A stretch of DNA of 64,000 bases, taken from the sequence record OQ108497.1; one strand, 5' to 3'. Numbering within the stretch: the first letter of the stretch is position 1; each line of letters opens with the position of its first letter. This document shows, piece after piece, positions 1 through 64,000 of the stretch. The stretch is from Escherichia phage EC_OE_11. The notes beneath the pieces are model-generated. The model made no database searches. It was given only the letters and a program-made list of their open reading frames with translations, and was not told the DNA's origin. The position numbers and the translations under genes were made by a program.

Positions 1-64
1 AGTAATCTACACTTTCGTCATTAAGCAAGTTGTTACTTTCAATGTCGAAAGTAAAAGCTCCCAT
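1..64 (-). CDS. hypothetical protein, N-terminal fragment (gene runs off window start)
   Basis: Minus-strand ATG at 62-64 preceded by AAGGAGGGAG SD at 69-78; frame open to position 1. Confidence 0.4.
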   Translation of the reverse strand, partial: MGAFTFDIESNNLLNDESVDY

Positions 65-131
65 TCTCCCTCCTTAAAATATTTCTAAAGTCTTAATTTG
101 TTAATACTGTACCATAAATTAATTGTTTTGT

Positions 132-150
132 AAAGGGGCTTTCGCCCCTT
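132..150 (-). terminator. GC stem-loop aaaGGGGCtttcGCCCCtt, probable intrinsic terminator
   Basis: 5-bp GC stem with 4-nt loop just downstream of the 155..550 gene; near-identical hairpin recurs at 61091-61109. Confidence 0.45.
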
Positions 151-154
151 CTTG

Positions 155-550
155 TTATTTATTGTCAGCACTTAATTGTACTTTAATAAGGCAATTAGGG
201 ACACCATTGGTATTTCTCAAGCCTACACGGTCAATTTTAACTGTTCCTGTTAAGCCACTAAAAGTGGAAACAATGTTATTAATGTTTTCATCCTTACTAG
301 CGATATCAAGAACAACTTTATCACTAACATTTTTCAGCATACGATCTACAAGCTCTCCCACAAAACCACTGGTAGTTTGAATGAGAAGGTATAGGCAACC
401 ATCCTCAAACCACAAATGTTCACCATAAGCATAACCATATGGTTCTAACTCCGATCCATCTTGAAATTTAAACTTAGCAACAGTTTTCGTATAATCATAC
501 CCTAACGCAGAAGGGGATACCCCATAGAGGATGTTTTCGTTGTCTTTCAT
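155..550 (-). CDS. hypothetical protein
   Basis: 131-aa ORF, abuts primase-helicase gene; no recognisable motif. Confidence 0.55.
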   Translation of the reverse strand: MKDNENILYGVSPSALGYDYTKTVAKFKFQDGSELEPYGYAYGEHLWFEDGCLYLLIQTTSGFVGELVDRMLKNVSDKVVLDIASKDENINNIVSTFSGLTGTVKIDRVGLRNTNGVPNCLIKVQLSADNK

Positions 551-559
551 ATTTTCTCC

Positions 560-2332
560 TTAATAAGAACCAGCAGGAATATTCTCTGGGTTACTTGTGT
601 ATTGATCGTAATCGTGAAGTGTAGCTGTTTTAATCTCATAGAAGAAACTACCTGCTGCACCAGTCTCTGAGAACTCACGATTCTTTAGAATGTAGCAATA
701 TGTGCGGTTACGTTCCATAGGATCTTCAGCTTGTTTATCACGCTCCAGCGCAATTGTGATACCAGCACCTTTAGCAAGGAAGCTACTACCCATTGCATCA
801 TCTTCTACAATATGTTCATTGCTATTGTTAGAAGACTTTTTAACGTGTGAAATTACAACAATGGTGATTGCGTACTCTTTCATAATGCGTTTGAGCCACG
901 TCGCAAGTTCCTCTTGTTGTGACACGTCCATACCAGAAAGCAAGTCAGAATAAGGGTCGATAACAAGAATGGTTACTCCGAAATAAATAATCATTTCCAG
1001 AACCTTCTCTTTAATCACATCTACGTTAGCTCCACGATCATCACAAACATAGAAACGTGGTGTTCCATCTTCTCGTTCGTAAAAATCACGAATCTTTTCT
1101 TCATTATCTTTTAAAATCTTTTCCTTCTCTTCTTTCGTTTTACGGTGAAGAGGGATATGCAAGAATGAAGACAGTAAGTTACGAGAATACTTCTTATACG
1201 TTGCCTCCAAAGATAAAATACCAAGAGTATGTTCTGGGTGTGCAAGAATAATGTGCTTCGTAATCTCGTTAACCAACAGTGTCTTACCGATACTTGTTTT
1301 TGCAAGTATAACAGTAATTTCTTCTTCTACCAAGCCTCCACCTAACATATTAGAAGCAACACGCATGAATGGAGGAAGGGTGATCATTTTAGCTTCCAGG
1401 CATTCCAGGGCTGCTTCGTACAGTACGTTAGAAGCATAAACACCAGCAGGTGTGTACAGTTTAGCTTTGAAAAAGCGATCAATAAAGTGATCAATTTTTC
1501 CTTCTACTAACGCTTGGTTAGGATCTTTAACATCCGTTAGTTCCATCACGTAAACTTTATTACGTGGTAAGATTTTAACACATTTCTCAACTGCTGCACG
1601 TCCAGCTTCATCATTGTCCATACATAGAACAATCTTTTTAAATTGATCTAAGAATTTATAACGATGTTGAAGCTGCTTATGCAGAGATGTTTCGCCACAA
1701 GTACCAGATACTACAGCAGGAACAGGATATTTACCACCCTTGTTATAATCTTTTAGCATCTGTGTTGCAGCCAGCATATCGTGTTCACCACCAACGATTA
1801 GAATAGTACCGCTGTGGTTACGATATTTAAACTCCCCAAAAAGATCACAATCCTTTCCTGTTTCACCGATAGGATGCGAAAAATCTTTTGGATCGATACG
1901 TTGTTTATACCCAGCAATATTGTAATCTTTAGTTGTAGGGTATAGTGTTGAAATTACTTCGCCAGTAGCTTCATCGTACATATAGCGTACACCGAAAGGC
2001 TTAGAGATATCTTCACGAATACCACGATAACCTTTTGGATTAGTTCCAGTGCTGGCTTTTAGCTTATCATGCACTTCTGGATTAAACTCACTACCCAAGA
2101 TATCCTCCTCTTCAATTTCTTCGCCGTGTGCATTTAACCATTTTTGATCAGGGATAGTAAAGCCACAAGAAAAACAATGTGCGCCTCGATGGTCTTCATC
2201 GGCATCTAAGCCATATACCATTAAATTGTTTTGTGATCGATCACGTCCTCCTTTCATACAACGAGGACACCCAGTATGTCCTTCTTGACTTAGATCAATG
2301 TTATACCCATATTTATTTACAACATAAGACAC
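560..2332 (-). CDS. DNA primase/helicase (T7 gp4-like: zinc ribbon + TOPRIM + DnaB-type helicase)
   Basis: N-terminal CPRC..CFSCG zinc ribbon, TOPRIM-like GGEHD and DNDEAG motifs, Walker A AKTSIGKT, 590 aa. Confidence 0.85.
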   Translation of the reverse strand: MSYVVNKYGYNIDLSQEGHTGCPRCMKGGRDRSQNNLMVYGLDADEDHRGAHCFSCGFTIPDQKWLNAHGEEIEEEDILGSEFNPEVHDKLKASTGTNPKGYRGIREDISKPFGVRYMYDEATGEVISTLYPTTKDYNIAGYKQRIDPKDFSHPIGETGKDCDLFGEFKYRNHSGTILIVGGEHDMLAATQMLKDYNKGGKYPVPAVVSGTCGETSLHKQLQHRYKFLDQFKKIVLCMDNDEAGRAAVEKCVKILPRNKVYVMELTDVKDPNQALVEGKIDHFIDRFFKAKLYTPAGVYASNVLYEAALECLEAKMITLPPFMRVASNMLGGGLVEEEITVILAKTSIGKTLLVNEITKHIILAHPEHTLGILSLEATYKKYSRNLLSSFLHIPLHRKTKEEKEKILKDNEEKIRDFYEREDGTPRFYVCDDRGANVDVIKEKVLEMIIYFGVTILVIDPYSDLLSGMDVSQQEELATWLKRIMKEYAITIVVISHVKKSSNNSNEHIVEDDAMGSSFLAKGAGITIALERDKQAEDPMERNRTYCYILKNREFSETGAAGSFFYEIKTATLHDYDQYTSNPENIPAGSY

Positions 2333-2344
2333 ATGATTCTCCTA

Positions 2345-2614
2345 CTAAAATGATTCGTTTGTCTCCATAATATATTGCATTTCCAAATCTTCCATATGTT
2401 TCTTAAATTGGTAAACAATTTCCGATGGGGAAATATCTATATCAAAAAGTTCTTTTGTACCAGAATAAAACCTAATACCATCAACAATAAGACCACCATA
2501 ATAATCCCAATCACTTTCTCGTGAGAAAGGATTAGGTTCTTCATAATAGTAATCTACTTCAACAATAATAGGTTCTTTATTATCTTGTTTATACTCAAAA
2601 TCAAAAGTGTTCAT
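2345..2614 (-). CDS. hypothetical protein
   Basis: 89-aa ORF coupled to downstream gene. Confidence 0.5.
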   Translation of the reverse strand: MNTFDFEYKQDNKEPIIVEVDYYYEEPNPFSRESDWDYYGGLIVDGIRFYSGTKELFDIDISPSEIVYQFKKHMEDLEMQYIMETNESF

Positions 2615-3558
2615 TATAAATCCTCGATAAGCAGTCTGCGGGTTTCATTTAAATCATCAATATTGTAGTTATCTCTTACATACTTAGCAAGAGCCAATCC
2701 TTTCTCAATACAAACATCAGGAGATTCGATTAAGTATTCTACAATATCTTTCCACTCTTTAACTGAATCAGCAAAGAAGATTAGATCTTTAAACTCTTCA
2801 GTATAATAGTTCTCTCGTGGTGAACAAACGAGTGGCAAACCTTTAGCACCAGCTTCAAGAATTTTTAAATTACTTTTGGCATTATTAAAATGATTATTTA
2901 CTAATGGAGCTATGGAGATTTGATGACCATCGTATGCTTCCATATAGCACTCATAAGGACGAATACCTTCGTAAACACAATCTGGTTGAATATCTTCTTT
3001 AATTTGCAACCATTGAGCACTACTTAACTCTTCATGATCTCTACGAAATCCACATAAAGTTAAATCTTTACCAAAACTAGGAAGAATAGCTAAATCATGT
3101 TTATGTGTTTCACTTCCCGCCCAAACCAGTGGACTTTTAGAATAACGATCTTTCGTAAGAACAAACTGTCCTTCATCAAAAGGTAGTCCATTAGGCACAA
3201 TATGTACATTATCATTGTATTGGCTTAATTCAACCTTTAATGCTGGAGTTGTTGTAGTTACAAGATCGCTTCTTTCAAGGAACCATTTTAGATCATCTCG
3301 GATTTGATTTTCAAATAATCCTTCAAGCATATGTCCTTCAGGAATAATTAAAGAATCATCCAAATCCATTACCAATTTAAACCCAAGTTGTTTAAGAGCC
3401 AGGAAACCTGGCTTTCCACGGGTTGGTACTCCATTGAACACAAAAATATTATGCTTAGGATTAATGGTCAGTTTGCGTTTATATGGCAAAATGATTCTAT
3501 GAAAATCACATACACTATACTTTTCATTTCCGCGTGTGTCAAGAATAATATTAGGCAT
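2614..3558 (-). CDS. glycosyltransferase, GT-B-like (paralog 1)
   Basis: C-terminal KSNLKILEAGAKGLPLVCSP motif typical of GT1/GT4-type enzymes; paralogous to 3570..4544. Confidence 0.55.
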   Translation of the reverse strand: MPNIILDTRGNEKYSVCDFHRIILPYKRKLTINPKHNIFVFNGVPTRGKPGFLALKQLGFKLVMDLDDSLIIPEGHMLEGLFENQIRDDLKWFLERSDLVTTTTPALKVELSQYNDNVHIVPNGLPFDEGQFVLTKDRYSKSPLVWAGSETHKHDLAILPSFGKDLTLCGFRRDHEELSSAQWLQIKEDIQPDCVYEGIRPYECYMEAYDGHQISIAPLVNNHFNNAKSNLKILEAGAKGLPLVCSPRENYYTEEFKDLIFFADSVKEWKDIVEYLIESPDVCIEKGLALAKYVRDNYNIDDLNETRRLLIEDL

Positions 3559-3569
3559 ATCGCTCCTTA

Positions 3570-4544
3570 TTAAAGACTTTCAATAACTTGACGACGCAGT
3601 TCATTGGCATCTGCAAGATTATAATTAAGACGAACGTGTTCTGCAAGCATCATACCACGATCTTCTGTGTATCTAGGGTTTCTCATTAGCTTAACAACTT
3701 CATAATGCCAAGATGCTTTAGAGTCTGCATAGATAACAGCCTTTGCATCTACCGGATTGAAGTACGGCAGCACAGGAGAACAGATAATAGGAAGACCCTT
3801 TGCACCTGCTTCCAAAATCTTCAAATTGCTTTTACAATTGTTGAAGTCGTTATCTACCAGAGGAGCAATTGCAATACTGTGACCGTCATACACAGACATA
3901 TACTCACCTAAATTTTTAATAGCTGGTTTATACTGTGCATTTGGAATTTTACGTTTTACTTTAACCCACTCCGCAGTAGTTAGATACTGACTATTATTTC
4001 CAACAGGTGCAGAAGGATACACTTCATACCCTGCAATTGTCAATAGTGTATCATCAAATGTATTAGCTACAAGAGATAAATCAGGCTCATGGCTTGCTCC
4101 TCCAGCCCAAATAATAGGTGTGTCAGAATAACGGTCTTTTGTCAAAGTAAATTGACCTTCGTCGTAAGGTAGTGCGTTTCTAATAACGACAACATTACGA
4201 TTTAAATGACGAATTTTGTAAGCTAGGTATTCTGTTGTTACTGTAACAACATCTGCTAACTTAACCATCTCTACAATAGTCTTTGAATGATTAGTAAATA
4301 CGCCAGCCATATAATGTTCAGGATTAAGTGAATAAAAGTCATCTAAATCAACAATAATCTTAACACCTTGTGCCTTCAGGCGTTTAACTTCGTCTGCCCC
4401 ATGAGAATACACTCTATTAAAAACTAAAACGTCTTTCTTAGGTTTAAACGTATTTCCAGCAAATGGCATTACAATACGATGGTAATCACAACCACTGCCT
4501 AACTTATTATCACACTTAAGTACAGGAGTATTAGGATTTACCAT
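3570..4544 (-). CDS. glycosyltransferase, GT-B-like (paralog 2)
   Basis: Same KSNLKILEAGAKGLP motif and shared N-terminal CD(Y/F)HRI motif; start moved to ATG at 4544 with GAGGAGG SD. Confidence 0.55.
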   Translation of the reverse strand: MVNPNTPVLKCDNKLGSGCDYHRIVMPFAGNTFKPKKDVLVFNRVYSHGADEVKRLKAQGVKIIVDLDDFYSLNPEHYMAGVFTNHSKTIVEMVKLADVVTVTTEYLAYKIRHLNRNVVVIRNALPYDEGQFTLTKDRYSDTPIIWAGGASHEPDLSLVANTFDDTLLTIAGYEVYPSAPVGNNSQYLTTAEWVKVKRKIPNAQYKPAIKNLGEYMSVYDGHSIAIAPLVDNDFNNCKSNLKILEAGAKGLPIICSPVLPYFNPVDAKAVIYADSKASWHYEVVKLMRNPRYTEDRGMMLAEHVRLNYNLADANELRRQVIESL

Positions 4545-5217
4545 ATTTTTGAGCCTCCTCATAAGAGATAAAAGTTTTACCATTGCGAAGATCCTCCAGT
4601 GATTGTTTATATTGTTCCCAGTTTACACCAATCCCCTGTTCTTTCTCTTCTTTTGACAGATTCGCAAAAGGTAAAGGATTGTCTCCAAACACATCGTCAG
4701 GATGGATAAACGCCATAATTCGAATAGGACATGGTACGCCTGGAATACCTCGGTTCAAACCTGCCAGCGGAACGCGCTGAATCCACTCTGCATCTTCATA
4801 CCCATAACCGTGGGTGTATGAGCGGAAATAGCCAGCTTTCTCAATAACTGCACGGGAATACATACCAAACTGGCACATCCCTAGTTCCCAAATAACCACT
4901 TCTCCTTCAATACCTTTTACTTTATCTTTAAAGTATTCAGGCATACCAAAGAAATCCCAACCATTTTCTTTTGCCTGTTTTACAAAATATGTTTCCCAAC
5001 CTGGAACAACAGGATAACAATCATCATCAAAAATAAACCAGTAGTCATACCCTTCATCATAAAACTTTTTCATCAGTTCATTACGGGCATATGCAACACC
5101 TTTTCGTTCCCGATCATACTGCACAACAAAAGTAGCATTAGGATCAGTCACAAGATAATCTTTAAGAGGACGCTTACCTACAGTAATAACACCAACACCG
5201 ATTTTTGTATTTTCCAA
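4531..5217 (-). CDS. glycosyltransferase, GT-A-like (DxD motif)
   Basis: WFIFDDDCYP DxD-type motif, 228 aa. Confidence 0.5.
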   Translation of the reverse strand: MENTKIGVGVITVGKRPLKDYLVTDPNATFVVQYDRERKGVAYARNELMKKFYDEGYDYWFIFDDDCYPVVPGWETYFVKQAKENGWDFFGMPEYFKDKVKGIEGEVVIWELGMCQFGMYSRAVIEKAGYFRSYTHGYGYEDAEWIQRVPLAGLNRGIPGVPCPIRIMAFIHPDDVFGDNPLPFANLSKEEKEQGIGVNWEQYKQSLEDLRNGKTFISYEEAQKYGKS

Positions 5218-5226
5218 AATAACTCC

Positions 5227-5790
5227 TTAAATAATTTTATTCATGTCTTGACAATGTAAAAGGTGTGAAACAGCTTTCCTAGGATCATCACTACCTAAAC
5301 GGTATGTGTGAAATAAATATAACCCACGTAATAAACCTAGCCTTTTGTTGTTAGCATGTAATGCTTTAGAGAAAATTATATCAAATTGTATTGACCTTTC
5401 CTCAAAAGGGATTTCATTCCACAGGCTCTTACGAAAGAGAAGAAAGAATCCTGCTAAGATAGCATCTGTAGGTACTTCCTCTATTGAGTTTCCCCATTCT
5501 AGATGTGCTCTTTTTGCAATTTCAATGTGGTGTAATATATTTGGATCTTCACTTCTTTCATTATTAAATAATTGATATGTTGATCCCAGTCTATTACAAG
5601 ATGCACCAAGAACATCAAAATCAGGATTTGAACGGACTATTGATTCCAACCAAGCAGGTTGTTCTGGAAGAAGAAACATTGTATCAATGTCTCTTAGGCA
5701 AATCCAACTATCTTCTGGTAAGACACTTATTGTGTCATTGATACCTTTTCCAATATCTCCAGAAAGATAGGGAGTTATGTGAAATATCAT
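5227..5790 (-). CDS. hypothetical protein (possibly glycosyltransferase-associated)
   Basis: 187-aa ORF in glycosyltransferase cluster. Confidence 0.45.
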   Translation of the reverse strand: MIFHITPYLSGDIGKGINDTISVLPEDSWICLRDIDTMFLLPEQPAWLESIVRSNPDFDVLGASCNRLGSTYQLFNNERSEDPNILHHIEIAKRAHLEWGNSIEEVPTDAILAGFFLLFRKSLWNEIPFEERSIQFDIIFSKALHANNKRLGLLRGLYLFHTYRLGSDDPRKAVSHLLHCQDMNKII

Positions 5791-5847
5791 ACTCCCTCCG
5801 TATTATTACTTTAGCATTTTTAGACTAAAAAGTCCAAATGGTTTTAC

Positions 5848-6042
5848 CTATTGATTACGTTTTGCGAGTTCCATTTGGATAGCTAAACTGTGATCTCGTG
5901 CTTCCATATACTCTTTATATGTTTCATTAAGATGATCACGACAAACATCACGCAGTTTAATCAGTTTATCTGTAGGGATACCACTAAGATCATCCCAAGA
6001 CTTTACAACTTCACCAGTATCATTGATCCCAATGGTTTTCAT
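5848..6042 (-). CDS. hypothetical protein
   Basis: 64-aa ORF. Confidence 0.4.
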   Translation of the reverse strand: MKTIGINDTGEVVKSWDDLSGIPTDKLIKLRDVCRDHLNETYKEYMEARDHSLAIQMELAKRNQ

Positions 6043-6298
6043 CTACAACCTCCTTAATTGCTACAGCACAGTTTTTGCAGATACACTGCCCTTTACCTTT
6101 AGAAATCTGGATGTAAGGTTCATTTTCATTTTCGCCCTTACGTGAGTCATATATTACAGAATTGAAGCACACAACGCAAATATTTTTTAAGATTGTATAC
6201 TTATCAACTTTCTTTTTTGTTTTAAAGTTAACTTCAATAACATCAGCCATCAGTGTAACACTCCCAGTATGTTGTTTTGTGACATAACCATAGAACAT
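6020..6298 (-). CDS. hypothetical protein, Cys-rich (zinc-finger-like)
   Basis: CVVC...CICKNC cysteine pairs. Confidence 0.45.
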   Translation of the reverse strand: MFYGYVTKQHTGSVTLMADVIEVNFKTKKKVDKYTILKNICVVCFNSVIYDSRKGENENEPYIQISKGKGQCICKNCAVAIKEVVDENHWDQ

Positions 6299-6528
6299 TC
6301 AACATTATCGTGACTACGTGAAAAACGTTCCCAAACATCTTCATCGACTCGTAAAGCTATACAAGGATAGACGTTATCATTGATCATTTCAATTGAATAA
6401 ACATCCACATTGTCTTCGTCTTCGATGAACATCATTGCAAACTGTTCTAAATGTTTCCTAATGTAATGTACATCCTCTTCTGTAAGACCAATAACAAGAT
6501 AACTTGCAACGATAACGCCATCTTTCAT
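6250..6528 (-). CDS. hypothetical protein
   Basis: 92-aa ORF. Confidence 0.45.
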   Translation of the reverse strand: MKDGVIVASYLVIGLTEEDVHYIRKHLEQFAMMFIEDEDNVDVYSIEMINDNVYPCIALRVDEDVWERFSRSHDNVECSMVMSQNNILGVLH

Positions 6529-6538
6529 CTATATCTCC

Positions 6539-7048
6539 TTAGCGATAGAATTGATGTTCTTTGTAGCGGTACACTAGAACCATATCTTTTTCCCAGTGTG
6601 CTTTTATTGTAGATTTTTTAAAGTATAATGCGCCTTTTGTAATATCTAATGCAATTCGTAATTCTGGAAAATGGTTATCGAGATAAAGTAGACGTTCTGC
6701 TATAGCCTTAGCTTCCTTCCACTTATCGTGTTCCATAACATTGAATGTCTTCGTGTAAGAGAATTGTCCTTTTTGAAACAAAACTTCTTTTATAGTATCA
6801 GGGAAATATGAATCTCTCGCCCTATTCAATACTACATTACCAACAGCAGACATACCGCGCTTTCCTTGATTACGACTTTCTGCATAGATTGCACAAGCTA
6901 ATAGATTTTCTTTACTATCACGCTTTGTACACTTGTGAACTACTTTAGCAGTTTTTACGTTTGCAGCTTCGGCTTGCGCCACAACAGGTGTAAATGTAAA
7001 AGCAGTTAAGGATAGTAACGCAATTGCGACAAAGGTTTTTATTGACAA
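6539..7048 (-). CDS. SleB-like cell wall hydrolase with N-terminal signal/SAR sequence (candidate endolysin)
   Basis: Signal-like N-terminus then CAIYAESRNQG...VGNVVLNRARD...QFSY motifs of SleB/Hydrolase_2 family. Confidence 0.75.
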   Translation of the reverse strand: MSIKTFVAIALLSLTAFTFTPVVAQAEAANVKTAKVVHKCTKRDSKENLLACAIYAESRNQGKRGMSAVGNVVLNRARDSYFPDTIKEVLFQKGQFSYTKTFNVMEHDKWKEAKAIAERLLYLDNHFPELRIALDITKGALYFKKSTIKAHWEKDMVLVYRYKEHQFYR

Positions 7049-7111
7049 ACTTGCCTCCTATTTTGTTAAACGAACTTTTATTGTAACACAGAAGAGGCTG
7101 TTTTGCAAGTG

Positions 7112-7130
7112 GAGGGGGATAATCCCCCTC
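7112..7130 (-). terminator. GC stem-loop (possible terminator or RNA-stability hairpin)
   Basis: GAGGGGG-ataat-CCCCCTC hairpin downstream of 7141..7755; weak U-tract. Confidence 0.35.
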
Positions 7131-7140
7131 TTAGACTCTG

Positions 7141-7755
7141 TTAGATATTGTAAACCTTTGTATGAGTTACTACACCATCTTCTACAAAATCAATACGTTC
7201 TTGATCCGTAACTAGTGCAGACAACACTTTAAATTTAATTTTTACACGTTCAAAAGCTGGTTGACCATCTTTAAGATAATTATGTTCAGTTGTCACTGTC
7301 TTGTTTACAAAATCAACTTTTGCTTTACCGTTTTCGCGCAAATGGAATGTTTTCCCTGCTTTATACACAATTTCAACATTACCTTCAAGAGTAATTCCTT
7401 CAAAAAGTTCACCCTCGTCTTCATTTTCTTCTTCATTTTCTTCACTTTTGAACAGACGACGAAACTCTTCCATATCAAGATAAACAACATCTTCAGAATG
7501 ACTATCAGTAAGGTATGTCCTACCATCCATTAACCCGAAATATTGCCAGATTGCAGAATAAACATCACAAGTTGATCCTGCGGTTTCCTTTAGTTTAGTT
7601 CCACGGATTACTTCATAAACTTCAAAATTGAAACCAGATTGCAAAGCATTAAACAGTACATCACTAACCTCAAAAGCATAATCTTTATTGCTGTTAATAT
7701 CTACAAGAAAATTGCCACTGCGAATAAGTTTTTTACCTTCTAAAGTAATACCCAT
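7141..7755 (-). CDS. hypothetical protein (acidic stretch)
   Basis: 204-aa ORF with AGAGGAG SD; EENEEENEDEGE run. Confidence 0.55.
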   Translation of the reverse strand: MGITLEGKKLIRSGNFLVDINSNKDYAFEVSDVLFNALQSGFNFEVYEVIRGTKLKETAGSTCDVYSAIWQYFGLMDGRTYLTDSHSEDVVYLDMEEFRRLFKSEENEEENEDEGELFEGITLEGNVEIVYKAGKTFHLRENGKAKVDFVNKTVTTEHNYLKDGQPAFERVKIKFKVLSALVTDQERIDFVEDGVVTHTKVYNI

Positions 7756-7782
7756 TGTTTTCTCCTCTTTTATTTCGAATAT

Positions 7783-7798
7783 GCGCCCCGAAGGGCGC
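7783..7798 (-). terminator. GC stem-loop (possible terminator or processing hairpin)
   Basis: GCGCCC-cgaa-GGGCGC hairpin downstream of TerD-like gene; weak U-tract. Confidence 0.35.
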
Positions 7799-7807
7799 TA
7801 TGATTTA

Positions 7808-8404
7808 TTACTCGAACCAATCGTCGCCAGCGCCAAACGCTTTAACTACATCGTAAATGTCAAGCCCAGCTTTACCTACACCATATGCTTTCAGTTTCCA
7901 TTCGCTATCTTCTCGCACCAGGGAGGCAACGTGGCAAATGGTGTTACCTGCAAGTTCTGGAGCCAAGAAGTCAAAGTCCAGCAGTTCAACATTACGTTCA
8001 TCATCGAAGATTTTAAGGAAACCTTCGGTAGCGTGACCAAGGCGTTTCTTACCCGTTTCGTCATCAATAGTAATTACGAATGCAATTTCCTGTGCTTCAG
8101 CAGAGATATTATCCAGTGTAACATCAATCTGCTCCATTTGTCCTACACCGTCACGAACATCTTCACCTGCAAAAGTAGAACGTTCAGGATCAAATTTCTG
8201 CGCGTAGCATACCAGGTGGCGAGGAGACAACAGTTCCGGCAGACCAGATGCGTTGTGTCGGCAAATCAGAGCACTAACATCCAGATCCAGTTTTTCGTTA
8301 GATTTCCAAGAGAATTCCAGACGAATGCGTTTCAGTGCTGGTGCGATCTTTTTCAGAGAAACTTTTTCGCTAGAACCTTTTTTCAGGGAAATTTTCTGAG
8401 TCAT
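7808..8404 (-). CDS. terD: TerD-domain protein (tellurite-resistance/stress family)
   Basis: Alignable to TerD consensus: ISLKKG..VSL, LDLDVSAL, EIAFVITIDD, SEWKLKAYGVG; AAGGAG SD. Confidence 0.8.
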   Translation of the reverse strand: MTQKISLKKGSSEKVSLKKIAPALKRIRLEFSWKSNEKLDLDVSALICRHNASGLPELLSPRHLVCYAQKFDPERSTFAGEDVRDGVGQMEQIDVTLDNISAEAQEIAFVITIDDETGKKRLGHATEGFLKIFDDERNVELLDFDFLAPELAGNTICHVASLVREDSEWKLKAYGVGKAGLDIYDVVKAFGAGDDWFE

Positions 8405-8476
8405 AATTTATTATCTCCTTTGTTGTTAATTTACGTTGTCTATTTTACTAATCTTTTCTACAAAGTCAAGCGTTTT

Positions 8477-9271
8477 TTACGCTTTTGCTCCAAATTTTTT
8501 AACCCACTCGCCAAACTCTTCGGATAACAGTTTATCGTAAAGTTCTTCATCAGACAAGGACAAATCTGCAATACCGATAAAATCAACATTATCGTACTCT
8601 TTTGCCAAGTCTTTCAGGAATTTAAAGTTTGCATTACCTACACCAACCATAAACCAGTAAACAGGTGTATTGCGGTGTTTGTTCAGCAAGCTACGTACTG
8701 CTGAAGTATCCATGTTCTCCCCGTCAGTTTGGAAGAAAATCATTGCAGGAGTACGATCAACTTGTGCATTAGTATCTACAACCTGTTCTACAACAGTACG
8801 TGTAACTTGTACAAGTTCTTTTTTACCAGTTAGTTTAGCAAGGAAACCTTTAGCCGGAACTTCTTCATACTCAACGACTTCGCGTGTAATATTTTTCATA
8901 GGTACACTGCCGAAGTATGTATCATAAATCTCTTGCATTACTGGAGCATAAGCTGTACCACCGTTGATGCAAACATTAGACATGCAAGAGCCGACATAAT
9001 CATCATACACATCAGCCGTTGCAGGAGGCAGTTCAAAAGAAGAACTATTGAAAGCCCACATGTCAATCTGTGCATTATCATCAAACTTCATACCAAACGG
9101 CAGCAGTTTACCTACAAAATCACTAACAGTGCCATCACGATACAGTTCACACATACTGCCCGAAATATCTAAGGCGCTACCGACACGAAGAACAACATCG
9201 TTAATCTTTTTCTTACGCAGAGATACAGTAAGAGTTTCTTGACGTTTTTTAAGACTGATTTTATTGGACAT
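8477..9271 (-). CDS. von Willebrand factor A domain protein (TerY-like)
   Basis: MIDAS-type DISGSM, GGTAY and FFQTDGE motifs; adjacent to TerD gene. Confidence 0.65.
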   Translation of the reverse strand: MSNKISLKKRQETLTVSLRKKKINDVVLRVGSALDISGSMCELYRDGTVSDFVGKLLPFGMKFDDNAQIDMWAFNSSSFELPPATADVYDDYVGSCMSNVCINGGTAYAPVMQEIYDTYFGSVPMKNITREVVEYEEVPAKGFLAKLTGKKELVQVTRTVVEQVVDTNAQVDRTPAMIFFQTDGENMDTSAVRSLLNKHRNTPVYWFMVGVGNANFKFLKDLAKEYDNVDFIGIADLSLSDEELYDKLLSEEFGEWVKKFGAKA

Positions 9272-9272
9272 A

Positions 9273-9542
9273 TTATTTCTCCTTTCTGAGTGTAATGTTA
9301 GTAACTTCTAAATCCACTTCTACTACTTCTGTATCATATAAAATACAGTTAAGTTGACCTCTTTGTGAACCATTCAGACACATTGCTTGGTTTGTATTAA
9401 CCTTAATAAACACTAAGTTTCTGAACGTATCTAAACCAGCATCTTGATAGGCAACATAATATACGAATGTATCACCTGCGTCAAGTTCTCCAAAAGATTT
9501 AGGTTCATCTGATTTGTCGTCTTTGATATTAAATTTAAGCAC
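9273..9542 (-). CDS. hypothetical protein
   Basis: 89-aa ORF. Confidence 0.45.
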   Translation of the reverse strand: MLKFNIKDDKSDEPKSFGELDAGDTFVYYVAYQDAGLDTFRNLVFIKVNTNQAMCLNGSQRGQLNCILYDTEVVEVDLEVTNITLRKEK

Positions 9543-10098
9543 TGTCTTCTCCTTTACCTGCTCTCAAGCCTAAATAGAAAGCCTCTCTGGTGATCTTTTG
9601 CAACTCGTTTAAAGAGATAGTTACAACTAAATCATCTTCAATTTCTAGCCTTGAGTCTTCTTCTGTCTCAATGCAAGTATTATGCACTTTGTGGTAAGGA
9701 TTGTCAACACGTTTAAATTTATTATTTTCAGTGCTGAAGAAGCAATCTGGATCTTCTTCTCCATCACCCCAGCCCTGGTTAGGGTCTTCTTCAGATCTTT
9801 CTGTTGGGATCTCACCTGTAAAGTGCTCTTCTAATACCAGAGCAATACCATCCCCAAGATCGGAAGAGAACATCAAATTACAAACTTCTTCCCAAGGCAT
9901 AGACCACTTGAATCTTTTACGATTGCCATGTTTATCTTCTTCGTTAGAGAAAACACCACCATAGCTATCATAATTGCCATACATCTCTTCAACAACTTTA
10001 CCACCTTTCAAAAGAAATAGGTAGCAAGGAGAGCCATCGAAAGAGGTAGAAAGAGCAGCATTACCAGACTCTTTGCACAAGAAACTAAAGCACCCCAT
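9535..10098 (-). CDS. hypothetical protein
   Basis: 187-aa ORF. Confidence 0.5.
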   Translation of the reverse strand: MGCFSFLCKESGNAALSTSFDGSPCYLFLLKGGKVVEEMYGNYDSYGGVFSNEEDKHGNRKRFKWSMPWEEVCNLMFSSDLGDGIALVLEEHFTGEIPTERSEEDPNQGWGDGEEDPDCFFSTENNKFKRVDNPYHKVHNTCIETEEDSRLEIEDDLVVTISLNELQKITREAFYLGLRAGKGEDSA

Positions 10099-10298
10099 TA
10101 TACACCAGCCTTAAGATCAATTAAAGCCAAAGTTGTTTCAGAATGTGTTTGCTCGTCTACAGGTGCAGTCATATGATAATACAAAAAGTCTTCGGCATCA
10201 TACCAATCTGACTCTTGACCTTGTTTCCAACCATCAATGAAAGCATCTTCCATGATGGTTTGTAACTCTTCACGAGTTAAGTGAATATCTTTACTCAT
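10098..10298 (-). CDS. hypothetical protein
   Basis: 66-aa ORF, coupled. Confidence 0.45.
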   Translation of the reverse strand: MSKDIHLTREELQTIMEDAFIDGWKQGQESDWYDAEDFLYYHMTAPVDEQTHSETTLALIDLKAGV

Positions 10299-10531
10299 TA
10301 CACATTCTCCTCTTTTACCAATTCCATCGTTGAACTATCAAAACCATCTTTAGAAGAATAGGTATAGACAGGACGTAGTTCTCGCAGGACAGTGAATACA
10401 TTAGGATCATCTAACCAAGCATCCTGGAGGAGAACATAACGATCTTCATTGTCGTACTGGACAGCAATCATAGAACCAGACAGTTTGTAAATTTTAATAT
10501 TCATAATATATTTCTCCTTAAAGTAGACCAC
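10298..10531 (-). CDS. hypothetical protein
   Basis: 77-aa ORF, coupled. Confidence 0.45.
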   Translation of the reverse strand: MVYFKEKYIMNIKIYKLSGSMIAVQYDNEDRYVLLQDAWLDDPNVFTVLRELRPVYTYSSKDGFDSSTMELVKEENV

Positions 10532-11621
10532 GTTTAACAGTTTGAATCATACCATCTTCAAGAGATTGTACTTCTTGGATGTAATCAATACGAGCAGCAC
10601 GGGCTTCAGTGTTGATTCGGTTAGTTTCTTCCAACATTTTAACTAAGTTTTCTTGATCGCGACGTAGTGTTTCAATATCCAATACTTGACGATTAGCAAG
10701 TTGTGTAGCTTCAATTTGGTTTTGTGCAGCCAGATCACTACCCATTGCAATAGCAGCATTAAATTCATTCAGTACATTGTTCTGTGTATCGGCTGCTTTC
10801 TTCTGGCGTAGACTTTCAATATACATAGAAAAGTTTGCAGAGTAAGCAGGGATAACATTATTCACAATGTTACGTGCTGATCGCATCAAACTTGCAGATA
10901 CTTTCTGCATACTTTGTACACGTGGCCCCATCTGAACACACAGTAAACGCAAGGCTTTCAGGTCTGCAATACGAATTTCAAGCAGATCCATAGTATCACG
11001 AGTACGTTGACGCTCTTCTACTTCATTTTCAGGTAGAGTATTAAGGCGAACTTCTTCTTTTTCATAAGTAGCTGTTAGAAGCTCTATATCCCTGTTTAAG
11101 CTAAGAGCATATTTTGCAATAGCCTCTTCTAAACGTTGCAGATATCGTAAAGAATCTTCTTCTTTTTTCAAGTCTGTTTGGAGTGTCTTTACCAAACCTT
11201 CAATACGATTATTGATGGTGTCAAACTCTCCAAACAAATCTTCTTTCATACCTAACACTTTCTTAACTAGCTTACCTAAACCTTTAGATTGTTTAATAGA
11301 ATTAGGATCAAGTTGCTTTGCTTGCTTAATAAGTGCAGTTAAACGTTCACTCATTTCATCTCCCTGGGATGAACGCTGGTGTTTAAGCACTTCAGCATTA
11401 AGGTTACGAAGAGTAAGTCCTGCATCAGCACCAACTTGTTCAATCTCTTCACGAGACATTGGAGGCAGCATTTGTACAGGTCGTGCAACAGCAGGTGCAT
11501 ATACAGGGCTTGCATCCATAGCACTTGGAGCAAACAAAGACTTACTCTTTTCTGTTGTTGCCGTGAATACACTCATTTCAGACGGTTTGCTTTTTACGGC
11601 ACTGATAAAAGGACTGGACAT
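10518..11621 (-). CDS. TelA-like toxic-anion-resistance family protein (tentative)
   Basis: 367 aa, disordered N-terminus then long coiled-coil; size, architecture and Ter context match TelA/KlaB; not motif-proven. Confidence 0.45.
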   Translation of the reverse strand: MSSPFISAVKSKPSEMSVFTATTEKSKSLFAPSAMDASPVYAPAVARPVQMLPPMSREEIEQVGADAGLTLRNLNAEVLKHQRSSQGDEMSERLTALIKQAKQLDPNSIKQSKGLGKLVKKVLGMKEDLFGEFDTINNRIEGLVKTLQTDLKKEEDSLRYLQRLEEAIAKYALSLNRDIELLTATYEKEEVRLNTLPENEVEERQRTRDTMDLLEIRIADLKALRLLCVQMGPRVQSMQKVSASLMRSARNIVNNVIPAYSANFSMYIESLRQKKAADTQNNVLNEFNAAIAMGSDLAAQNQIEATQLANRQVLDIETLRRDQENLVKMLEETNRINTEARAARIDYIQEVQSLEDGMIQTVKRGLL

Positions 11622-11689
11622 TCAATTTCCTCCATATTCTTTAGTAGATGGTGATACCTCTGTACCACCATCATAACACAAATTAAGTA

Positions 11690-12541
11690 TTAAACAAACA
11701 TATCTAAATAATTTGTAGTAATAAATGCTCCATCTGCTTCCAGATTAACATAACCAGTAGCATTAGTGGTTAAGAAATCCAGATCGAAGGACTCTTTAAC
11801 ACCCCGTACCTCAACACGAGAGATATCGAATACAGGTAGTGTAACAGCCTCTTCGTGCAATACCGTACCTTTGTAGGTTGCCTTAATGATAAACTTGATA
11901 TTACCCGTTCCAGCATCATACAAAACACTTTCAAACCCTTTGAGAGTATATTTATCACCAGAAGTGAAGTGCAAAGTTGCTTTGTTTACAGTACGTTTTT
12001 TACGAGGAGTTCCTTTCACACGTTTATGATCACTACGTTTTTTGTATTTAGGAATGAATACAAACGATACACTCTCAAGAAAGGTATCAACATCAAGGAT
12101 TTTAATATCCTCTGTTGCAGCAAATTTTGAAGTCGTTGCATCAAAATGCTTTCCCCTGCGATCATACATAAAGATATCAAACCGATCTTCTAAATCAAAC
12201 AAATTATGTATCTTAATTTCAGAATGCTTGCACATTGCAGCAACCTTAAACTCTTCAAAACGTGGGTGTTCTACCAGTTCTTCAAGTTTTACACCAAAGA
12301 CAGTATATGGTTTCGAAGTTTTTTCTGGTGTTGGCATTACAGAAGCATAATCACCGATTGCGCTCTTAAAGCAAAATTGTTCTTGACCTGTATTTTTACC
12401 AACGAATTTACAGTATTCGTCATCGTGCATGCTTTCCTTGGTAGTACCAACAAACTCAAAACCATCTTTATTCTTCTCAAGAATTTCTTGATTAAAGATC
12501 CAACCTTCCAGGCGATACACTTTACCAACTTCTAGTTTCAT
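11690..12541 (-). CDS. hypothetical protein
   Basis: 283-aa ORF. Confidence 0.55.
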   Translation of the reverse strand: MKLEVGKVYRLEGWIFNQEILEKNKDGFEFVGTTKESMHDDEYCKFVGKNTGQEQFCFKSAIGDYASVMPTPEKTSKPYTVFGVKLEELVEHPRFEEFKVAAMCKHSEIKIHNLFDLEDRFDIFMYDRRGKHFDATTSKFAATEDIKILDVDTFLESVSFVFIPKYKKRSDHKRVKGTPRKKRTVNKATLHFTSGDKYTLKGFESVLYDAGTGNIKFIIKATYKGTVLHEEAVTLPVFDISRVEVRGVKESFDLDFLTTNATGYVNLEADGAFITTNYLDMFV

Positions 12542-12576
12542 CTGTTTCTCCTTCTTGTTTAATCTGTATTAAATTA

Positions 12577-13182
12577 TTAACGACGACGTGAGCTACTAAA
12601 ACTACGTTTCGACGAAGAATAACTTTTCGAAGACTTACTATAAGAGCTAATAGGACTTGAGTAAGACTTACGAGCAGAGTAATCACTATTCACTTTTGTT
12701 GTTGATGGGCGTGAATACGTTTGTACACTTTGCTGCTTAATTGTGTTTTGTTTAGTGGTTGTATATGTATTTACAGGTTTATCATAAAAACTACGCTTTT
12801 GTGTTGTATATGATTTACTGTTAGTTGTAGGAGCAGCATTGTTATTAATAATGGTTGTATTGCTACCACCATCTCTATAACCACCACCGCCACTATTACC
12901 ACTCAACATATGACCAAGAAGCATACCTGTAGCAAATTCACCTACACCAGAAGAACTACTACCGCCTCCTTGCACAACAACTGTTGAAGGTTGTGCAGGT
13001 GCTGCTTGAACAACTTGAGGTGCAGGTTGATTTACATATTGTTCATCTACCATCTGATTTGGTGTTTGTTGGTAACGTTGATTTTGTACATTTTCAGAAT
13101 CATCACAACCTACCAGCAATACACTACCTAATACAACTGCAACAATAAAAGATTTAATGTTTTTCATTTGTAACCCTCTCAT
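12577..13182 (-). CDS. lipoprotein, low-complexity S/T/Y/K-rich
   Basis: Signal peptide with LLVGC lipobox; C-terminal repetitive S/Y/K region. Confidence 0.55.
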   Translation of the reverse strand: MRGLQMKNIKSFIVAVVLGSVLLVGCDDSENVQNQRYQQTPNQMVDEQYVNQPAPQVVQAAPAQPSTVVVQGGGSSSSGVGEFATGMLLGHMLSGNSGGGGYRDGGSNTTIINNNAAPTTNSKSYTTQKRSFYDKPVNTYTTTKQNTIKQQSVQTYSRPSTTKVNSDYSARKSYSSPISSYSKSSKSYSSSKRSFSSSRRR

Positions 13183-13360
13183 TTAAAGTCTCAACACAAT
13201 TTTTAAAATCCCTAGAGAAACAATACATCTGTTCTCCGTTCCTGTTGATAGTAATTGTATGATTATCAATGTATGTTGTCAAGATAAAAATCAAACAAAA
13301 TAACCCTAAAGCAAAACAAATATTTTCAAACAGAATCCAAAGAACACGTAAAACCACCAT
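13154..13360 (-). CDS. small membrane protein (hypothetical)
   Basis: 68-aa hydrophobic ORF. Confidence 0.35.
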   Translation of the reverse strand: MVVLRVLWILFENICFALGLFCLIFILTTYIDNHTITINRNGEQMYCFSRDFKNCVETLNERVTNEKH

Positions 13361-13375
13361 CAGATCACCTCAACA

Positions 13376-13393
13376 AAGCCCCCGAAGGGGCTT
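13376..13393 (-). terminator. intrinsic terminator-like hairpin downstream of terC
   Basis: aaGCCCC-cgaa-GGGGCtt followed on minus strand by TTTGTT. Confidence 0.5.
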
Positions 13394-13399
13394 AATGAA

Positions 13400-14377
13400 T
13401 TAAGCAACAGCCTGGTCTTCTTTTTCAGGGAAGATTAAACTTGCAATGACACCCAGCCCCAGAGTACCTAACACAATATACATACTGATCGTCGGATCAA
13501 TGTGTGCTGGCAGGAAACTCACTTTTGCGTGCAGAGTTTCTGCAAACGGGTGATACATCAGTTTTACACCCACAAATACCAGGACTACGATAACTGCTTT
13601 CTCCAGATGAACCAAATATTTCAGTGCAACACTAAGGACAAAGAACAGAGCACGTAGACCTAAAATTGCACACAGCATTGAAGAAAATACAAGCAGAGGT
13701 TCTTGTGTCACTGCAATTACTGCTGGAACAGAGTCTACTGCAAAGATTACGTCAACCATTTCCATTACAAACACACAAACCAGAGCCGGAGTTGCTACAC
13801 GAACACCATTTTTGATTGTGAAGAACTTCTCACCATCCATCTGATCAGATACAGGGAACAGCTTACGAACAATGCGAGTAGCCCAGTGTTTAGAGTAATC
13901 AACTTCTGCGTCATTATCTCCAGCGAATACCATTTTAGCTGCACAGAAAAGGATGACCGCACCGAAGAAGATATTAACATACCAGCCCAAACTCAACAAA
14001 TAAGTGCCTACTGCTACAAACACACCTCGGAAGACAATCGCACCTGCAATACCCCAAAGTAGAATCTTGTGTTGCAAGTGTGTGCTTTTAATACCAAAAC
14101 TTGCGAATACTGCCACAAATACTACTAAGTTATCTACAGAAAGAGATTTCTCCAACACATATCCACTCAAGAACAAGCTCGCAAAATCAGCACCGTGCTG
14201 GAAGTATACAAAACCATAGTAGGCTAATGATACCCCAATCCAGAAAATTGACCAACCAATTGCAGATTTAAATGAAATTTCTTTGTTTTCTCTGTGTCCA
14301 AAGAAATCAATACAAATCGACAACACTAAAATACCCACTAAAACAACCACATCAATAATTGGGAAACCCAGTTGCAT
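13400..14377 (-). CDS. terC: TerC-family integral membrane protein
   Basis: Multi-TM protein with duplicated TerC signature (LEKSLSVDNLVVF...LWGIAGAIVFRG and AVDSVPAVIAV...ILGLRALFF). Confidence 0.8.
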   Translation of the reverse strand: MQLGFPIIDVVVLVGILVLSICIDFFGHRENKEISFKSAIGWSIFWIGVSLAYYGFVYFQHGADFASLFLSGYVLEKSLSVDNLVVFVAVFASFGIKSTHLQHKILLWGIAGAIVFRGVFVAVGTYLLSLGWYVNIFFGAVILFCAAKMVFAGDNDAEVDYSKHWATRIVRKLFPVSDQMDGEKFFTIKNGVRVATPALVCVFVMEMVDVIFAVDSVPAVIAVTQEPLLVFSSMLCAILGLRALFFVLSVALKYLVHLEKAVIVVLVFVGVKLMYHPFAETLHAKVSFLPAHIDPTISMYIVLGTLGLGVIASLIFPEKEDQAVA

Positions 14378-14395
14378 TCTTATCTCCTCTTTAAT

Positions 14396-14414
14396 GCGGA
14401 GGACAATCCTCCGC
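14396..14414 (-). terminator. GC stem-loop just upstream of terC SD (terminator/attenuator)
   Basis: GCGGAGG-acaat-CCTCCGC hairpin between 14455..14703 and terC. Confidence 0.4.
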
Positions 14415-14454
14415 TCTATGTCTTATACTATAAACTGTTTTTAAAGAAAGTCAA

Positions 14455-14703
14455 CTAGTTCAGTTCTGTAATTTTAAGTTTATCTTCTTTGTTAATGATA
14501 GGGAAAGCTACAGCATCACCTACGTCATCAATAAAGCAAATAGCAAGACCACCTTCCACTTTACTAATCTGACCCTTAAAGGCGCGATACGGGGCAGGAA
14601 CTTTATCTCCATCTTCAAGGATAATAGCCTCGTAAACCTTGCCGATAGTACAATCACGAGTGTTTCTAAATTTTTCAAGCACTTCAACATTTACTTTACG
14701 CAT
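14455..14703 (-). CDS. hypothetical protein
   Basis: 82-aa ORF. Confidence 0.5.
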   Translation of the reverse strand: MRKVNVEVLEKFRNTRDCTIGKVYEAIILEDGDKVPAPYRAFKGQISKVEGGLAICFIDDVGDAVAFPIINKEDKLKITELN

Positions 14704-14718
14704 ATAAAAAATCCTCTC

Positions 14719-14925
14719 TTATTTGTTAGATTGAAAGATACCACGAAGTACCGCAAGAATGAACGTCACACAGACTACACTCCAAAACGTTACAGGAACA
14801 TGATGCCAGTCTAAACCGATAATGTCAATCATATAGTTGTATGCTAAAAGCAGCAGCCAACTAGGGATTAACACAATCAAAAACACAACAATAAAACAAC
14901 CTAATACTGCTAAAACACCTGCCAT
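14719..14925 (-). CDS. small membrane protein
   Basis: 68 aa, two predicted TM helices. Confidence 0.5.
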   Translation of the reverse strand: MAGVLAVLGCFIVVFLIVLIPSWLLLLAYNYMIDIIGLDWHHVPVTFWSVVCVTFILAVLRGIFQSNK

Positions 14926-14934
14926 ACTTTCTCC

Positions 14935-15651
14935 TTATTTCAGTTTGTAAACAATTACATTTAAACCTTTGTTTACTAGAGTTTCTTCGATCATAAGTTT
15001 TACAATATTCCAAGAACCTCCAGCCAAACCACAACCAAGCATTGGTAAACCTACAATTTTACCGCCTGAAGATACAACATCGTCTCCCATACTATCTAGC
15101 GCATTGTAGATAGCTTCATAATTCAGATCACGCTTACCTTCCTCACGACTACTATAACCATATTGTCCATATAAATTATAAATTGTCAAATTGTTTTCTG
15201 TATATTTGGTAAACGTACCTAATTTTTTATAATCACCACGTTTAGTGGCACAATCTGCTTTAAACGCACCAGGCCACTTGCTTTTAATTTTTGGTGCAAT
15301 ACCACTACCCATAGTGCAAAAACAGTTACAGCAGTGTGCTATAGCGTCTATATCGCCTCTCTCGGCTGCTGCTAAAAGATCACCGTATACCTCAACGATA
15401 CCTGCTGGATAACTTGTTACAATTTCATCTTCCCAGTACATTTTCTCTACACCACCGATCAGTGCAAAGTTTTGTGTAATGCGATCATCAATATAGTTAA
15501 GACCTGAAACATACACAGCGTATTCATCCTGTGCTGTAATACCTTGCACACGAATTCTTAAGACACCATCTTTATCTGTTGCTACACGCCCAAAATCTTT
15601 TTCTGTAATATTGGTGATAGGATCTCCGAAAGTCATTACTTTATTAGACAT
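14935..15651 (-). CDS. macro-domain-like protein (putative ADP-ribose binding/processing), tentative
   Basis: DAIAHCCNCFCTMGSGIA resembles macro DAIVNAAN..LGGGGV motif, later LPMLGCGLAGG; start moved to ATG at 15651 (SD AAAGGGGA) to clear PRTase overlap. Confidence 0.4.
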   Translation of the reverse strand: MSNKVMTFGDPITNITEKDFGRVATDKDGVLRIRVQGITAQDEYAVYVSGLNYIDDRITQNFALIGGVEKMYWEDEIVTSYPAGIVEVYGDLLAAAERGDIDAIAHCCNCFCTMGSGIAPKIKSKWPGAFKADCATKRGDYKKLGTFTKYTENNLTIYNLYGQYGYSSREEGKRDLNYEAIYNALDSMGDDVVSSGGKIVGLPMLGCGLAGGSWNIVKLMIEETLVNKGLNVIVYKLK

Positions 15652-16501
15652 AATAATCCCCTTTAACATTAGATTTGTTGATAATGTTGCTTTCAAAAAA
15701 TTGACGTAGGAAATCAAAGTTCTCTTTGTATTTTTCAATGTTATTGTAGCCTTCTGCAAGGCAACCAAAGAACAGTTGTTCTACATAATACAAAGGAAGC
15801 TGTGAAAGTGCAATTTTAAAATCAACTTCGCTTTGACTCATTAGATACTTAATAGGACGAACCAAACATTTAGCATCAGTTTCTTGCTTAATCATTTTAA
15901 TAAAAGCTGCCAGGTTATTGATATAGTTGAAGTTAAGTGCAGCTTCGGTGTTGGCTTCTGTACCTTCATACTTTGCAAAGTACAGGAAAAACGTATCGTT
16001 TTCAACACCTTCTTTGTCTAAAATTTCAATAAGTTTTTCTTCGTGTGTTCCTGTAATATTAACATCATCAATGAAAATCAGAGTTTTATTACCCCAGAAA
16101 TCACGATTGATAGAGAAAGTGTCACCATCGATCAAAGCCTTACGATCTTCTTTGCTAAGAAATCCATAATCATTGATATAGCTCACTTTACGATGAACGA
16201 TATCCCACTCCACTGGTTTACCACCTTTGATAGAGATTAGGTAGTTGAGGTGATCTACAAAATGTTCAGATAACACTGTAGCTGCATTTTTCACATAGTT
16301 ATATGGAGATGGAATAACAACAAAACTTTCATTTACCAGTCGTTCTTCATACTTAGAAAAGAAACTTTCAGCCAGAATGCGCCCCATTCTTTTTGCTGCC
16401 TGGTTACTACCAAACTTTAGTTTGGAATAATCTGCAATGTTAAATTTTGCTTCCTTCAGGTTAGTAAAAGTATTAGCAAAATGTTGAATTTGATTACGCA
16501 T
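15644..16501 (-). CDS. phosphoribosyltransferase-like protein (Ter-associated PRTase type)
   Basis: PRPP-binding-like motif LIFIDDVNITGTHE; AGAGGA SD. Confidence 0.6.
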   Translation of the reverse strand: MRNQIQHFANTFTNLKEAKFNIADYSKLKFGSNQAAKRMGRILAESFFSKYEERLVNESFVVIPSPYNYVKNAATVLSEHFVDHLNYLISIKGGKPVEWDIVHRKVSYINDYGFLSKEDRKALIDGDTFSINRDFWGNKTLIFIDDVNITGTHEEKLIEILDKEGVENDTFFLYFAKYEGTEANTEAALNFNYINNLAAFIKMIKQETDAKCLVRPIKYLMSQSEVDFKIALSQLPLYYVEQLFFGCLAEGYNNIEKYKENFDFLRQFFESNIINKSNVKGDYYV

Positions 16502-17150
16502 TAATAAGTTCCTCTTTTTTAAGTTTAGCCAACAAGTTTTCTGGATTAATAATATGACAGAACTTCATCCCTATGTCAACAGCTTTTCCATCATAGATCA
16601 AACTATCTCCAACGTGTAAGATCTCCTCTGGTGCGAGATCAAACGTTACCATTTCATCAAAAGAGAGTTTAAAAAACCTAGGATCTGGTTTACACAAGCA
16701 AAACTCATCAGAAAAATGCATAAAGTCGAATGGTAATTTTGTCAAGCCAGAATATACAGCTAAGAAACTACCAGGTACAAAATTGGTATTGCTCTTAATA
16801 CTCAAAGAATAGGTTGAACTTAGCTCTTCCAACTTCTTGCAAAGTTCAGGGTTTAATGTTGGAGGATGTTTTATAAACATTGCTAAACAGTCTCTTTTTA
16901 ACCCATCCACCTTATCAAGATCAATGTTCAAATGAGCAGAAAGTGTTTCCCAAGCATTTCTAGATGTTCCACAAATGCCTTTTTCTGCTTTTAAATCCAA
17001 GAGAGTTTTTACCTCTTTATATACGGTAGCTGCTTCTACCTCAGAACAAGAGGCATACTCGGCAATAACCTTGTTGCGTTCTTCTGCATACAAAGGATTA
17101 GCAGTAATAAGAGTATTCCATACATCAAAAGAAATATGCTTAACAGTCAT
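16494..17150 (-). CDS. HAD-superfamily hydrolase (phosphatase)
   Basis: Motif I ISFDVWNTL and C-terminal HVGDSLIYDG; start set to ATG at 17150 with GGAGG SD. Confidence 0.6.
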   Translation of the reverse strand: MTVKHISFDVWNTLITANPLYAEERNKVIAEYASCSEVEAATVYKEVKTLLDLKAEKGICGTSRNAWETLSAHLNIDLDKVDGLKRDCLAMFIKHPPTLNPELCKKLEELSSTYSLSIKSNTNFVPGSFLAVYSGLTKLPFDFMHFSDEFCLCKPDPRFFKLSFDEMVTFDLAPEEILHVGDSLIYDGKAVDIGMKFCHIINPENLLAKLKKEELINA

Positions 17151-17319
17151 TTTTAATCCTCCGTCCAAAAGAATATCATCTGCTTAATTTTATTGATCTC
17201 TTGATGTAGTAACTTTCCAGCATGTAATTGATCTTTAATATTGACAGCAAGAATTTCAAGCTCCGTCAGTTTTTCTTGGATAGCTTTATATTCATCATCT
17301 GTAAGCATTTTCTTCCCCT

Positions 17320-17523
17320 TTAGAATGGTAATCTTTGTATGTCACTTGTCCCCACACCAAGAAGTCTAGCAATATCCTTATCTAAAAGCAACTCTTTTTG
17401 TTCTAAAATGTTAATCAGATCTCCTAATACTTCTTTAATGTCACGATCATTTTTAGCAACGTGACCACCTGCGGTATCAACTTTATCTTTAAAAATAAAA
17501 TAATGATCCATAATACCCTCCAT
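17320..17523 (-). CDS. hypothetical protein
   Basis: 67-aa ORF. Confidence 0.45.
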   Translation of the reverse strand: MEGIMDHYFIFKDKVDTAGGHVAKNDRDIKEVLGDLINILEQKELLLDKDIARLLGVGTSDIQRLPF

Positions 17524-17530
17524 ATAAATA

Positions 17531-17550
17531 AAGGAGGCTTTCGCCTCCTT
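17531..17550 (-). terminator. intrinsic terminator (bidirectional-looking)
   Basis: aAGGAGGC-tttc-GCCTCCTt with T-rich flanks on both strands, downstream of AAA+ ATPase gene. Confidence 0.55.
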
Positions 17551-17557
17551 TTATCAC

Positions 17558-18718
17558 TTAGTAAGAACGACCACCAAACACATACTCTGTGTAGTTTTTA
17601 CGTTCTTTGTTTTTAATAACAACTTCAATGTTGTTACCTTTATCATCGGTGAACATAAAGTGATAACCGTCACCACCCATTGTACGGATGTGTTTTTCAT
17701 CATACGTTAGCAAGATACGGTCTACACCCCAGTAGTAGTCACCTTCTTCATCTTTATCTTCTACGGTAACGATCCCTTCCATTTCAGGAAGATGCTCTTC
17801 ACCTAGTTTATGGTCTACAGCTACAACATAACGATTACCACTAAACAAACCTTGTGCTGTCATACCGTCAATATCGGTATCTGCCGAAACATCTCCTGTA
17901 CGATCTACACCGTTAACTTTCAGAAGTTTAACCTCTTTTGCAGCATAGCGGTGTTCAGTAATACTGATACCCATTAGTGCAAGTGCATCAGAGAATTTGT
18001 CATTAGGGTAACGGTTAAGTTCTTCTACTAATGACTGAACAATATCAAAGTTCAAATCCACGGAGAGATTATAAAGCGTTTCAAAGTCTGGTAAGAAGGC
18101 TTTGTTCTCCAGATTTTTAGCCAGATAATCATCCATAGTAGCTTTAGGTAGTTTCTTATAGCTAAAACTGTAGAAAATACGGCTAGGACGATTACGCAAA
18201 AATTCTGATACATAACCATCATTTTTAGTCAATACAAACAGTTTGTCGTAGCCACCAACACCATCCAGCAGGGTAAGCAAACCATCTTGTGCATCTTTTT
18301 CAGCATACAGTTTATCAAATTCATCGATCATAATCATTACAGGTTGTGTGATTTTAGACATAAAATTGATAAAGCCTTCACCATTAAAAGCACTGCCGAT
18401 AGAAATAGTAGGAATACCCATTTCACGAAGAGCAGAAGACAGCATTTTAGCTTGCAAAGTTTTACCGCTACCTTTCGTACCTTCAAGGAGAACACCTGTG
18501 TTTTTACCTTTGCGGCTAAGGAACGTTTTGATAATACGTTCTGATTTATCATCAGTATCACCGTATGTTACTGAAGGGACTTCCATATCGTTTTTAGGAT
18601 ACAGGAAGAACTCACCACTTTGAGTAACACCTACACCAAAAGTTCCTGCTGGAATTTCTTCAATATCTGTACCAGATTTCTGACGCAGGAAGATTTGATT
18701 GCCGAATACTGTAAACAT
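17558..18718 (-). CDS. AAA+ ATPase (paralog 1)
   Basis: Walker A GTKGSGKT, Walker B MIMIDEFDK, sensor-1 FVLTKN; paralog of 32445..33572. Confidence 0.7.
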   Translation of the reverse strand: MFTVFGNQIFLRQKSGTDIEEIPAGTFGVGVTQSGEFFLYPKNDMEVPSVTYGDTDDKSERIIKTFLSRKGKNTGVLLEGTKGSGKTLQAKMLSSALREMGIPTISIGSAFNGEGFINFMSKITQPVMIMIDEFDKLYAEKDAQDGLLTLLDGVGGYDKLFVLTKNDGYVSEFLRNRPSRIFYSFSYKKLPKATMDDYLAKNLENKAFLPDFETLYNLSVDLNFDIVQSLVEELNRYPNDKFSDALALMGISITEHRYAAKEVKLLKVNGVDRTGDVSADTDIDGMTAQGLFSGNRYVVAVDHKLGEEHLPEMEGIVTVEDKDEEGDYYWGVDRILLTYDEKHIRTMGGDGYHFMFTDDKGNNIEVVIKNKERKNYTEYVFGGRSY

Positions 18719-18738
18719 AGTTTTCTCCTCTATTTAAT

Positions 18739-19209
18739 TTAGTCAGATTCCCAAATGTTGTCTTTCTTAACCCACATTCGTTGATTATCTGAACCTCTAT
18801 AACGTTTCGTTGTTGGTTGATTCATATCATACTTACCATCTATCACTATGTCAACCAGTTTTTTAATTTTTTCTGGAATTTCTTCAAAAAGATATCCTGT
18901 ATATAAAACAATATCTTTTTTGTTTCCAAAACAATCTCTTACCTTCTCAAGAACATACTCTACAGTGTCAATGTTCTCTTTGTCAAGAGGTTCACCACCT
19001 AAAACTGTTAATCCTTTAATGAAAGGTCGAGATAAATCTTCCAAGATAAGATCTAATGTTTCAGCAGTGAACTCTTGTCCGTAGTTATACGACCAGGCTT
19101 TCTGGTTAAAGCAGCCACGGCAACCGTGGCTGCAACCGCTCACCCACAAAGAGCATCTTACACCGTCACCGTTGAGCATGTCAACAGGTTCATATCCGGC
19201 GTAATTCAA
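18739..19209 (-). CDS. nrdG: anaerobic ribonucleotide reductase activating protein (radical SAM)
   Basis: GCSHGCRGC CxxxCxxC cluster; 4-bp overlap with nrdD. Confidence 0.8.
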   Translation of the reverse strand: MNYAGYEPVDMLNGDGVRCSLWVSGCSHGCRGCFNQKAWSYNYGQEFTAETLDLILEDLSRPFIKGLTVLGGEPLDKENIDTVEYVLEKVRDCFGNKKDIVLYTGYLFEEIPEKIKKLVDIVIDGKYDMNQPTTKRYRGSDNQRMWVKKDNIWESD

Positions 19210-21005
19210 AAGTGTTTCTCCCTTTCTAGTACCTCTTGCATTTTACCTTTATTATAAGGGCGAGAGTTAGGGGCAGAAAGGTATCCTGACACTCTTCTGA
19301 TCACAGATATGGATTCTTCTTCATGATTACCGCAACTTGGACACTCGAAGCCTTTAGCCGTTGCTTTAAATTCACCATGAAAACCACATTTGAAACACTG
19401 ATCTACAGGTTGGTTCACGCCAAAATAAGGAATTTTGTTGTAGGCATAATCTACAAGAGTTTCCAGTGCTTGCAAGTTATTTTTAAGGTTTGGTGTTTCT
19501 ACATAACCTATGTTCCCACCATTACTAATTTGTGCAAAACCTTCCTCATAATCCCATTTTTGGAACGGGGTAGTGTGCATCCATACAGGTTGATGGAAAG
19601 AGTTTGTCAAGTAGTCACGATCAATAGAACCAGGATAGCGATCATTTAACGCTTTGGCAAATTTATAGCACAAGGATTCTGCTGGTGTTCCATACAAACT
19701 AAAAGCTAAACCAGAACGTTCTTTAAATGTGCAACAGATATCCTTCATATATTGAAGGATGTTTTTACCCATTGCTTTTGGATTGGTGTTATTTGGGTAT
19801 AAAATTTCCATAGCTTCTGCTAAACCTACATAACCGATACTAATAGAGGCATAACCACCCTCAAATAGTTTACCAATCTCTTCATTAGCTTCTAGTCGAG
19901 CTAAAGCCCCTTCCATAAACAATGTAGGGTTTTGAGATGCTTTGGTATGTCTAATACGGTTAACACGTAGCATATGTGCCTTATACGCCATCTCCATATG
20001 TTGTTCCAACAGTTCAGTAAATAAGATGCCCTTTTCACGGGACTCTGCTGCAATGATAGGTAAGTTTAAAGAAACCACGCCTAAGTTGAAACGACCATCA
20101 TATTTTTCACCTTGCTCTGTTGCATAATATGACAAGAAACTACGGCAACCCATGCTTGTGACGCGACCATCTGAAGATCCTGTAACTTCTTTGTTTAAAG
20201 GTACAGAGATAAAATCAGGATAAATGCGTTCAGCACAACACTCCATTGCCAGTTGCTTCAAATCATAGTTTGGATCGCCAGCTTTCATGTTAACACCATC
20301 TTCCAAGAAGAAGATAACTTTAGGAAACACAGGAGTTACCCTATCTTTTCCTAATCCTTGTTTGTGCACCATTAGGTAGTTTTTAGTGATCATTCTACCA
20401 AAAGCAGAGGTATCCAAGCCTAAACTAATTGTTATAAAAGGTGACTGACCATTTACACTCATCAAGGTGTTCACCTGGTAGATTAAAGTTTGCATTGCAT
20501 CGTAAACCTGTTTATCTACCATACGCATAGCAATATCATAATCGCCAACATCGGCATAGATTTTATTAAAACTTGCTTTAACGTATTGACTAAGCCCAGT
20601 ATCAATATGTGCACAAGTTTGTCCACCATATTGGCTAGAAGCTACTGCTTGAATAATTTGAGTTAGGACAGTAGTTGCTACACCGATAGATTTTGGTTTT
20701 TCAATATGTGCATTACCAATACGGAAACCGTTCTCAAGCATATCTTGGTAATTTACCAGGCAACAATTAGTTAGAGGTGAGAGTAAATAATCTAAATCGT
20801 GAATATGACCATACCCACTTTTATGCCATTCTGCCAGATCTTCCGGTAAAATATGGGTCATTGCCATGTGCTTGCTTAGGATACCTGCTAGTAAGTCTCG
20901 GTGAGTATTAACAATCATTGCAGGTTTGTTTGCATTTTCACGAGTAAATTCTTCGGATGTTTGTTCGAGGAATCCGATTACATCCTCATATAGTTTTTGG
21001 GTCAT
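19206..21005 (-). CDS. nrdD: anaerobic ribonucleoside-triphosphate reductase
   Basis: C-terminal glycyl-radical RVSGY motif and CFKCG..CPSCG zinc ribbon; start moved to ATG at 21005 with GGAGG SD. Confidence 0.9.
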   Translation of the reverse strand: MTQKLYEDVIGFLEQTSEEFTRENANKPAMIVNTHRDLLAGILSKHMAMTHILPEDLAEWHKSGYGHIHDLDYLLSPLTNCCLVNYQDMLENGFRIGNAHIEKPKSIGVATTVLTQIIQAVASSQYGGQTCAHIDTGLSQYVKASFNKIYADVGDYDIAMRMVDKQVYDAMQTLIYQVNTLMSVNGQSPFITISLGLDTSAFGRMITKNYLMVHKQGLGKDRVTPVFPKVIFFLEDGVNMKAGDPNYDLKQLAMECCAERIYPDFISVPLNKEVTGSSDGRVTSMGCRSFLSYYATEQGEKYDGRFNLGVVSLNLPIIAAESREKGILFTELLEQHMEMAYKAHMLRVNRIRHTKASQNPTLFMEGALARLEANEEIGKLFEGGYASISIGYVGLAEAMEILYPNNTNPKAMGKNILQYMKDICCTFKERSGLAFSLYGTPAESLCYKFAKALNDRYPGSIDRDYLTNSFHQPVWMHTTPFQKWDYEEGFAQISNGGNIGYVETPNLKNNLQALETLVDYAYNKIPYFGVNQPVDQCFKCGFHGEFKATAKGFECPSCGNHEEESISVIRRVSGYLSAPNSRPYNKGKMQEVLEREKHF

Positions 21006-21023
21006 TAATCCTCCGTGGAAAAT

Positions 21024-21048
21024 AAAAGCCAGCATTAAGCTGGCTTTA
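21024..21048 (-). terminator. intrinsic terminator upstream of nrdD
   Basis: AAAGCCAGC-ttaat-GCTGGCTTT followed on minus strand by TATTTT. Confidence 0.6.
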
Positions 21049-21094
21049 GGGTGGATCTTTATTTTAAATCTTTTTCGTAAGATTGTCCTTGATC

Positions 21095-22045
21095 TTAGTC
21101 AAGGTTTTTGGTAATACGTGTACAACCGTCAGAAGTCAAACCGTCAACTTGAGTTTCCCAAGTACCATGAATATTTCGGAACAATGTTGTTACACCTTTT
21201 GGTTCATTAATAATGATTGCCATAACAAGTTTAGGATCGATAACAGACATAATCTTTTCCTCAATACCCTCTGTAATAACGTTATTGCGCACAATATTAA
21301 TTGCATCTTCTTGTACAGTAAGAACACTTACGTTCTTAAGAGTATATACCTGCTGTGTAGTGTAAATGATACGAACATAACTTACAGAACGAGTAGGCAC
21401 AGGTTTACGCGGTCGGCGAAAACGTGGTTTTGGTGAAGATTCAGTTTTACTTTCATCTTTTGAATAATACTCCTCAAACAGTTTAGTAAATGTTTTTACA
21501 TCAACTACAAACCGATCTTTCCGATATGGAGAATTCTTATGTGCACCATTAATACCACTGTTTTCATCGAAGAAAGTAATGTTTTCTTCAGTTGAATACA
21601 TTAGATAATGATCTGCATTGTTCCAATGTGGTTGTGGACAACGAGAATTACAAACGGAAAGCAGATAATTAATATTTTCTTTCGTGGCCTCAGTATCCAG
21701 GAAACACGTATTATGCACAGTCAGTTGTACTTTTTCAGCCATATCCTTTTCTTTATCCCCATTGGTAAGATATTCAGTACGAAGAATTTCCAGAAAATTT
21801 TCAGGTGTTACTTCCATAAATGTATATTCAGGATGAAGTTCCATATATTCAAATCCACAACCATCTAATTGCTGTAGAAAGTTAGGGTAGAAGAACAAAT
21901 CATTAACACTGTGAATCAGATCATTGATTTCTGCTTCAGTTGTGTAACCAAAACTTTTGTGAATTGCCTCGTTAAGAGTATGCAGGATACCCATCTCTTC
22001 TGCTGCTTTTTTAACTTCCAGTTTATTAGCGTAAAATGCAATCAT
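21095..22045 (-). CDS. hypothetical protein
   Basis: 316-aa ORF. Confidence 0.55.
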   Translation of the reverse strand: MIAFYANKLEVKKAAEEMGILHTLNEAIHKSFGYTTEAEINDLIHSVNDLFFYPNFLQQLDGCGFEYMELHPEYTFMEVTPENFLEILRTEYLTNGDKEKDMAEKVQLTVHNTCFLDTEATKENINYLLSVCNSRCPQPHWNNADHYLMYSTEENITFFDENSGINGAHKNSPYRKDRFVVDVKTFTKLFEEYYSKDESKTESSPKPRFRRPRKPVPTRSVSYVRIIYTTQQVYTLKNVSVLTVQEDAINIVRNNVITEGIEEKIMSVIDPKLVMAIIINEPKGVTTLFRNIHGTWETQVDGLTSDGCTRITKNLD

Positions 22046-22062
22046 TATGTTCTCCTTCTAAA

Positions 22063-22497
22063 TTAGTTTAAAATTTCTTTTGCAATGGTAGAAGCAAGTT
22101 TTCCATCATATTGATTCGGATACTCTGCTTTAAGGTGTTTCATCATATCTGGCATTTTCTTGCCTGTCAAGGCAAATTCTTCAGCAATAGCTCGAAGATC
22201 ATCTTCAGATAGCATTTCTGGCAAATATTTTTCCAGAGCGGTGATATCACGCATAGCTCGCTCACATTTGCTAATGGAGGCATTAACTTTCTTAAGTGAG
22301 TCTAGTTCCTCTTTAGCGTGTGCAATACCAATCTTAACAATGTTAATCATAATATCGTCTTCTGATTTGTTTAGATTTGCCTTTTGAGTACGAGCAAGGT
22401 CAAACTCACCAATAATATTAGTTAACAAAGCAAAAGCACCCTTATCGGTTGTACGTGCTAAGATACGATCTGCTTTCATTTGTGTCACAATAGACAT
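22063..22497 (-). CDS. GatB/YqeY-domain protein
   Basis: 144 aa with YqeY-like pattern (EKYLPEMLSEDDL...DGKLAS...KEIL). Confidence 0.6.
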   Translation of the reverse strand: MSIVTQMKADRILARTTDKGAFALLTNIIGEFDLARTQKANLNKSEDDIMINIVKIGIAHAKEELDSLKKVNASISKCERAMRDITALEKYLPEMLSEDDLRAIAEEFALTGKKMPDMMKHLKAEYPNQYDGKLASTIAKEILN

Positions 22498-22509
22498 TCT
22501 ATTCTCCTC

Positions 22510-23082
22510 TTATTTGCTAATGCTTTGAGTTTTGTTTACAACACGGTTTATTGCCAGTGAAGCCCTAGGCTCTGCAATACCTGTTGCATAGATATAAGGA
22601 TGACCTTTTGGAGACTCCCTCATACCGAATGAACCTAATTCTAAACCATATTCATCCTCTACGTCAACCCCAATATTAGTGGGTACTAAATATGTTTTAA
22701 CTCCATAATAAGTAGAGAAGAAACAGCGCATAGCGTTAGCATACTCTTCAATTGTAGCATCAGGGTAGAACTCAATCAACTCCAATTTCAAGAAAATATT
22801 AAAATGGGTATCATCTAAATTTTCTTCTGTACGGTAACATGGTGTTAGTGCCATATACGGATTACCTGCTGCAAATTCAAAACCATCCTTCTCCATTTGC
22901 AGGAAAGATTGTTCTGCACTAGCTACATAGTATTTACCGTTAGGATGCCCTAATGGGCGATCCTCTTTATTTTCTGGTAGTGTGTACGCCAGTATATCAG
23001 TATCCACGAGATATGGAACTTCTAACATTTGTGCAAATCGACCATAGTAATCAATAGCTTGAGCTATTACTGCAACATTCAT
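22510..23082 (-). CDS. class II aminoacyl-tRNA-synthetase-like catalytic core protein (tentative)
   Basis: Motif-2-like CYRTEENLDDTHFNIFLKLELIEF; only 190 aa, so a truncated ligase-like domain. Confidence 0.35.
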   Translation of the reverse strand: MNVAVIAQAIDYYGRFAQMLEVPYLVDTDILAYTLPENKEDRPLGHPNGKYYVASAEQSFLQMEKDGFEFAAGNPYMALTPCYRTEENLDDTHFNIFLKLELIEFYPDATIEEYANAMRCFFSTYYGVKTYLVPTNIGVDVEDEYGLELGSFGMRESPKGHPYIYATGIAEPRASLAINRVVNKTQSISK

Positions 23083-23330
23083 GATCGACCTCCGTTGCGG
23101 AATGCACGTTTAGTAATGTTTGACATAGTGATCAAATCTTGAAGCGTCATATCAGGAAAATGCTGTTCAAGAACACCCTCAACAGCGCCTACAATATCTG
23201 ATAACTCAATAAGTTGCATCAGCTTGCAATCTTGATCAATAGCATCTTGAAGTTCATAAAGCTCTTCTTGAATCTTAGCAACAGAACCATATTCCTCTTT
23301 GCTAATCTCCTTCAAATGATACCCTGCCAC
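23079..23330 (-). CDS. MazG-like nucleotide pyrophosphohydrolase (small), tentative
   Basis: 83 aa with EExxELxDA-type acidic helix motif. Confidence 0.4.
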   Translation of the reverse strand: MAGYHLKEISKEEYGSVAKIQEELYELQDAIDQDCKLMQLIELSDIVGAVEGVLEQHFPDMTLQDLITMSNITKRAFRNGGRS

Positions 23331-23340
23331 TTTAACCCCC

Positions 23341-25077
23341 TTAGTTTACCAGTTTATTTATGTCTGGTAAAAGATTTATTTCACCTAAAAAATCACCTTC
23401 ACCTTCCTCTAGCCAACTCTCATATGCTTGTGCATGATTATAGTTACCATCAAAAGACTCTGCAACAAATTTTTCTACAGTTTTTCGAGATGTGCCAGCG
23501 CCAAATACACCAAGTTTAATACCATTGATCGGTAAAGTGGTGCTTGTAGGTACTTTCTCTGTTGCAACACGGTTGATATCTATAATCTCCTGTACGGTTG
23601 TGTTCCATTGTAAGCATTTAACACAACGGGTATGCGCTACATACAGTAGGTTTCGCTCTGCCTCTTCTAGTCCTACCCACTCACCAGTCTTTTTATCATA
23701 GTTGGAAGGAAAATCATTAGCAACAATAACCTGATCCCACTCCAAACCTTTAGACTTATGTGCTGTAGTCAATGTGACTTTTGCTGTAGGAGAATTTCTA
23801 TGCGTTCTAAGTGTATGTGCTATAGTGTTTGCCTTACCAGAAACTACAATGTTTAACAAGCGTTTAGCATCTGGATCAGCCTCTGCACACTCGACAAATT
23901 CATTCCAGTCTGCGTAAGGTAATACAGTTTCATGTTTTACTTTCTCAATATCTCCTCTCCGAAGAGCATTAACACTATCTACCATAGAGATAAAATCCCT
24001 GGTATCTACGTTAATAATAATTTCTTCCCCATCTGCAATACGATCCATTGCCTCCATAAGCAAGGTTAAATTCTTGCGAAAGATGATGGTGTAAGGTTTT
24101 GTATAGTCTACAACATCTGATTTGTAGCTACCTACTACAGTATCAAAGCCTTTACCAACCAAAGGATGACGCAAAGGTTCTTTATCACTTAAAATCATAT
24201 TCGCAATGTTTGCCACTTTGGGGCCAAAACGGAAGCAAGCAGTTAATGGAAGCTCTGCCCCATATGTAGAGGTTTCCTTCATCATATTTTGGCTTCCACG
24301 GAACTGGTAGATGCTCTGATATTCATCCCCCACCACCACTACTTGTTTTGCAGATTTAGCATTTCGCAGAATAGACAAGAATGCAGGGTTAACATCCTGG
24401 AATTCATCCCCAAAAATAATGTCATAACCAAGATCAGCACCTGATAACTCAAACAATTTTACATAGGTGTCATGAGTCATCAAAGTATCTGTGTTAGGAT
24501 CAATGCGCTCTCGCCACAATTGTTTTGCATACTTAACTACTTCTGTAATTAGTTTGTGTTCGTTAATACCTTTTCTTTTAATATCTGCAAGATGTACACT
24601 AGGAAAATGTTTACGGCTGATAAAAGGATCATCCGAAAATTCAAACTTACCTACGGTTTGCTTGATCATTAAACCAATCATAGCACGAGTTAAAAGTGTT
24701 TTCCCTCGTTTATCAATAAGATTATTAATCTTGAATTTCTTTGCTATCTCGCTACCTGTACCTGCAACGTTAACATACTGTCCTTCTGGTCGTGACAGTT
24801 TTGCACGTAAACGATGATCCAGGAATTGATAGCAAATGGAATGCAATGTACGGCATTCTACATTTGGTGGCATCTTACGCCGTGCTTCTTCTGCCATGCT
24901 TTTATTGAAAGCTAAGTAAAGAATGCGATCTTCTGTACTGTTAGCCAGCAAATAAAGTGTTGACGTTTTGCCTGACCCAGATTTAGCTTGGATAGTTAAA
25001 AAGCGATGATCTGGAAAAGCCTCCTTAATAGCTGTTTGCTCTTCTGTTGGAGTAAAACTCAACTCTTTCTTAGCCAT
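23341..25077 (-). CDS. UvrD/PcrA-like SF1 DNA helicase
   Basis: Walker A AKSGSGKTST, DEFQD, C-terminal TAHKSKGLEWDQV; start moved to ATG at 25077 with AGAGAGG SD. Confidence 0.75.
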   Translation of the reverse strand: MAKKELSFTPTEEQTAIKEAFPDHRFLTIQAKSGSGKTSTLYLLANSTEDRILYLAFNKSMAEEARRKMPPNVECRTLHSICYQFLDHRLRAKLSRPEGQYVNVAGTGSEIAKKFKINNLIDKRGKTLLTRAMIGLMIKQTVGKFEFSDDPFISRKHFPSVHLADIKRKGINEHKLITEVVKYAKQLWRERIDPNTDTLMTHDTYVKLFELSGADLGYDIIFGDEFQDVNPAFLSILRNAKSAKQVVVVGDEYQSIYQFRGSQNMMKETSTYGAELPLTACFRFGPKVANIANMILSDKEPLRHPLVGKGFDTVVGSYKSDVVDYTKPYTIIFRKNLTLLMEAMDRIADGEEIIINVDTRDFISMVDSVNALRRGDIEKVKHETVLPYADWNEFVECAEADPDAKRLLNIVVSGKANTIAHTLRTHRNSPTAKVTLTTAHKSKGLEWDQVIVANDFPSNYDKKTGEWVGLEEAERNLLYVAHTRCVKCLQWNTTVQEIIDINRVATEKVPTSTTLPINGIKLGVFGAGTSRKTVEKFVAESFDGNYNHAQAYESWLEEGEGDFLGEINLLPDINKLVN

Positions 25078-25078
25078 T

Positions 25079-25555
25079 TCAACCTCTCTTAATTTGTTTA
25101 ACAAGCATAGGAACAAAATCTCGTTTTAAAATTTGTTCAATAATGTGATCAGGTAGCTGTTGGAAATTATAATTAAAAGCTACTGTTTCACCTTTAGGTG
25201 TTTCTACTCGCACATATAACATGTTGCGAAGTTTATCCACTTGTGCTGTATATTCTAAACCACGTAATTGATGCATTGCAAACATCAAATCATCAGTTTC
25301 AGTTTGGAATCTATCCCTTGTCTGCATCAAGGATAAGGCAAAAGGTAGATTTTCCCTAAGAGCCACCTTCTTAGGCACTAGTGAAGGGAAATACTCCCCA
25401 ATAACTTCCTGTGTAAGCTGAATACACTCTTTTTCAAGCTGGTTTTGTTCCTTGAGTTCACAAACACTTTTTTGTAAAGTGTTAACCTCTTTTTGCAAAG
25501 CTGCTAGTTGAGCACTTAACTTTCTTTTTTGATTACGACCAAAACGTTTAGACAT
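25079..25555 (-). CDS. hypothetical protein (coiled-coil N-terminus)
   Basis: 158-aa ORF. Confidence 0.5.
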   Translation of the reverse strand: MSKRFGRNQKRKLSAQLAALQKEVNTLQKSVCELKEQNQLEKECIQLTQEVIGEYFPSLVPKKVALRENLPFALSLMQTRDRFQTETDDLMFAMHQLRGLEYTAQVDKLRNMLYVRVETPKGETVAFNYNFQQLPDHIIEQILKRDFVPMLVKQIKRG

Positions 25556-25563
25556 ATTTCCCC

Positions 25564-26079
25564 CTAGTAAAACCCCTTAACAATTTGTATTAACTCGGCA
25601 CAACGGTTGACCAACTTTTCCTCGTACAATACACGTTGTGGCATATGTTGTATAATATACTCCATTTGCTCATGCCATGTCCACTTTTCTTTTTTGTCTG
25701 GGATAACATCACTAGCACGAGAATTATCTTTTAATGTTTGTATAATCCAATTGCTTGGAAAGTGCTCTCCACCTTTCTTAAATGGTTTATAGTGGCCTAG
25801 AGTGAATTGAGAATCCCCTGTTAGAGCACCCAATTTATTTAGATGGATAATCAAACTACGAAACACGTAGTATTCATAGATGTTATCCACCGTATAGCAA
25901 GCATAATATTTCAAGATGCCCTTATCTCGCGGATACTTACCAACATCCAGATTACACCAGTTGACATTTTCTGGATCATAGTGGTGTTCCTTAAGCCATA
26001 TTTCTCTTTCATCAAAGTCTGGATATATTACCGCCCTGCTTACAGAGTCAACAAGTGGAGATTGAGCATCAAAAAACAT
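25564..26079 (-). CDS. hypothetical protein
   Basis: 171-aa ORF. Confidence 0.5.
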   Translation of the reverse strand: MFFDAQSPLVDSVSRAVIYPDFDEREIWLKEHHYDPENVNWCNLDVGKYPRDKGILKYYACYTVDNIYEYYVFRSLIIHLNKLGALTGDSQFTLGHYKPFKKGGEHFPSNWIIQTLKDNSRASDVIPDKKEKWTWHEQMEYIIQHMPQRVLYEEKLVNRCAELIQIVKGFY

Positions 26080-26100
26080 TATATTTTCCTTATTGGTTTG

Positions 26101-26466
26101 TTAAACGTTTTCTAAATCTTTTAAGGCATTACCCAACGTTAGAACAATAACATCGTTTGCTGCCTCTTCCCCATTGATATTGGTGAAATTTGGTGTGACA
26201 AAAGTAACCATATAAAACTCGTCCACCTGGAAGATAGCAATAACACCATCCATCTTAACATCTTGACGAAAGGAAAAACCAATCATCTTCTCTTGCAAAG
26301 GCATATCCCCTTCCTTCATTACCGCCAGGGAGTTTTCAGGAATGTTATATTTATCTGCTCCGATGTAGATGTACGTAATGTTATCTTTATCGTGATGATA
26401 CAGGGTTGCTTTTTCCATGTCTAAACCTGACAGATCAAATACGTTAATTTCTTGTGTAGTCTTCAT
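26101..26466 (-). CDS. hypothetical protein
   Basis: Start moved to ATG at 26466 with GGGAGG SD. Confidence 0.5.
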   Translation of the reverse strand: MKTTQEINVFDLSGLDMEKATLYHHDKDNITYIYIGADKYNIPENSLAVMKEGDMPLQEKMIGFSFRQDVKMDGVIAIFQVDEFYMVTFVTPNFTNINGEEAANDVIVLTLGNALKDLENV

Positions 26467-26830
26467 AAATATCCTCCCAAATCCAATAATCATCTGTGTA
26501 AGTAGGATGCCTTTTATCCCACTCTGTTCTAGCCCAAGCAACCGCTGCTACCAACACATCACCATGACAAGGTTGAGGTGAGCAGAAGCAAACTAAGTCT
26601 TTCCCTTCTAATTCTAACAAATCTTCAAGAGTGATTTTACCACAACGAATTTGCTCCCACAACCACTCTTTATATCTTTGTATAGTTGATCCTCGTGGTT
26701 CATCATCCTTTAACTTGAAAGGATTTGCAAACTTTGAGGCTTTTAACCCCATATGAGGCATAGCTCTACCAATGTACACTGCACCTTCAGGTATTACTTT
26801 ACCTAAGTGGTAAAAATTTAATACTTTCAT
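26444..26830 (-). CDS. DUF4326-like protein (tentative)
   Basis: CFCSPQPCHGDVL motif. Confidence 0.4.
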   Translation of the reverse strand: MKVLNFYHLGKVIPEGAVYIGRAMPHMGLKASKFANPFKLKDDEPRGSTIQRYKEWLWEQIRCGKITLEDLLELEGKDLVCFCSPQPCHGDVLVAAVAWARTEWDKRHPTYTDDYWIWEDIYEDYTRN

Positions 26831-26831
26831 A

Positions 26832-27182
26832 TTAACCCAAACACATCCGCGCGATCAAGCCTTGTATAAATTTATTAGCTTCTTTACTGTCGTAGTCAGT
26901 CTCTTCTGGATATCCATCTTCATCGTACACAACTGTACCTTCAATATACCCTGCCTCAATTAAGGCGCGGATCATATCAAATTGCCAGCATGAGTTACCA
27001 AATGGACGTTTACCATTAAAACACTCTTCTTCTCTCCATAACGTAGAGAGTAGTTGTCGGAAATATTCCCGTACAGTGACAGTACCAAGATCTGAATCCT
27101 CAAACATAACATCCAGAGCATCAGGATTGCTTTTCTCTACGTAAGGAATATATTTAACACCATTAATAGTTACATCAAGCAT
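26832..27182 (-). CDS. hypothetical protein
   Basis: 116-aa ORF. Confidence 0.5.
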   Translation of the reverse strand: MLDVTINGVKYIPYVEKSNPDALDVMFEDSDLGTVTVREYFRQLLSTLWREEECFNGKRPFGNSCWQFDMIRALIEAGYIEGTVVYDEDGYPEETDYDSKEANKFIQGLIARMCLG

Positions 27183-27545
27183 TTATTTCTCCTTATCATC
27201 ATATTCTAGGAACATATCTGCACGATATGCTTTACGCTCTTCAAACTTAGCAGGATTTACAACAATAAGCAATACAAGGTTAACATCTAAATACTTCTTA
27301 ACAAATAGAAATAAATCTTTTCCACAGTTAAAACCTACACCAGTATAGGCATCCCCATATTGATCTACTGATTTAATCTTCTTACTAACCGTACACTCTA
27401 TGCTATTCTTTTCTTCTTGGTATAAGGCTTTCCCACCCCAATATGTAAAGAATTTAGTACCGTCAGCACCAAGTTTAAAACCTTCTGTTGCATGTCCAGC
27501 AAATGAAAGTAAACATAACCAAGTAATCATCAGGTACTTTAGCAT
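27183..27545 (-). CDS. secreted/periplasmic protein (signal peptide)
   Basis: Start at ATG 27545 (GGGTGG SD); N-terminal signal-like MLKYLMITWLCLLSFAGHA. Confidence 0.5.
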   Translation of the reverse strand: MLKYLMITWLCLLSFAGHATEGFKLGADGTKFFTYWGGKALYQEEKNSIECTVSKKIKSVDQYGDAYTGVGFNCGKDLFLFVKKYLDVNLVLLIVVNPAKFEERKAYRADMFLEYDDKEK

Positions 27546-27546
27546 T

Positions 27547-28029
27547 TTAACCACCCAATTGCAAATGTTTAGAAAGAACAATATCCCATTGATCACCACA
27601 ACCGTTATCTATGCGGAACATAATGTACGTATCATCTTCTTCTACAACATACCGTACCTCATAGGAGTTACAACAGCCTTCCCAATTTTTAACGGCTTCT
27701 GGTGTATGATGTGTAAGAATTTCATTACCATCATATGACCAAAACAAAGGGGTAAGGTTTTCGAAGGTCAGTGAAGTAGGGTTTACTTCATCTTTAACTG
27801 CTTCCTCATATTCCTTATGCGTTTGTACTGCTTTAGTTAGTGTACTCATGTCTATCTCCTTTTCTCCTTCTTGACTATGGAGGATAGCGAACTCTCTAAA
27901 CTCCACCTCACGCCATGTTTTCAGGTAGTGCTTTATAATTTGATCAACATCTGCCTGTTCAACGTTACTTTTCAAGCAATAGTAGTCATGGTCTTCACCC
28001 ATTCTACCCCATATGCTATACATTGTCAT
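27547..28029 (-). CDS. hypothetical protein
   Basis: 160-aa ORF with AAGGA SD. Confidence 0.5.
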   Translation of the reverse strand: MTMYSIWGRMGEDHDYYCLKSNVEQADVDQIIKHYLKTWREVEFREFAILHSQEGEKEIDMSTLTKAVQTHKEYEEAVKDEVNPTSLTFENLTPLFWSYDGNEILTHHTPEAVKNWEGCCNSYEVRYVVEEDDTYIMFRIDNGCGDQWDIVLSKHLQLGG

Positions 28030-28297
28030 CTGATTGATCCTTCACATTGTTCTTGGCATACACAGGAATAACATCATGGTGATCTTTATTACTTTCGTCT
28101 GTTAAAGCCCAAAACAACTTACCTGCCGGATGTTTAAAGATGTAAGCAATAGGTTCCTCTTCCTGTGCTTCTTTGCTACGGATGCCATCCCGCCAGGCAA
28201 GCCAAGTGTAGATCATCATCTCTTGACGTTCTTCTTCATTAGGCCACAGATGGGGTAGAAAGTTTTTATCAAACCATTGCTTAAACTCTTCAGTCAT
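28016..28297 (-). CDS. hypothetical protein
   Basis: 93-aa ORF with AAGGAG SD. Confidence 0.5.
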   Translation of the reverse strand: MTEEFKQWFDKNFLPHLWPNEEERQEMMIYTWLAWRDGIRSKEAQEEEPIAYIFKHPAGKLFWALTDESNKDHHDVIPVYAKNNVKDQSDDNV

Positions 28298-28307
28298 AGT
28301 CTACTCC

Positions 28308-28472
28308 TTAGCGTACAAAGTTAACTTCTGCTTCTTTCAGCTTTGACACTTCTACATAACCACCATGATCATCTTTAATCCATTCTTTTCCTTTACGGAT
28401 GATAACAGGATATGTAGAGTGAGTAAGTTTAGGTACAGATCTTTTTGTTTTAGTGATAGAAATGTTTTGCAT
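28308..28472 (-). CDS. small hypothetical protein (54 aa), not in ORF track
   Basis: ATG at 28472 preceded by TAAGGAG SD; stop overlaps SD of next gene. Confidence 0.45.
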   Translation of the reverse strand: MQNISITKTKRSVPKLTHSTYPVIIRKGKEWIKDDHGGYVEVSKLKEAEVNFVR

Positions 28473-28532
28473 AGTAATCTCCTTAGTAAATTTTACATAG
28501 AGTCTAGATTATTTAGTAGGTAGAGTCAATAA

Positions 28533-28799
28533 CTAATTACTGTTAGATCTGTACTCTGTCTTCCATTCACAATGGTAAACTTCAACAGGTTCTAACTTCC
28601 AGTGTTCAGGAACTAGTTCAGGACAATATCTACAAAAGAGAAATAGATAGATAACTAAGACAGGTATTAAATAGTAAAATGGTATACGATCATAACCATA
28701 CTTACGAGATAACATGTAGACATATAGATAGGGTATAACAATTAATCCTATAACTATAAGTAAGAAGAGAAGTATAAACCTTAGTGTAGTAACATCCAT
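28533..28799 (-). CDS. small membrane protein
   Basis: 88 aa, two TM helices. Confidence 0.5.
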   Translation of the reverse strand: MDVTTLRFILLFLLIVIGLIVIPYLYVYMLSRKYGYDRIPFYYLIPVLVIYLFLFCRYCPELVPEHWKLEPVEVYHCEWKTEYRSNSN

Positions 28800-28878
28800 A
28801 GTATTCTCCTATACAGTAATATACTCTGTTCCTGCCCCTCCATGAGTGACAGGAACAATATCTATAGAGAATACTAAC

Positions 28879-28935
28879 TCGCTTCGCTCGTCACCTTTCA
28901 GGTTTAGGGTAGCATGTTTTTCTGAAAAAGTCAAT
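28879..28935. repeat. intergenic conserved element, copy 1 (core TTAGGGTAGCATGTTTTT)
   Basis: 18-mer at 28904-28921 identical to 56766-56783; shared upstream TCGCT..CGCTCG. Confidence 0.55.
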
Positions 28936-28963
28936 ACTCTCCACAAAACTTTACAAAATACTT

Positions 28964-29236
28964 TTACATAGGTACAACAGAGTCTGTTTTGAAGTCGTAC
29001 ATATGATTTACACCTGTGATTTTTGACATAGAGATTGCACGTTTAACACCTGCAATTACCTGGTCTGTCTTCTTAATCTCTTCACGGAACTTACGCACAG
29101 TTAGAGAGAAGAAACGATGATCCATCCATTGACGATTCACACGATCACGCTTGAAGTGACGGAAATCTTCAATCTGTTTATTGCGCAATCGGCGCAGTAC
29201 ATGCAATAATTTATAGTAAGGGTGTTTATTTTTCAT
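28964..29236 (-). CDS. hypothetical protein (basic)
   Basis: 90-aa ORF. Confidence 0.5.
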   Translation of the reverse strand: MKNKHPYYKLLHVLRRLRNKQIEDFRHFKRDRVNRQWMDHRFFSLTVRKFREEIKKTDQVIAGVKRAISMSKITGVNHMYDFKTDSVVPM

Positions 29237-29239
29237 AAT

Positions 29240-29668
29240 TTATTCTCCAAATCGAAAATCGTCAATATCATCAAACCATACACAATGGTGAGTCCTTTCT
29301 TTTTCTGTTGCAGACATTGTTTCAACAGCTTTAGGACTAAGCACAACAGGAATGTAACGAATAGGTCGTTCATAATAGTAGCCATACTTTTCTGTATTAG
29401 CTGCCTCAAAGACTTTACGGCGTTCTTCAAGATCTTCTATGGTGAATCCTACCATATAACCATCATATTTGCTACCCCATCCTTCCTCACTTTCAACAAT
29501 CGGGATATAAAAGCCGTTACGCGTCCCTGACGCTGGTTCTTCTTGAGCCTGAAGGCAAGCCTCCCATCCTGCTTTAAAGACGTTATAGAGCGATTTACGC
29601 ACGTTATGAGTGCCGCTTTCGCTTGCTGGATAGAGTTCATTAAATTTATCTTGGATTTGTTGTGTCAT
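29240..29668 (-). CDS. hypothetical protein
   Basis: 142-aa ORF. Confidence 0.5.
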   Translation of the reverse strand: MTQQIQDKFNELYPASESGTHNVRKSLYNVFKAGWEACLQAQEEPASGTRNGFYIPIVESEEGWGSKYDGYMVGFTIEDLEERRKVFEAANTEKYGYYYERPIRYIPVVLSPKAVETMSATEKERTHHCVWFDDIDDFRFGE

Positions 29669-29811
29669 ACTCGCCCCTTAGTGATTATTTGACCAGCTAA
29701 ACAAATAGCTTGTAGTACAATAAAGAAGTAGCCTAATTTTACACTACCCAATACCCAGAATGCAATGTTTGCAAACAAACAAAAAGCAATATTAAGTCTA
29801 AAGAATAACAT
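29665..29811 (-). CDS. small membrane peptide (48 aa), not in ORF track
   Basis: ATG at 29811 with GGGGA SD; stop overlaps next ATG (ATGA coupling). Confidence 0.4.
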   Translation of the reverse strand: MLFFRLNIAFCLFANIAFWVLGSVKLGYFFIVLQAICLAGQIITKGRV

Positions 29812-30012
29812 TTAATCCCCTTCATATTTAGGTAAAGGCATATATGCCACAATAGGAGGGTAATCAAAGTGAAAATGATGGTTCACCACAATAATCTTAC
29901 CAGACATACTTTTATGCACTTCACAATACCCTTTTTCACCATCTTCCATTACCACCACATACTCACCTAGTGGGATATCGTATGGATCTTCTACTTTTAC
30001 CCATTCTGTCAT
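29812..30012 (-). CDS. hypothetical protein (66 aa)
   Basis: Start moved to ATG at 30012 with GAGGAG SD. Confidence 0.5.
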   Translation of the reverse strand: MTEWVKVEDPYDIPLGEYVVVMEDGEKGYCEVHKSMSGKIIVVNHHFHFDYPPIVAYMPLPKYEGD

Positions 30013-30161
30013 TTTGTAAACTCCTCGTAGTAAGGTAAAGCCTTGACCAGTTGTTCTGAAGTGCCATTTTGCACCCACGTAACACCATTGTCAACAGAAA
30101 CATACCCTTTTTTGTCAATAAATTTACGCAGACAGCCAGTGAACTTATTTTTGTAGATCAT
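30009..30161 (-). CDS. small hypothetical protein (50 aa), not in ORF track
   Basis: ATGA coupling at both ends (30158-30161 and 30009-30012). Confidence 0.4.
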   Translation of the reverse strand: MIYKNKFTGCLRKFIDKKGYVSVDNGVTWVQNGTSEQLVKALPYYEEFTK

Positions 30162-30325
30162 TTCTTCTTTCCTTTTTGATTACAGCCCCCATCACTCTCT
30201 TGCCAAACTTCCGATCTGAATTCCATCTCAAACCACTCACCACCGCAAAAACGGTTATGTTCAACACGTCTATCTTCCTTCATTGCTTCTTTAGCTTCGA
30301 TAGAAGTTAGTTCGATGTTTTGCAT
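30158..30325 (-). CDS. small hypothetical protein (55 aa); first gene of minus-strand transcription unit
   Basis: ATG at 30325 with AAGGAG SD; ORF-track version extended into promoter region. Confidence 0.5.
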   Translation of the reverse strand: MQNIELTSIEAKEAMKEDRRVEHNRFCGGEWFEMEFRSEVWQESDGGCNQKGKKK

Positions 30326-30355
30326 TTGTTTTTCTCCTTTCATTTGGTATGCGCT

Positions 30356-30384
30356 AATCTTAACAAAATAAAAATGTATGTCAA
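30356..30384 (-). promoter_or_regulatory. sigma70-like promoter driving the minus-strand block
   Basis: On minus strand TTGACA-16nt-TAAGAT about 25 nt upstream of 30325 start. Confidence 0.45.
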
Positions 30385-30392
30385 TACTTGAT

Positions 30393-30425
30393 TTGACATT
30401 AGTTTCTGGTACTCTGTGGGTATCG
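30393..30425 (+). promoter_or_regulatory. possible divergent plus-strand promoter
   Basis: TTGACA at 30393-30398; -10 not clear. Confidence 0.3.
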
Positions 30426-30443
30426 TAACAAAAGAGGTTAGAT

Positions 30444-30734
30444 ATGAACATCACACTAGCAACTAAGAATATTACAGAAACTTTTGATGGTTTTGGCATT
30501 ATTATTGCTGTTCATGGGCATAACGAAAAATGGTTAGCCTCTTTTGAAGAGGACAAAGAACGTAATGTACGTTTGAATGCACCAATCAAAGTTTTACACC
30601 AGGTAAGTGAGAATAAGAAACAATGGAGATCATACAAAGAGTGGAACATTACGAACGAGTTAATACACAAACTTGACAAAGTGATAAACATGTTCGACAA
30701 TGCACCAAGCAGTGCAAAACGTGTTTTACTATAA
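30444..30734 (+). CDS. hypothetical protein
   Basis: 96-aa ORF, AGAGG SD. Confidence 0.5.
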   Translation: MNITLATKNITETFDGFGIIIAVHGHNEKWLASFEEDKERNVRLNAPIKVLHQVSENKKQWRSYKEWNITNELIHKLDKVINMFDNAPSSAKRVLL

Positions 30735-30745
30735 AGGAGAGTGAT

Positions 30746-31099
30746 ATGAAAATTGTACACGATGAAATTCAATTTGAAGAGAGTGATCTTCTTGATCTGG
30801 ATGTGACACTAAGTAAACTGATCTACAACGCACTTTCTGCATATCGTGCAAAAGTGATAGCCACAAACAATGTTAAAATTCCTAGTGGGTTACTTCGTCG
30901 GATGTACCCACACGCTAAAGGTGACTATCTACCTTATATGGAAGAACGAGCAGCAGAACACTGGTTAGAAATTCTTGAAAAAATGGAGTCCTCTTTTAAA
31001 GATTCAACTCCACCTGAAGAAGTTAATGAAAAACAACGGCAAGAGCGTTTAGAAGGTCGTATTTTGTTTGCTAAGTATTTCCATAATTTGTGGAGCTAA
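30746..31099 (+). CDS. hypothetical protein
   Basis: 117-aa ORF, AAAGGAG SD. Confidence 0.55.
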   Translation: MKIVHDEIQFEESDLLDLDVTLSKLIYNALSAYRAKVIATNNVKIPSGLLRRMYPHAKGDYLPYMEERAAEHWLEILEKMESSFKDSTPPEEVNEKQRQERLEGRILFAKYFHNLWS

Positions 31100-31197
31100 A
31101 CATATCTGGTAAAATCACTTATATGTTCTTAGTATACTTGTGTAAAGAAGTTATCTAATAGGTGTTGAGTGGACTATTAAATTAGGAGGGCTTTAAT

Positions 31198-31536
31198 ATG
31201 TTTAGTAAAGAAATGAGAGAAGTAATTGCCACTTTGGTAGTTGATCATGGTGTTGAAGTTGAGCGTCACGTTTGGAACGATGAACCTCCTTTCTTCGATT
31301 TGGCATCACGAGCTAAAAGTCATATGCACCTGCTGGAAGACGGTAATGAGTTTGTTCTCCGTATGCGTTATGATCGAGAGTTTCGAATTCCGCTTGACAC
31401 TGAACCAGATGGTGTAGTAATGTGGTTGGCAGAACATTTCGCATACGATGCACTACATGGAAGAAGTTTTGGTAATGAGCGTTGGGATGCCATTTGTCGT
31501 AAGCATAATATTGAACCAGAGTACGGAGTTTTATAA
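31198..31536 (+). CDS. hypothetical protein
   Basis: 112-aa ORF, AGGAGGG SD. Confidence 0.55.
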   Translation: MFSKEMREVIATLVVDHGVEVERHVWNDEPPFFDLASRAKSHMHLLEDGNEFVLRMRYDREFRIPLDTEPDGVVMWLAEHFAYDALHGRSFGNERWDAICRKHNIEPEYGVL

Positions 31537-31787
31537 TGTTAAGTATCAAACCTAAAATGATAACAGCAGATGAAGCAGACTTTATTTTCAAATGTGGACG
31601 TGTATGGAGAGAATTCACAAAAGGGAATGAAGTGGTTGTTGTTGTCGAACACAAGATATCTATCCAGGATCTGTTTGGACAATATGTTGATGTTATTAAA
31701 TTAGGTATTGACAAGGGTTTAGTTGAGGTGTTAACATTAGATCAAGTTGAAGCAGAGCACCTCGATAAAGTGGTGGTTGAATTTTAA
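31536..31787 (+). CDS. hypothetical protein
   Basis: 83-aa ORF, coupled. Confidence 0.5.
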   Translation: MLSIKPKMITADEADFIFKCGRVWREFTKGNEVVVVVEHKISIQDLFGQYVDVIKLGIDKGLVEVLTLDQVEAEHLDKVVVEF

Positions 31788-31807
31788 AATACAGACGGGA
31801 GAAAGGT

Positions 31808-31981
31808 ATGAGTTTCTTTGTTACAGTATTTATGGCTATCTGGATTGTAGTCTCACTCGTTCTTTTCCTGGTGGGTTGTCTGGAAGAGATTAAGAAAGCA
31901 GTTATTTGCGGTTTCTTTGGCTTTATTATCTCTCCTGCCTGGATGTGGTTCTTCATTATGATTGGTTTCCTTAAAAGGTAA
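31808..31981 (+). CDS. small membrane protein (57 aa), not in ORF track
   Basis: ATG 31808 with GGGAGAAAGG SD; two TM helices. Confidence 0.45.
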   Translation: MSFFVTVFMAIWIVVSLVLFLVGCLEEIKKAVICGFFGFIISPAWMWFFIMIGFLKR

Positions 31982-31995
31982 GTGAGGAATAAAGA

Positions 31996-32433
31996 ATGAG
32001 TAAAACAAACGCAATCGCAGATAAAGCAACGGATGTACTTCTGAACATGGTTAACGTCACTATTCAAACAATGAGTGATGTTGTGGAGTTTGGAAAACAA
32101 CAAATTCCAGAAGTAATCCATCAATTACTAGTGTGGAAAGCAGTATCCGCAGGTTTATGGCAACTTTTTAGTATTTGCTTTATGTTTATTACTTTTATTG
32201 CTGTGCGGAACCTCGTAAAAGCAATTAAAGATAAAGAATGCCTGTGGTCACGAGATCGCTATGGTGAAGTATCTGCTTTACCTATTGTTGGTCTTGTTGT
32301 CTGTGCTTTCTTTTTCTTTTTAGGATTTGTTATTTTCTTTTCGAATTTTGATTGGCTAAAAATCATTATTGCACCAAAAGTGTATCTGATTGAATTTGCT
32401 GCTGATTTAATTCGTTCATCTCAACAAAAATAA
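31996..32433 (+). CDS. membrane protein
   Basis: 145 aa, several TM helices. Confidence 0.55.
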   Translation: MSKTNAIADKATDVLLNMVNVTIQTMSDVVEFGKQQIPEVIHQLLVWKAVSAGLWQLFSICFMFITFIAVRNLVKAIKDKECLWSRDRYGEVSALPIVGLVVCAFFFFLGFVIFFSNFDWLKIIIAPKVYLIEFAADLIRSSQQK

Positions 32434-32444
32434 AAGGGGTTAAA

Positions 32445-33572
32445 ATGAAATACACGATTTATGGTGATATTGTAAGTGTAAATAAAGATATGGGTGTGGA
32501 ATCTAATTATCTTCCACCTGGATTCTATACTGTTAGTCGTGATCCCCTTGGCAATTATTTTTTAAGCCGTGGTAATCTAACAGGTGTACCGGATGTTCTG
32601 TATGGTGAAACAGAAAAACGAGCAAATCACGTTATCCGTACATTCCATCGCCGGAGTGCACAAGGTAAAAATACAGGTTTGCTTCTGACAGGAACTAAGG
32701 GCAGTGGTAAAACTATGTTAGCCAAGCTCATTAGTCGTGACCTTGTAGAAGAAGGTATTCCAACTATTATGGTTACTCAAGCCTACAGTGATGCTAATTT
32801 CATTGAACTTATTAGCAAGATCACCGACAAAGCAGTGATTATTTTTGACGAGTTTGATAAAGTATATGAGAAGAAACAAGATCAAGAAGCACTTCTCACT
32901 TTGTTAGATGGTACTGGCAGTGGTAATAAACTGTTTATTCTAACTAAAAACAGTGGCTTTATCTCTGAATTCTTTCTAAATCGTCCTAGTCGTGTGTTTT
33001 ATAATTTTAATTATGATAAAATCTCACTAGAAACTATGATTGACTATTTAGATAAAAACCTGGATAACAAAGCACACTTTGATAATTTCCAAAGACTTTG
33101 GGATGTAAGTTTAGAGTTGTCCTTTGATGTGATCCAAGGTATAGTAGAAGAACTTAATTTCTACCCTGATTTATCCTTTAAAGAATGCATCTCTATGATG
33201 GGCGTTTCTTTGGGTGGTGGTAATAAATGGGATATCAGTAGCGTTATTATTAATGGAAAACTTCAGAAAGTTAGCTGGGTATCTAGTTGGCATAACTTTA
33301 CACCTGCAATCTTTTTAGGTGGCTCGTGCACACTAGACGTGTACTTGTCATCTCCAAGTGATGCAGATTCTAAAGAAGCCCTTGCTAATAGCTCTTACGT
33401 GGTTTTTGATGATGAAGGCGATGCTCGAATTCCGTTGAATGCGACAAAAATGAAAGCAGACCTTATCACAGGCGGTAAAATCGTTGTGTTTAGTGATGAT
33501 CCAGAAGATTCTTTCCGTATTGTTCTGGAACCAACTATCACCAATGGTGCAACTTTGGCAAGTGTGTTTTAA
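32445..33572 (+). CDS. AAA+ ATPase (paralog 2)
   Basis: Walker A GTKGSGKT, Walker B IIFDEFDK, FILTKN; collinear with 17558..18718. Confidence 0.7.
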   Translation: MKYTIYGDIVSVNKDMGVESNYLPPGFYTVSRDPLGNYFLSRGNLTGVPDVLYGETEKRANHVIRTFHRRSAQGKNTGLLLTGTKGSGKTMLAKLISRDLVEEGIPTIMVTQAYSDANFIELISKITDKAVIIFDEFDKVYEKKQDQEALLTLLDGTGSGNKLFILTKNSGFISEFFLNRPSRVFYNFNYDKISLETMIDYLDKNLDNKAHFDNFQRLWDVSLELSFDVIQGIVEELNFYPDLSFKECISMMGVSLGGGNKWDISSVIINGKLQKVSWVSSWHNFTPAIFLGGSCTLDVYLSSPSDADSKEALANSSYVVFDDEGDARIPLNATKMKADLITGGKIVVFSDDPEDSFRIVLEPTITNGATLASVF

Positions 33573-33585
33573 GTAAGCCAGCAAA

Positions 33586-33610
33586 TAAAAACCCGCTTCG
33601 GCGGGTTTTC
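33586..33610 (+). terminator. intrinsic terminator
   Basis: AAACCCGC-ttcg-GCGGGTTTTCTTGTAT; identical copy at 60338-60361. Confidence 0.8.
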
Positions 33611-33646
33611 TTGTATTGATGCCAGATTTAATAAAAGGAGTAGTAG

Positions 33647-34819
33647 ATGGTAGCACTAAAATCATGGGAACAATATAAAGAAGAATTAATACCCCTTGCT
33701 AAAAATCACAATATTCAAATCTTGGGTTATGTTGGTGAATGGAAAGGGAACAAGACTAAACTTAAGCTATCTTGCCCTAAACATGGAGAGTGGAACACCA
33801 CGAACATTAATGATTTTAAGAAGGGACGTGGTTGTCCTATCTGTTCTGGTAAGAAGCCGTTAACATGGGAAACAGAATTGCCGATCTTGGAAGAGATAGC
33901 ACAGAAGAGGGGGTATCAGGTGTTAGGGTACGTGGGAGAATGGAAAGGGAATAAAACAAAACTTGATTTGTTGTGTCATTGTGGTAATAAATGGGATACT
34001 ACAAGTATTAACAATTTTAAACGTGGTAGCGGTTGTCCACAATGTAAGAGGGAGAGACAAACAATGTCCGACGATCAACATATTGCAGATTTCTTTTCTA
34101 CAGGGGAATTTAAGGAAGGCACTATCTTCACCAATACAGGGAAACGTAACAAGCGTGATGCAGTATGGATGGTTGAGTGTCCTGTTTGCTCCCATGATGA
34201 ATATGTTCAAGCAGGTGTTTGTGATGGTAAATTTTACTCTGCAGGACATAACCTTAAACAAGGGTATATTCCGTGTCGTTGTGGGAACTATCAGTATACA
34301 GAAGACCAGATCACCTATAGGGTAAAAAAGGAAGTAGAAGGGAAAGGGTATGTCTGGGTAGATTGGATTACCAAACCCTCTTCTATAGGTAAGTTTAAAT
34401 ATCTTTGTCTTGTGCATGGTGAGCAGATAGGGAGTGCTCGTAATTTATTAAGCCTCGGTCAAGGTTGTCCACAGTGTGCTGGTCATAATCAACAGCAATT
34501 ATATATTAATATTGTTAAAGATAATGATATTATAGTTGCTCTTAAGTTTGGCATAGCTAAAGATAGTGACAGGCGATTAAACAATCAAAATAGGCGTAAT
34601 ATGTTTTTTATGGAGCGTATTTGTTTATATGATTTTAGTACAGTGAAACAGTGTAAGGCTGCTGAAAGAGCTATAAAGAAAAAACTAAAAACTGGTATTT
34701 TAACAGCAAGAGAGTTGAAAGATGGTTATACAGAAACAGTAAGTGTTTCTGATTTGGAAAATCTTCAAAAAATTATTACACAATATGGTGGCAAGTTAGT
34801 ATACAGTAAGGAGGTGTAA
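33647..34819 (+). CDS. zinc-ribbon-repeat protein with C-terminal GIY-YIG-like (T5orf172/MUG113-type) domain
   Basis: Two about 45-aa repeats (GYVGEWKGNKTKL..C..G.W.TT.IN.FK.G.GCP.C) plus more CxxC pairs; C-terminal LYINIV...KFGIAKDSDRRL...AERAIKKKL. Confidence 0.45.
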   Translation: MVALKSWEQYKEELIPLAKNHNIQILGYVGEWKGNKTKLKLSCPKHGEWNTTNINDFKKGRGCPICSGKKPLTWETELPILEEIAQKRGYQVLGYVGEWKGNKTKLDLLCHCGNKWDTTSINNFKRGSGCPQCKRERQTMSDDQHIADFFSTGEFKEGTIFTNTGKRNKRDAVWMVECPVCSHDEYVQAGVCDGKFYSAGHNLKQGYIPCRCGNYQYTEDQITYRVKKEVEGKGYVWVDWITKPSSIGKFKYLCLVHGEQIGSARNLLSLGQGCPQCAGHNQQQLYINIVKDNDIIVALKFGIAKDSDRRLNNQNRRNMFFMERICLYDFSTVKQCKAAERAIKKKLKTGILTARELKDGYTETVSVSDLENLQKIITQYGGKLVYSKEV

Positions 34820-35371
34820 ATGCGGATTACTGATAAGTATGTGTTCTTCTTCTCGGCAAAAGATGAATTTAGCAACTGGTATCTATCATCTTTTATTGAA
34901 CCTTTAGCTCCCAAGTATAATAATTCTATTACAAGTTCTGTTGAATTTACTTGTGTGGAACAATATATGATGTGGAGAAAAGCATGTTTGTTTTATGATT
35001 ACAACATTGCATCTTCTATTTTAACCGGAGATCTAAGATATACAGGAGAAAAAGAACAGGCATATTATAAGCGACTAGGTAGATTAGTTAAAGATTACGA
35101 TGAAGCTACTTGGACTTCTTTACGGGAGAAGATTGTCAAGCGTGGTTTGTATCTTAAATACACACAAAATGAAGATCTCAAAAATAAACTTATAGCTTAC
35201 GCAGATAAGGAGTTTGTAGAGGCAAGTCCTTATGATTCTATTTATGGTATCAAAATGGGGATGTGGGATCGGGACGTGGAAAATAAGGATTGTTGGAAAG
35301 GACAAAATCTTTTAGGAAAATGGCATACAGACCTTGCTGTTTATCTAAAATCACAATCTGATATTTCCTGA
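34820..35371 (+). CDS. NADAR-family protein (YbiA-like)
   Basis: FFFSAKDEFSNW, CVEQYMMWRKA, EASPYDSIYGIK, GQNLLGKW align to YbiA motifs. Confidence 0.7.
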   Translation: MRITDKYVFFFSAKDEFSNWYLSSFIEPLAPKYNNSITSSVEFTCVEQYMMWRKACLFYDYNIASSILTGDLRYTGEKEQAYYKRLGRLVKDYDEATWTSLREKIVKRGLYLKYTQNEDLKNKLIAYADKEFVEASPYDSIYGIKMGMWDRDVENKDCWKGQNLLGKWHTDLAVYLKSQSDIS

Positions 35372-35585
35372 TATTTTGAAAATTTTTACTTTTATAAAAA
35401 GGGGTGTGGGTTTCATGTACGGAAATCCACCCTCTGAATAATATATCCAGAGTAAATATTATTCTGTACTCTGTTAATAAAGTATTTAATTTGTTTGTTG
35501 GACTATGGTATCTGATCTTTAAAAGGCATACTATCTCTTAACTACTATTTATAACAGAACAGTAAAATCATTTTTATAAAAAGGA

Positions 35586-35790
35586 CAAAATTATTTAAAG
35601 TTTTTACAGATTTTTGGATACAAATTTTGAAAATGAAAAGTTCAAGTTTGGTCAAAATTATTTAAAGTTTTTGTACGTATTTCTATCCAGATTTTGAAAA
35701 TGAAAACTTCAATTTTTTAAAAATTCCCCAGTTTATTTAAAGTTTTTTTGCCTTTTTCCGTAGAAAAATCAAAAATGAAAAGTTCAATTT
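35586..35790. repeat. 3 tandem copies of about 67-bp AT-rich unit
   Basis: Each unit has AAAATTATTTAAAGTTTTT and ATTTTGAAAATGAAAAGTTCAA. Confidence 0.7.
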
Positions 35791-35811
35791 CGTGTTTTTA
35801 TAGGTGTGCGT

Positions 35812-35925
35812 ATGATAATCATTCTCATTTGTAAATGAGAATCATTATCATTTAATTATGTAAGTGATAATCATTCTCAGTAAGAGAATGAGAATCATTA
35901 GCAAATGAGAATTTTTCTCATTTAG
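35812..35925. promoter_or_regulatory. cluster of Fur-box-like motifs (GATAATCATTCTCATT / AATGAGAATCATTATC)
   Basis: At least 5 units in both orientations resembling Fur consensus GATAATGATAATCATTATC. Confidence 0.5.
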
Positions 35926-35929
35926 AGAA

Positions 35930-36480
35930 TAACGCGCAGGGGTGGTGTTTGTCTCGCGCTCCCGTGTCCCTCGCCATACAATAAGAATAGCATAACCAAC
36001 AACAAAAGCAAGCGATTATTTTTATCTTTACATTTCTTTACAAATTTATTTTAGACGAGCTACCGGCGATCAACCTTCCAACCAGTGCCCCTGGTATGTT
36101 AGCCCCGCCTTTACGCCGTGGGGGTGGCGCTTCCTCTTCTGTATGTAAAACAGTATAAGCCCGATCCCTGGGCTTGTCAAGATTATTTTTTGTTTTCTTG
36201 CCAGGAAAGGACACCTAACCAAAAATACATATCGCCCCGCGCCCCTGGCGGGATCTTGCTTTCCCCGCCGCCACTGCAAGCCCATAAATAACCATCAGCG
36301 AACGGATCAAAATGTTCTATCTCTTCCACCTTATGATCGCCCAGGTTGAGAACGGTTTCAACCTTTAAGCCCGTTGCGCTTGCTACCTGGTGCACCGTGC
36401 CGCCTTGCCAGCCCAATGAGTGCATGAGATGTAAAGGAGTATTTGTCATGGTATCGCCCTTTCTTTGATGTGCGCCCTGG
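35930..36480. other. GC-rich compositional island inside AT-rich non-coding hub
   Basis: Visibly GC-rich versus flanks; only weak ORFs. Confidence 0.5.
36183..36449 (-). CDS. hypothetical protein (88 aa) within GC-rich island; possibly acquired
   Basis: ATG 36449 with AAAGGGCG SD-like; atypical codon composition. Confidence 0.3.
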   Translation of the reverse strand: MTNTPLHLMHSLGWQGGTVHQVASATGLKVETVLNLGDHKVEEIEHFDPFADGYLWACSGGGESKIPPGARGDMYFWLGVLSWQENKK

Positions 36481-36714
36481 TTGGCGCGGTAGAAAGATAA
36501 TAGCCGTTTCCTTTATAGATAGCAAGCAAAAAGAAATGAAAAAAAGATTAAAAAATGGTTGACGTTCCTCACCTGGTAGCGTAGTATTCATCTTGTCGAG
36601 GGGGGCAAGGCACAACGACAATAAACAATAGGCGGGTGCAATGCAGGACGGGCAAAGGTGAGGATCTCCACAATCCACCGTCACAATAACATTACTTATA
36701 AAAGGTTGATAACG

Positions 36715-36810
36715 ATGATCAAGAAAGAAAACAGCTTGACGGTTGGAACGATTAACGCTATCATTCTAGCCGTTCCATTTTGGATTGTAGTAGCGGTTGT
36801 TATTTTCTAA
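36715..36810 (+). CDS. small membrane peptide (31 aa), speculative
   Basis: ATG 36715; single hydrophobic helix; weak SD. Confidence 0.25.
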   Translation: MIKKENSLTVGTINAIILAVPFWIVVAVVIF

Positions 36811-36819
36811 AAAATATTC

Positions 36820-36878
36820 TTGACAACGTTTTTTAATCTGATAAGATGTATCACATAGGGCGGCAATAGTGCCGCTCA
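36820..36878 (+). promoter_or_regulatory. promoter + 5'-leader stem-loop cassette (PeSL-like, type B)
   Basis: TTGACA-16nt-TAAGAT then GCGGC-aatagt-GCCGC hairpin, SD, ATG 36900. Confidence 0.55.
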
Positions 36879-36899
36879 TAACAGAAGAGAGAAATAATC

Positions 36900-37172
36900 A
36901 TGGCATCATATAGCGCATCAATGATCGTAACGGGCATGACTGGTAAACCTATGCGCGGTGGCGGATCTTTCGCTAACATCAATATTGATGGGCGTTTATC
37001 CCTGGATGCAGCGATCACCGTGGCACGGGAAACATTTAAAAAAGAATGTAATTTCAATAAACAAGATTATCTCGGCTTCGTTATTGAAAAAACCGCGCGC
37101 TTTGTTGATTATAAAAGCCCGAAAATGATCGACACTACACTAAAAGCGCAAGATGTAGCATTTTTGCTTTAA
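36900..37172 (+). CDS. hypothetical protein
   Basis: 90 aa. Confidence 0.55.
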   Translation: MASYSASMIVTGMTGKPMRGGGSFANINIDGRLSLDAAITVARETFKKECNFNKQDYLGFVIEKTARFVDYKSPKMIDTTLKAQDVAFLL

Positions 37173-37175
37173 GGC

Positions 37176-37235
37176 TTGACACTGAAAAATAATTTAGTAA
37201 TATATACCACATAGGGCGGGAAATGGTTTCCCGCC
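37176..37235 (+). promoter_or_regulatory. promoter + stem-loop cassette (type A: GGGCGGGaaatggtttCCCGCC)
   Basis: TTGACA-16nt-TAATAT then 22-nt hairpin. Confidence 0.6.
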
Positions 37236-37257
37236 AAATCAAAGAAAGGGTAACACA

Positions 37258-37620
37258 ATGAGCAAGCAAATCAATACTATCATGTTAAACCTGGTATCTT
37301 TCCGCGATGACGTGAAAAATCTTTCGCGTGATGCAGTGGATGCACGGATCGAAAGCTATCGCACACAGATCGCGACATTACCGTTAAAACGTGATCAACA
37401 TGCCGCTAATATGATGCTTGATGCTATGATTAAAAAGATGATTCAATGTGATCTTACCCTGGCTTATGAATATGCTGGCGATCTTTTTGTAACGTATAAT
37501 AAACCCGTTCCAGGTATGAGCACCACGGAAGAATTGCATGCCTTAAATCTGCGACAAGATGCATGGGATAACATGCGCCGTGTTATGGTATGGGTAGAAA
37601 GCGGTAAAATTTACGAATAA
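37258..37620 (+). CDS. hypothetical protein
   Basis: 120 aa. Confidence 0.55.
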   Translation: MSKQINTIMLNLVSFRDDVKNLSRDAVDARIESYRTQIATLPLKRDQHAANMMLDAMIKKMIQCDLTLAYEYAGDLFVTYNKPVPGMSTTEELHALNLRQDAWDNMRRVMVWVESGKIYE

Positions 37621-37626
37621 AAACGG

Positions 37627-37680
37627 TTGACATTGCACGAAAACCTGATAAGCTATCTTAAAGCGGGAATTGTTCCCGCT
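37627..37680 (+). promoter_or_regulatory. promoter + stem-loop cassette (variant AGCGGGaattgttCCCGCT)
   Basis: TTGACA-16nt-TAAGCT then hairpin. Confidence 0.55.
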
Positions 37681-37698
37681 TACATAGGATAAAACTTT

Positions 37699-37845
37699 AT
37701 GAAACAATATGTAATGAGTATCCACACCAAAAACGGCGCTACTGTTACGACTCCGGCACGGTTTGCACTTGTAAACCGTTGCAAGAGACTAAAACGAGAG
37801 TTAAAAAATAACCGTGCAACGGGCTTTAAACGCTGGGGAGGATAA
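37699..37845 (+). CDS. small basic protein (48 aa), not in ORF track
   Basis: ATG 37699 downstream of cassette. Confidence 0.45.
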   Translation: MKQYVMSIHTKNGATVTTPARFALVNRCKRLKRELKNNRATGFKRWGG

Positions 37846-37847
37846 TC

Positions 37848-38108
37848 TTGTTTTTTCTAAAAGTTTGTGATAATGTGATCGCTTTTGAACATGCTACAAC
37901 GTTCGACCTGGCGAGATACGCTATCAGGTTTAAAGATAATGTTTATCCCCGTGCTGGCGGCGGTTACACTATTTTTAATCACCGTAACGCTCAATTAACG
38001 GATATAACTAATCCAGATCCTGGAGTGTATCGCATAGGCTGGCTACCGTCAAAAGACGCTGCAAGCATGTTTAAGGTGTGCAAACTACTAACAGAAGAGG
38101 CGAACTAA
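37848..38108 (+). CDS. hypothetical protein (TTG start as in ORF track; GTG at 37875 alternative)
   Basis: GGAGG SD 7 nt upstream of TTG. Confidence 0.45.
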   Translation: MFFLKVCDNVIAFEHATTFDLARYAIRFKDNVYPRAGGGYTIFNHRNAQLTDITNPDPGVYRIGWLPSKDAASMFKVCKLLTEEAN

Positions 38109-38109
38109 C

Positions 38110-38664
38110 ATGGGGCGTGAATATGTGATCCAGTCCTGGGTAAAGCATGATGCTAATGATCCGCGCATAATACCAGATGACATGATCGATCACATGGTAG
38201 GGTATAGCGGGGAGCAGATAGGAAATCGAGCGGCAAAGAGCAACGGCAACACCAGGACGCGATCCGTTCGCCCTGGATGGCTGGCGAATGGTAACGCTGA
38301 CATTGCAAGCGCCGCAGATCCAAGCGATGACGCTAAAAATAATCCCTTATACAGCATTGATCCGGCTTTTAAGGTGTTAGAAGAGTATCCCGCTAAATTA
38401 GCCGCACTAGATAAGGCATACGAAGAAAAGCGCATGGCATGGACTGTATACAACACCGCTAAAATGGTGCTAGATGCAAAATTGATTAAAGCCCAGGAGA
38501 AGATCAATAAACTTGTTACCATAGCGCAAGAGGAAGACCAGGACTACCAGGAGGAAGCGGAAGAAATCATGCCTACTCTGGAAGAGGAAGAGATCCAGCC
38601 ATACATGCCGACGGAAGAGGAAAAAAGACAAGCCCTAAAAAATTATGAAAATTGCATTGTGTAA
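38110..38664 (+). CDS. hypothetical protein with acidic C-terminal tail
   Basis: 184 aa, coupled. Confidence 0.55.
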   Translation: MGREYVIQSWVKHDANDPRIIPDDMIDHMVGYSGEQIGNRAAKSNGNTRTRSVRPGWLANGNADIASAADPSDDAKNNPLYSIDPAFKVLEEYPAKLAALDKAYEEKRMAWTVYNTAKMVLDAKLIKAQEKINKLVTIAQEEDQDYQEEAEEIMPTLEEEEIQPYMPTEEEKRQALKNYENCIV

Positions 38665-38667
38665 GGC

Positions 38668-38724
38668 TTGACATAGGCAAACAAGCCCCGTAATATGTAC
38701 CACATAAAGCGGGGCAACGCCCCA
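38668..38724 (+). promoter_or_regulatory. promoter + stem-loop cassette (variant)
   Basis: TTGACA-17nt-TAATAT then GGGGC-aac-GCCCC hairpin. Confidence 0.5.
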
Positions 38725-38745
38725 TAAGGTGAAATAAAAAATCAC

Positions 38746-38773
38746 TTGACACCTGAAATCAGTAAGCTATAAT
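38746..38773 (+). promoter_or_regulatory. sigma70-like promoter (no stem-loop)
   Basis: TTGACA-16nt-TATAAT. Confidence 0.55.
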
Positions 38774-38810
38774 GCTTATATAGATTGAAACATTACTAAG
38801 GAATAAAAGC

Positions 38811-38990
38811 ATGGCTATTATTGCAAAGACTGAGATCGTAGGTTTAGATTCTATCATCCTGGCATATGAGGAAGCTATAGAAATGTATGTGGTTTCCTAT
38901 GGTGATTATATCCGTGAATATAAATCTATTGATCTAGCTTTTGAATGCTATATTCGCCAGGTCAATAAAGCATATGATGATTATCGTTAA
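38811..38990 (+). CDS. small hypothetical protein (59 aa), not in ORF track
   Basis: ATG 38811 downstream of tandem promoters. Confidence 0.45.
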   Translation: MAIIAKTEIVGLDSIILAYEEAIEMYVVSYGDYIREYKSIDLAFECYIRQVNKAYDDYR

Positions 38991-39009
38991 AAGTTTTAGT
39001 CTTGTGCTA

Positions 39010-39038
39010 TTGACAACGAACGATAGTACAAGCATAAT
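39010..39038 (+). promoter_or_regulatory. sigma70-like promoter
   Basis: TTGACA-17nt-CATAAT. Confidence 0.5.
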
Positions 39039-39085
39039 AACTTTTATCGGGAATACTCCTAACTAATCAAAAGAGATTAAAGACT

Positions 39086-39451
39086 ATGGCTAAAAATATC
39101 AATGTTTCTGCTTATGCTACCCTGGCTAACACTGCTAAAATTGAACTATCCAGCATTGAAGCGGTACATATTAGCGCCCGTCGCTGGTTTCAAAAGTCTT
39201 ATGGTAATACTTATTTCTCTTTGATGGTTGACGTTGAGATCGGCGGTAAACTGATCGAAGTAGTTAACGTTCCGTTTCAATATGGTTATGGGGATCATTT
39301 TGATACCGTTGCCCTAGAAGAGTTTAGCAAGGTTATCAACCTGGAAGGTAAAGACTTTTCAAATTATGCTTACCTTTCCCGCTTTTGCCGTGATAATGGG
39401 ATCGCTGTATACAGTCATGCAAGCGATGTAAAACGTAAAAAAGATTTATAA
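39086..39451 (+). CDS. hypothetical protein
   Basis: 121 aa. Confidence 0.55.
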   Translation: MAKNINVSAYATLANTAKIELSSIEAVHISARRWFQKSYGNTYFSLMVDVEIGGKLIEVVNVPFQYGYGDHFDTVALEEFSKVINLEGKDFSNYAYLSRFCRDNGIAVYSHASDVKRKKDL

Positions 39452-39457
39452 AAAGCA

Positions 39458-39517
39458 TTGACAGCACGAATAAAAAGCATATAATACTTATATCGAGAGC
39501 GGGAATAGTTCCCGCCT
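39458..39517 (+). promoter_or_regulatory. promoter + stem-loop cassette (variant AGCGGGaatagttCCCGCC)
   Basis: TTGACA-16nt-TATAAT then hairpin. Confidence 0.6.
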
Positions 39518-39539
39518 CACTGAAAAAGAGATTAACATC

Positions 39540-39779
39540 ATGGCTAAATCTAAAATGTACAACGGTCACAAAAATAAAACTCATTGGAATGTAAGCCTTT
39601 GGATTAATAATGATGAATCGTTATACTTATACGCTGTAGGTTTAATAAATGAGTGCGGCAATAAAGATAAAGCGGCGGATCTGATGTGCTACAGATTAAA
39701 ACAGGATGGAATCACTCATACACCTGATGGTTTCAAGTATAGTAAAACTGCAATCCGTGCCGCTATGGTAGGAATGTAA
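39540..39779 (+). CDS. hypothetical protein
   Basis: 79 aa. Confidence 0.55.
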   Translation: MAKSKMYNGHKNKTHWNVSLWINNDESLYLYAVGLINECGNKDKAADLMCYRLKQDGITHTPDGFKYSKTAIRAAMVGM

Positions 39780-39788
39780 TAAAAGCAG

Positions 39789-39848
39789 TTGACAACGTTT
39801 TTTAATCTGGTATAGTTTATCGCATAGGGCGGGAAATGGTTTCCCGCC
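39789..39848 (+). promoter_or_regulatory. promoter + stem-loop cassette (type A)
   Basis: TTGACA-16nt-TATAGT then GGGCGGGaaatggtttCCCGCC. Confidence 0.6.
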
Positions 39849-39870
39849 AAATCAAAGAAAGGTTATCATT

Positions 39871-40098
39871 ATGGCTATCGTTATTGTTCGCGTATCCGGC
39901 ACGGTTGGAATCTCCCAGGTAGTAGCAGTTATCACCGAGAAGAAAGGGGATGATCTTCACTCCTCATTGAATAGCTGGGCGGTCGCTAACTTTGGGCAAT
40001 GGTCGAGCGTTGAGTACATCGAATCCTACCAGGTGCCAACGATTAGCCTGACCGATCTCAACGTTGATCGTCTGTTATGCCTGGATCAATTAAACTAA
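39871..40098 (+). CDS. hypothetical protein
   Basis: 75 aa. Confidence 0.55.
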   Translation: MAIVIVRVSGTVGISQVVAVITEKKGDDLHSSLNSWAVANFGQWSSVEYIESYQVPTISLTDLNVDRLLCLDQLN

Positions 40099-40106
40099 AA
40101 ATAATA

Positions 40107-40164
40107 TTGACAAGACAACTAAAATTAGTAAAATGTAATTCATAGGGCGGCAATAGTGCCGCCC
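40107..40164 (+). promoter_or_regulatory. promoter + stem-loop cassette (type B)
   Basis: TTGACA-16nt-TAAAAT then GGGCGGC-aatagt-GCCGCCC. Confidence 0.6.
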
Positions 40165-40185
40165 CTAGTAAGAGAGATTATCAAA

Positions 40186-40401
40186 ATGGCTAATATCCGC
40201 ACCTTGTTAAAAAATGCAAAGCAAGTTTTATTTTCAGATGACGAGTATTTCAACAAAGACATTACAGGCGTGAAAAATTTAAAAGACGTGAAGGATGTTA
40301 TCGGTATCCGTGGATCTTTACGTAAAGGTGACATATACGGTAACAAGGTGCAATATAAACTGTCAAAAGATTATGATTTTACTTTGACAATTATTTCATA
40401 A
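40186..40401 (+). CDS. hypothetical protein (71 aa)
   Basis: Start moved to ATG 40186 (MANIRTLL). Confidence 0.5.
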   Translation: MANIRTLLKNAKQVLFSDDEYFNKDITGVKNLKDVKDVIGIRGSLRKGDIYGNKVQYKLSKDYDFTLTIIS

Positions 40402-40407
40402 AACTAC

Positions 40408-40470
40408 TTGTAAACCTGGTAAAATAAAGTAAACTATATTCATCAAGGCGGTGGAATAGCCCACCGCCTA
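40408..40470 (+). promoter_or_regulatory. promoter-like + stem-loop cassette (variant GGCGGTGGaatagCCCACCGCC)
   Basis: TTGTAA -35-like, long hairpin, then SD and ATG 40493. Confidence 0.45.
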
Positions 40471-40492
40471 ACAAAGAGAAGAGGAAAATATC

Positions 40493-40663
40493 ATGATCAC
40501 TTTCGCTACCCGTGAAGCCGCTCGCAACGTTGCACGTAAAGTTAACGCCGCAAACCTGGGCGCTACGCTTAAAGCCCCGGTGAAAGATGAATCAGGAAAA
40601 TGGATCTTTCCTGGTCTGCGTCACGCTGATAAGCTGGGAACATTAACGTTAAAAAATAAATAA
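40493..40663 (+). CDS. small hypothetical protein (56 aa), not in ORF track
   Basis: ATG 40493 with GAGGAAAA SD-like. Confidence 0.45.
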   Translation: MITFATREAARNVARKVNAANLGATLKAPVKDESGKWIFPGLRHADKLGTLTLKNK

Positions 40664-40670
40664 TATCCGC

Positions 40671-40729
40671 TTGACAGTAGCATCATTTATAAGTAAAGTA
40701 ACAACAACGGCGGGAAATGGTTTCCCGCC
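40671..40729 (+). promoter_or_regulatory. promoter + stem-loop cassette (type A)
   Basis: TTGACA, -10-like, GGCGGGaaatggtttCCCGCC. Confidence 0.55.
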
Positions 40730-40749
40730 ATCAATAAAGAGATAAGATT

Positions 40750-41109
40750 ATGAAATCAGTAAAAGCAATTAAAACTTACATTGTGTCGGCTATTTCTTTT
40801 GATGGTACTACAACCGAAAAAGAAAAAATCACCGAACTGATGCGCCGTTTTAACTCTGAATACTGGTATCAATCTAATCGTGATCGTTATAATAACAATA
40901 TGGTACAAGCTGTTAAAAGCTGGTTGCAAGGTTTACCGTCAGATATCAATATCGCTTTTAATTATAACGAGATCGATCAATTATTAATTGAATGGAAGTA
41001 CATAAAAGAAACAAGCAAAGAAACAACCGTTACCCGTGAGCGGGAAAATTATTGGTTATATATTGCAAGCATGATCGTAACTTTGGCAAAATATCATAAC
41101 GTAGCGTAA
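40750..41109 (+). CDS. hypothetical protein
   Basis: 119 aa. Confidence 0.55.
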   Translation: MKSVKAIKTYIVSAISFDGTTTEKEKITELMRRFNSEYWYQSNRDRYNNNMVQAVKSWLQGLPSDINIAFNYNEIDQLLIEWKYIKETSKETTVTRERENYWLYIASMIVTLAKYHNVA

Positions 41110-41123
41110 TCGAGAGGAAAAAC

Positions 41124-41261
41124 ATGAACGCATCACAGCAGATCGAAAAATTCAACCGCAACAAAGCGCGTAAAGATTGGAACGAAGAGATCACCAAGAA
41201 AGGCGACAAGCGGAACAAAACAAAGAGAGATCGCAGCAGCAAAAGATACTGGAACGAATAA
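41124..41261 (+). CDS. small basic protein (45 aa), not in ORF track
   Basis: ATG 41124 with GAGAGG SD; K/R-rich. Confidence 0.4.
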   Translation: MNASQQIEKFNRNKARKDWNEEITKKGDKRNKTKRDRSSKRYWNE

Positions 41262-41263
41262 CA

Positions 41264-41290
41264 AAAAAGGGCGCAATAAGCGCCCTTTTA
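41264..41290 (+). terminator. intrinsic terminator
   Basis: GGGCGC-aataa-GCGCCC + TTTT. Confidence 0.75.
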
Positions 41291-41379
41291 GCTTATATAG
41301 GGGCTTGTTAGTTATAGGCAATGGTAACGCCAGGATAAGCCTATAAACCACGTTAGACAGCTTTACAGGAGCTTTAAAA

Positions 41380-41562
41380 ATGAAATTAGACGAAATAAGC
41401 AAGGCACTAGCCCAGGGGCAAAGGTTATGCGCCCGATATCGTGATCAATATGGCTTTATAACTAGCGGCGTGATCCTGGGGATTGAAGACAATAAAATTT
41501 TTATTGACACGTGGAAAAACGTTGTATATAGTGACAATATAATCTCAATAAAACATATATGA
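41380..41562 (+). CDS. hypothetical protein
   Basis: 60 aa. Confidence 0.5.
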   Translation: MKLDEISKALAQGQRLCARYRDQYGFITSGVILGIEDNKIFIDTWKNVVYSDNIISIKHI

Positions 41563-41570
41563 GGCAAGAA

Positions 41571-41972
41571 ATGAAAAAATTATTGATCGCTGGTTTACTC
41601 TCTTTTGGTATGGTTGGAACATCTAGCGCGGCGATATCCTCCACAGTAGCAGAATTAAGCGCCGTTGATGCAATGGAAAACGTCATGATCATTAATAATG
41701 CGATCCCCGATGAAATCATGGAGGATTCACACATGATCGCTTATGGTGCTATTACACAACTGACGGCAAAAATAGATAAATCTATTGTTAATGGCTTAAA
41801 TGAAGATGTACCATGCGAAATTATTACCAGTGTGCTCACTACTCAAAATTTTACGCCGTGGTTAAAAAGTATTCAAAAAGTACACAGTACAGCCGCAGAT
41901 CGTAGCAATGAAAAACTAGTGTCAGCACTTGCAACGTATACCCTAGCAAAATGTACTGAAATAAAAGATTGA
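41571..41972 (+). CDS. secreted protein (signal peptide)
   Basis: MKKLLIAGLLSFGMVGTSSA signal; start at 41571 with GAGG SD (ORF-track start 41559 also possible). Confidence 0.5.
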   Translation: MKKLLIAGLLSFGMVGTSSAAISSTVAELSAVDAMENVMIINNAIPDEIMEDSHMIAYGAITQLTAKIDKSIVNGLNEDVPCEIITSVLTTQNFTPWLKSIQKVHSTAADRSNEKLVSALATYTLAKCTEIKD

Positions 41973-42019
41973 CAACATAGAAAGCACGTTATAAGATACA
42001 CACAACAAAGGAGAACTAC

Positions 42020-42322
42020 ATGAACGGCATAGCTAAAACGTTTTTTCTTTTTTCTGGTGTAAATGATCCATCAATAAAAGTCGATAGCGTAAAAGAAAAC
42101 AATACTATCACCGCTAAATTATTTCAAGATGAAACAAATAACGTGCTAATCATTAATCTTAAAGAAATAACAAAAGGTTATTATACTATTGCTTACCATG
42201 CGATCTATAATGCTGATACTAGTGAGGAAGTGCAAACAAGCAACAACGAAAGCGCGGCGCTACCTGGTGATCTGGTGCTGGGCGTTATCAGTTTAATTGT
42301 CAATGATTTTTTTAAGGAGTAA
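42020..42322 (+). CDS. hypothetical protein
   Basis: 100 aa. Confidence 0.5.
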   Translation: MNGIAKTFFLFSGVNDPSIKVDSVKENNTITAKLFQDETNNVLIINLKEITKGYYTIAYHAIYNADTSEEVQTSNNESAALPGDLVLGVISLIVNDFFKE

Positions 42323-42326
42323 AACC

Positions 42327-42422
42327 ATGCCCTATTTACATTTATTTTTCGGTATCTTATTGACAGGATCTTTTTTCTTCTGTATGCTTGTTTCTATTGT
42401 AAACCACGTTTTAAGACATTAA
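42327..42422 (+). CDS. tiny membrane peptide (31 aa), speculative
   Basis: AAGGAG SD 7 nt upstream of ATG 42327. Confidence 0.35.
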   Translation: MPYLHLFFGILLTGSFFFCMLVSIVNHVLRH

Positions 42423-42431
42423 GGAAACAGC

Positions 42432-42551
42432 ATGAAAATTATTCCCGTACAGTATAGCGTAATAAATCCAGCATATGAGGAAGGAAGGAAAACAAGCATG
42501 GCTTTATGTTGTATTGCTACTATAACCATGTTGTTATACATTGTGTTTTAA
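42432..42551 (+). CDS. small membrane peptide (39 aa), speculative
   Basis: ATG 42432; hydrophobic C-terminus. Confidence 0.25.
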   Translation: MKIIPVQYSVINPAYEEGRKTSMALCCIATITMLLYIVF

Positions 42552-42580
42552 TAGGTTTTATAGTTGTACGCTTTAAAGGC

Positions 42581-42608
42581 TTGACAATTTTTTGTTATGC
42601 TTTAAAAT
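42581..42608 (+). promoter_or_regulatory. sigma70-like promoter
   Basis: TTGACA-16nt-TAAAAT. Confidence 0.5.
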
Positions 42609-42651
42609 ATATCTTGAAAACGGCAAAGGCCGCAAACAAAAGGGTAAAATT

Positions 42652-42975
42652 ATGAAATCTGTGATCGGTGTTTATTTGGATAACTCTGATTTTTTCTATC
42701 ATCGCGCTCGTTTCCTTGATGCGATTGAAATGATAGAATCAGGCTTTAAAGAGTATCGCCTTGCACATGATGACCTGGAAGCATTACAGGACAATAGTGT
42801 TTTTACATTGCAAGCTAAAGCACTATGCAAAAGCCGGATCGACATTGCAAGCAAAAAGATAGAACGCGGCATGTCCTGGTTGCGCACCGCAGAAATCAAC
42901 ATGGGGCAATGGTACGGCGAAAACTTAGAAAATAAACACACTTTTGTAAATGTAGAAAATATTAAAGATTATTGA
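42652..42975 (+). CDS. hypothetical protein (107 aa)
   Basis: Start moved to ATG 42652 downstream of promoter. Confidence 0.5.
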   Translation: MKSVIGVYLDNSDFFYHRARFLDAIEMIESGFKEYRLAHDDLEALQDNSVFTLQAKALCKSRIDIASKKIERGMSWLRTAEINMGQWYGENLENKHTFVNVENIKDY

Positions 42976-43037
42976 TTGACAGCACACCTGATAAGTAATA
43001 TATTGTATCTCATAGAGCGGGGAAATGGTTTCCCCGC
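42976..43037 (+). promoter_or_regulatory. promoter + stem-loop cassette (type A variant)
   Basis: TTGACA, TAATAT-like -10, AGCGGGGaaatggtttCCCCGCC. Confidence 0.55.
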
Positions 43038-43057
43038 CTTAACAGAAGAGATAAGAT

Positions 43058-43342
43058 ATGAAGATCACAAAAGCACTTTCCAACTATGCAGCACGTCGCG
43101 GCTTATGTTTAACCGTTGAAAACCTGGGGAAAGAAGATTTTTTGTGCTTTTGGGAGCTTGAGAATGATAATGAGTGGATCTTCTCTTATTCTATCTGCGA
43201 AGATCAAAACGGTTGTTTATTAACCTGGCGCGGTAATATCTATTTACCGCAAGAAATCAAAGAGGAACTACCAGGCACGATCATGACTGAGAAACAGCTT
43301 AAGGAAGTGATCAATTTTGTAGGGCAAAACATTAAAAAATAA
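43058..43342 (+). CDS. hypothetical protein
   Basis: 94 aa. Confidence 0.55.
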   Translation: MKITKALSNYAARRGLCLTVENLGKEDFLCFWELENDNEWIFSYSICEDQNGCLLTWRGNIYLPQEIKEELPGTIMTEKQLKEVINFVGQNIKK

Positions 43343-43343
43343 T

Positions 43344-43404
43344 TTGACACTAGGCAAACAACGTAGTAAAGTTTATCACATAGGGCGGGAAATGGTTTCC
43401 CGCT
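43344..43404 (+). promoter_or_regulatory. promoter + stem-loop cassette (type A)
   Basis: TTGACA then GGGCGGGaaatggtttCCCGCT. Confidence 0.55.
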
Positions 43405-43426
43405 CACAGTAGAAGAGAAACAAATC

Positions 43427-43597
43427 ATGATCCCAACTATGTTTTATGTATCGCGCAAAGGTCACAATATTTTTTGGTCTGAAGATTTAAATGAAGCCAT
43501 GACGTTTGCCCGTGATCGTGTTGCTATTGGTGGCGTTAATATCACTGTAACCGATGAAAATGGCATTGAATACTATAACGGCGACGATGAAGAGTAA
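43427..43597 (+). CDS. small hypothetical protein (56 aa), not in ORF track
   Basis: ATG 43427 downstream of cassette. Confidence 0.45.
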   Translation: MIPTMFYVSRKGHNIFWSEDLNEAMTFARDRVAIGGVNITVTDENGIEYYNGDDEE

Positions 43598-43604
43598 TTA
43601 ATGA

Positions 43605-43630
43605 GGCGGGGGGAGTATTCCCCGCCGTCA
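43605..43630 (+). promoter_or_regulatory. orphan GC stem-loop without obvious promoter
   Basis: GGCGGGGGG-agtatt-CCCCGCC between coupled genes. Confidence 0.4.
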
Positions 43631-43645
43631 ATAAAGAGATAAATC

Positions 43646-43915
43646 ATGAAAATATCATTAGACGTTGCAATCAAGGCCATCGAATCCGGTTACATCCTGG
43701 TAAAAGATGATAAGGCTAAAACCGTGCACCACGTTAACAAGGAAACAGGCGAAAGCATGATCACATATAAAGCCGCCTACTTTCTCCAATCAGTAGCAGA
43801 TCCGCGCGTACAACGCCAGGTTACAGCGGCTATTGCTAAAAAATTATGTGCTTTACAGGGCACAAGTTTTAACGAGATCGCCCCGTGTTTTGACTGGTCG
43901 AGCTTGAAAAAATAG
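43646..43915 (+). CDS. hypothetical protein
   Basis: 89 aa. Confidence 0.55.
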   Translation: MKISLDVAIKAIESGYILVKDDKAKTVHHVNKETGESMITYKAAYFLQSVADPRVQRQVTAAIAKKLCALQGTSFNEIAPCFDWSSLKK

Positions 43916-43916
43916 T

Positions 43917-43972
43917 TTGACAACAATTATAAATCGGGTAGAATGTATTTCGTAGGGCGGCAATAGTGCCGC
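43917..43972 (+). promoter_or_regulatory. promoter + stem-loop cassette (type B)
   Basis: TTGACA-16nt-TAGAAT then GGGCGGCaatagtGCCGC. Confidence 0.6.
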
Positions 43973-43995
43973 TCACAACTAAAAGAGAAATCATC

Positions 43996-44190
43996 ATGGC
44001 GCTTAAAAAATTAACAAGCAATACTCGTTGGGATGAAATCGACGGGGAAGTATACATTTTCGCCCGTAAACCAGGTGATCAAAAATGGTCAAAGGCTTTT
44101 ACTTGCCACCCTGCAACAATAGATCTAATAAAAAGTAAAGGTTTACGTGAAGCAGTAGCAAGGAGCTTACTGATCCCTTATAAAAAATAG
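43996..44190 (+). CDS. hypothetical protein (64 aa)
   Basis: Start moved to ATG 43996. Confidence 0.5.
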   Translation: MALKKLTSNTRWDEIDGEVYIFARKPGDQKWSKAFTCHPATIDLIKSKGLREAVARSLLIPYKK

Positions 44191-44191
44191 T

Positions 44192-44250
44192 TTGACAATA
44201 CGCGGTTATCTGGTAAAGTGTACGACATAGGGCGGGGCAATAAGGCAACG
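44192..44250 (+). promoter_or_regulatory. promoter + imperfect stem-loop cassette
   Basis: TTGACA-16nt-TAAAGT then GGGCG...CGCCC. Confidence 0.5.
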
Positions 44251-44271
44251 CCCACTAATGAGGGTAAAATC

Positions 44272-44376
44272 ATGTTAGAGAAAATTTTCACGGTTGTAGT
44301 AGTGGGCCTGGCGTTATCGGTTGGAGTGATTGCAACTATGGCTAACATGATCCTATCTTCCCACGGTATTGGATAA
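44272..44376 (+). CDS. small membrane peptide (34 aa), not in ORF track
   Basis: ATG 44272; single TM helix. Confidence 0.4.
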   Translation: MLEKIFTVVVVGLALSVGVIATMANMILSSHGIG

Positions 44377-44386
44377 GGTGAATCAA

Positions 44387-44602
44387 ATGATCACGAATAA
44401 GACAGGTAAAACAGAATTTTTACGCGGCTTGCAAATAGGTAAACCTGAAATCTGGCATTGCACTAAAACACCACGTGACGAAATGAAAGATTTCACCGCT
44501 ACTTTACAACGTGTTAAAATATCTATCACACAGAAAAAAGCCTTGTTAGTAGTAGAAAACGAGATCCCGCAAACCATTATTATTGTTGAGCGTACAGCAT
44601 GA
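44387..44602 (+). CDS. hypothetical protein (71 aa)
   Basis: ATG 44387 with AAGGTG SD; ORF track used upstream TTG. Confidence 0.5.
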   Translation: MITNKTGKTEFLRGLQIGKPEIWHCTKTPRDEMKDFTATLQRVKISITQKKALLVVENEIPQTIIIVERTA

Positions 44603-44985
44603 AAACAGAAATCATTATTGAAATCATCAACGGTTATAAAGAAGCCTTTATTTTTGCTGAATCCGCCAGGGATCATGAAGGTAATTTTATTGATAACTTA
44701 GACGATTATGATTTTTCAGATCAAGCCCATCAGCGGATTATACGTGACGTGGCGGCGTTTTGTGATGCCAATGATGCCGCTATCTCTGAGGCAATGAGCG
44801 ACGGCGCAACAGCCAACCAGATCGGGAATGATTTACATTTTACCCGTAATAGTCACGGCGTAGGCTTTTGGGATCGCCCTGAAATATACACTACTAACAC
44901 CGCCAACCGCTTAACTAATGCAGCTAAATTGATGCCATCGGTGCATGCTTACATTGGTGAAGATAATTTGATTTATATTGAATAA
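44599..44985 (+). CDS. hypothetical protein
   Basis: 128 aa, ATGA coupling. Confidence 0.55.
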   Translation: MKTEIIIEIINGYKEAFIFAESARDHEGNFIDNLDDYDFSDQAHQRIIRDVAAFCDANDAAISEAMSDGATANQIGNDLHFTRNSHGVGFWDRPEIYTTNTANRLTNAAKLMPSVHAYIGEDNLIYIE

Positions 44986-44991
44986 AAAGTA

Positions 44992-45050
44992 TTGACACCG
45001 ATCCCCAATATGGTATGATTTACCACGTAGGCGGGAAATGGTTTCCCGCC
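44992..45050 (+). promoter_or_regulatory. promoter + stem-loop cassette (type A)
   Basis: TTGACA-16nt-TGGTATGAT (extended -10) then GGCGGGaaatggtttCCCGCC. Confidence 0.6.
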
Positions 45051-45073
45051 AGGTAATCAAAAAGGTAAATACT

Positions 45074-45463
45074 ATGCGCAACCTGGTTTCTGTTTCTAAC
45101 GTTGAAAAATTTCAATCCTTGCAGGGTATCGTTAACAACGTAGCGCCTTTTTTAGTCAATGGCTTGATTGCAAAGATGAAGAATAAACATCATGCGGCAT
45201 GGTCTGCTTACTGCTTTGATAATGATGAAAAAGCGGCTGAAATGATGTTAAATATGCTGTTAGATAGTGTAGAATCATCTTTACCGGAAAACATCGCAGA
45301 AGAGATCACCTATCGTTATAATATGGCGATCACTTACCAGGAAGTGGCGCAATTTAATATGATGGATGATGACGAACAACAGGATCAGGAAATTTTCTGG
45401 GAGTATGCAGATCGTCAATCAGCTTTTGATGAAAAATTAGCGATGTATTATAACGAATATTAA
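45074..45463 (+). CDS. hypothetical protein (129 aa)
   Basis: Start moved to ATG 45074. Confidence 0.5.
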   Translation: MRNLVSVSNVEKFQSLQGIVNNVAPFLVNGLIAKMKNKHHAAWSAYCFDNDEKAAEMMLNMLLDSVESSLPENIAEEITYRYNMAITYQEVAQFNMMDDDEQQDQEIFWEYADRQSAFDEKLAMYYNEY

Positions 45464-45472
45464 TACACGGTA

Positions 45473-45504
45473 AAAGAAAGGGGCGCACTAAGCGCCCTTT
45501 TTTG
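45473..45504 (+). terminator. intrinsic terminator
   Basis: GGGCGC-actaa-GCGCCC + TTTTTT. Confidence 0.8.
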
Positions 45505-45849
45505 TATTCTTTTTTTCACGATGGAAACAACACGTAAAGAATAGGCGTAAAGGTGGCGTAAAACCATCTAAAACCGACTGTAACCGCTTAAACAAGGTAG
45601 GAATGATTAATCACCTTACCAGGATGAAAAAGCTGTTAGAGAGCTATTCAGAGCGTTTAAAGCACATAGGAAATAATTTGCTTTTTATCTTGCCTTTTAT
45701 CCTGCTTTTGATTATTATTATGGAACGGGCGGCACCTGGGGACAGGGGAAGATAATCACCGGAAGATCCCGCTATATATTAATAGCTAATACCTATTAAA
45801 CAACAAAACATCAAAGGTATAAACTATCAAATCTTTACAATTCTACCTA

Positions 45850-45878
45850 TTGACACCGGATCACGCTTACACTATTAT
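45850..45878 (+). promoter_or_regulatory. sigma70-like promoter
   Basis: TTGACA-17nt-TATTAT. Confidence 0.55.
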
Positions 45879-45924
45879 TTATCACGTAGGGCAAATCATT
45901 TTAAACGGTAAACGAGGAATCACC

Positions 45925-46308
45925 ATGAGCAATATCATCAACCTGGCAGCGACTGTAAACGGTAAAGACTTTAACGGCGCTGTAGACCGTGATCCTATGT
46001 GGTGCTTGTCAGTGTTTAAAGGCGATCTGGTTGAAGTTAGAACAACCGAAGGTTATAGCGACGATTATAAATGCGAGATCCATTTACATAACTGGTACAC
46101 GGGGAAAACTTATGCGCTGAATCACGCGTTTATCGGGAAAATTGAATATCGCGAGATGATCGACGAAGAAACGGGGCAAGATTTTAGCGATTATGTTTAT
46201 ATCCGTTCAGAAACATTAGCCGAACGTTTGATCGAGAAAATGAAAGCAAAAAATAAAATTAATTTATCTCATTGGATTGATATAACAAACGATCCTGCTT
46301 ATCAGTAA
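45925..46308 (+). CDS. hypothetical protein (127 aa)
   Basis: Start moved to ATG 45925. Confidence 0.5.
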   Translation: MSNIINLAATVNGKDFNGAVDRDPMWCLSVFKGDLVEVRTTEGYSDDYKCEIHLHNWYTGKTYALNHAFIGKIEYREMIDEETGQDFSDYVYIRSETLAERLIEKMKAKNKINLSHWIDITNDPAYQ

Positions 46309-46332
46309 ATAACATTTCATACCAGGGCGCAC

Positions 46333-46360
46333 AAAGCGCCCTTTCTTTTTACCTAAATAA
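46333..46360 (+). terminator. intrinsic terminator
   Basis: GGGCGC-acaaa-GCGCCC + TTTCTTTT. Confidence 0.75.
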
Positions 46361-46554
46361 AGATGATAGCTTTTACCTATCAAAAACGTTCACCGAAAAA
46401 AGTGAATAGATCGCGGTATCGAGCTAATCAAGGAGCAGATGAACAACCATACCATGAAGATCATAAGGCGCTTACAACGTGTTTTAGACCGCTTATTTTT
46501 AATTTCTCAATGTAACTATCGGGCAAAAACAGCCTTTTTCTTGTCTTTCCTCTT

Positions 46555-46572
46555 AAATGATAATCATTCTTA
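46555..46572. promoter_or_regulatory. Fur-box-like motif AAATGATAATCATTCTTA
   Basis: Matches GATAATGATAATCATTATC-type consensus. Confidence 0.45.
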
Positions 46573-46610
46573 TTTATAGCTGATTATTTATGCAATAAAC
46601 TGCATAATGC

Positions 46611-46630
46611 AATAATGATAATCATTCTTA
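46611..46630. promoter_or_regulatory. Fur-box-like motif AATAATGATAATCATTCTTA
   Basis: Second copy about 55 bp downstream. Confidence 0.45.
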
Positions 46631-46924
46631 ACTTATGACCATCTAACCTATAAAATAATAAGTTATCTAACTAAATTAAAGCTAACTATTTCACCTTTAT
46701 TTATAACTTACTGTTACTATCTCATTGATAACCTTATATTAAACAACAATAACTAATATAAATCATTACTAAGCTAAATATAATCTATCTAACCTTTAAA
46801 ACTATAACTATAATCTATCGAATTGTTGCACAAAGTAACTATTAAATTGTTAGTAACATTACTAAATAATTCACATCCTATCTATTTATGATCTAATCTT
46901 TACCTTCCTATCTATTACCTAAGT

Positions 46925-46956
46925 AATCATTTCATACAGCAATCATTTCATACAAC
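46925..46956. repeat. tandem direct repeat AATCATTTCATACA(G/A)C x2
   Basis: Two adjacent 16-bp units in ORF-free AT-rich region. Confidence 0.6.
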
Positions 46957-47019
46957 AACTATAACAAGAAATATAATTAGCAAGCGTATCATTAGCAGCC
47001 TATGCCGGACACATAGGCG

Positions 47020-47165
47020 GCTAATAATAACGCAACTACACACCCCACATAATAACCATCACCGATAGTTATTATCTGTGCTTATGTAGCTTGCAACAAT
47101 TGCAAGCGCAACAATATACATGGTATATTGTATCCCTTACATTGTTGCGGTGCGTTATTATTAGC
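47020..47165. repeat. large dyad-symmetry element: 14-bp inverted repeats flanking about 120 bp with internal hairpins
   Basis: GCTAATAATAACGC at 47020-47033 vs exact reverse complement at 47152-47165; internal CGCAACAAT...ATTGTTGCG hairpin. Confidence 0.6.
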
Positions 47166-47511
47166 TAATGTTTGGAACATTGGCTATAATATAAGCTACA
47201 TATAATAAGCTATTCAATAATAAACATCGTGAATAATGACATTGAAATGAATAATGACACTGATGATCATAATGCGCCACCTTCCAGGGGGCGCTATGTG
47301 AACACAAAGAAATCTTTCTTGTCAAGAAAAATATCACCATTATTGCGCAAAATTATTTATATCTGAATAGATGATTTTTCATACTATTGCCCCTATACAC
47401 TACCTCATTTGTTGCAATGTATCCCCCTATTTGTTGAGCCTATTCTCTTAAAAGCGCAATAAATCAGAATTATCTTGATTTTTAGTGGATTTTATAGTAT
47501 AGAAAATATGC

Positions 47512-47529
47512 AAATGATAATCATTATCA
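47512..47529. promoter_or_regulatory. Fur-box-like motif AAATGATAATCATTATCA
   Basis: Near-consensus Fur-box-like palindrome. Confidence 0.45.
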
Positions 47530-47694
47530 GCTATCTTCCACGGGTGGCACTATTTCACGCCAGATCATTTCATTTGGCAAGGTGTATATAGATGTTTAGA
47601 AATGCCAAGCCATTGATTTACTTAGAATTTATCTGTTTTGTTGTGAGTAGTGCCTTTCTTGCTCAGAAAATAATCAAAAGTCTTATAAGTCATT

Positions 47695-47730
47695 GAATGA
47701 TAATGCAAATGATAATAATTCTCATTGATA
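47695..47730. promoter_or_regulatory. tandem Fur-box-like motifs
   Basis: GAATGATAATGCAAATGATAATAATTCTCATTGA. Confidence 0.45.
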
Positions 47731-47846
47731 TTTGAGGGGGACGGTCGGCAGAAATCGGGGGGCGCTGAAAATCGCGTTAAGCACCTCTCGCAAGCGAGCA
47801 GTATTTTGCGGCAAGTTATTGATATTATTGGCTTTACGCTTATGGA

Positions 47847-47954
47847 AAGGGGGTGTGTCGAAATAAATCGGGTATACCGGAAAATTTTTGTGGCATAGAT
47901 ATTTATTTGTCTATATTATGTACAAAGGGGTGTGTTAAAAATATTAGGTATATA
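47847..47954 (+). repeat. two copies of about 30-bp direct repeat (AAAGGGGTGTGT..AAATA..GGTATA), possible promoter elements
   Basis: 47847-47876 and 47924-47954, about 75 bp apart, upstream of first gene of 48-60 kb cluster. Confidence 0.5.
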
Positions 47955-48085
47955 TAGAATAATTGATAGGGAAATCCTATACTAATTCCTCTATTAATGA
48001 TGCTTCTAGGTTGCTGTTCTTGTAATAGATGAAAAGACGCTATATGATGTGTGGCATGAAACGTAAATTTATAAAGGAGTCTGAT

Positions 48086-48445
48086 ATGTGTGTTCCTCTT
48101 AGCAGTCCACTGCTGTTAGAATTTTACAAAGCATGGATGGAAGATCATTCCTCAATGCATCGTGAGAATGTTGGTTTGTGTAATTGCCTTATGGATTACC
48201 TGGCAACCACTATGTCAAAGAAAAAACCTACGGAAGAAGATATAGAATATTTCAAGATGGTTCGTAGCAAAACGCTGGAAGAGATGAAACTGCAATTCAC
48301 GTGTGCTGGGCTATGCTCCTTCCTACCCTTTAATTATGATCTTCTGTGTTATGAAGATGAAGGTAAGACACATTCTTGCCATACCAACCCAAAGAGATTG
48401 CAGTGGGTGAAAGATCGTATTGCCGATTCATGCAAGGGTGTGTAG
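48086..48445 (+). CDS. paralog family member A (conserved-Cys family)
   Basis: ATG 48086 with AAAGGAG SD; shared LLEFYKAW, GLC.CL, FTCAGL, LPFN.D, RLQWVKDRI. Confidence 0.55.
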   Translation: MCVPLSSPLLLEFYKAWMEDHSSMHRENVGLCNCLMDYLATTMSKKKPTEEDIEYFKMVRSKTLEEMKLQFTCAGLCSFLPFNYDLLCYEDEGKTHSCHTNPKRLQWVKDRIADSCKGV

Positions 48446-48446
48446 A

Positions 48447-48602
48447 ATGTTGGAATTGATTGGGATAGTTTGGTTAATGATAAAAGCAGGTTTCGTCGGT
48501 TTCGGACTTCTTATAATTTTGTGTATGTTCCTTAGTGCAATACAGGCATTCTTTTATCTGCTAGGTAGAATACTTAAGTTGGGAGGTGATAATGAAAAGT
48601 AA
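48447..48602 (+). CDS. small membrane protein (51 aa)
   Basis: ATG 48447 right after upstream stop. Confidence 0.4.
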   Translation: MLELIGIVWLMIKAGFVGFGLLIILCMFLSAIQAFFYLLGRILKLGGDNEK

Positions 48603-48960
48603 TATTCCGTTGAGTAGTGCAGCTTTAATACGATTCTATAAAGCATGGATTGCCAACCATCCTGCAATGAATCGCACAACGAGTGGCTTATGTGGTTGTC
48701 TGGTAGATTATGTAGATGATTTTGTTGGGGAGATAACTAGAGAAGAAGATAAAAGATGGCGTGATCGTTTGTTGGATAGTTTGAAATACGAAATGAGGAA
48801 ACAATTTACATGTGCAGGACTGGACTACAATCTTCCGTTCAATGCAGATTGCATGGATTACCTTTCAGAGTGTATAGACTTGGCGTGTCATACCAACACG
48901 TTACGTCTTCAATGGGTGAAAGACAGAATCGAAGATGCAAATAATGCTTGCATTGAATAG
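48592..48960 (+). CDS. paralog family member B
   Basis: ATG 48592 with GGGAGGTG SD; same motif set. Confidence 0.55.
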   Translation: MKSNIPLSSAALIRFYKAWIANHPAMNRTTSGLCGCLVDYVDDFVGEITREEDKRWRDRLLDSLKYEMRKQFTCAGLDYNLPFNADCMDYLSECIDLACHTNTLRLQWVKDRIEDANNACIE

Positions 48961-49030
48961 AAATGTCTGTACACTGTGTTCCATAAGATATACAATATCG
49001 CGCATAACAAACTACTAATGAGAGGTGTAA

Positions 49031-49489
49031 ATGAAAACTGTATCTTTGTATCTTGCTAACACGGAGCGTGTACATAATCTTGTAAAAGAATGCGGTGTGA
49101 GTGTTCAATTTAACATAGGAAAGCCTTCCGTGGTGACAGGCAGTGAGATGTGTGTTATTGATTTCCTCAATGAGTATTTTCGTGGAAAACCTATTGCTCG
49201 TCACTTCATTCAAGAAATGCGAGATGTACTACAGGCTTATGAATTCTACCCAGAAATTTGTGAACGCTATGAAACGATTCTTAGTTCTGTAGAAGATCCA
49301 GATACTAGTGAAACAGGTGCTTCCCACTTGCTGTGGATGTTGAATGAAATTCAGGATGGGTGTAATGGTATGTCTGAAACCAAACGCCATCGCTGGCTAG
49401 GCTATATTCAGGGTGTTATGGTTATGAAAAACCTTATTACAGTGAATGATGAACGTAACGCTACCCGCCCAGTCTTTAATGGAGCATAA
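49031..49489 (+). CDS. hypothetical protein
   Basis: 152 aa. Confidence 0.55.
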   Translation: MKTVSLYLANTERVHNLVKECGVSVQFNIGKPSVVTGSEMCVIDFLNEYFRGKPIARHFIQEMRDVLQAYEFYPEICERYETILSSVEDPDTSETGASHLLWMLNEIQDGCNGMSETKRHRWLGYIQGVMVMKNLITVNDERNATRPVFNGA

Positions 49490-49490
49490 C

Positions 49491-49706
49491 ATGAAAAGCA
49501 TTAGGGTGTGTATCGAAAATAATTGTGGCTATCTGGGGTTGACACACGTTGCTTTCCCTCTTATATTGGATGCCGATATAGCTTACAGTGGAGTTGCTTA
49601 TGTGTCATTCAAGACAATGAGCCAAGTACCTGGCTGGAATTGGGAAGTGGTTGATGTTGTTGAAGGAGAAGACTATGTTTTCCTTCCACACGAATATACT
49701 GTTTAA
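49491..49706 (+). CDS. hypothetical protein (71 aa)
   Basis: ATG 49491 with GGAG SD. Confidence 0.5.
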   Translation: MKSIRVCIENNCGYLGLTHVAFPLILDADIAYSGVAYVSFKTMSQVPGWNWEVVDVVEGEDYVFLPHEYTV

Positions 49707-49721
49707 AGAGAGGAAAAGAAG

Positions 49722-49904
49722 ATGGATAAACAAACTACTGTGTACTTAGTAACAAAGAATACCCTAGACTGGAACCAATGCAGCACTGTCCCTTACAAGA
49801 TCTGTGCAACATTAGAACTAGCACAACGTGCAGAAGCAGAAGTGGATGCCATGCAAATGCAACACAGCTATGGTGAAATCATTCCTTTTACTATTGAACA
49901 ATAA
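49722..49904 (+). CDS. hypothetical protein
   Basis: 60 aa. Confidence 0.5.
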   Translation: MDKQTTVYLVTKNTLDWNQCSTVPYKICATLELAQRAEAEVDAMQMQHSYGEIIPFTIEQ

Positions 49905-49915
49905 GGAGTTGTGTA

Positions 49916-50368
49916 ATGTTTGAAATTGGTAAAGTGTATCGTTTTAAGAACGAATCTTATATCCGTAAGTTTGCTAATGTGTCTGAGTGCAATAGCAGGA
50001 TTGCTTCTTTCTTAGGTGATTCCTGTTTTCGTGTATTAGATGTGGATGCCTGGTATGGTGTCACTTCTTTGCAATCCTTAGCAGGAGAGCAAGAAATTAT
50101 CACTCAAAATGAAGGAGACTTTGTTCTGTGTTACACATTGCTTGCAGAAAGTGAGTTTGAATACTTTGTAGAAGTAGTAGAGGAAACACCAAAAAGTAAA
50201 CATGAAGAGAAATACCTGCTTGTAGTGGATGGAGTTCCAATCGTGGAAACCATCTACCGTGAGGAAGTTGAAAAAGAGGCAAAACGTTACAAGCTGGATC
50301 GTACACAGAGTGTAGTTGAAGTCTATTCTCTTATTGGTGTTGCAGATGTTCATGTGAACATTGTATAA
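49916..50368 (+). CDS. hypothetical protein
   Basis: 150 aa, AAGGAG SD. Confidence 0.55.
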   Translation: MFEIGKVYRFKNESYIRKFANVSECNSRIASFLGDSCFRVLDVDAWYGVTSLQSLAGEQEIITQNEGDFVLCYTLLAESEFEYFVEVVEETPKSKHEEKYLLVVDGVPIVETIYREEVEKEAKRYKLDRTQSVVEVYSLIGVADVHVNIV

Positions 50369-50369
50369 T

Positions 50370-50582
50370 ATGTGTAATGATAGATACATTCTTCGTGTAT
50401 CTGATAAGTCTCCTATGTTTGACTGGCGGGGCTGGTGGCTACTAGCTCCGATGCTAGGTCTGACTGACGTGGAAAAGGAGGCTTATGTGTATACAAAAGA
50501 AGAGATAGAAGATAGCCTTTATTTGACAGATAACATTAAGAATGGTATCTTTGAGTGTAAATTGAAAGGAGAGGAAGAATGA
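50370..50582 (+). CDS. hypothetical protein (start uncertain)
   Basis: First ATG at 50370; weak SD. Confidence 0.35.
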   Translation: MCNDRYILRVSDKSPMFDWRGWWLLAPMLGLTDVEKEAYVYTKEEIEDSLYLTDNIKNGIFECKLKGEEE

Positions 50583-50878
50583 CTGTTACAGAAAAACTGC
50601 GTTGTATTGCAAAGCAAAGCGGGGAAGGTTTGTGGTTTCCTATTGATGAAGTTATTCAGGACTGTTATGATCAGGCTAAGACTGGTAAATACTCCAAAGC
50701 ATTTAAACCATCTGTTTTCGGTCTGGATGACTATCCGACAAATGAACAAGCAAGGAAACGCCAAGTTGATTTGATTGATCTTGCTATGGAAGCACTACGG
50801 GAGCGTGGACTTAGTAAGGTGTATGCTTTAAACACCAAAGAGGGTTTTGTAGATTCCGTGATCGTAGACTGGCATTAA
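50579..50878 (+). CDS. hypothetical protein
   Basis: 99 aa, AAAGGAGAGG SD. Confidence 0.55.
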   Translation: MTVTEKLRCIAKQSGEGLWFPIDEVIQDCYDQAKTGKYSKAFKPSVFGLDDYPTNEQARKRQVDLIDLAMEALRERGLSKVYALNTKEGFVDSVIVDWH

Positions 50879-50887
50879 GGAGAGATC

Positions 50888-51127
50888 ATGCAAGACAAGA
50901 ACCTAGCTGTAGGTGATACTGTTATTTACACACCGATGAAGCCCAATGGTTTTCCTATGCTCGGTACTGTTGTAGATATTACAGACCGTTTTGTCACCAT
51001 CTCTACAGGAGATATGCAGGTTGTACGTGATCGCAAGAATATCACTCGCTTTACGGACACTAAAACAGCATATGAGTCGAGAGATAAATTGGCTGAAGAG
51101 ATTGCCAAGTGGTATCCTGTACACTAA
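50888..51127 (+). CDS. hypothetical protein
   Basis: 79 aa, AAGGAG SD. Confidence 0.55.
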   Translation: MQDKNLAVGDTVIYTPMKPNGFPMLGTVVDITDRFVTISTGDMQVVRDRKNITRFTDTKTAYESRDKLAEEIAKWYPVH

Positions 51128-51141
51128 AAGGAGTGTGTAAC

Positions 51142-51483
51142 ATGAAAAGCAGCCCCTATTTGCTACAATTTTATGAGTGGTGGTTAGAACAAGAAGATAC
51201 AAACTTTAGCAAAAAGCACTATGGTCTTTGCACGTGTCTTGTAGACTTCTTATACAATATTGCTTGGATAAAAGATGTTGAGAATGTATCAAAACTCCAG
51301 TCCTCTGTACGAGAGGAAATGAAGGAACAGTTTAAGAAAGCGGGTTTGAACCATTTACACCCATTTAATACAGATTTCTCACATTACTTTACGGAAACAG
51401 AGTTAGGCATTGCACACCTTAACAAAAAACGTGTACAATGGGTGATTGATCGTATTCGTGATATGGAGGAATATAATGGTTAA
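51142..51483 (+). CDS. paralog family member C
   Basis: ATG 51142 with AAAGGAG SD; LLQFYEWW, GLC.CL, FKKAGL, HPFN.D, RVQWVIDRI. Confidence 0.55.
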   Translation: MKSSPYLLQFYEWWLEQEDTNFSKKHYGLCTCLVDFLYNIAWIKDVENVSKLQSSVREEMKEQFKKAGLNHLHPFNTDFSHYFTETELGIAHLNKKRVQWVIDRIRDMEEYNG

Positions 51484-51694
51484 GTTTAAAACTTTCTGTG
51501 CAATCTCTGTTTGTCTTGTTCTTGCATACGTGTTATTCTCTGGTATCATTCGTTTAGGTGATCATATGGCAAGAGAAGCTCGTGAAAGTGAAGCTAAAAA
51601 AGAACAGTGTATTGTGTTCAAGCATCAAAGAGATGCTGAAAAGTTTCTCGCACTTGATTGCAATCGTTATGTATCTTATCAAATGTATAAGTAA
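51476..51694 (+). CDS. small N-terminally membrane-anchored protein (72 aa)
   Basis: ATG 51476 with GGAGG SD; paralog of 56188..56412. Confidence 0.5.
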   Translation: MVKFKTFCAISVCLVLAYVLFSGIIRLGDHMAREARESEAKKEQCIVFKHQRDAEKFLALDCNRYVSYQMYK

Positions 51695-51703
51695 GGAGGA
51701 TTT

Positions 51704-51928
51704 ATGGTAAAACGTCTGGAATGGGATGCGTGTACTGCTCACGCTTGTCACTGCGATATTGTTGAAGATCCTAATGGGGAGATGGTGTATTACGAGGATT
51801 ACGAAGCATTGCATAATGCTGTGATCGCTTTACTGGATGATATTAGCTCACGCTATCCAGGACAACAGTTTACGTGTCCACATATTCAACTGTTAGCCAA
51901 ACTTACGGAGTATCCAAGTGTTCCATAA
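51704..51928 (+). CDS. hypothetical protein (Cys/His-rich N-terminus)
   Basis: 74 aa, AAGGAGG SD. Confidence 0.55.
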   Translation: MVKRLEWDACTAHACHCDIVEDPNGEMVYYEDYEALHNAVIALLDDISSRYPGQQFTCPHIQLLAKLTEYPSVP

Positions 51929-51929
51929 T

Positions 51930-52097
51930 ATGGGTGTCCCTGAACAACTCCTCTTTATTGTAGGACTAGTAGGCTTATTGGCGGCTGGAGCTAAAGCCGC
52001 TTCTCACACGCGTCACATAATGTTAAGATTTCTATTCCTGCTCCCTTCTATCCTCGTACTACTAGTCATACTGATCGATAACATTTTGCACAACTAA
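51930..52097 (+). CDS. small membrane protein (55 aa), speculative
   Basis: ATG 51930; hydrophobic; no clear SD. Confidence 0.25.
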   Translation: MGVPEQLLFIVGLVGLLAAGAKAASHTRHIMLRFLFLLPSILVLLVILIDNILHN

Positions 52098-52106
52098 GGA
52101 GAAGTC

Positions 52107-52691
52107 ATGAGTAAAATTATACCAAGCAGTTATGAATTATTGCAGTTTTATGTCTATTATATAGACTGGGTTACTAGATCGAATGTTAAAGACAATGCGA
52201 TGTTTAGTAAAAACATCTGTTTAACAGAAAGTATCTTCCGTTACTGGCACACAGGCAGAAAGTGTACACACAGTGAAGCTATGCGCATTGTAGGTGAATA
52301 CCTGGAGCAATTGCAAAAAGCAGAACTTCCTGTCCTTCACCCATTCAATGAATCTAAAGAAGAATTAGAACAAGAGTGTAGGGAAGGTAAGTGTCATTTG
52401 AATGAAAAACGTATTGAATGGGTAAGGCAACGTTTAGCCGATGCAGGAAAGCCTCCTAGTGACTCTGACTATACGTGGTACGATGTAGAGGGTTTAGTTC
52501 AAGGTTTTGAGGCTTGTGCTATAAATAATACCAACTTTGCTAAAGTTTTATGCGAGGTTTATGATTTGGCAGATAAAATCCGAAATCAAGGATGGAAACA
52601 AGAGCATAAAGAATCATATGAACGCCTTGACAAGATTTTCAAACAGATCTATTCTAACCACAAAGAGATGTTCCAAATGGAGGATGTGTAA
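52107..52691 (+). CDS. paralog family member D (longer C-terminal extension)
   Basis: LLQFYVYY, FSKNICL, QKAELPVLHPFN, RIEWVRQRL; 194 aa. Confidence 0.5.
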   Translation: MSKIIPSSYELLQFYVYYIDWVTRSNVKDNAMFSKNICLTESIFRYWHTGRKCTHSEAMRIVGEYLEQLQKAELPVLHPFNESKEELEQECREGKCHLNEKRIEWVRQRLADAGKPPSDSDYTWYDVEGLVQGFEACAINNTNFAKVLCEVYDLADKIRNQGWKQEHKESYERLDKIFKQIYSNHKEMFQMEDV

Positions 52692-53377
52692 TGAAAGAGA
52701 TTATGTTTGAAGGGCATCGTTACGAAGTTCCAGATAATGCAAATTTCATGGCTCGTGATATCACTGGAGATGTGTTCTGGTTTGAAGATGAACCTGTGTT
52801 TTCTTCGAACAAACACTGGTTTTCACAACAATCTTCTTCGGAAAATATGACTTTTGGCTACGTAGAGCCTAAAGTGCGCTGCAAAGCAGCTTCTTCTTTG
52901 GTAAAAATTTCCCAAGATGATCAAGAAAATACTCAAGATGTTGTTAGTGCACTACTGAAGTACATTGCCGAACTTGAGAATAAAATTAAAGAAGCAGAAA
53001 CTAAAGTGAAAGCACGATCAGCAATCATTGAAGCTATGTCTGAACGTATTTTAGAACTAGAAGATTTGTGTGGAGAGGCTTATCAAGTGGTTGGTGCACT
53101 GGCTTGTGAAGCAGAAATGTTTGAAACTTCAGAACAAGTTTCACATATGTTAGATAATTTGAGTGAATGTAAAATGATTCATGATGATGTATTGCCATTT
53201 TGTTGCAATGTTAACAAAACAGAGCAAACAGAAGATTCAGAAACAGTTTATGTTCCGCTGATGTGTATTCCAGATCATCTAAAAGGTGTATTCTCTTGTA
53301 AATGGTCATTGTTGAGCGTTACTAATTGTGGTGAAAATTATTCTGCTAACATTGAATTGCTAAAACACGTTAAATAA
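52691..53377 (+). CDS. hypothetical protein (central coiled coil, Cys-rich C-terminus)
   Basis: 228 aa, GGAGG SD. Confidence 0.55.
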   Translation: MKEIMFEGHRYEVPDNANFMARDITGDVFWFEDEPVFSSNKHWFSQQSSSENMTFGYVEPKVRCKAASSLVKISQDDQENTQDVVSALLKYIAELENKIKEAETKVKARSAIIEAMSERILELEDLCGEAYQVVGALACEAEMFETSEQVSHMLDNLSECKMIHDDVLPFCCNVNKTEQTEDSETVYVPLMCIPDHLKGVFSCKWSLLSVTNCGENYSANIELLKHVK

Positions 53378-53387
53378 GGAGAGTAAT

Positions 53388-53792
53388 ATGTGGTCTGTTA
53401 AAATCAAATATAATGCGCAGTATTATGGTGGGAAGCCTTACGAAGTTGTTATTTGTGACTGTATCTCTAAAGAAGTTGCACAGCTTTGTGGCGCTGGTGT
53501 TAGTGAAGCTATGAACAAAATGCATAACTCCACTGTACGTTACCTGGATCGGGATATTTCAGAAGATGTAAATGACTATGATTACGAGGTTATTTACAGT
53601 GAAGGTAAGAAACTCTCTATTGAAGATGCACTTAAAGCACTACCTGCTCTCTGCAATCCGACACCAGAAGCAGTTAAAGAGATTTTACCAGAATCCAACC
53701 CCGATGAATATGCCTCTATGGTTGCTTCAGATATGTGGAATCTCTGTCGAGAAACTATGATTAAAAATCTTGTGGAAATGGCACATGAGTAA
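53388..53792 (+). CDS. hypothetical protein
   Basis: 134 aa, AAGGAG SD. Confidence 0.55.
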   Translation: MWSVKIKYNAQYYGGKPYEVVICDCISKEVAQLCGAGVSEAMNKMHNSTVRYLDRDISEDVNDYDYEVIYSEGKKLSIEDALKALPALCNPTPEAVKEILPESNPDEYASMVASDMWNLCRETMIKNLVEMAHE

Positions 53793-54003
53793 AACGCACT
53801 TTATACATCCGTTTGATCCAAAGAACAAGGCGGTTATACACCGCCGTTGGACTGAAACGCGCATTACAAAATGTCCTGTGCCAGCAGCAGAGGAATATAA
53901 CAAAACATATAAAGCAGAATTCGTGGAGTACACCTTTGTGAATAACAAAGGGAAAGAGGTTTATGTTCCAGAATACTGTCTTTGGATAAAATGGGAGGAA
54001 TAA
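53785..54003 (+). CDS. hypothetical protein (72 aa)
   Basis: ATG 53785. Confidence 0.45.
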   Translation: MSKTHFIHPFDPKNKAVIHRRWTETRITKCPVPAAEEYNKTYKAEFVEYTFVNNKGKEVYVPEYCLWIKWEE

Positions 54004-54170
54004 TGCAAACATTTTTTATCGACAAGTTCAATAAAAATATGAACACGTGGATGGCAACATTCACTATGCAATTTGCGTCGTTTAAAGAAGCTCAAGAATG
54101 GTGCGATCAGCACAAGGATTTTGATTTTTACTATCAAATTAATACAAATCTCTCTCCAGAGGAGAAATAA
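54003..54170 (+). CDS. hypothetical protein (55 aa)
   Basis: ATG 54003 with GGGAGG SD, TAATG overlap. Confidence 0.45.
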   Translation: MQTFFIDKFNKNMNTWMATFTMQFASFKEAQEWCDQHKDFDFYYQINTNLSPEEK

Positions 54171-54171
54171 T

Positions 54172-54516
54172 ATGTTGGCTGATATTGAAATCCTTATGTA
54201 CCGACAAGGTATGATCAAAATGTGGCTGGACTCTTTTAGCAACATATACAGCACAGTGCGATCAGCAGAGGAGCGTAAAACGCTTATTTTATCTGCTATT
54301 GTTGATAAACAACGTTTCTTCAAAGAAGTTTTGCAAACAGGCTTCTCTGATGCAGGAGTAGAAATTGCAACTCTAAGTCTTGGGGTGCTGTCTTACTTGG
54401 AGTCCGTTGTTTTATATGTCTTCTCTTTAGAAGAAGACTTGCAATTTGAAGCATTAAAACTTATCTTAGATGCTGCAATTGACATAGAACAAAATCGAAT
54501 TGATTCTTTTGAATAA
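54172..54516 (+). CDS. hypothetical protein (114 aa)
   Basis: ATG 54172 with GAGGAG SD. Confidence 0.5.
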   Translation: MLADIEILMYRQGMIKMWLDSFSNIYSTVRSAEERKTLILSAIVDKQRFFKEVLQTGFSDAGVEIATLSLGVLSYLESVVLYVFSLEEDLQFEALKLILDAAIDIEQNRIDSFE

Positions 54517-54532
54517 AAATAAGGAGAAAACT

Positions 54533-54991
54533 ATGCAAGAGGTTAAACATTATCCACATGGTCGTAGTTTTGTAGCTGTATGGCATGTTCCTGCTCGTAA
54601 TGAACTGTTTTGTGCATCTTTTCATTACAAAGATGGACAATATTTCACCTATGACGAGACGATGGATGATTTTATCCCAGAGTGCGATCATGGGTATACA
54701 CCAATGTTCTTTAAACGTATGAAAGCTCGTTTCTTCGTTACAGATGTTGATGGTGAACCTACTTGGCACATCGAAGAAGATTGGCAAGATTCTGTGGATA
54801 TTAAAGAAGCCCCAGAATGGGCTACACTACTGGTACACGTGAAAACCCCTACCCTTGATATTATGGCGTGGGTTAATCATGATGATACCCATTACCAATA
54901 CATAAACAGTAGCACAGAGATTTCTGGTGAGATTATTGGTCGTTGGAAGCCTACGAATCAGGTTGCTATTGTCGGATATAAGACAGTATAA
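54533..54991 (+). CDS. hypothetical protein (152 aa)
   Basis: ATG 54533 with AAGGAG SD. Confidence 0.55.
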   Translation: MQEVKHYPHGRSFVAVWHVPARNELFCASFHYKDGQYFTYDETMDDFIPECDHGYTPMFFKRMKARFFVTDVDGEPTWHIEEDWQDSVDIKEAPEWATLLVHVKTPTLDIMAWVNHDDTHYQYINSSTEISGEIIGRWKPTNQVAIVGYKTV

Positions 54992-54992
54992 T

Positions 54993-55187
54993 ATGAAAAG
55001 TAGCGTAGATTGGGATGATTTATCCGCTTTTGAAAAATGGTTCTTAGGTAGTGGTTGTTATGCAGATGGGGATCTCGAAAGAGATCCTTCTGGAAACTAC
55101 ATTATGCCATTAACCCAAGGTTTTTATGAGTGCTGGTGTGCAGCACAAAACAACGTACTGAATAAGGAGACAACACAATGCAATTAA
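54993..55187 (+). CDS. hypothetical protein (64 aa)
   Basis: ATG 54993 right after upstream stop. Confidence 0.4.
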   Translation: MKSSVDWDDLSAFEKWFLGSGCYADGDLERDPSGNYIMPLTQGFYECWCAAQNNVLNKETTQCN

Positions 55188-55417
55188 ACATCGGACAACC
55201 AATTTTTGATGCAGATACTGGTCAATATGCAGTGATTGTTGCTCGTATGAGCGGTGATGACTTTATTGTTTCAGAACTACTAGGATCAGATCCGCAACTA
55301 CGCGTAGTATGTGATCTATATCTTCGAGACGAAAGTGATCGCATTGCATTGAAGGAAGATGGTATGCTCTACTACACCTGGACTAGAGATCCTGGGGTAA
55401 CGGAGGTAGAGGTATAA
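55178..55417 (+). CDS. hypothetical protein
   Basis: 79 aa, AAGGAG SD. Confidence 0.55.
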   Translation: MQLNIGQPIFDADTGQYAVIVARMSGDDFIVSELLGSDPQLRVVCDLYLRDESDRIALKEDGMLYYTWTRDPGVTEVEV

Positions 55418-55716
55418 TGGTAAGGAATAGGGGTTTACATAAAAGAAGACACCTTACTTACTGGCATCGCAAAGTACATGAACCTGTATCAAAGAAAGAA
55501 TGGCAATACCTGCCTTATGGAAAGGAGCGAAGGAAGTATTTGTTAGCTCATTTAAGGGTACATGGTTCGCTTCCTGTTAACAGTAAGTGGCAATTGCAAA
55601 CAGCTTATGACGAAGATATGAAATATCTGTTAAAGAGAGGCATTATTTGCCTTGTTAAGATAGGGAGATGGAAATCTCGTCAATCCTATATCGTACTTAA
55701 ACAGGAGAAACCATGA
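55417..55716 (+). CDS. hypothetical basic protein
   Basis: 99 aa, K/R-rich N-terminus, GGAGG SD. Confidence 0.5.
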   Translation: MVRNRGLHKRRHLTYWHRKVHEPVSKKEWQYLPYGKERRKYLLAHLRVHGSLPVNSKWQLQTAYDEDMKYLLKRGIICLVKIGRWKSRQSYIVLKQEKP

Positions 55717-55964
55717 ATATCAAAGATGTTGTAGCATACGTAGAAGATGAAGTTAAAAACCATACAAGTTTACTGAAAGTAATGGTTGTGGTTAAAAATG
55801 GCATTGGACAAGTAAACGTGCAACATGTCCTATCTGATACTGTATATAATGTGTTTGAATGTAAAGACACACCTCATGGAGTACGTGTGGTGTATATTGA
55901 TAACAATTTCAAAGAGTGTGTGAGACATACCTTAGAAAATGAGCTAAGGATCACAATCTTATGA
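55713..55964 (+). CDS. hypothetical protein
   Basis: 83 aa, AGGAG SD. Confidence 0.55.
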   Translation: MNIKDVVAYVEDEVKNHTSLLKVMVVVKNGIGQVNVQHVLSDTVYNVFECKDTPHGVRVVYIDNNFKECVRHTLENELRITIL

Positions 55965-56134
55965 GTTATTATGTTGTACCCTATGCTAATAAGTGGAGAG
56001 TAAGAGAAACTTGTTTTCTATTCTCCTGGTGGGCTACGTTCGGAGATGGTTGTGGAAATGATACAGGGAAGCCTGTAGAGTATGACACAAAAGAAGAATG
56101 TGAACAGTGGATAAAATTAACACAAAGATGTTGA
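55961..56134 (+). CDS. small hypothetical protein (57 aa), not in ORF track
   Basis: ATGA coupling with upstream gene. Confidence 0.35.
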   Translation: MSYYVVPYANKWRVRETCFLFSWWATFGDGCGNDTGKPVEYDTKEECEQWIKLTQRC

Positions 56135-56159
56135 CACGATCTTAACTTCTTGTTAGTAT
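56131..56159 (+). promoter_or_regulatory. sigma70-like promoter
   Basis: TTGACA-17nt-TAGTAT upstream of 56188. Confidence 0.5.
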
Positions 56160-56187
56160 CAATATGTACTAACGATAAGGAGGGTTT

Positions 56188-56412
56188 ATGAAGTCTGTAA
56201 ACAAGTTGCAACAATTTTTGTTATCAACAGCAATCTTTTTGCTTTTGTTAATTGGTATTCTGTATGGTGCATCTAACTTATACAATCTACACAACAATGT
56301 AGAACATAATATAGAGAAGTGCACCATCCTAAAACACAATAAACAAGCAGAAGATTTCTTAAAGAATAAGTGTTACAATTACATTGATTATGAGGAGACA
56401 AACAATGATTAA
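56188..56412 (+). CDS. small N-terminally membrane-anchored protein (74 aa)
   Basis: AAGGAGGG SD; shares E(K/Q)C.(I/V).KH...AE.FL...C..Y motif with 51476..51694. Confidence 0.55.
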   Translation: MKSVNKLQQFLLSTAIFLLLLIGILYGASNLYNLHNNVEHNIEKCTILKHNKQAEDFLKNKCYNYIDYEETNND

Positions 56413-56647
56413 ACAATTAGGGATGCGAGTATACAGTGAGTGGACTCCAAGCAATGGCCCAGGAGTTGTTGCAGCTAAATGTATCAATGGTCGTATTGAG
56501 TACCTGGAAGGTTATGAAGATAATGAAGAGTTAGTAGATTATGCTAAATCTTTTATTGAAGATGATACAGACTTTATTGTATTATATGATACAGGAGAGT
56601 TAGAGTATGGATATGATGGAGATGGGGATATCTTTGAACTTCAATAA
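56405..56647 (+). CDS. hypothetical acidic protein (80 aa)
   Basis: ATG 56405 with GAGGAG SD. Confidence 0.5.
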   Translation: MIKQLGMRVYSEWTPSNGPGVVAAKCINGRIEYLEGYEDNEELVDYAKSFIEDDTDFIVLYDTGELEYGYDGDGDIFELQ

Positions 56648-56742
56648 GAGTAGTAAGTAAGATATAAAGAGTATATAGTTAGCTATAGAGTTAGTAACAT
56701 TACATATACTCTTTCCATGTATAACATGGAATATTCTCTACC

Positions 56743-56800
56743 TCGCTATCGCTCGGTATATAAGATTAGGGTAGCATGTTTTTTACGAAAAGTAAAACTG
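56743..56800. repeat. intergenic conserved element, copy 2 (core TTAGGGTAGCATGTTTTT)
   Basis: 18-mer at 56766-56783 identical to 28904-28921. Confidence 0.55.
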
Positions 56801-56854
56801 TTTGTACCGATTGATAGCAGGTTTTTAATAGATTTTATCTATGAGGAGTAGAAA

Positions 56855-57073
56855 GTGTACAAATTATATAAAGCAAAAGATAAGTTTACGGGCAATACAT
56901 CTGGTTTCTATGTAACACCCCGTGGTGTTGCTGTGTTTGATTGGATCTCTGGTACTCCAGATCGTGAAATGATCTCTCTTGTAAAACTGTCAGAACAAGA
57001 TTATACTTACGGTGACATTACAACGTTCTATTCTCGTGCAGAAAATCCAAAACTGATTGCGGAGTGGGAATAA
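56855..57073 (+). CDS. hypothetical protein (GTG start)
   Basis: GAGGAG SD 7 nt upstream of GTG at 56855. Confidence 0.45.
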   Translation: MYKLYKAKDKFTGNTSGFYVTPRGVAVFDWISGTPDREMISLVKLSEQDYTYGDITTFYSRAENPKLIAEWE

Positions 57074-57336
57074 TGGTTACACGATATGGTTTAGAGGTGT
57101 ACAGCCAAGGTGCTGCTGGTCAGTGTGATATTGTACCAGATCCAGAAGGGGATTATGTTCTTCTTGCTGATTACAATAAGCTAGAAGAAAGACTTCTGGC
57201 TGTGTATGCTAAAGAGAACAAAACAATCTGTCCTTATTGCAGTGGAATGGGTTGGGTTGTTGCAGATATTGGACAAATGTATGAATGTGTACCTTGTAAA
57301 ACCACAGGATTTATTGAAAAGGATACTGACAAATGA
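57073..57336 (+). CDS. zinc-ribbon protein (CPYCSG...CVPCKTTG), 87 aa
   Basis: ATG 57073 with GGAGTGGG SD; two CxxC pairs. Confidence 0.5.
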   Translation: MVTRYGLEVYSQGAAGQCDIVPDPEGDYVLLADYNKLEERLLAVYAKENKTICPYCSGMGWVVADIGQMYECVPCKTTGFIEKDTDK

Positions 57337-57581
57337 CTGTAGCAGATAAAATGAGAGAACTGGCAGAAAACGCAGAACTTAACAAAGCAAAGGAGAGTTT
57401 ACAAAATATCTACGCGTATATTGAGAGAGCAGCTAAAGACGGGGACAGAGAAGTTGCTATCTACACGCTTTATCCAACTTTTGTAAAAGTTAGCTTGGAT
57501 GCTGAAGGTTTTTCAACTTTTATTGATACAGCAACATCTCATTACGATGAAAACTTTACTCGAATAGTTATTCGATGGTAA
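57333..57581 (+). CDS. hypothetical protein
   Basis: 82 aa, ATGA coupling. Confidence 0.5.
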   Translation: MTVADKMRELAENAELNKAKESLQNIYAYIERAAKDGDREVAIYTLYPTFVKVSLDAEGFSTFIDTATSHYDENFTRIVIRW

Positions 57582-57686
57582 ATTTCTGACATTTATGCGC
57601 CCTGGCTACCTGGGCGTAATAAATTCAGCTTATATTTGATCCGCGCCTTCGGCGCTTAGGCAAAGCCACGCCACACAGGAGGGTTT

Positions 57687-58097
57687 ATGTTCAAATGGTT
57701 AAAAGGGTTTCTAACATCTTTGGCAGAACCTAAGCAAGATGTTATTAAAAGCTCTATCACAGGAAAACCGCTTGTTATAGTTACAGGCGGCTTTGGTCAT
57801 GGGTTTTCCCTTAAACAAACAGATATAGGTTTACAGGGATGTTTGATTAGTTTTAGAATCACTCAATTAGGAGACAACAGACAAACAATCTTAGATCTTT
57901 TCAATGGAGAGTTTGATGATTATTTATCTAAGAGTGATAAAGAACGTCTGATCGAGCATATAAAACATCGTTATGAGCGTGGTGGTTACTATCTAGAGAC
58001 AAAACGTAATTCACAAGGTAATCTTGACATAGTTAGCACAGCGTGGGATAATGAATTTAAAACTAAACTTGGTAAACTTCTGGAGGAGTTATGGTAA
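57687..58097 (+). CDS. hypothetical protein
   Basis: 136 aa, AGGAGGG SD. Confidence 0.55.
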   Translation: MFKWLKGFLTSLAEPKQDVIKSSITGKPLVIVTGGFGHGFSLKQTDIGLQGCLISFRITQLGDNRQTILDLFNGEFDDYLSKSDKERLIEHIKHRYERGGYYLETKRNSQGNLDIVSTAWDNEFKTKLGKLLEELW

Positions 58098-58273
58098 ATA
58101 TTAAAACAGGTGATATTGTACGTCTTGCCAGCGAAGAAATGTTAATGACTGTAATGGTATCTACTTACGATACTTGCGAAGTGGTGTGGTTTGATGTTAA
58201 TGAGCAACTACAGAAAGCTACATTTGATAAACGTATGCTTCGTAAAGTTGAAGAAGTGAAGGAGGAAGAATAA
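58091..58273 (+). CDS. hypothetical protein
   Basis: 60 aa, GGAGGAG SD. Confidence 0.5.
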   Translation: MVNIKTGDIVRLASEEMLMTVMVSTYDTCEVVWFDVNEQLQKATFDKRMLRKVEEVKEEE

Positions 58274-58274
58274 T

Positions 58275-58487
58275 ATGGGAATGTTGCTTCGTGTTTTTGT
58301 GTTTCTTATGTTCTGGATTATCGTTGGTAATGGTATTGTATTTTTGATTTTTCCTGAAGTGATGACAGGTAATGAAAATAAGGCAGTGCCTTACATTATG
58401 CTTATCGGTTACGGTATTGGTACACTTGGACTACTGTTTGCTGACTGGTTGATCAATACTTTGTTCTCTAAGTACAGGAACAACTAA
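58275..58487 (+). CDS. membrane protein (2 TM)
   Basis: 70 aa, AAGGAGGAAG SD. Confidence 0.55.
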   Translation: MGMLLRVFVFLMFWIIVGNGIVFLIFPEVMTGNENKAVPYIMLIGYGIGTLGLLFADWLINTLFSKYRNN

Positions 58488-58488
58488 T

Positions 58489-58761
58489 ATGTCGGAAAAA
58501 TTACCTAACGTTTTCTTTTGTTTTGTAGATTGCGTTACACAAGAAATTATAGTTGACGAAGAAGGTATGTTTACTTATTTTGCATCTGAAGAAGAGGCAA
58601 AACTGTCAGCTATAAAGTGTATAAGCCAATTGTCAGTACCTGCTGTCAACAGGTTCGGTATTGCACAGGTGTATAAAACAGTAACAGAGTTTACACCAGA
58701 TCGAAAACTAACTTTTCTTAACGTTCACTTTGTTTGTAAGTTTAGTGAACTACGACATTAA
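58489..58761 (+). CDS. hypothetical protein
   Basis: 90 aa. Confidence 0.5.
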   Translation: MSEKLPNVFFCFVDCVTQEIIVDEEGMFTYFASEEEAKLSAIKCISQLSVPAVNRFGIAQVYKTVTEFTPDRKLTFLNVHFVCKFSELRH

Positions 58762-58774
58762 ATCAGGAGTAAAA

Positions 58775-59374
58775 ATGAAAGAATATTGGAGTGGTGAGAA
58801 GGGCTTGCTAAAGCCAGGAATGCTTTTGCGAGTAAAGAACATGTTGATCACACAAGATTACATAATGCCTAATCCTGGAGCATTAGTAGAATTCCTTACT
58901 GCGCGAGATCAACCTGGGGTTGGTGAAATGTGGATTGTAACGTGGATATCTCTCGATAGTAAATTACGCGTTGCTCCTATTGACCCAAAACACTTGGAAT
59001 CTCCTTACGCCAGCATTGATTCTCGGATCATAGATTTGGCTAGAGTTTATAAGGCTAGAACTGGTGTAGAATTAGATGTAGAAATTTTAAATCAATGTAT
59101 TGACTTCTTACCTGAAAAAGTGCATAATGCACAACAAGAAGATAGCGGTTTAGAAGTTATTCTTCTGAATGATGGGATGTTCTCTGGTCTGGCATCTGTA
59201 GATTTTCCAATAACATTAAGATTGTTACCTGGGGAATACGTACTGGATGACACTACTATTGCTATATCCTCTAAAATTTTAGAACTCATTCCAGGTGCAA
59301 GGTGTGTTGGTGATACATCTTCCTTGCTGTTTACTCTGAATGAAGAAGCCATTATAGTTAAAAAGGAGAAGTAA
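58775..59374 (+). CDS. hypothetical protein (199 aa)
   Basis: ATG 58775 with AGGAG SD. Confidence 0.55.
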   Translation: MKEYWSGEKGLLKPGMLLRVKNMLITQDYIMPNPGALVEFLTARDQPGVGEMWIVTWISLDSKLRVAPIDPKHLESPYASIDSRIIDLARVYKARTGVELDVEILNQCIDFLPEKVHNAQQEDSGLEVILLNDGMFSGLASVDFPITLRLLPGEYVLDDTTIAISSKILELIPGARCVGDTSSLLFTLNEEAIIVKKEK

Positions 59375-59479
59375 ATGATGACGTTTATTGTTGGTGTTGT
59401 TGTTGGTTATTTTGGTCACAAGTACCAGGATGTTATCATCGCTAAAGTTGACGAAGTAATCGAAAAATTTAAACACTAA
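59375..59479 (+). CDS. small membrane peptide (34 aa), not in ORF track
   Basis: AAGGAG SD; ATG right after upstream stop. Confidence 0.4.
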   Translation: MMTFIVGVVVGYFGHKYQDVIIAKVDEVIEKFKH

Positions 59480-59530
59480 TTTTCTAAAAGGCTGTACTAT
59501 TGTGCAGCCTATCTTTCAAAGGAGAGTAAA

Positions 59531-59695
59531 ATGTTCAAAGATACCAATTATAAATGTGTACATTGTGGTAAATCTTTTGGTGATCACCAAGCTAAGACGT
59601 TCAATTGTCCACGAAAAGGGCGAGGTAGCTTTAAAGGTTTTAATCCATCCCACGTTTATTCTCCCAACTACGAGAAACCAGAAGAAGAAAAATTT
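59531..59695 (+). CDS. small zinc-finger-like protein (54 aa), not in ORF track
   Basis: AAGGAG SD 7 nt upstream of ATG 59531; CVHCG...CPRKG; preferred over ORF-track 59502..59699. Confidence 0.5.
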
Positions 59696-59713
59696 GTAAT
59701 CTGAGGAGGCAAT

Positions 59714-60001
59714 ATGGAACTAGTACAAGAAGTTTATGAAAAACTAAAAGAAGAGAATCTTGATTGGCCTGAACATGCTCTTATTGTCGTCAAAGATACT
59801 AATGGTGAAATAAAATTCTCAAGTGTAAGTGAAGATGATGTTGTTTTAAGTCCTACAGGATATTATATGAGAGGTGTTACGTGTCTATTCAACACCAAAG
59901 TGTATCCTGAAGTTAAACTTAGTTACGGTGAACCTGATCATCCAGAAATCGTTACACGTAATGAATATGAAAATTATTATTTTGCTCGTGAAAGCAAATA
60001 A
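59714..60001 (+). CDS. hypothetical protein
   Basis: 95 aa, GAGGAGG SD. Confidence 0.55.
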   Translation: MELVQEVYEKLKEENLDWPEHALIVVKDTNGEIKFSSVSEDDVVLSPTGYYMRGVTCLFNTKVYPEVKLSYGEPDHPEIVTRNEYENYYFARESK

Positions 60002-60009
60002 GGAAAACT

Positions 60010-60333
60010 ATGCAAAAAATAAACACTGGTTCTCGTCCTAAACAGAAGCAAACAAAAGCAAGGGTGTCTTATATTGATAACTCTTGCTATAATTTCAAAA
60101 ATGTTAAAGAAGTCATCATTGATGAAAAAGAAGGTTTGATTCACATTTCATCTGAACGTTTGAAAGGTAGTGTTACTCTTCGTGAGAATGTATCTATACC
60201 TATGAAAGTTGTGGCTACACTCTGTGTTGATAAACCAGATGTTGCTAACTATTATGTGTTCCGTGATAATCGTATTTCATTACATAACAAGATTTTTAAA
60301 TCTTCGCACGTTAAAACAAAACACATTGTATAA
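60010..60333 (+). CDS. hypothetical protein
   Basis: 107 aa. Confidence 0.55.
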   Translation: MQKINTGSRPKQKQTKARVSYIDNSCYNFKNVKEVIIDEKEGLIHISSERLKGSVTLRENVSIPMKVVATLCVDKPDVANYYVFRDNRISLHNKIFKSSHVKTKHIV

Positions 60334-60337
60334 CGCA

Positions 60338-60361
60338 TAAACCCGCTTCGGCGGGTTTTCT
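60338..60361 (+). terminator. intrinsic terminator (duplicate of 33586-33610)
   Basis: AAACCCGC-ttcg-GCGGGTTTTCTTGTAT. Confidence 0.8.
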
Positions 60362-60418
60362 TGTATATATGCTCTTTATATGTTATAAACACTTTTAGCA
60401 TAAACAATAGGAGGTATT

Positions 60419-60640
60419 ATGTCTGTAGTTGTAGAAGGTAGTATTGGTTTCTTAGTAGATAACCCTCACCCTTTCGTGGTTAAGGTTCATATTCAAGAAA
60501 AGGTAAGCAACAATACGTGGTTGTGCTTGTTAGATAGTAAGATACACTCTTATACAGAGGTTTATCTTCACACTTGGCAAATTGGTACGATAACAGCAGA
60601 GGATGAATTGATAATTGAACTATATGAACGAGATTTATAG
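60419..60640 (+). CDS. hypothetical protein
   Basis: 73 aa, AGGAGG SD. Confidence 0.55.
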   Translation: MSVVVEGSIGFLVDNPHPFVVKVHIQEKVSNNTWLCLLDSKIHSYTEVYLHTWQIGTITAEDELIIELYERDL

Positions 60641-60715
60641 ATGACTTTACTAGAGAGTATTGTAGTGTTAATCATCTTTATCATTGTTGTCATAGGATAT
60701 TTTACAGAAGACTAA
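60641..60715 (+). CDS. tiny membrane peptide (24 aa), speculative
   Basis: ATG right after upstream stop; single hydrophobic helix. Confidence 0.25.
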   Translation: MTLLESIVVLIIFIIVVIGYFTED

Positions 60716-60716
60716 A

Positions 60717-60753
60717 ATAAAGCCCCTAGAAGCGATTCTAGGGGCTTTTGTTT
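60717..60753 (+). terminator. strong intrinsic terminator ending the plus-strand block
   Basis: AGCCCCTAGAA-gcga-TTCTAGGGGCT + TTTTGTTTG. Confidence 0.85.
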
Positions 60754-60815
60754 GCATTAGGTAGGGAAACGTATTACTAAAATAAAAAGTGCGTTAGAAT
60801 GCGTTACAGAAGGTT

Positions 60816-61073
60816 TTAGGAATGCATAAAATCTTCTTCAGGGCAGGTTGAGAGATAAGAGATGCACGTTGGGACAACAACAACATTATCTTTAAGGTTT
60901 GCAACCAGTCCTTTTGTAATCCCAGCCACTGCCCCGTTAATATCTGCTTGACGGATACCAAAACCTTGTTGTGCGGATAGATAACAAAATCCTTCACCTT
61001 TCTGTTGATTGTTATTGAAGTAATAAACGTAGTGCATCATAAAATGGTCTTTAACGATTTGTTCTGTGGTCAT
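60816..61073 (-). CDS. hypothetical protein
   Basis: 85 aa; ATG 61073 with AGGAG SD. Confidence 0.5.
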   Translation of the reverse strand: MTTEQIVKDHFMMHYVYYFNNNQQKGEGFCYLSAQQGFGIRQADINGAVAGITKGLVANLKDNVVVVPTCISYLSTCPEEDFMHS

Positions 61074-61090
61074 AATATTCTCCTATAAGA

Positions 61091-61109
61091 AAAGGGGCTT
61101 TCGCCCCCT
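61091..61109 (-). terminator. intrinsic terminator downstream of Sir2-like gene
   Basis: aaGGGGC-tttc-GCCCCc then TTTTCTTA on minus strand; sequence family shared with 132-150. Confidence 0.6.
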
Positions 61110-61117
61110 TGGTTAAG

Positions 61118-61930
61118 TTATTTAGTCAAATGATCTTCTATCATTTTTATGAAAGCAGGATTGCTAAAAGCATCTGCGGCCTTTTCTCGATAAACAAAGA
61201 CTCCTCTATCTTCGTAAAGAAGAGTTTCTTCGTAATTAATTCCTGGGTTAACAACGATCATTTTTGTACCCATATTAAGTGCAGGGAATAATTCCCAATT
61301 AAAATTGATAACTTGGTTTGAACATCCTACTACTACAACCAAATCTTGCATGGTCAAAGTATCAAACAAGTGAGCCATATCTGCATACAAAGGTGCAGCC
61401 TCACCAAAAAATACAACATTAGGCTTCACCCAGTTGTAATCATCTATGTTTATACTGTTGTAACCAATATCTACCAGTGTTTTGTAATCCCCAGGATGCA
61501 TACGGTAAACTATTTCAGGAAGATATCCGTGCACGTGAATAACCGAATCTCTGTCTACACCTGCTCGCTCTAGTAGATCATCGACGTTTGTTGTCAAGTT
61601 TACTACTTGGTTAGGATATTCCTTAAACCACTTTGCTATTTGAATATGTGCAGCATTAGGTTGTACATCTTTAAGCTCAACACGTCTTTTGTTATAAAAT
61701 TCGTGTGTTTTGGCATACAAATCCATACCGTTCTCGTCTACACCACCAACCACGGGAAGATCTGGAGATGTTCTAACACGATAACCTGCTTGGAAAGCTC
61801 CAATATCGCAGACCTCTTCTAAATCATATTCTTCCCATAAGGCACGACCACTATCGGTGTCTGTTCGGAATGTTCGAATCCCACTGTCTGCACTTAAACC
61901 TGCGCCACTGACAAAAATTACTCTTCGCAT
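61118..61930 (-). CDS. Sir2-family protein (sirtuin-like NAD-dependent deacylase or ADP-ribosyltransferase)
   Basis: VIFVSGAGLSADSGIRTFR, PNAAHIQIA, TTNVDDLLERAG...HVHG, VVFFGE, VVVGCSNQV; no obvious Zn-binding CxxC pairs. Confidence 0.75.
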   Translation of the reverse strand: MRRVIFVSGAGLSADSGIRTFRTDTDSGRALWEEYDLEEVCDIGAFQAGYRVRTSPDLPVVGGVDENGMDLYAKTHEFYNKRRVELKDVQPNAAHIQIAKWFKEYPNQVVNLTTNVDDLLERAGVDRDSVIHVHGYLPEIVYRMHPGDYKTLVDIGYNSINIDDYNWVKPNVVFFGEAAPLYADMAHLFDTLTMQDLVVVVGCSNQVINFNWELFPALNMGTKMIVVNPGINYEETLLYEDRGVFVYREKAADAFSNPAFIKMIEDHLTK

Positions 61931-62472
61931 TCAATATCCTCTTCGTAATCATCATCCCAAGAAGATGCATCGTAACGCTCTTCCTCTTCGAAATCCCAAT
62001 TAATTTCTACTCCAAAATCTAAAAACAATTTAACAATGTTTTCTGTAGAATAGTATTTATCATAAGCGTTAGCTAGTTCCCAATACTTGTCACTCAATTT
62101 TTTATAAGTAGGATCATTATAGTCATAATCTACTTTATAACCATAGTCATACATCTCTTGTTCAGCTTTAAGCATAGCTTCTGGTGTAAGAAGATTAGGG
62201 AACGGACGATTTCTTTCTTTTAACTTAGAAGTAATCCAGTTTGCAACATTCGCCACTTCACCATCTCGATTATCACCTAAACAACTTGCATAATCTCCAT
62301 CTTCGTAAGTGCCTAAATCCCCACTGACTTCATGTACAATAGATGAATACGATCCACACGTTTCACAATCTGAAAAAGTGTCTACTGTTGTAATATCAAT
62401 AGATAAAACTGGTAAAGCCATAGCTTCTTTCACACAAGCCTCCTCATATAATAACATGTCATCAAAACCCAT
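61918..62472 (-). CDS. hypothetical acidic protein (184 aa)
   Basis: Start moved to ATG 62472 with GGAGG SD. Confidence 0.5.
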   Translation of the reverse strand: MGFDDMLLYEEACVKEAMALPVLSIDITTVDTFSDCETCGSYSSIVHEVSGDLGTYEDGDYASCLGDNRDGEVANVANWITSKLKERNRPFPNLLTPEAMLKAEQEMYDYGYKVDYDYNDPTYKKLSDKYWELANAYDKYYSTENIVKLFLDFGVEINWDFEEEERYDASSWDDDYEEDIECEE

Positions 62473-62490
62473 ATATCCTCCAGACAAATA

Positions 62491-62509
62491 AAGCCCCTGC
62501 TTGGGGCTT
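62491..62509 (-). terminator. intrinsic terminator-like hairpin
   Basis: aaGCCCC-tgctt-GGGGCtt then TATTTGT on minus strand. Confidence 0.5.
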
Positions 62510-62526
62510 TGGTTAAGTTTTACGGA

Positions 62527-63138
62527 TTATACCAGACTTTTAAGGTACTTGTCAAGGGCTTCTTGATCACCTTGACAAACATAGCAACGGAAGTCTTGAG
62601 CAGAAGGTTCTTTGTCCTCGTCCCAATCCCAGTAGACAGTACCTTTATAGCGTGAGCCTGGGAACTCGAAGTATGCTACATGAGTAATATGGTGTGGGCC
62701 ACCCCAAAACTCTGTAAAAGTAAATTGAGGATACGCGGCTTTAACTGTATTTTCAAACCAAGTTTTACGATCTAATGCTTCGTTTATAAAATAAGCATGG
62801 CGTTCCATTTCATCCCAATCTTTCCAAACGCATTTTTCATCCAGAGAGAAAACAAAATTTTCACTGTTAAACTCGTCTGTATCTGATTCCAAAATATCAT
62901 AGTCATGTGCACTAGGTATCCACCACCCAGCTTCTAATAGTGCTTTTGCAGGTACAAAACCTTTTTCAGCGTATTGATCAAATTCTTTTACTCTACGTAC
63001 AGTGCAGTATTCATCTTCACCACCAATGTCCAATAGACAAGCGCCTCTGCGTCTTGCTGCAAGACCATGTGTATCAAAAACTACAACGCTACCTTCACCA
63101 TCTTCACGATCTACTTGATATGCAACTTTTTGAGTCAT
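62527..63138 (-). CDS. hypothetical protein
   Basis: 203 aa; GGGGG SD. Confidence 0.55.
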   Translation of the reverse strand: MTQKVAYQVDREDGEGSVVVFDTHGLAARRRGACLLDIGGEDEYCTVRRVKEFDQYAEKGFVPAKALLEAGWWIPSAHDYDILESDTDEFNSENFVFSLDEKCVWKDWDEMERHAYFINEALDRKTWFENTVKAAYPQFTFTEFWGGPHHITHVAYFEFPGSRYKGTVYWDWDEDKEPSAQDFRCYVCQGDQEALDKYLKSLV

Positions 63139-63139
63139 A

Positions 63140-63262
63140 TTACCCCCAATGTATATGGGAAATTACCCAAAAGATAAATTCCCAAAAACACCAACCAAGA
63201 AAAGTTAATGGAATTATAAAAGCTATCAGAGCAGTCTTCCAGCCTTTCCACAATGTTTCCAT
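63140..63262 (-). CDS. small membrane peptide (40 aa), not in ORF track
   Basis: ATG 63262 with GGGGGAATA SD, overlaps upstream stop by 1 nt. Confidence 0.4.
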   Translation of the reverse strand: METLWKGWKTALIAFIIPLTFLGWCFWEFIFWVISHIHWG

Positions 63263-63999
63263 TATTCCCCCATAGATTTAAGAATATGTGCAATAACAGG
63301 TATAGTCCAACCATTGCCTAACATCTTATATGCTTGTGTGTTACTACTCACTTTAAAGTAATCATCTGGAACACCTTGTAAGCGGCAACACTCTTTAACC
63401 GTTAACTTTCTATAATGTACGCCTTCACTCAATTTTTCAAAGGCATCTAGATATCTTCCAGGTGGAATGTAAGCTAGTAGTACGTCTTTAGGCACAGTCG
63501 TGAGGCAACGAGTTTTTTCACTGTCCTGAACTTCCAAACAATGTACCAAACGATCAGTTTTAGATGTATTACGTTTGCCATTTTCATTAATTCTACGCCC
63601 ATATATTGCTGCCGGATAAAAAGCCAGTTGTCTGCGACTCTTTTCAAAATACTGTTCTATATTACCACCTTTGGCATAATTTGCATCTATGCAATAAGCC
63701 TTATCTCTGTCTACGATACTATCATCTTCAATGATATCTTGCAACACTTCATTGGTAATATCCCAAGGTTTTATTTCCCAATTGCACCAGTATAAACGTT
63801 GTCTATTCTGTGCCGTGAAATCTGCGGAGTTAATGAATACGGGATCAACACCTAAGTAACTTGTGATCACGTTTTCCCACTCCACCTTCATCTTAACGTT
63901 TTCAAGCATGAACTTAACATTAGGGTTAAACTTTTTAATATGTTCAAGAATTTCAACATATTCAAAGAACAGTTTTGATCGCGGGTCTTCAAAGTTCAA
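63262..63999 (-). CDS. DNA (cytosine-5)-methyltransferase, C-terminal part (5' end beyond window)
   Basis: Motif VI FMLENVKMK, motif VIII TAQNRQRLY, motif X MLGNGWTIPVIAHIL; motifs I and IV (PCQ) expected upstream. Confidence 0.7.
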   Translation of the reverse strand: MNFEDPRSKLFFEYVEILEHIKKFNPNVKFMLENVKMKVEWENVITSYLGVDPVFINSADFTAQNRQRLYWCNWEIKPWDITNEVLQDIIEDDSIVDRDKAYCIDANYAKGGNIEQYFEKSRRQLAFYPAAIYGRRINENGKRNTSKTDRLVHCLEVQDSEKTRCLTTVPKDVLLAYIPPGRYLDAFEKLSEGVHYRKLTVKECCRLQGVPDDYFKVSSNTQAYKMLGNGWTIPVIAHILKSMGE

Positions 64000-64000
64000 A

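Follow-up and report, generated by a model that had tools for sequence, protein, structure and literature searches.

A four-gene glycosyltransferase module in the phi92-like phage EC_OE_11 and its possible role in virion protein glycosylation

The window analysed here, a stretch of 64,000 nucleotides from Escherichia phage EC_OE_11 (OQ108497.1), comes from a Justusliebigvirus (phi92-like) phage with 99% identity to BASEL phage Bas62. On its minus strand, four closely packed ORFs, here called A to D, fill positions 2614-5790 exactly (Table 1), with at most 9-11 nt between neighbours where they do not overlap, and with a ribosome-binding site ahead of each. All four match PHROG families labelled glycosyltransferase (E 1e-79 to 1e-149), the assignment being no more than probable for D, and their GenBank and RefSeq entries already carry this annotation. 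Amino-acid identity of the four genes between the phi92-like and phAPEC8-like genera is 66-76%. A preliminary description had proposed a cluster of glycosyltransferase-like genes next to a replication gene in a virulent phage, and this holds: the cluster comprises four genes, the phage is virulent, and one 89-aa ORF lies between the primase/helicase gene and A. The module shares its strand with the primase/helicase and DNA polymerase genes and belongs to the replication and early/middle block, not to the late structural genes. Membrane segments and marked hydrophobic stretches are absent from all four proteins (maximum 19-residue Kyte-Doolittle hydropathy 0.8-1.2), and the isoelectric points are acidic for A, C and D (5.1-5.6) and 7.7-8.8 for B; all four are soluble, cytoplasmic proteins. 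The best explanation of the block is a single co-transcribed module, predicted to assemble a glycan and made up of two GT4-like GT-B enzymes, a GT2/GT7-like GT-A enzyme and a small probable GT-A enzyme.

Table 1. Coordinates of the module genes and of two further features, counted from the first letter of the window
Feature	Position	Strand	Description
Primase/helicase	560-2332	-	
Gene A	2614..3558	-	314 aa; GT-B fold, GT4-like; last of block; phrog_7162, E 4e-145
Gene B	3570..4583	-	Longest ORF 337 aa; GT-B fold, paralog of A; phrog_7162, E 7e-149
Gene C	4531..5217	-	228 aa, TTG start; GT-A fold, GT2/GT7-like; phrog_2456, E 2.5e-79
Gene D	5227..5790	-	187 aa, soluble; first of block; phrog_14179 "glycosyltransferase", E 1.5e-112
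C5-cytosine methyltransferase	63262-63999		C-terminal 245 of 329 aa; gene cut by the window end

A and B were described beforehand as tandem GT-B-like paralogs, and they share 40% identity (E 7e-82). The start of B lies more likely at 4544 (324 aa) than at 4583, since the ATG there is preceded by a GAGGAGG Shine-Dalgarno sequence and agrees with the RefSeq model of phage alia. A passes the Pfam Glyco_trans_1_2 profile (PF13524; 26.8 bits, cut-off 25), and the best GT1-type domain scores of B (17.9 and 14.9 bits) fall under the cut-offs. The AlphaFold model of A (pLDDT 94.9, pTM 0.92) shows a GT-B fold with two Rossmann-like domains, and from its identity to A we infer the same fold for B. Foldseek returned 257 PDB matches for A at E<=0.001, the best of which are GT4-type (7qsg, BshA, SdgB, TreT, GlgM, PglA, MshA and GtfC). 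With bacterial GT4 enzymes such as BshA, MshA, PglA, SdgB, TarM and GtfC, A has in common the two-Rossmann-domain fold (Foldseek E ~1e-9, TMq 0.56-0.62) and an invariant glutamate, which lies in its KILEAGAKG segment. In contrast to these enzymes, however, A and B are short (314-324 aa) and only 12-17% identical to them, the A family has an invariant DLDD segment in its N-terminal domain, and the EX7E motif is incomplete: E235 alone is invariant, and position 243, where the second glutamate would stand, is occupied by Leu (A) or Ile (B). The remaining invariant residues of the A family are R21, D67-D68, H76, N123, H152, D155, K228-S229 and K232. In the BASEL annotation both proteins are called "putative disaccharide synthase". 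A lipid-A disaccharide synthase of the LpxB type (GT19) was rejected as an identity for them, because LpxB appeared neither among the best 50 Foldseek PDB matches of A, where T4 BGT/AGT were likewise absent, nor in a profile search against PDB sequences. A bacterial homolog of A with 35% identity adjoins a gene for an invasin-type adhesin, an arrangement that fits a protein acceptor.

C corresponds to the enzyme previously described as GT-A-like with a DxD motif. Its family is invariant at R16, D35, F63-D64-D65-D66 and Y138-G139-x-E141-D142, the AlphaFold model (pLDDT 89.5) has a GT-A fold, and the enzyme is presumably metal-dependent and inverting. The Foldseek matches in the PDB include STIV A197 (best, E 4e-6), majastridin, WrtF, COLGALT1 and TarP. 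Among 75 members of the wider family, Pfam profiles for GT2 (PF00535) and Glyco_transf_7C (PF02709) are matched by 40 and 32, respectively. C itself also resembles the TET-associated glycosyltransferases (TAGT, PF20691), at 23.3 bits (E 6.8e-5) over residues 16-75 only and under the gathering cut-off of 27.5 bits, and weakly matches the PHROG of the beta-glucosyl-HMC-alpha-glucosyltransferase (E 5e-5). Weak TAGT matches (E<=0.001) occur in 11 of the 75 wider-family members, and even the best of them (E 1.6e-5) appears, judged on its E-value, to lie below the cut-off. Given this score, the mainly GT2/GT7-like character of the family and the lack of a TET/JBP partner among the scanned proteins, C was not assigned to the TAGTs.

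D, which had been noted simply as an adjacent unknown, is probably a compact GT-A-type glycosyltransferase. Although no Pfam family matches it, its similarity to GT-A profiles and known GT-A families, albeit weak, points in this direction, as does the conservation among 33 homologs of P7, N18, D34-x-D36 (a DxD motif), N66-R67, Q73, H88, D137, H161, Y163-R164 and H176, including a C-terminal H..YR motif. D is 35% identical to the C-terminal half of gp39, a two-domain glycosyltransferase of Cellulophaga phage phi18:2, and glycan genes surround its homologs in every case. Its isoelectric point is 5.6.

A complete dTDP-L-rhamnose pathway is also encoded by phages of this type, at a distance of about 70 kb from A-D, outside the window and so beyond the sequence on which the preliminary description drew. 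Against the NCBIfam equivalog cut-offs (given in brackets), gp189-192 of phage alia score 473 bits for rmlA (361), 441 for rmlB (365), 260 for rmlC (156) and 254 for rmlD (224); RmlC is present in Bas62 with 99.5% identity, and the ~130 phage records that contain it are roughly those that contain A, C and D. This suggests that A-D use rhamnose. Because dTDP-beta-L-rhamnose is normally the substrate of inverting enzymes, the rhamnosyltransferase is more likely to be C or D, as presumably inverting GT-A enzymes, than A or B.

To what, then, would the sugars be attached? We compared eight genomic contexts in which remote relatives of A, C or D occur, all outside this phage subfamily, and packaging or head genes stand beside the relatives in six. 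C aligns with the GT-A domain of gp98 from mycobacteriophage Pacc40 (26% identity, pairwise E 5e-14), which belongs to the right-end glycosyltransferase locus of cluster F phages, upstream of HNH and terminase genes; C-related matches extend to 341 Mycobacterium phage records. A relative of A, gp6 of Streptomyces phage KimJongPhill, is part of a module with UDP-glucose dehydrogenase, methyltransferase and glycosyltransferase genes, immediately followed by the genes for small terminase, portal and capsid. A further, unrelated phage of 36 kb has a C-like GT-A gene (hhalign 98.1%, E 7.5e-14) next to an A-like GT-B gene, and the pair heads a tight operon that includes the genes for both terminase subunits (small and large), portal, MuF, protease and capsid; such a pair just ahead of a small terminase gene is a recurrent arrangement. 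An A-like gene followed by acetyltransferase and GT2 genes lies immediately upstream of the small terminase gene in one metagenomic locus (L021), and in another (L016) the interval from the large terminase gene to the portal/capsid genes contains D-like genes along with GT2, deacetylase and two Methyltransf_24 genes. In phi18:2 the D-like domain is encoded between the minor capsid gene and the prohead protease/major capsid genes. In the remaining two contexts (L017 and L020), the relatives belong to large glycan clusters, and the part in view contains no structural genes. No ThyA homolog was found by tblastn in any of the eight, and the Pfam lists precomputed for the five metagenomic loci (L016, L017, L019, L020 and L021) contain no Tet_JBP domain.

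Most likely, A-D build a rhamnose-containing glycan on something other than DNA. Since the remote contexts are mostly those of packaging and head genes, we tentatively favour virion proteins as the target, at somewhat less than even confidence; the preliminary description, which offered DNA bases and the host surface as its two options, left this one out. In such a scheme A-D would draw on host UDP-sugars and on dTDP-L-rhamnose from the phage RmlBADC enzymes and would act one after another to place a short oligosaccharide on a protein. As the contexts of the remote homologs suggest, this acceptor would most likely be among the phage's own structural proteins, and released virions would then carry a glycan coat, much as mycobacteriophages of clusters F, O and C have glycosylated capsids and tails. 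Several observations weaken this reading. A-D adjoin the primase/helicase and DNA polymerase genes instead of the late structural genes, two of the eight remote contexts are glycan clusters without structural genes in view, and the remote homologs are only 25-35% identical, a distance at which the acceptor specificity of glycosyltransferases is not conserved. It is further weakened by the fact that gp108, gp109 and gp110 of mycobacteriophage Che8 have no detectable similarity to A, C or D. The searchable literature yielded no glycostaining or mass spectrometry data for phi92-like virions.

The preliminary description had hinted at DNA base glycosylation, a function also proposed by Olsen et al. 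2020. According to this idea, A-D would attach rhamnose or other sugars to genome bases and thereby evade restriction, as in T4, RB69/DLP3 and the MT-TET-GT phages. The location of the module amid replication genes is consistent with it, as are the phage-made NDP-sugar, which has a counterpart in RB69 (PMC13326640), the weak matches of C described above, and an R...DDD...ED motif in C that resembles those of phage and JGT DNA GT-A enzymes. Known pathways of this kind (T4 alpha/beta-GT; RB69/DLP3 arabinosyl-5hoC, PMC13326640; MT-5mYOX-GT, bioRxiv 2023.12.21.572611) likewise combine several GT-A and GT-B enzymes with a phage NDP-sugar supply at a site near DNA metabolism genes. They also share generic structural neighbours with A and C (3mbo, 3c4q, 2gej, 7qsg, 6kih and TarP), proven phage DNA glycosyltransferases having been reported with BshA, MshA, PimA, 7qsg and TarP as fold neighbours (PMC13326640; bioRxiv 2023.12.21.572611), and in RB69 and DLP3 the DNA is modified by GT-B pairs whose PDB neighbours are the same (PMC13326640); structure therefore cannot discriminate between acceptors. 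The phage does encode a C5-cytosine methyltransferase, as had been stated (98% identity to alia gp168; PF00145 E 3e-43), a further point in favour, but no TET partner for it was seen among the scanned proteins. Unlike the known pathways, EC_OE_11-type phages appear to lack a source of hydroxylated pyrimidine. Their sole thymidylate synthase is of the ThyX type (PF02511 E 1.9e-9; TIGR02170), and tblastn with an E. coli ThyA query against the window, the full alia genome and 10 related loci gave no match below E 0.5. Pfam scans of 40 proteins, 7 from alia and 33 from the window (every ORF of ~150 aa or more, with some smaller ones from around the cluster), detected no Tet_JBP or 2OG-oxygenase, of which small or very divergent forms may escape such scans, and the alia annotation contains none. 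Moreover, Bas60, Bas61 and Bas62 form no plaques on EcoRI, EcoRV or EcoP1 hosts (supplement of PMC8594841), and Maffei et al. described this group as exceptionally susceptible to restriction-modification systems (PMC8594841). These published plating results show no resistance to type II and type III restriction, unlike what would be expected of pyrimidine hypermodification of the T4/RB69/DLP3 type. Considering also the acidic character of A, C and D, and the absence of T-even phages, RB69 or any known DNA-glycosylating phage among the listed tblastn matches of A, C and D in 50,697 phage records, we regard DNA glycosylation as very unlikely.

Remodelling of the host envelope, the other option raised initially, would have A-D modify lipid-linked intermediates (Und-PP-sugars, LPS core, ECA or the NGR glycan) on the cytoplasmic side of the inner membrane, resulting in receptor masking, a block to superinfection or diverted host glycan synthesis. 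GT4-like GT-B enzymes (of the PglA, PimA or WaaG type) and GT2-like GT-A enzymes often take lipid-linked acceptors, PglA and PimA are among the structural neighbours of A, rhamnose is typical of O-antigen and LPS, and LPS core glucose and a surface glycan are the receptors of these phages; the "disaccharide synthase" label of A and B would also fit. Nevertheless, none of the findings supports host surface modification specifically. A-D lack membrane segments, LpxB is missing from the best 50 structural neighbours of A, and the remote homologs lie in head/packaging operons and not in positions typical of lysogenic conversion. A strictly lytic phage would, moreover, leave little time for changes to appear in the outer membrane. 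Neither a Gtr-type flippase nor a Gtr-type membrane component was seen, and O-antigen modification of the GtrABC type was dismissed because the features of its membrane-embedded flippase and bactoprenol glycosyltransferase are absent from A-D. Both the envelope as target and these outcomes are therefore unlikely in our estimate. Rather less probable still is another soluble acceptor, whether a protein (from the host, or a non-structural one from the phage) or a small molecule or nucleotide-like metabolite. A-D are soluble and mostly acidic, and the top neighbours of A include protein O-glycosyltransferases (SdgB, GtfC and Gtf3) as well as enzymes with small-molecule acceptors (BshA and MshA). 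One candidate acceptor would be the product of the Ter-associated PRTase/HAD/Macro module 9-12 kb away, part of a Ter/PRTase_3/HAD/Macro cluster at 7.8-18.7 kb that lies on the same strand and is syntenic with A-D in a 59%-identical relative. However, the pair of C-like and A-like genes also occurs in small phages without Ter genes, no specific candidate for the acceptor emerged from the analysis, and four transferases with a dedicated rhamnose pathway suggest an oligosaccharide instead of a single sugar tag.

For virion protein glycosylation, the closest precedents are found in mycobacteriophages. Virion glycosylation by glycosyltransferases at the equivalent cluster F locus has been reported for Che8, and the loci described include Che8 gp108-110, Corndog gp38 and those of Myrna (Freeman et al. 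2023, as cited in PMC11256854 and PMC12363180). These loci resemble A-D in comprising several phage-encoded cytoplasmic glycosyltransferases without DNA-modification partners, and the Pacc40 homolog of C occupies the same right-end locus. In contrast, EC_OE_11 has a Gram-negative host and its own dTDP-rhamnose supply, and A-D lie in the replication block, whereas the mycobacteriophage genes lie beside terminase. The glycosyltransferase sets of chloroviruses and giant viruses, together with STIV A197, provide another example of soluble virus GT-A enzymes, whose substrates are capsid or fibril proteins and which need no host secretory machinery. Besides A197 as the best PDB match of C, megavirus glycosyltransferases are among its best matches in a viral structure library. 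However, this likeness is at the level of the fold only (TM 0.38-0.66, 12-21% identity), the top Foldseek matches of C gave no sign of homology to the PBCV-1 rhamnosyltransferase A064R, and the hosts of these viruses are eukaryotes or archaea, unlike that of a coliphage.

Virions of phi92-like and phAPEC8-like coliphages may therefore bear a self-made, rhamnose-containing O-glycan coat, a proposal that we put forward with reserve. If true, it would to our knowledge be the first case of a virion glycosylation system among phages that infect Gram-negative bacteria, and the pair of C-like GT-A and A-like GT-B genes would represent a mobile "virion glycosylation cassette" common to unrelated phages. 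The phi92-like/phAPEC8-like group is widely used in therapy cocktails, and such a glycan shield, if present, could alter the antibody recognition, clearance or adsorption behaviour of therapy phages.

We find that the interval between 2614 and 5790, which the preliminary description took for a cluster of three to four glycosyltransferase-like genes, is exactly filled by four minus-strand ORFs, here called A, B, C and D, each of which matches a PHROG family named glycosyltransferase (E 1e-79 to 1e-149) and none of which matches an NCBIfam model. As had been noted, the cluster lies beside a replication gene, a primase/helicase with DnaB_C and Toprim_2 domains, with a single 89-aa ORF between them. 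A to D are real genes that are already annotated, by RefSeq as glycosyltransferases and, for A and B, by the BASEL collection as 'putative disaccharide synthase'; the observation itself is therefore not new. What is new here is that the proposed rhamnosylation of DNA is poorly supported, that the contexts of remote relatives point to virion glycosylation instead, and that a cassette of a GT-A and a GT-B enzyme recurs. Window 2300-6100 is 99.0% identical to JohannJBalmer (BASEL phage Bas62) and 98% identical to phi92, to the close full-genome relative alia (NC_052655) and to about 50 other genomes of Justusliebigvirus, a group of virulent 145-150 kb myoviruses of the subfamily Stephanstirmvirinae. 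Five 'Campylobacter phage' records (MG065639, MG065645, MG065650, MG065656 and MG065689; listed host Campylobacter jejuni) are also 98% identical to this coliphage region or, in the case of B15, phAPEC8-like, and are probably mislabelled or contaminant coliphages.

Features of the glycosyltransferase block and of other genes in the window (coordinates in nt)
Feature	Coordinates	Strand	Remarks
Primase/helicase	560-2332		DnaB_C + Toprim_2
89-aa ORF	2345-2614	minus	pI 4.1, very acidic; phrog_4240
A	2614-3558	minus	314 aa
B	3570-4583	minus	337 aa as longest ORF; 53-nt overlap with C
C	4531-5217	minus	228 aa, TTG start
D	5227-5790	minus	187 aa
SleB/Hydrolase_2-type cell-wall hydrolase	6539-7048	minus	N-terminal hydrophobic, signal-like segment MSIKTFVAIALLSLTAFTFTPVVAQA
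TerD-like	7808-8404	minus	syntenic relative and alia annotation
vWA/TerF-like	8477-9271	minus	syntenic relative and alia annotation
TelA-like	10518-11621	minus	syntenic relative and alia annotation
TerC-like	13400-14377	minus	syntenic relative and alia annotation
Macro-domain protein	14935-15768	minus	Pfam
ComF-like PRTase_3	15644-16501	minus	Pfam
HAD hydrolase	16494-17168	minus	Pfam
AAA ATPase	17558-18718	minus	Pfam
390-aa protein	33647-34819	plus	three CapR-homology repeats + T5orf172/GIY-YIG-like domain
NADAR-domain protein	34820-35371	plus	E 2e-36
Sir2-family protein	61118-61930	minus	E 2e-22

The four genes follow one another with gaps of 9-11 nt or an overlap, each with a Shine-Dalgarno sequence ahead of its start. 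The start of B is ambiguous, an ATG at 4544 with a stronger ribosome-binding site (GAGGAGG) being the one used in the RefSeq model of alia (324 aa). No terminator was predicted on the minus strand from 7566 to 1453, in a scan whose promoter and terminator counts equalled the shuffled expectation, so that the block, the 89-aa ORF and the primase/helicase probably form one long transcription unit. The 89-aa ORF, coupled in translation to gene A and followed by the primase/helicase, was considered as an acceptor or carrier within the module and rejected: it also lies beside the primase in PVP-SE1, GAP31 and Av-05, phages absent from the matches of A, C and D, and it thus belongs to the replication block. 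All four proteins lack membrane segments; the pI is acidic for A, C and D (5.1-5.6) and mildly basic for B.

A and B had been described as tandem GT-B-like paralogs, and this assignment stands. They are 40% identical (E 7e-82), and an AlphaFold model of A built from a 41-sequence alignment (pLDDT 94.9, pTM 0.92) has GT4-like GT-B enzymes as its Foldseek neighbours in the PDB (E about 1e-9, TMq 0.56-0.62, 12-17% identity), including methylmannose polysaccharide mannosyltransferase, BshA, SdgB, TreT, GlgM and PglA, and further MshA, GtfC, Gtf3 and TarM. The best 50 of these matches contain neither T4 alpha- or beta-glucosyltransferase nor LpxB, which leaves an LpxB-like 'disaccharide synthase' label for A and B unsupported. 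Pfam Glyco_trans_1_2 is reached barely above its cut-off by A, and B alone stays below it. Invariant in the A family are a Glu (E235) within the segment KILEAGAKG, in an EX7E motif that lacks the second Glu, and DLDD in the N-terminal domain. Sequence and profile searches against PDB sequences returned nothing useful beyond weak GT4 matches for A, and no useful match for C and D.

C is the GT-A-like DxD enzyme of the preliminary description and bears this out, with R16, D35, FDDD (63-66) and YG-x-ED (138-142) invariant and a GT-A fold in its structure model (pLDDT 89.5). Its best PDB neighbour in the fold search is A197 of the archaeal virus STIV (E 4e-6), others among the best being majastridin, the fucosyltransferase WrtF, collagen galactosyltransferase, LH3 and TarP; in a viral structure library, the best named matches are GT2-like proteins of megavirus and uncultured phages. 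The family is large, comprising 1,476 clusters at E<=0.001 in a profile search of 1.8 billion representative proteins, and among 75 members scanned, 40 match GT2, 32 Glyco_transf_7C and 11, weakly, TAGT (best E 1.6e-5). D, previously an adjacent unknown, has no Pfam match. It has a conserved DxD motif: D34-x-D36, N66-R67, H88, D137, H161-x-Y163-R164 and H176 are kept across 33 homologs, a few of which have weak GT2-like Pfam matches. The likeness to GT-A enzymes is weak: when its profile was compared with that of the C family, the DxD motifs aligned, with a probability of just 6.9%. On these features, D is probably a GT-A-type transferase.

In the subfamily and in its relatives from metagenomes, the core that is conserved consists of a C-like GT-A, one A-like GT-B, an ORF of 83-89 aa, the primase/helicase and DNA polymerase, sometimes adjoined by an NDP-sugar epimerase/dehydratase, and D and the second GT-B are variable. 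We examined eight contexts of remote relatives outside the subfamily. In mycobacteriophage Pacc40, the GT-A domain of gp98 (540 aa) matches C at 26% identity (pairwise E 5e-14; 341 matches to C in total among Mycobacterium phage records), and its gene is at the right end of the genome, immediately upstream of HNH and terminase genes, the locus at which mycobacteriophage Che8 has gp108-110. Capsid and tail proteins of Che8 are glycosylated, and gp110 is essential for this, as described in papers citing the original work (PMC11256854, PMC12363180). In Streptomyces phage KimJongPhill, gp6 matches A and is part of a trio of UDP-glucose dehydrogenase, methyltransferase and glycosyltransferase that immediately precedes the genes for terminase, portal, scaffold and capsid. 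A 36-kb phage represented by eight contigs has a C-family GT-A (hhalign 98.1%, E 7.5e-14) adjoining an A-family GT-B; together with a 71-aa ORF, this pair heads a tight operon of small and large terminase, portal, MuF, protease and capsid genes, and the replication genes lie on the opposite strand. On another contig, an A-like glycosyltransferase is followed about 3 kb downstream by an acetyltransferase and a GT2, which immediately precede the small terminase gene. In a further context, a D-like gene between large terminase and portal/capsid genes is accompanied by a GT2, two Methyltransf_24 genes and a polysaccharide deacetylase, with UDP-galactopyranose mutase further upstream, and in Cellulophaga phage phi18:2 the D-like domain is the C-terminal half of a two-domain glycosyltransferase encoded between the minor capsid and prohead protease/major capsid genes, adjoining a Methyltransf_24 gene. 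The two remaining contexts, one D-like and one A-like, are large clusters with aminotransferase, dehydratase, methyltransferase, radical-SAM and further glycosyltransferase genes, with no structural genes in view.

Thus, members of the A, C and D families in other phages mostly lie together with head and packaging genes and are probably expressed with them, and enzymes that act on sugar nucleotides or methylate sugars are often nearby. Virion glycosylation in mycobacteriophages, the one phage system of this kind with experimental support, is laid out in the same way. That the C-like and A-like genes recur as a pair in unrelated genomes suggests that they are a functional unit passed between phages. 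Outside phages, a 411-aa homolog of A in Burkholderia dolosa (L008, JAIMDN010000082, 3025-8440; 35% identical) lies downstream of an inverse-autotransporter/invasin adhesin in an apparent operon that includes an unannotated 571-aa protein; its neighbours gave no Pfam information, and the operon could be an adhesin-glycosylation system.

A sugar donor for the module may be made by the phage itself. A complete dTDP-rhamnose pathway is encoded by phi92-like and phAPEC8-like phages (Olsen et al. 2020), and in alia gp189-192 (113.5-116.8 kb) are RmlD, RmlC, RmlA and RmlB, all above the NCBIfam equivalog cut-offs, with RmlC 99.5% identical in Bas62; these genes lie about 9-12 kb past the high-coordinate end of the window. 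Phage records at no less than 60% identity number 131 for RmlC, 127 for A, 126 for C and 131 for D, and these near-equal counts indicate that the sugar pathway and the transferases travel together, in roughly 130 sequenced phages of E. coli or Klebsiella (Justusliebigvirus, Phapecoctavirus and relatives) that carry the module and the complete pathway.

Olsen et al. (2020) speculated that rhamnose is placed on hydroxymethylated nucleotides, and the preliminary description likewise saw a hint of DNA base glycosylation. Our results speak against it. Every known route to glycosylated pyrimidines requires a hydroxyl-bearing base, which is supplied before replication by an enzyme of the ThyA family or, after it, by a TET/JBP oxygenase that acts on 5mC or T (PMC13326640; bioRxiv 2023.12.21.572611). 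The phage 'thymidylate synthase' is of the ThyX type (Pfam Thy1; TIGR02170), and tblastn with E. coli ThyA gave no match with E below 0.5 in the window, the full 147 kb of alia or ten related loci. No Tet_JBP or other 2OG-oxygenase domain was found in 7 alia proteins and 33 window proteins (all ORFs of at least about 150 aa and some shorter ones close to the block), a set that covers the genes flanking the C5-methyltransferase, nor is one listed in the annotation of alia. The remote contexts agree, with ThyA homologs in 0 of 8 and Tet_JBP matches in 0 of their 5 metagenomic loci. The C5-cytosine methyltransferase reported at 63.3 kb is genuine (PF00145, E 3e-43; the window contains the C-terminal 245 of 329 residues). 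The most telling evidence is from plating: Bas60, Bas61 and Bas62 formed zero plaques on EcoRI, EcoRV and EcoP1 hosts, with an efficiency of plating of about 0.1-0.2 on EcoKI and 0.06-0.4 on EcoCFT_II, and were called 'exceptionally susceptible' to restriction-modification systems by the BASEL authors despite their putative dTDP glycosylation machinery (PMC8594841, with raw data in its supplement). The full block by EcoRI, EcoRV and EcoP1 excludes genome-wide modification of C or T. Rhamnosylated DNA, the only published idea on the purpose of the module, conflicts with the restriction sensitivity of these phages. The one sequence hint toward DNA glycosyltransferases is the match of C to Pfam TAGT, which at 23.3 bits lies below the cut-off of 27.5 and spans only the N-terminus through the DxD motif. 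A rare, motif-restricted modification by novel chemistry would remain as the sole DNA option, and DNA as the acceptor appears very unlikely.

We tentatively propose virion proteins as the acceptor, the likeliest of the readings though not a probable one, because the relatives of A, C and D lie beside head and packaging genes as in the mycobacteriophage system. Supplied with host UDP-sugars and phage-made dTDP-L-rhamnose, A to D would assemble an oligosaccharide on these proteins. What we infer here from gene context has real weaknesses: in EC_OE_11 the block sits among replication genes, no homology links it to the Che8 enzymes themselves (gp108-110 gave no match when compared directly with A, C and D), and homology of 25-35% does not fix acceptor specificity. 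Nor do the folds help, since the searches returned generic GT-A and GT-B neighbours only and the proven DNA glycosyltransferases of RB69, DLP3 and RL38J1 match the same PDB entries (PMC13326640), so that fold neighbours do not tell a DNA acceptor from a protein or lipid one. Modification of host envelope intermediates, the other suggestion of the preliminary description, would be plausible for GT4-like and GT2-like enzymes and for rhamnose, but it has no specific support, as membrane segments, Gtr components and LpxB similarity are all absent, and we regard it as unlikely. Slightly less likely still is a soluble host protein, a metabolite or another soluble target. The literature we found contains no experimental test of what A to D act on and no search for glycans on phi92-like virions, and a glycostaining study of ten phages (PMC12894461) mentions neither glycosyltransferases nor these genera. 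If virion proteins are O-glycosylated, a speculative candidate site is the Ser/Thr/Asn-rich end of the alia tail sheath (NC_052655 7057-8463), NRTANSQNSNSSTVSS, with 9 S/T in the last 20 residues.

Several other features of the window deserve mention. A Ter-type stress-response and biosynthesis cluster (7808-18718, minus strand) lies just downstream of the block in coordinates. NADAR, Sir2 and Macro proteins, together with NAMPT and PRPP-synthetase genes elsewhere in the alia genome, suggest a theme of NAD/ADP-ribose metabolism or counter-defence. The SleB/Hydrolase_2-type hydrolase is annotated as endolysin in alia, and the genome also has a separate T4-lysozyme-like gene. The 390-aa protein, encoded among early genes of the plus strand, resembles a nuclease of the homing-endonuclease or DNA-binding type. 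The sign of the GC skew flips at about 30 kb (~30.5) and 60 kb (~60.5), where gene orientation switches from minus to plus to minus; between 36 and 40 kb, GC is raised (0.41-0.43), long ORFs are few and repeat regions are annotated at the corresponding place in alia, and this stretch may be an origin or regulatory region.

The acceptor question would be cheap to settle, as Bas60-62 are public and grow on E. coli K-12. Many of the approximately 130 phages bearing the module are candidates for phage therapy, and a glycan on the virion, if real, would affect the immune recognition and pharmacokinetics of therapeutic phages. If the target is a host molecule instead, the module would represent a new mechanism of host takeover or exclusion. 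Should virion proteins be the acceptor, virion glycosylation would extend beyond the actinobacteriophages, in which it has so far been documented, to coliphages relevant to therapy.

Follow-up and report, generated by a model that had tools for sequence, protein, structure and literature searches.

The window analysed here, 64,000 nucleotides of Escherichia phage EC_OE_11 (OQ108497.1), is of Justusliebigvirus (phi92-like) type, with 98.7% identity to phage JohannJBalmer and 97.6-98.7% identity to phi92-like genomes (30 among the matches listed). It contains, with NrdG and NrdD directly upstream, a Ter-type gene cluster that is conserved among phi92-like (Stephanstirmvirinae) phages (Table 1). 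The six open reading frames in which the initial annotation had recognised a Ter-like stress module are real, lie on the minus strand and each score above the Pfam gathering threshold. Its placement of the cluster in a lytic phage beside nrdDG was correct, as were the family assignments and the likeness to bacterial Ter neighbourhoods. We observe a composite of three things: a Ter core, a HAD–PRTase_3 pair and a macrodomain protein. The single module originally proposed therefore stands in its families but not in its unity, because the HAD–PRTase pair is separable from the core and the macrodomain is near-ubiquitous in phages.

Table 1 Features of the Ter-type cluster and its surroundings
Feature	Position	Strand	Evidence
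Signal-peptide cell-wall hydrolase	6539-7048		Hydrolase_2
GC-rich hairpin just past TerD stop	7783..7798	-	GCGCCC-ttcg-GGGCGC
TerD-domain protein, 198 aa	7808..8404	-	Pfam TerD E = 5e-28, 98.2 bits (cut-off 25.3)
Sigma-70-like promoter site upstream of TerD	8442..8469	-	TTGACT-16-TAAAAT, consensus match only
vWA protein, TerF C-terminal type, 264 aa	8477..9271	-	vWA-TerF-like E = 7e-39, 134.5 vs 29.4 bits
Four small/medium genes (89, 187, 66, 77 aa)	9273..10531	-	Each in a PHROG of unknown function
TelA-like protein, 367 aa	10518..11621	-	Pfam TelA E = 5e-34, 118.3 vs 30 bits
283-aa protein	11690..12541	-	Only C-terminal part conserved in phAPEC8, 05F01
Predicted lipoprotein, 201 aa, Gly/Ser-rich	12577..13182	-	Lipobox LVGC then DD, read from sequence
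Small single-pass membrane protein, 68 aa	13154..13360	-	Hydrophobic stretch in sequence
TerC/Alx-family inner-membrane protein, 325 aa	13400..14377	-	Pfam TerC E = 1.2e-38, 133.1 vs 27.8 bits
Promoter-like site and 5'-UTR hairpin upstream of TerC	14396..14454	-	TTGACT-16-TATAGT; stem GCGGAGGA-ttg-TCCTCCGC
Two small genes: 82 aa and 68-aa two-pass membrane protein	14455..14925	-	
Macrodomain protein (TARG1/SCO6735/DarG-like)	14935..15651	-	Pfam Macro E = 1.9e-7
PRTase_3 (ComF-like type I phosphoribosyltransferase), 285 aa	15644..16501	-	Pfam E = 1.5e-41, 143 vs 28.7 bits
HAD-superfamily hydrolase, 218 aa	16494..17150	-	Pfam Hydrolase E = 4.6e-6, 27.6 vs 26.4 bits, marginal

The Ter core

The four core genes, encoding an Alx-type TerC, TelA, a TerF-type vWA protein and one TerD-domain protein, are all intact, and this combination recurs in many unrelated phages. 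The TerD and TerC calls rest on significant profile matches. TerD is 100% identical to phi92 gp172, as it is in many Justusliebigvirus records, and matches the solved Klebsiella TerD 2kxt (E = 8.6e-15) at ~27% identity, counted by hand on that alignment. The DLD motif is retained; in the phage protein the acidic Ca2+ loop, GDNRTGEGDGDDE, takes the degenerate form GEDVRDGVGQMEQ. The vWA protein, originally assigned to the TerY type, is indeed a vWA protein but of the TerF C-terminal type, with a MIDAS site intact in sequence (D35-x-S37-x-S39, T106, D183). TelA falls in PHROG 5890 'tellurite resistance' and is modelled, at low confidence (pLDDT 57), as an all-helical coiled coil; its bacterial relatives share only 21-27% identity with it. 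TerC matches the Alx subfamily profile TIGR03718 of NCBIfam (322.8 bits, cut-off 246.4) and has both acidic repeats, EKSLSVDN and EMVDVIFAVDSVPA. No TerB domain was matched among the open reading frames of the block, which has a single TerD-domain protein, and PADLOC assigned none of the Ter proteins to a defence system.

The HAD–PRTase_3 pair and the macrodomain

Both enzymes of the pair have the folds first proposed for them. An AlphaFold2 model of the PRTase (pLDDT 91) retrieves 6-oxopurine PRTases (HGPRT), ComF and PyrR in Foldseek, each with probability 1.0, so that the predicted structure confirms the PRTase fold. All of 29 homologues keep its PRPP loop, DDVxITGTHExK, unchanged, and its identity to the phi92 PRTase (under gp185-187) is 98.9%. 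Support for the marginal HAD call comes from a match to the solved HAD protein 2om6 (E = 2.5e-8), which has an identical motif I, FDVWNTL. The second catalytic Asp is missing (motif DVWNT), and phosphatase chemistry is therefore not assured.

HAD lies directly upstream of the PRTase in every locus examined, usually with overlapping ends. In unrelated metagenomic phage contigs (L007, L008, L010), and also in contigs L026 and L027, Ter genes and the pair lie within 7-10 kb of one another, and jumbo phages of Caulobacter, Brevundimonas and Xanthomonas carry both in one genome. Elsewhere the pair is 27–165 kb from Ter genes or has none nearby, and in rhizobial phages and rhizobial genomes it is a stand-alone cassette with Ter genes absent from its vicinity, so the pair need not be functionally tied to the Ter core.

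The protein initially described as macro-like does contain a Macro domain, as judged by Pfam and by PDB matches (5e3b, 2e-15; TARG1, 3e-10; DarG, 7e-4), preceded by a lineage-specific N-terminal extension of ~85 aa. Its start overlaps the PRTase stop by 8 nt. DarG matches in PADLOC and NCBIfam are limited to the macro part. This gene is a neighbour of the Ter module and not a Ter-specific part of it; it is a separate, general phage gene whose product most likely removes ADP-ribose marks.

Conservation and predicted expression signals

Synteny was compared across three lineages, Justusliebigvirus, Phapecoctavirus (phAPEC8) and phage 05F01, and extends through all of them at 48-81% identity. Phapecoctavirus keeps the gene order at 49-81% amino-acid identity. 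In 05F01 the TerC slot is occupied by a DUF475 protein, itself matching TerC, and the cell-wall hydrolase follows TerD in all three lineages. The same gene block is carried by 53 phage records. Against two relatives, the Ter core has 49-50 nucleotide differences and only 4 amino-acid changes; the core genes and the HAD–PRTase_3 pair are intact and under purifying selection. Because gene order is kept in Phapecoctavirus, and because Ter genes and HAD–PRTase_3 recur together in unrelated metagenomic phage contigs, the clustering is not due to chance.

The four genes between vWA and TelA have no Pfam match; three of them are kept in phAPEC8, two of those also in 05F01. The 283-aa protein has no Pfam, NCBIfam or credible PADLOC match, and the predicted lipoprotein, with weak Pfam matches only, is 32-36% conserved in phAPEC8 and 05F01. 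The single-pass membrane protein is 49% identical in phAPEC8. Upstream of TerC, neither small gene has a Pfam match, and the two-pass protein shows 60% identity in phAPEC8, with a 'holin' label in one record.

The cluster sits among genes of early/middle type, behind promoter-like sites of host type as read from the sequence. The site upstream of TerD is not conserved in phAPEC8 or 05F01. The one upstream of TerC is conserved in both, with the stem of its hairpin changed on both sides, and the phAPEC8 annotators marked a host-type promoter at the same spot. No riboswitch, including the yybP-ykoY Mn type, was detected upstream of TerC. The hairpin past the TerD stop possibly ends the transcription unit; as the T-run downstream is weak, we can only infer a terminator function. 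In phage EmPhiS, Ter genes are expressed early in infection (bioRxiv 10.1101/2025.10.29.685362).

Proposed function and alternative explanations

The reading we favour, tentatively and with a little less than even confidence, is that the cluster encodes an early-expressed inner-membrane and cation-handling device that would shield infected cells against superinfection by other phages and against pore-forming colicins, with HAD–PRTase making a ligand. Host RNA polymerase would transcribe the cluster soon after infection. TerC in the inner membrane would move divalent cations (Mn2+, Zn2+ or Ca2+), while TerD, the vWA protein and coiled-coil TelA would assemble beneath it, and the whole assembly would change or stabilise the membrane. 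The infected cell could then resist second insults, such as DNA entry by a superinfecting phage or pore-forming colicins, until the phage's own lysis. HAD–PRTase would join a purine-like base to PRPP and then remove the phosphate, and the nucleoside-like small molecule formed may be a ligand or signal for the Ter system. Bacterial phenotypes, in their turn poorly understood, are the source from which this mechanism is extrapolated. The roles suggested by the initial annotation (host takeover, membrane-stress management or counter-defence) are likewise conjectural. According to Whelan 1995, as cited in PMC8386662, the R478 ter genes confer phage inhibition and colicin resistance; K. pneumoniae deleted for terC is less resistant to phage, Zn and Mn (PMC12054061); and TerC proteins act in Mn export or in metal loading onto exported enzymes (PMC10550928, PMC13274385). 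Superinfection exclusion by phage Ter systems has been suggested before (PMC7824862, PMC6141743). The degenerate Ca2+ loop of TerD, the lack of a TerB match and the single TerD-domain protein count against the proposed mechanism, as do the second catalytic Asp missing from HAD, the occurrence of HAD–PRTase far from or without Ter genes, and the negative PADLOC result for the Ter proteins.

An unlikely alternative is that the cluster purely handles metal, adjusting divalent cations in the infected cell with no role in exclusion. An Alx-type TerC would then export Mn2+/Zn2+ or load metal onto exported phage proteins, and TerD and the vWA protein would be cytoplasmic Ca2+/Mg2+/Mn2+ binders. The bacterial TerC activities and the Zn and Mn phenotype given above are consistent with such a role, as are the membership of TerC in the Alx 'metal homeostasis' subfamily, the intact MIDAS site and the exported proteins of the block, namely the lipoprotein and the signal-peptide hydrolase. 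The absence of the bacterial Mn riboswitch also fits, expression therefore not being tied to host metal sensing. TelA and the HAD–PRTase pair are left unexplained, however; Hydrolase_2 enzymes are not known to be metalloenzymes, and since the entire region is syntenic, adjacency in one subfamily is weak evidence. Metal and exclusion roles are in any case not exclusive, as phage resistance, too, was lost in the bacterial terC mutant (PMC12054061).

Rather improbable, in our estimate, is a nucleotide-based counter-defence in which the functional unit consists of HAD, PRTase_3 and the macrodomain, and the Ter core is a mere neighbour. Such a unit would synthesise or break down a nucleotide or a molecule derived from ADP-ribose and so blunt host immunity, for instance through reversal of DarT-type DNA ADP-ribosylation or interference with a nucleotide signal. 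Phages are known to encode orphan antitoxin mimics, DarG-like or NADAR, that act against DarTG (PMC11825919, PMC11481870, PMC13309987), the macrodomain resembles DarG, TARG1 and SCO6735, and in 05F01 a PARP-like gene follows downstream of the PRTase, a few genes away. The stand-alone rhizobial cassettes and the overlapping ends of the three genes point the same way, but such overlaps are common across the whole genome. Macrodomain homologues are found in 2,908 phage records and PRTase homologues in 156, which leaves most macro-bearing records without the pair; of the more distant HAD–PRTase loci examined with complete flanks, XaC1 alone carries a macro gene, ~8 kb away. The repeated occurrence of HAD–PRTase with TerD, TerC and vWA in unrelated contigs argues for a Ter link, not a macro link, and neither HAD nor PRTase matched PADLOC or known anti-defence genes. 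That the genes are recent host-derived passengers, conferring tellurite resistance on the host or doing nothing, and irrelevant to lytic growth, is very improbable and largely refuted. E. coli Ter operons are often on prophage-like islands (PMC8193136) and many database labels read 'tellurite resistance', but the GC content of the block is the phage average, the bacterial homologues of TerD and TelA are distant, the closest relatives are all phage contigs, purifying selection is strong, synteny spans genera and the phage is virulent.

Comparison with known systems

The cluster is an old, phage-adapted form of the bacterial Ter 'hub'. The bacterial operon nearest in composition to the phage core is yceCDEFGH of Bacillus subtilis, an envelope-stress operon that unites TerD-domain proteins, TerC (YceF/MeeF) and TelA (YceH); it lacks a vWA protein and the HAD–PRTase pair, and is controlled by envelope-stress sigma factors, in contrast to the phage promoter. 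Bacterial terZABCDEF (IncHI2 plasmid R478, E. coli O157, Klebsiella) and the phage block have TerC, the TerD domain and a TerF-type vWA in common. In its classical R478/O157 form the operon also includes a TerB and several paralogues with a TerD domain (TerZ, A, D, E, F). The phage block has no detectable TerB and one TerD-domain protein against five paralogues, and it adds TelA, kept by bacteria in separate telA/klaA or yceH loci. The identification of YceF as MeeF is published (PMC10550928). Phage TerC passes the TIGR03718 cut-off for the subfamily of E. coli Alx, but unlike Alx and other riboswitch-controlled TerC proteins it has a short conserved hairpin after the promoter-like site in place of the yybP-ykoY Mn riboswitch. 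The ADP-ribose-removing enzymes DarG and TARG1/SCO6735 align with the phage macrodomain, which lacks the C-terminal toxin-binding half of DarG (49.8 bits, against a DarG cut-off of 250) and is of an orphan kind to which records of T4-like phages give the label Tk.4 or 'phosphatase'.

Among phages, phi92, phAPEC8 and ZCKP1 (Stephanstirmvirinae) have the same Ter genes as the window, with no difference of substance. The order NrdDG – HAD – PRTase – macro – TerC – TelA – vWA – TerD – cell-wall hydrolase is the same in phAPEC8; Phapecoctavirus differs in the absence of the AAA gene beside the block and in a shorter macrodomain without the N-terminal 85-90 aa. Many near-identical phi92-like genomes already have the labels 'tellurite resistance', 'TerC', 'phosphoribosyltransferase', 'macrodomain' and 'HAD'. 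In print, a 2015 paper lists phi92 gp172, gp173 and gp178 as Ter proteins (PMC4690881), colicin and superinfection protection was proposed for four tellurite-related genes of ZCKP1, from a sister genus, in 2018 (PMC6141743), and in 2021 Iyer, Anantharaman, Krishnan, Burroughs and Aravind described phage Ter systems that include PRTase and HAD (PMC7824862). The cluster is thus real and conserved but not new: both the phage Ter systems with PRTase/HAD and the Ter genes of phi92 and its sister genus are published and annotated in GenBank. The systems of PMC7824862 share TerD, TerC, TerF-type vWA and TelA with the window, and fuller versions, such as that of Acinetobacter phage ME3, add PRTase and HAD as 'signal biosynthesis' enzymes; that study focused on jumbo phages, stated that related smaller tailed phages have such systems as well, and did not dissect the phi92-like block. 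Beyond it, HAD–PRTase emerges here as a fixed adjacent pair that is separable from the core.

Gene families in the Ter block

From 4.5 kb to 21 kb, the window encodes genes on the minus strand only, and each of the six families that the initial annotation had read there scores above its curated Pfam cut-off; the protein it had called 'macro-like' is a macrodomain by Pfam. TerD also matches the solved structure 2kxt (E = 8.6e-15), the Pfam match of TelA spans profile positions 13–330 of 332, and TerC falls into the Alx 'metal homeostasis' subfamily (TIGR03718, 322.8 bits, above a cut-off of 246.4). The vWA protein, previously assigned to the TerY type, matches the TerF type in Pfam instead, and its sequence carries a full MIDAS site (D35, S37, S39, T106 and D183). 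No PDB sequence match was obtained for the vWA protein, and TelA, whose structure prediction was poor (pLDDT 57), gave nothing but coiled-coil noise in the PDB, by sequence or by profile.

Features of the Ter block and its surroundings
Feature	Coordinates	Strand	Match
Glycosyltransferase-like gene	4531-5217	minus	TET-associated glycosyltransferase family, below threshold: E = 6.8e-5, 23.3 vs 27.5 bits
Cell-wall hydrolase	6539-7048	minus	Hydrolase_2 (SleB-type)
Extra gene between hydrolase and TerD	7141-7755	minus	
TerD	7808-8404	minus	Pfam TerD E = 5e-28, 98.2 bits vs cut-off 25.3
vWA-TerF-like	8477-9271	minus	Pfam E = 7e-39, 134.5 bits
TelA	10518-11621	minus	Pfam E = 5e-34, 118.3 bits vs cut-off 30
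Predicted lipoprotein	12577-13182	minus	
TerC	13400-14377	minus	Pfam E = 1e-38, 133.1 bits
Promoter-like site and 5'-UTR hairpin of TerC	14396-14454	minus	
Macrodomain	14935-15651	minus	Pfam macrodomain
PRTase_3 'ComF-like'	15644-16501	minus	Pfam E = 1.5e-41
HAD 'Hydrolase'	16494-17150	minus	Pfam E = 4.6e-6, barely over cut-off
AAA ATPase	17558-18718	minus	Generic AAA matches only

Ten other ORFs of the block, including a predicted lipoprotein and two small membrane proteins, have no Pfam match, and each belongs to a PHROG of unknown function. The predicted lipoprotein, encoded between TerC and TelA, is a Gly/Ser-rich protein of 201 aa with a lipobox (LVGC) followed by Asp-Asp and a very basic tail rich in Ser, Lys and Arg, and is conserved at 32–36% in two other lineages; Asp-Asp after the lipobox is the textbook signal for inner-membrane retention. 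On the far side of TerD lies a cell-wall hydrolase gene with an apparent N-terminal signal peptide, which follows TerD directly in the Stephanstirmvirinae relatives phAPEC8 (Phapecoctavirus) and Klebsiella phage 05F01, and after one extra gene in the window. Further along, one of three adjacent glycosyltransferase-like genes has a weak family match, a sequence hint that could point to DNA or surface sugar modification.

The block is an established and conserved part of these phages

Escherichia phage JohannJBalmer (BASEL Bas62) shares 98.7% identity with the 12 kb around the block; the remaining 29 Justusliebigvirus (phi92-like) genomes listed share 97.6–98.2%, and at least 80% of this stretch is covered by 53 records. 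Relatives already carry labels such as 'tellurite resistance', 'tellurium resistance protein TerC', 'putative phosphoribosyltransferase', 'putative macrodomain protein' and 'HAD-like', and the window TerD is phi92 gp172 at 100% identity. Whether the arrangement had been described before, a question that the initial annotation left open, is thus settled by these annotations and by publications: PMC4690881 names gp172, gp173 and gp178 of phi92 as TerD and tellurite proteins, PMC6141743 discusses four ZCKP1 tellurite genes as protection against colicins and superinfection, phage Ter systems with PRTase and HAD have been described with a mention of 'related smaller tailed phages' (PMC7824862), and similar phage Ter clusters appear in PMC8386662 and PMC9796965. 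Since it has been published for this lineage and for phages generally, the Ter cluster of the window is already known, and it is ordinary for this phage group. Our additions are modest: the separability of the HAD–PRTase pair, the macrodomain as a part not specific to Ter, the DVWNT motif I of the HAD protein, and the promoter-like site and hairpin at TerC.

The order of the four core genes is the same in phAPEC8, at 67–81% identity, and in the more distant 05F01, where TelA, vWA and TerD are 40–63% identical. At the TerC position, 05F01 encodes a DUF475 protein (8512–9576 of its locus, L011; E = 5e-93), which has a TerC match as well (3e-17). This suggests that what the position requires is a membrane protein of the TerC superfamily and not TerC as such. 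The four core families also sit together in phiPsa374-like Pseudomonas phages, and homologues of TelA and TerD occur in 244 and 147 phage records, respectively.

Counted against two close relatives, the core with its four genes has 49 and 50 nucleotide differences but only four amino-acid changes each, while HAD and PRTase together have 29 and 21 nucleotide differences with six and three amino-acid changes. These genes are clearly under purifying selection. Recent capture from a host was rejected, based on a GC content equal to that of the rest of the phage, on the low identity of bacterial homologues (21–27% for TelA) and on close relatives that are found only in phages, the nearest homologues of PRTase and TelA being encoded by phages or phage-like contigs. 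The block genes are long-term phage residents.

Four records named 'Campylobacter phage' with C. jejuni as host (MG065645, MG065689, MG065656 and MG065650) also encode PRTase or TerD relatives, at 99.6–100% identity to the window, with MG065650 (B15) matching at Phapecoctavirus-level identity. The host labels of these records look doubtful.

HAD and PRTase_3 form a separable cassette

The initial annotation had proposed a single module; the Ter core, the HAD–PRTase pair and the macrodomain are indeed co-located, but they are three separate things. Across phages, 156 records contain the PRTase; they span Stephanstirmvirinae, a Xanthomonas jumbo phage, Rhizobium Kleczkowskaviridae and Caulobacter/Brevundimonas jumbo siphophages, and HAD is always immediately upstream, usually with overlapping gene ends. 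Within 7–10 kb of the pair, three unrelated metagenomic phage contigs carry TerC, TerD and vWA-TerF genes, and two contigs binned as Bacteroidetes likewise have it near Ter genes. Its distance to TerD grows to 27 kb in CcrColossus and 165 kb in XaC1, and no Ter gene was found in about 20 kb around it in Rhizobium phage TM30 or within 10 kb of it in rhizobial genomes. Since the pair is near Ter genes in some loci and distant from them, or without them, in others, HAD–PRTase_3 is a separable cassette that often, though not always, accompanies Ter genes. The rhizobial copies, in Rhizobium, Sinorhizobium and Ensifer genomes (regions L014–L024, including plasmid pRL10), show about 40% identity; one region (L018) has genes for a LysE exporter and a Clp protease next to the pair.

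With no PDB sequence match for the PRTase, only the fold search was informative. An AlphaFold2 model built from 29 homologues (pLDDT 91) matched 6-oxopurine PRTases (HGPRT), ComF and PyrR in Foldseek, all with probability 1.0, and the PRPP loop DDVxITGTHExK is invariant across the 29 homologues, which are 44–81% identical. The earlier PRTase call is therefore backed by both a type I PRTase fold and a PRPP loop.

The HAD call, weak in Pfam, is strengthened by the solved HAD structure 2om6 (archaeal PH0253), which the window protein matches at E = 2.5e-8 and with which it shares the unusual motif I, FDVWNTL. The window protein has the nucleophile D9, the Lys of motif III (CKPD) and motif IV (GDSLIYD); the +2 position of motif I is a Trp, where HAD phosphatases carry the second catalytic Asp. 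The fold is that of a HAD protein; judging from these residues, phosphatase chemistry is not assured, and FDVWNTL may mark a HAD subgroup with different chemistry. Fuller versions of this putative module for a nucleoside-like metabolite, reportedly described by Anantharaman, Iyer and Aravind in 2012, are said to include an ATP-grasp enzyme and a CitE-like lyase as well; our Pfam scan of the block ORFs gave no ATP-grasp or lyase family match.

The macrodomain and AAA neighbours

Homologues of the macrodomain occur in 2,908 phage records, including T4-like phages (labelled Tk.4 or 'phosphatase') and PVP-SE1, and the protein is a neighbour of the Ter core, not a Ter-specific part. Its N-terminal extension of about 85 residues has no family match, is missing from the phAPEC8 homologue and occurs in this genus only, so that at least 80% protein coverage is reached in only 69 of the 2,908 records. 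The nearest solved relatives are SCO6735, BT1257 and TARG1, and more weakly DarG. Identity with the DarG antitoxin was rejected, as the match covers only positions 4–147 of 338 in the DarG profile (49.8 bits vs a cut-off of 250): DarG combines a macrodomain with a C-terminal DarT-binding domain and adjoins darT, whereas the window protein matches the macro part only, with no darT neighbour among the window genes.

In 05F01, a full PARP-like protein with WGR, PARP regulatory and PARP catalytic domains (L011 1335–2615) is encoded a few genes downstream of the PRTase, adjoining a radical SAM gene; in the window, by contrast, the macrodomain is directly downstream of the PRTase. The AAA ATPase was rejected as part of the module based on the terminator-like hairpin after its gene, its absence from the phAPEC8 position and its generic matches.

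Expression signals upstream of TerC

A TTGACT-16-TATAGT promoter-like site lies directly upstream of TerC; between it and the ATG come first a hairpin and then a Shine-Dalgarno sequence. This layout is common to three Stephanstirmvirinae lineages as GTTGAC-17-TAnnnT plus a 5'-UTR hairpin (phAPEC8 locus L003 15552–15625; 05F01 locus L011 about 8430–8500), and the hairpin stem still pairs despite changes on both sides (GCGGAGGA/TCCTCCGC vs GCGGGGA/TCCCCGC). In the annotation of phAPEC8, this site carries a host-type promoter label. A second promoter-like site, upstream of TerD, is present in this genus only. Since a promoter and terminator scan showed no enrichment over shuffled sequence, the promoter-like sites stay putative, and we give weight only to the conserved one upstream of TerC.

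Bacterial Alx/TerC genes are usually controlled by a yybP-ykoY Mn riboswitch in the leader, whereas the window TerC has the promoter-like site and hairpin at that place. No yybP-ykoY Mn2+ riboswitch was found at the Rfam gathering threshold in the whole window, or at E ≤ 1 in 7000–18000, and Rfam matched no other known RNA in the window. The 5' hairpin could serve in mRNA stabilisation or regulation.

Possible functions of the block

We tentatively favour, at slightly less than an even chance, an inner-membrane device made early in infection, because published evidence on colicins and phages, on TerC and metals and on phage EmPhiS can be combined in it. Bacterial ter genes, as far as Whelan 1995 is relayed in PMC8386662 and PMC9796965, confer phage inhibition, resistance to pore-forming colicins and tellurite resistance; K. 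pneumoniae becomes less resistant to phage, Zn and Mn when terC is deleted (PMC12054061); proteins of the TerC family act in Mn export or metal loading of secreted enzymes (PMC10550928, PMC13274385); and the ter genes of EmPhiS are expressed early in infection (bioRxiv 10.1101/2025.10.29.685362). In such a device, TerC would move divalent cations, TerD, vWA and the coiled-coil TelA would assemble beneath it, and the altered membrane would resist superinfecting phages and colicins up to programmed lysis. A nucleoside-like ligand would come from the HAD–PRTase pair: a nucleotide would be formed from a base and PRPP and then dephosphorylated, as in the model that PMC7824862 summarises. The proposal is weakened by the unmatched TerB, the single TerD-domain protein with its degenerate Ca2+ loop, the HAD protein lacking the second catalytic Asp, and an enzyme pair separable from the core.

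The zinc, manganese and metal-loading reports also bear on metal handling as the only function, which we consider somewhat unlikely. Nucleotide or ADP-ribose counter-defence by HAD, PRTase and macrodomain, independent of Ter, would suit a cassette that can leave the core, and is plausible for the macrodomain alone, phage DarG and NADAR mimics being known (PMC11825919, PMC11481870, PMC13309987); for the three proteins together we regard it as unlikely. Useless passenger genes, in a block under purifying selection, are extremely improbable.

Beyond the membrane device itself, it is conceivable, if rather improbable, that HAD–PRTase_3, shared by very different phages and rhizobia, makes a purine-like nucleoside that is the ligand of TerD, vWA, TelA and TerC, in a self-contained signal-plus-effector device sealing the inner membrane against rival phages and colicins. 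If true, a Ter system would for the first time have a defined biochemical function. Ter genes count among the most widespread 'stress' genes of bacteria, and decades of study have brought no agreement on what they do. The compact phage version, four core genes and a two-enzyme cassette, may serve well as an experimental handle, phi92 and BASEL Bas62 being easily handled E. coli phages. This opportunity was already evident from published genomes and papers, to which the window adds no new object.

Comparison with known Ter and defence systems

The classical terZABCDEF operon contains TerB and several TerD-domain paralogues (TerZ, A, D, E and F), whereas all 20 ORFs in 7141–18718 yielded only one TerD domain and no TerB match; the block is therefore not a classical terZABCDEF operon. 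The TerY-P triad, which joins a TerY vWA protein to a Ser/Thr kinase and a PP2C phosphatase, was likewise rejected, as the window vWA is of the TerF type and has no PADLOC match, and no kinase or PP2C domain was found in the block. None of the Ter proteins, nor HAD or PRTase, matched a defence system in PADLOC, so the block is not filed as a known defence system. The Klebsiella TerD loop GDNRTGEGDGDDE aligns to GEDVRDGVGQMEQ in the window TerD; the DLD motif is kept, and the alignment indicates a degenerate Ca2+ loop.

All four elements of the Ter stress-response hub, a concept reportedly due to Anantharaman, Iyer and Aravind in 2012, are present: TerD, a TerC integral membrane protein, TelA and a TerF-type vWA with MIDAS. 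The cluster of the window is a member of the TerC/TerD/TelA/vWA Ter hub.
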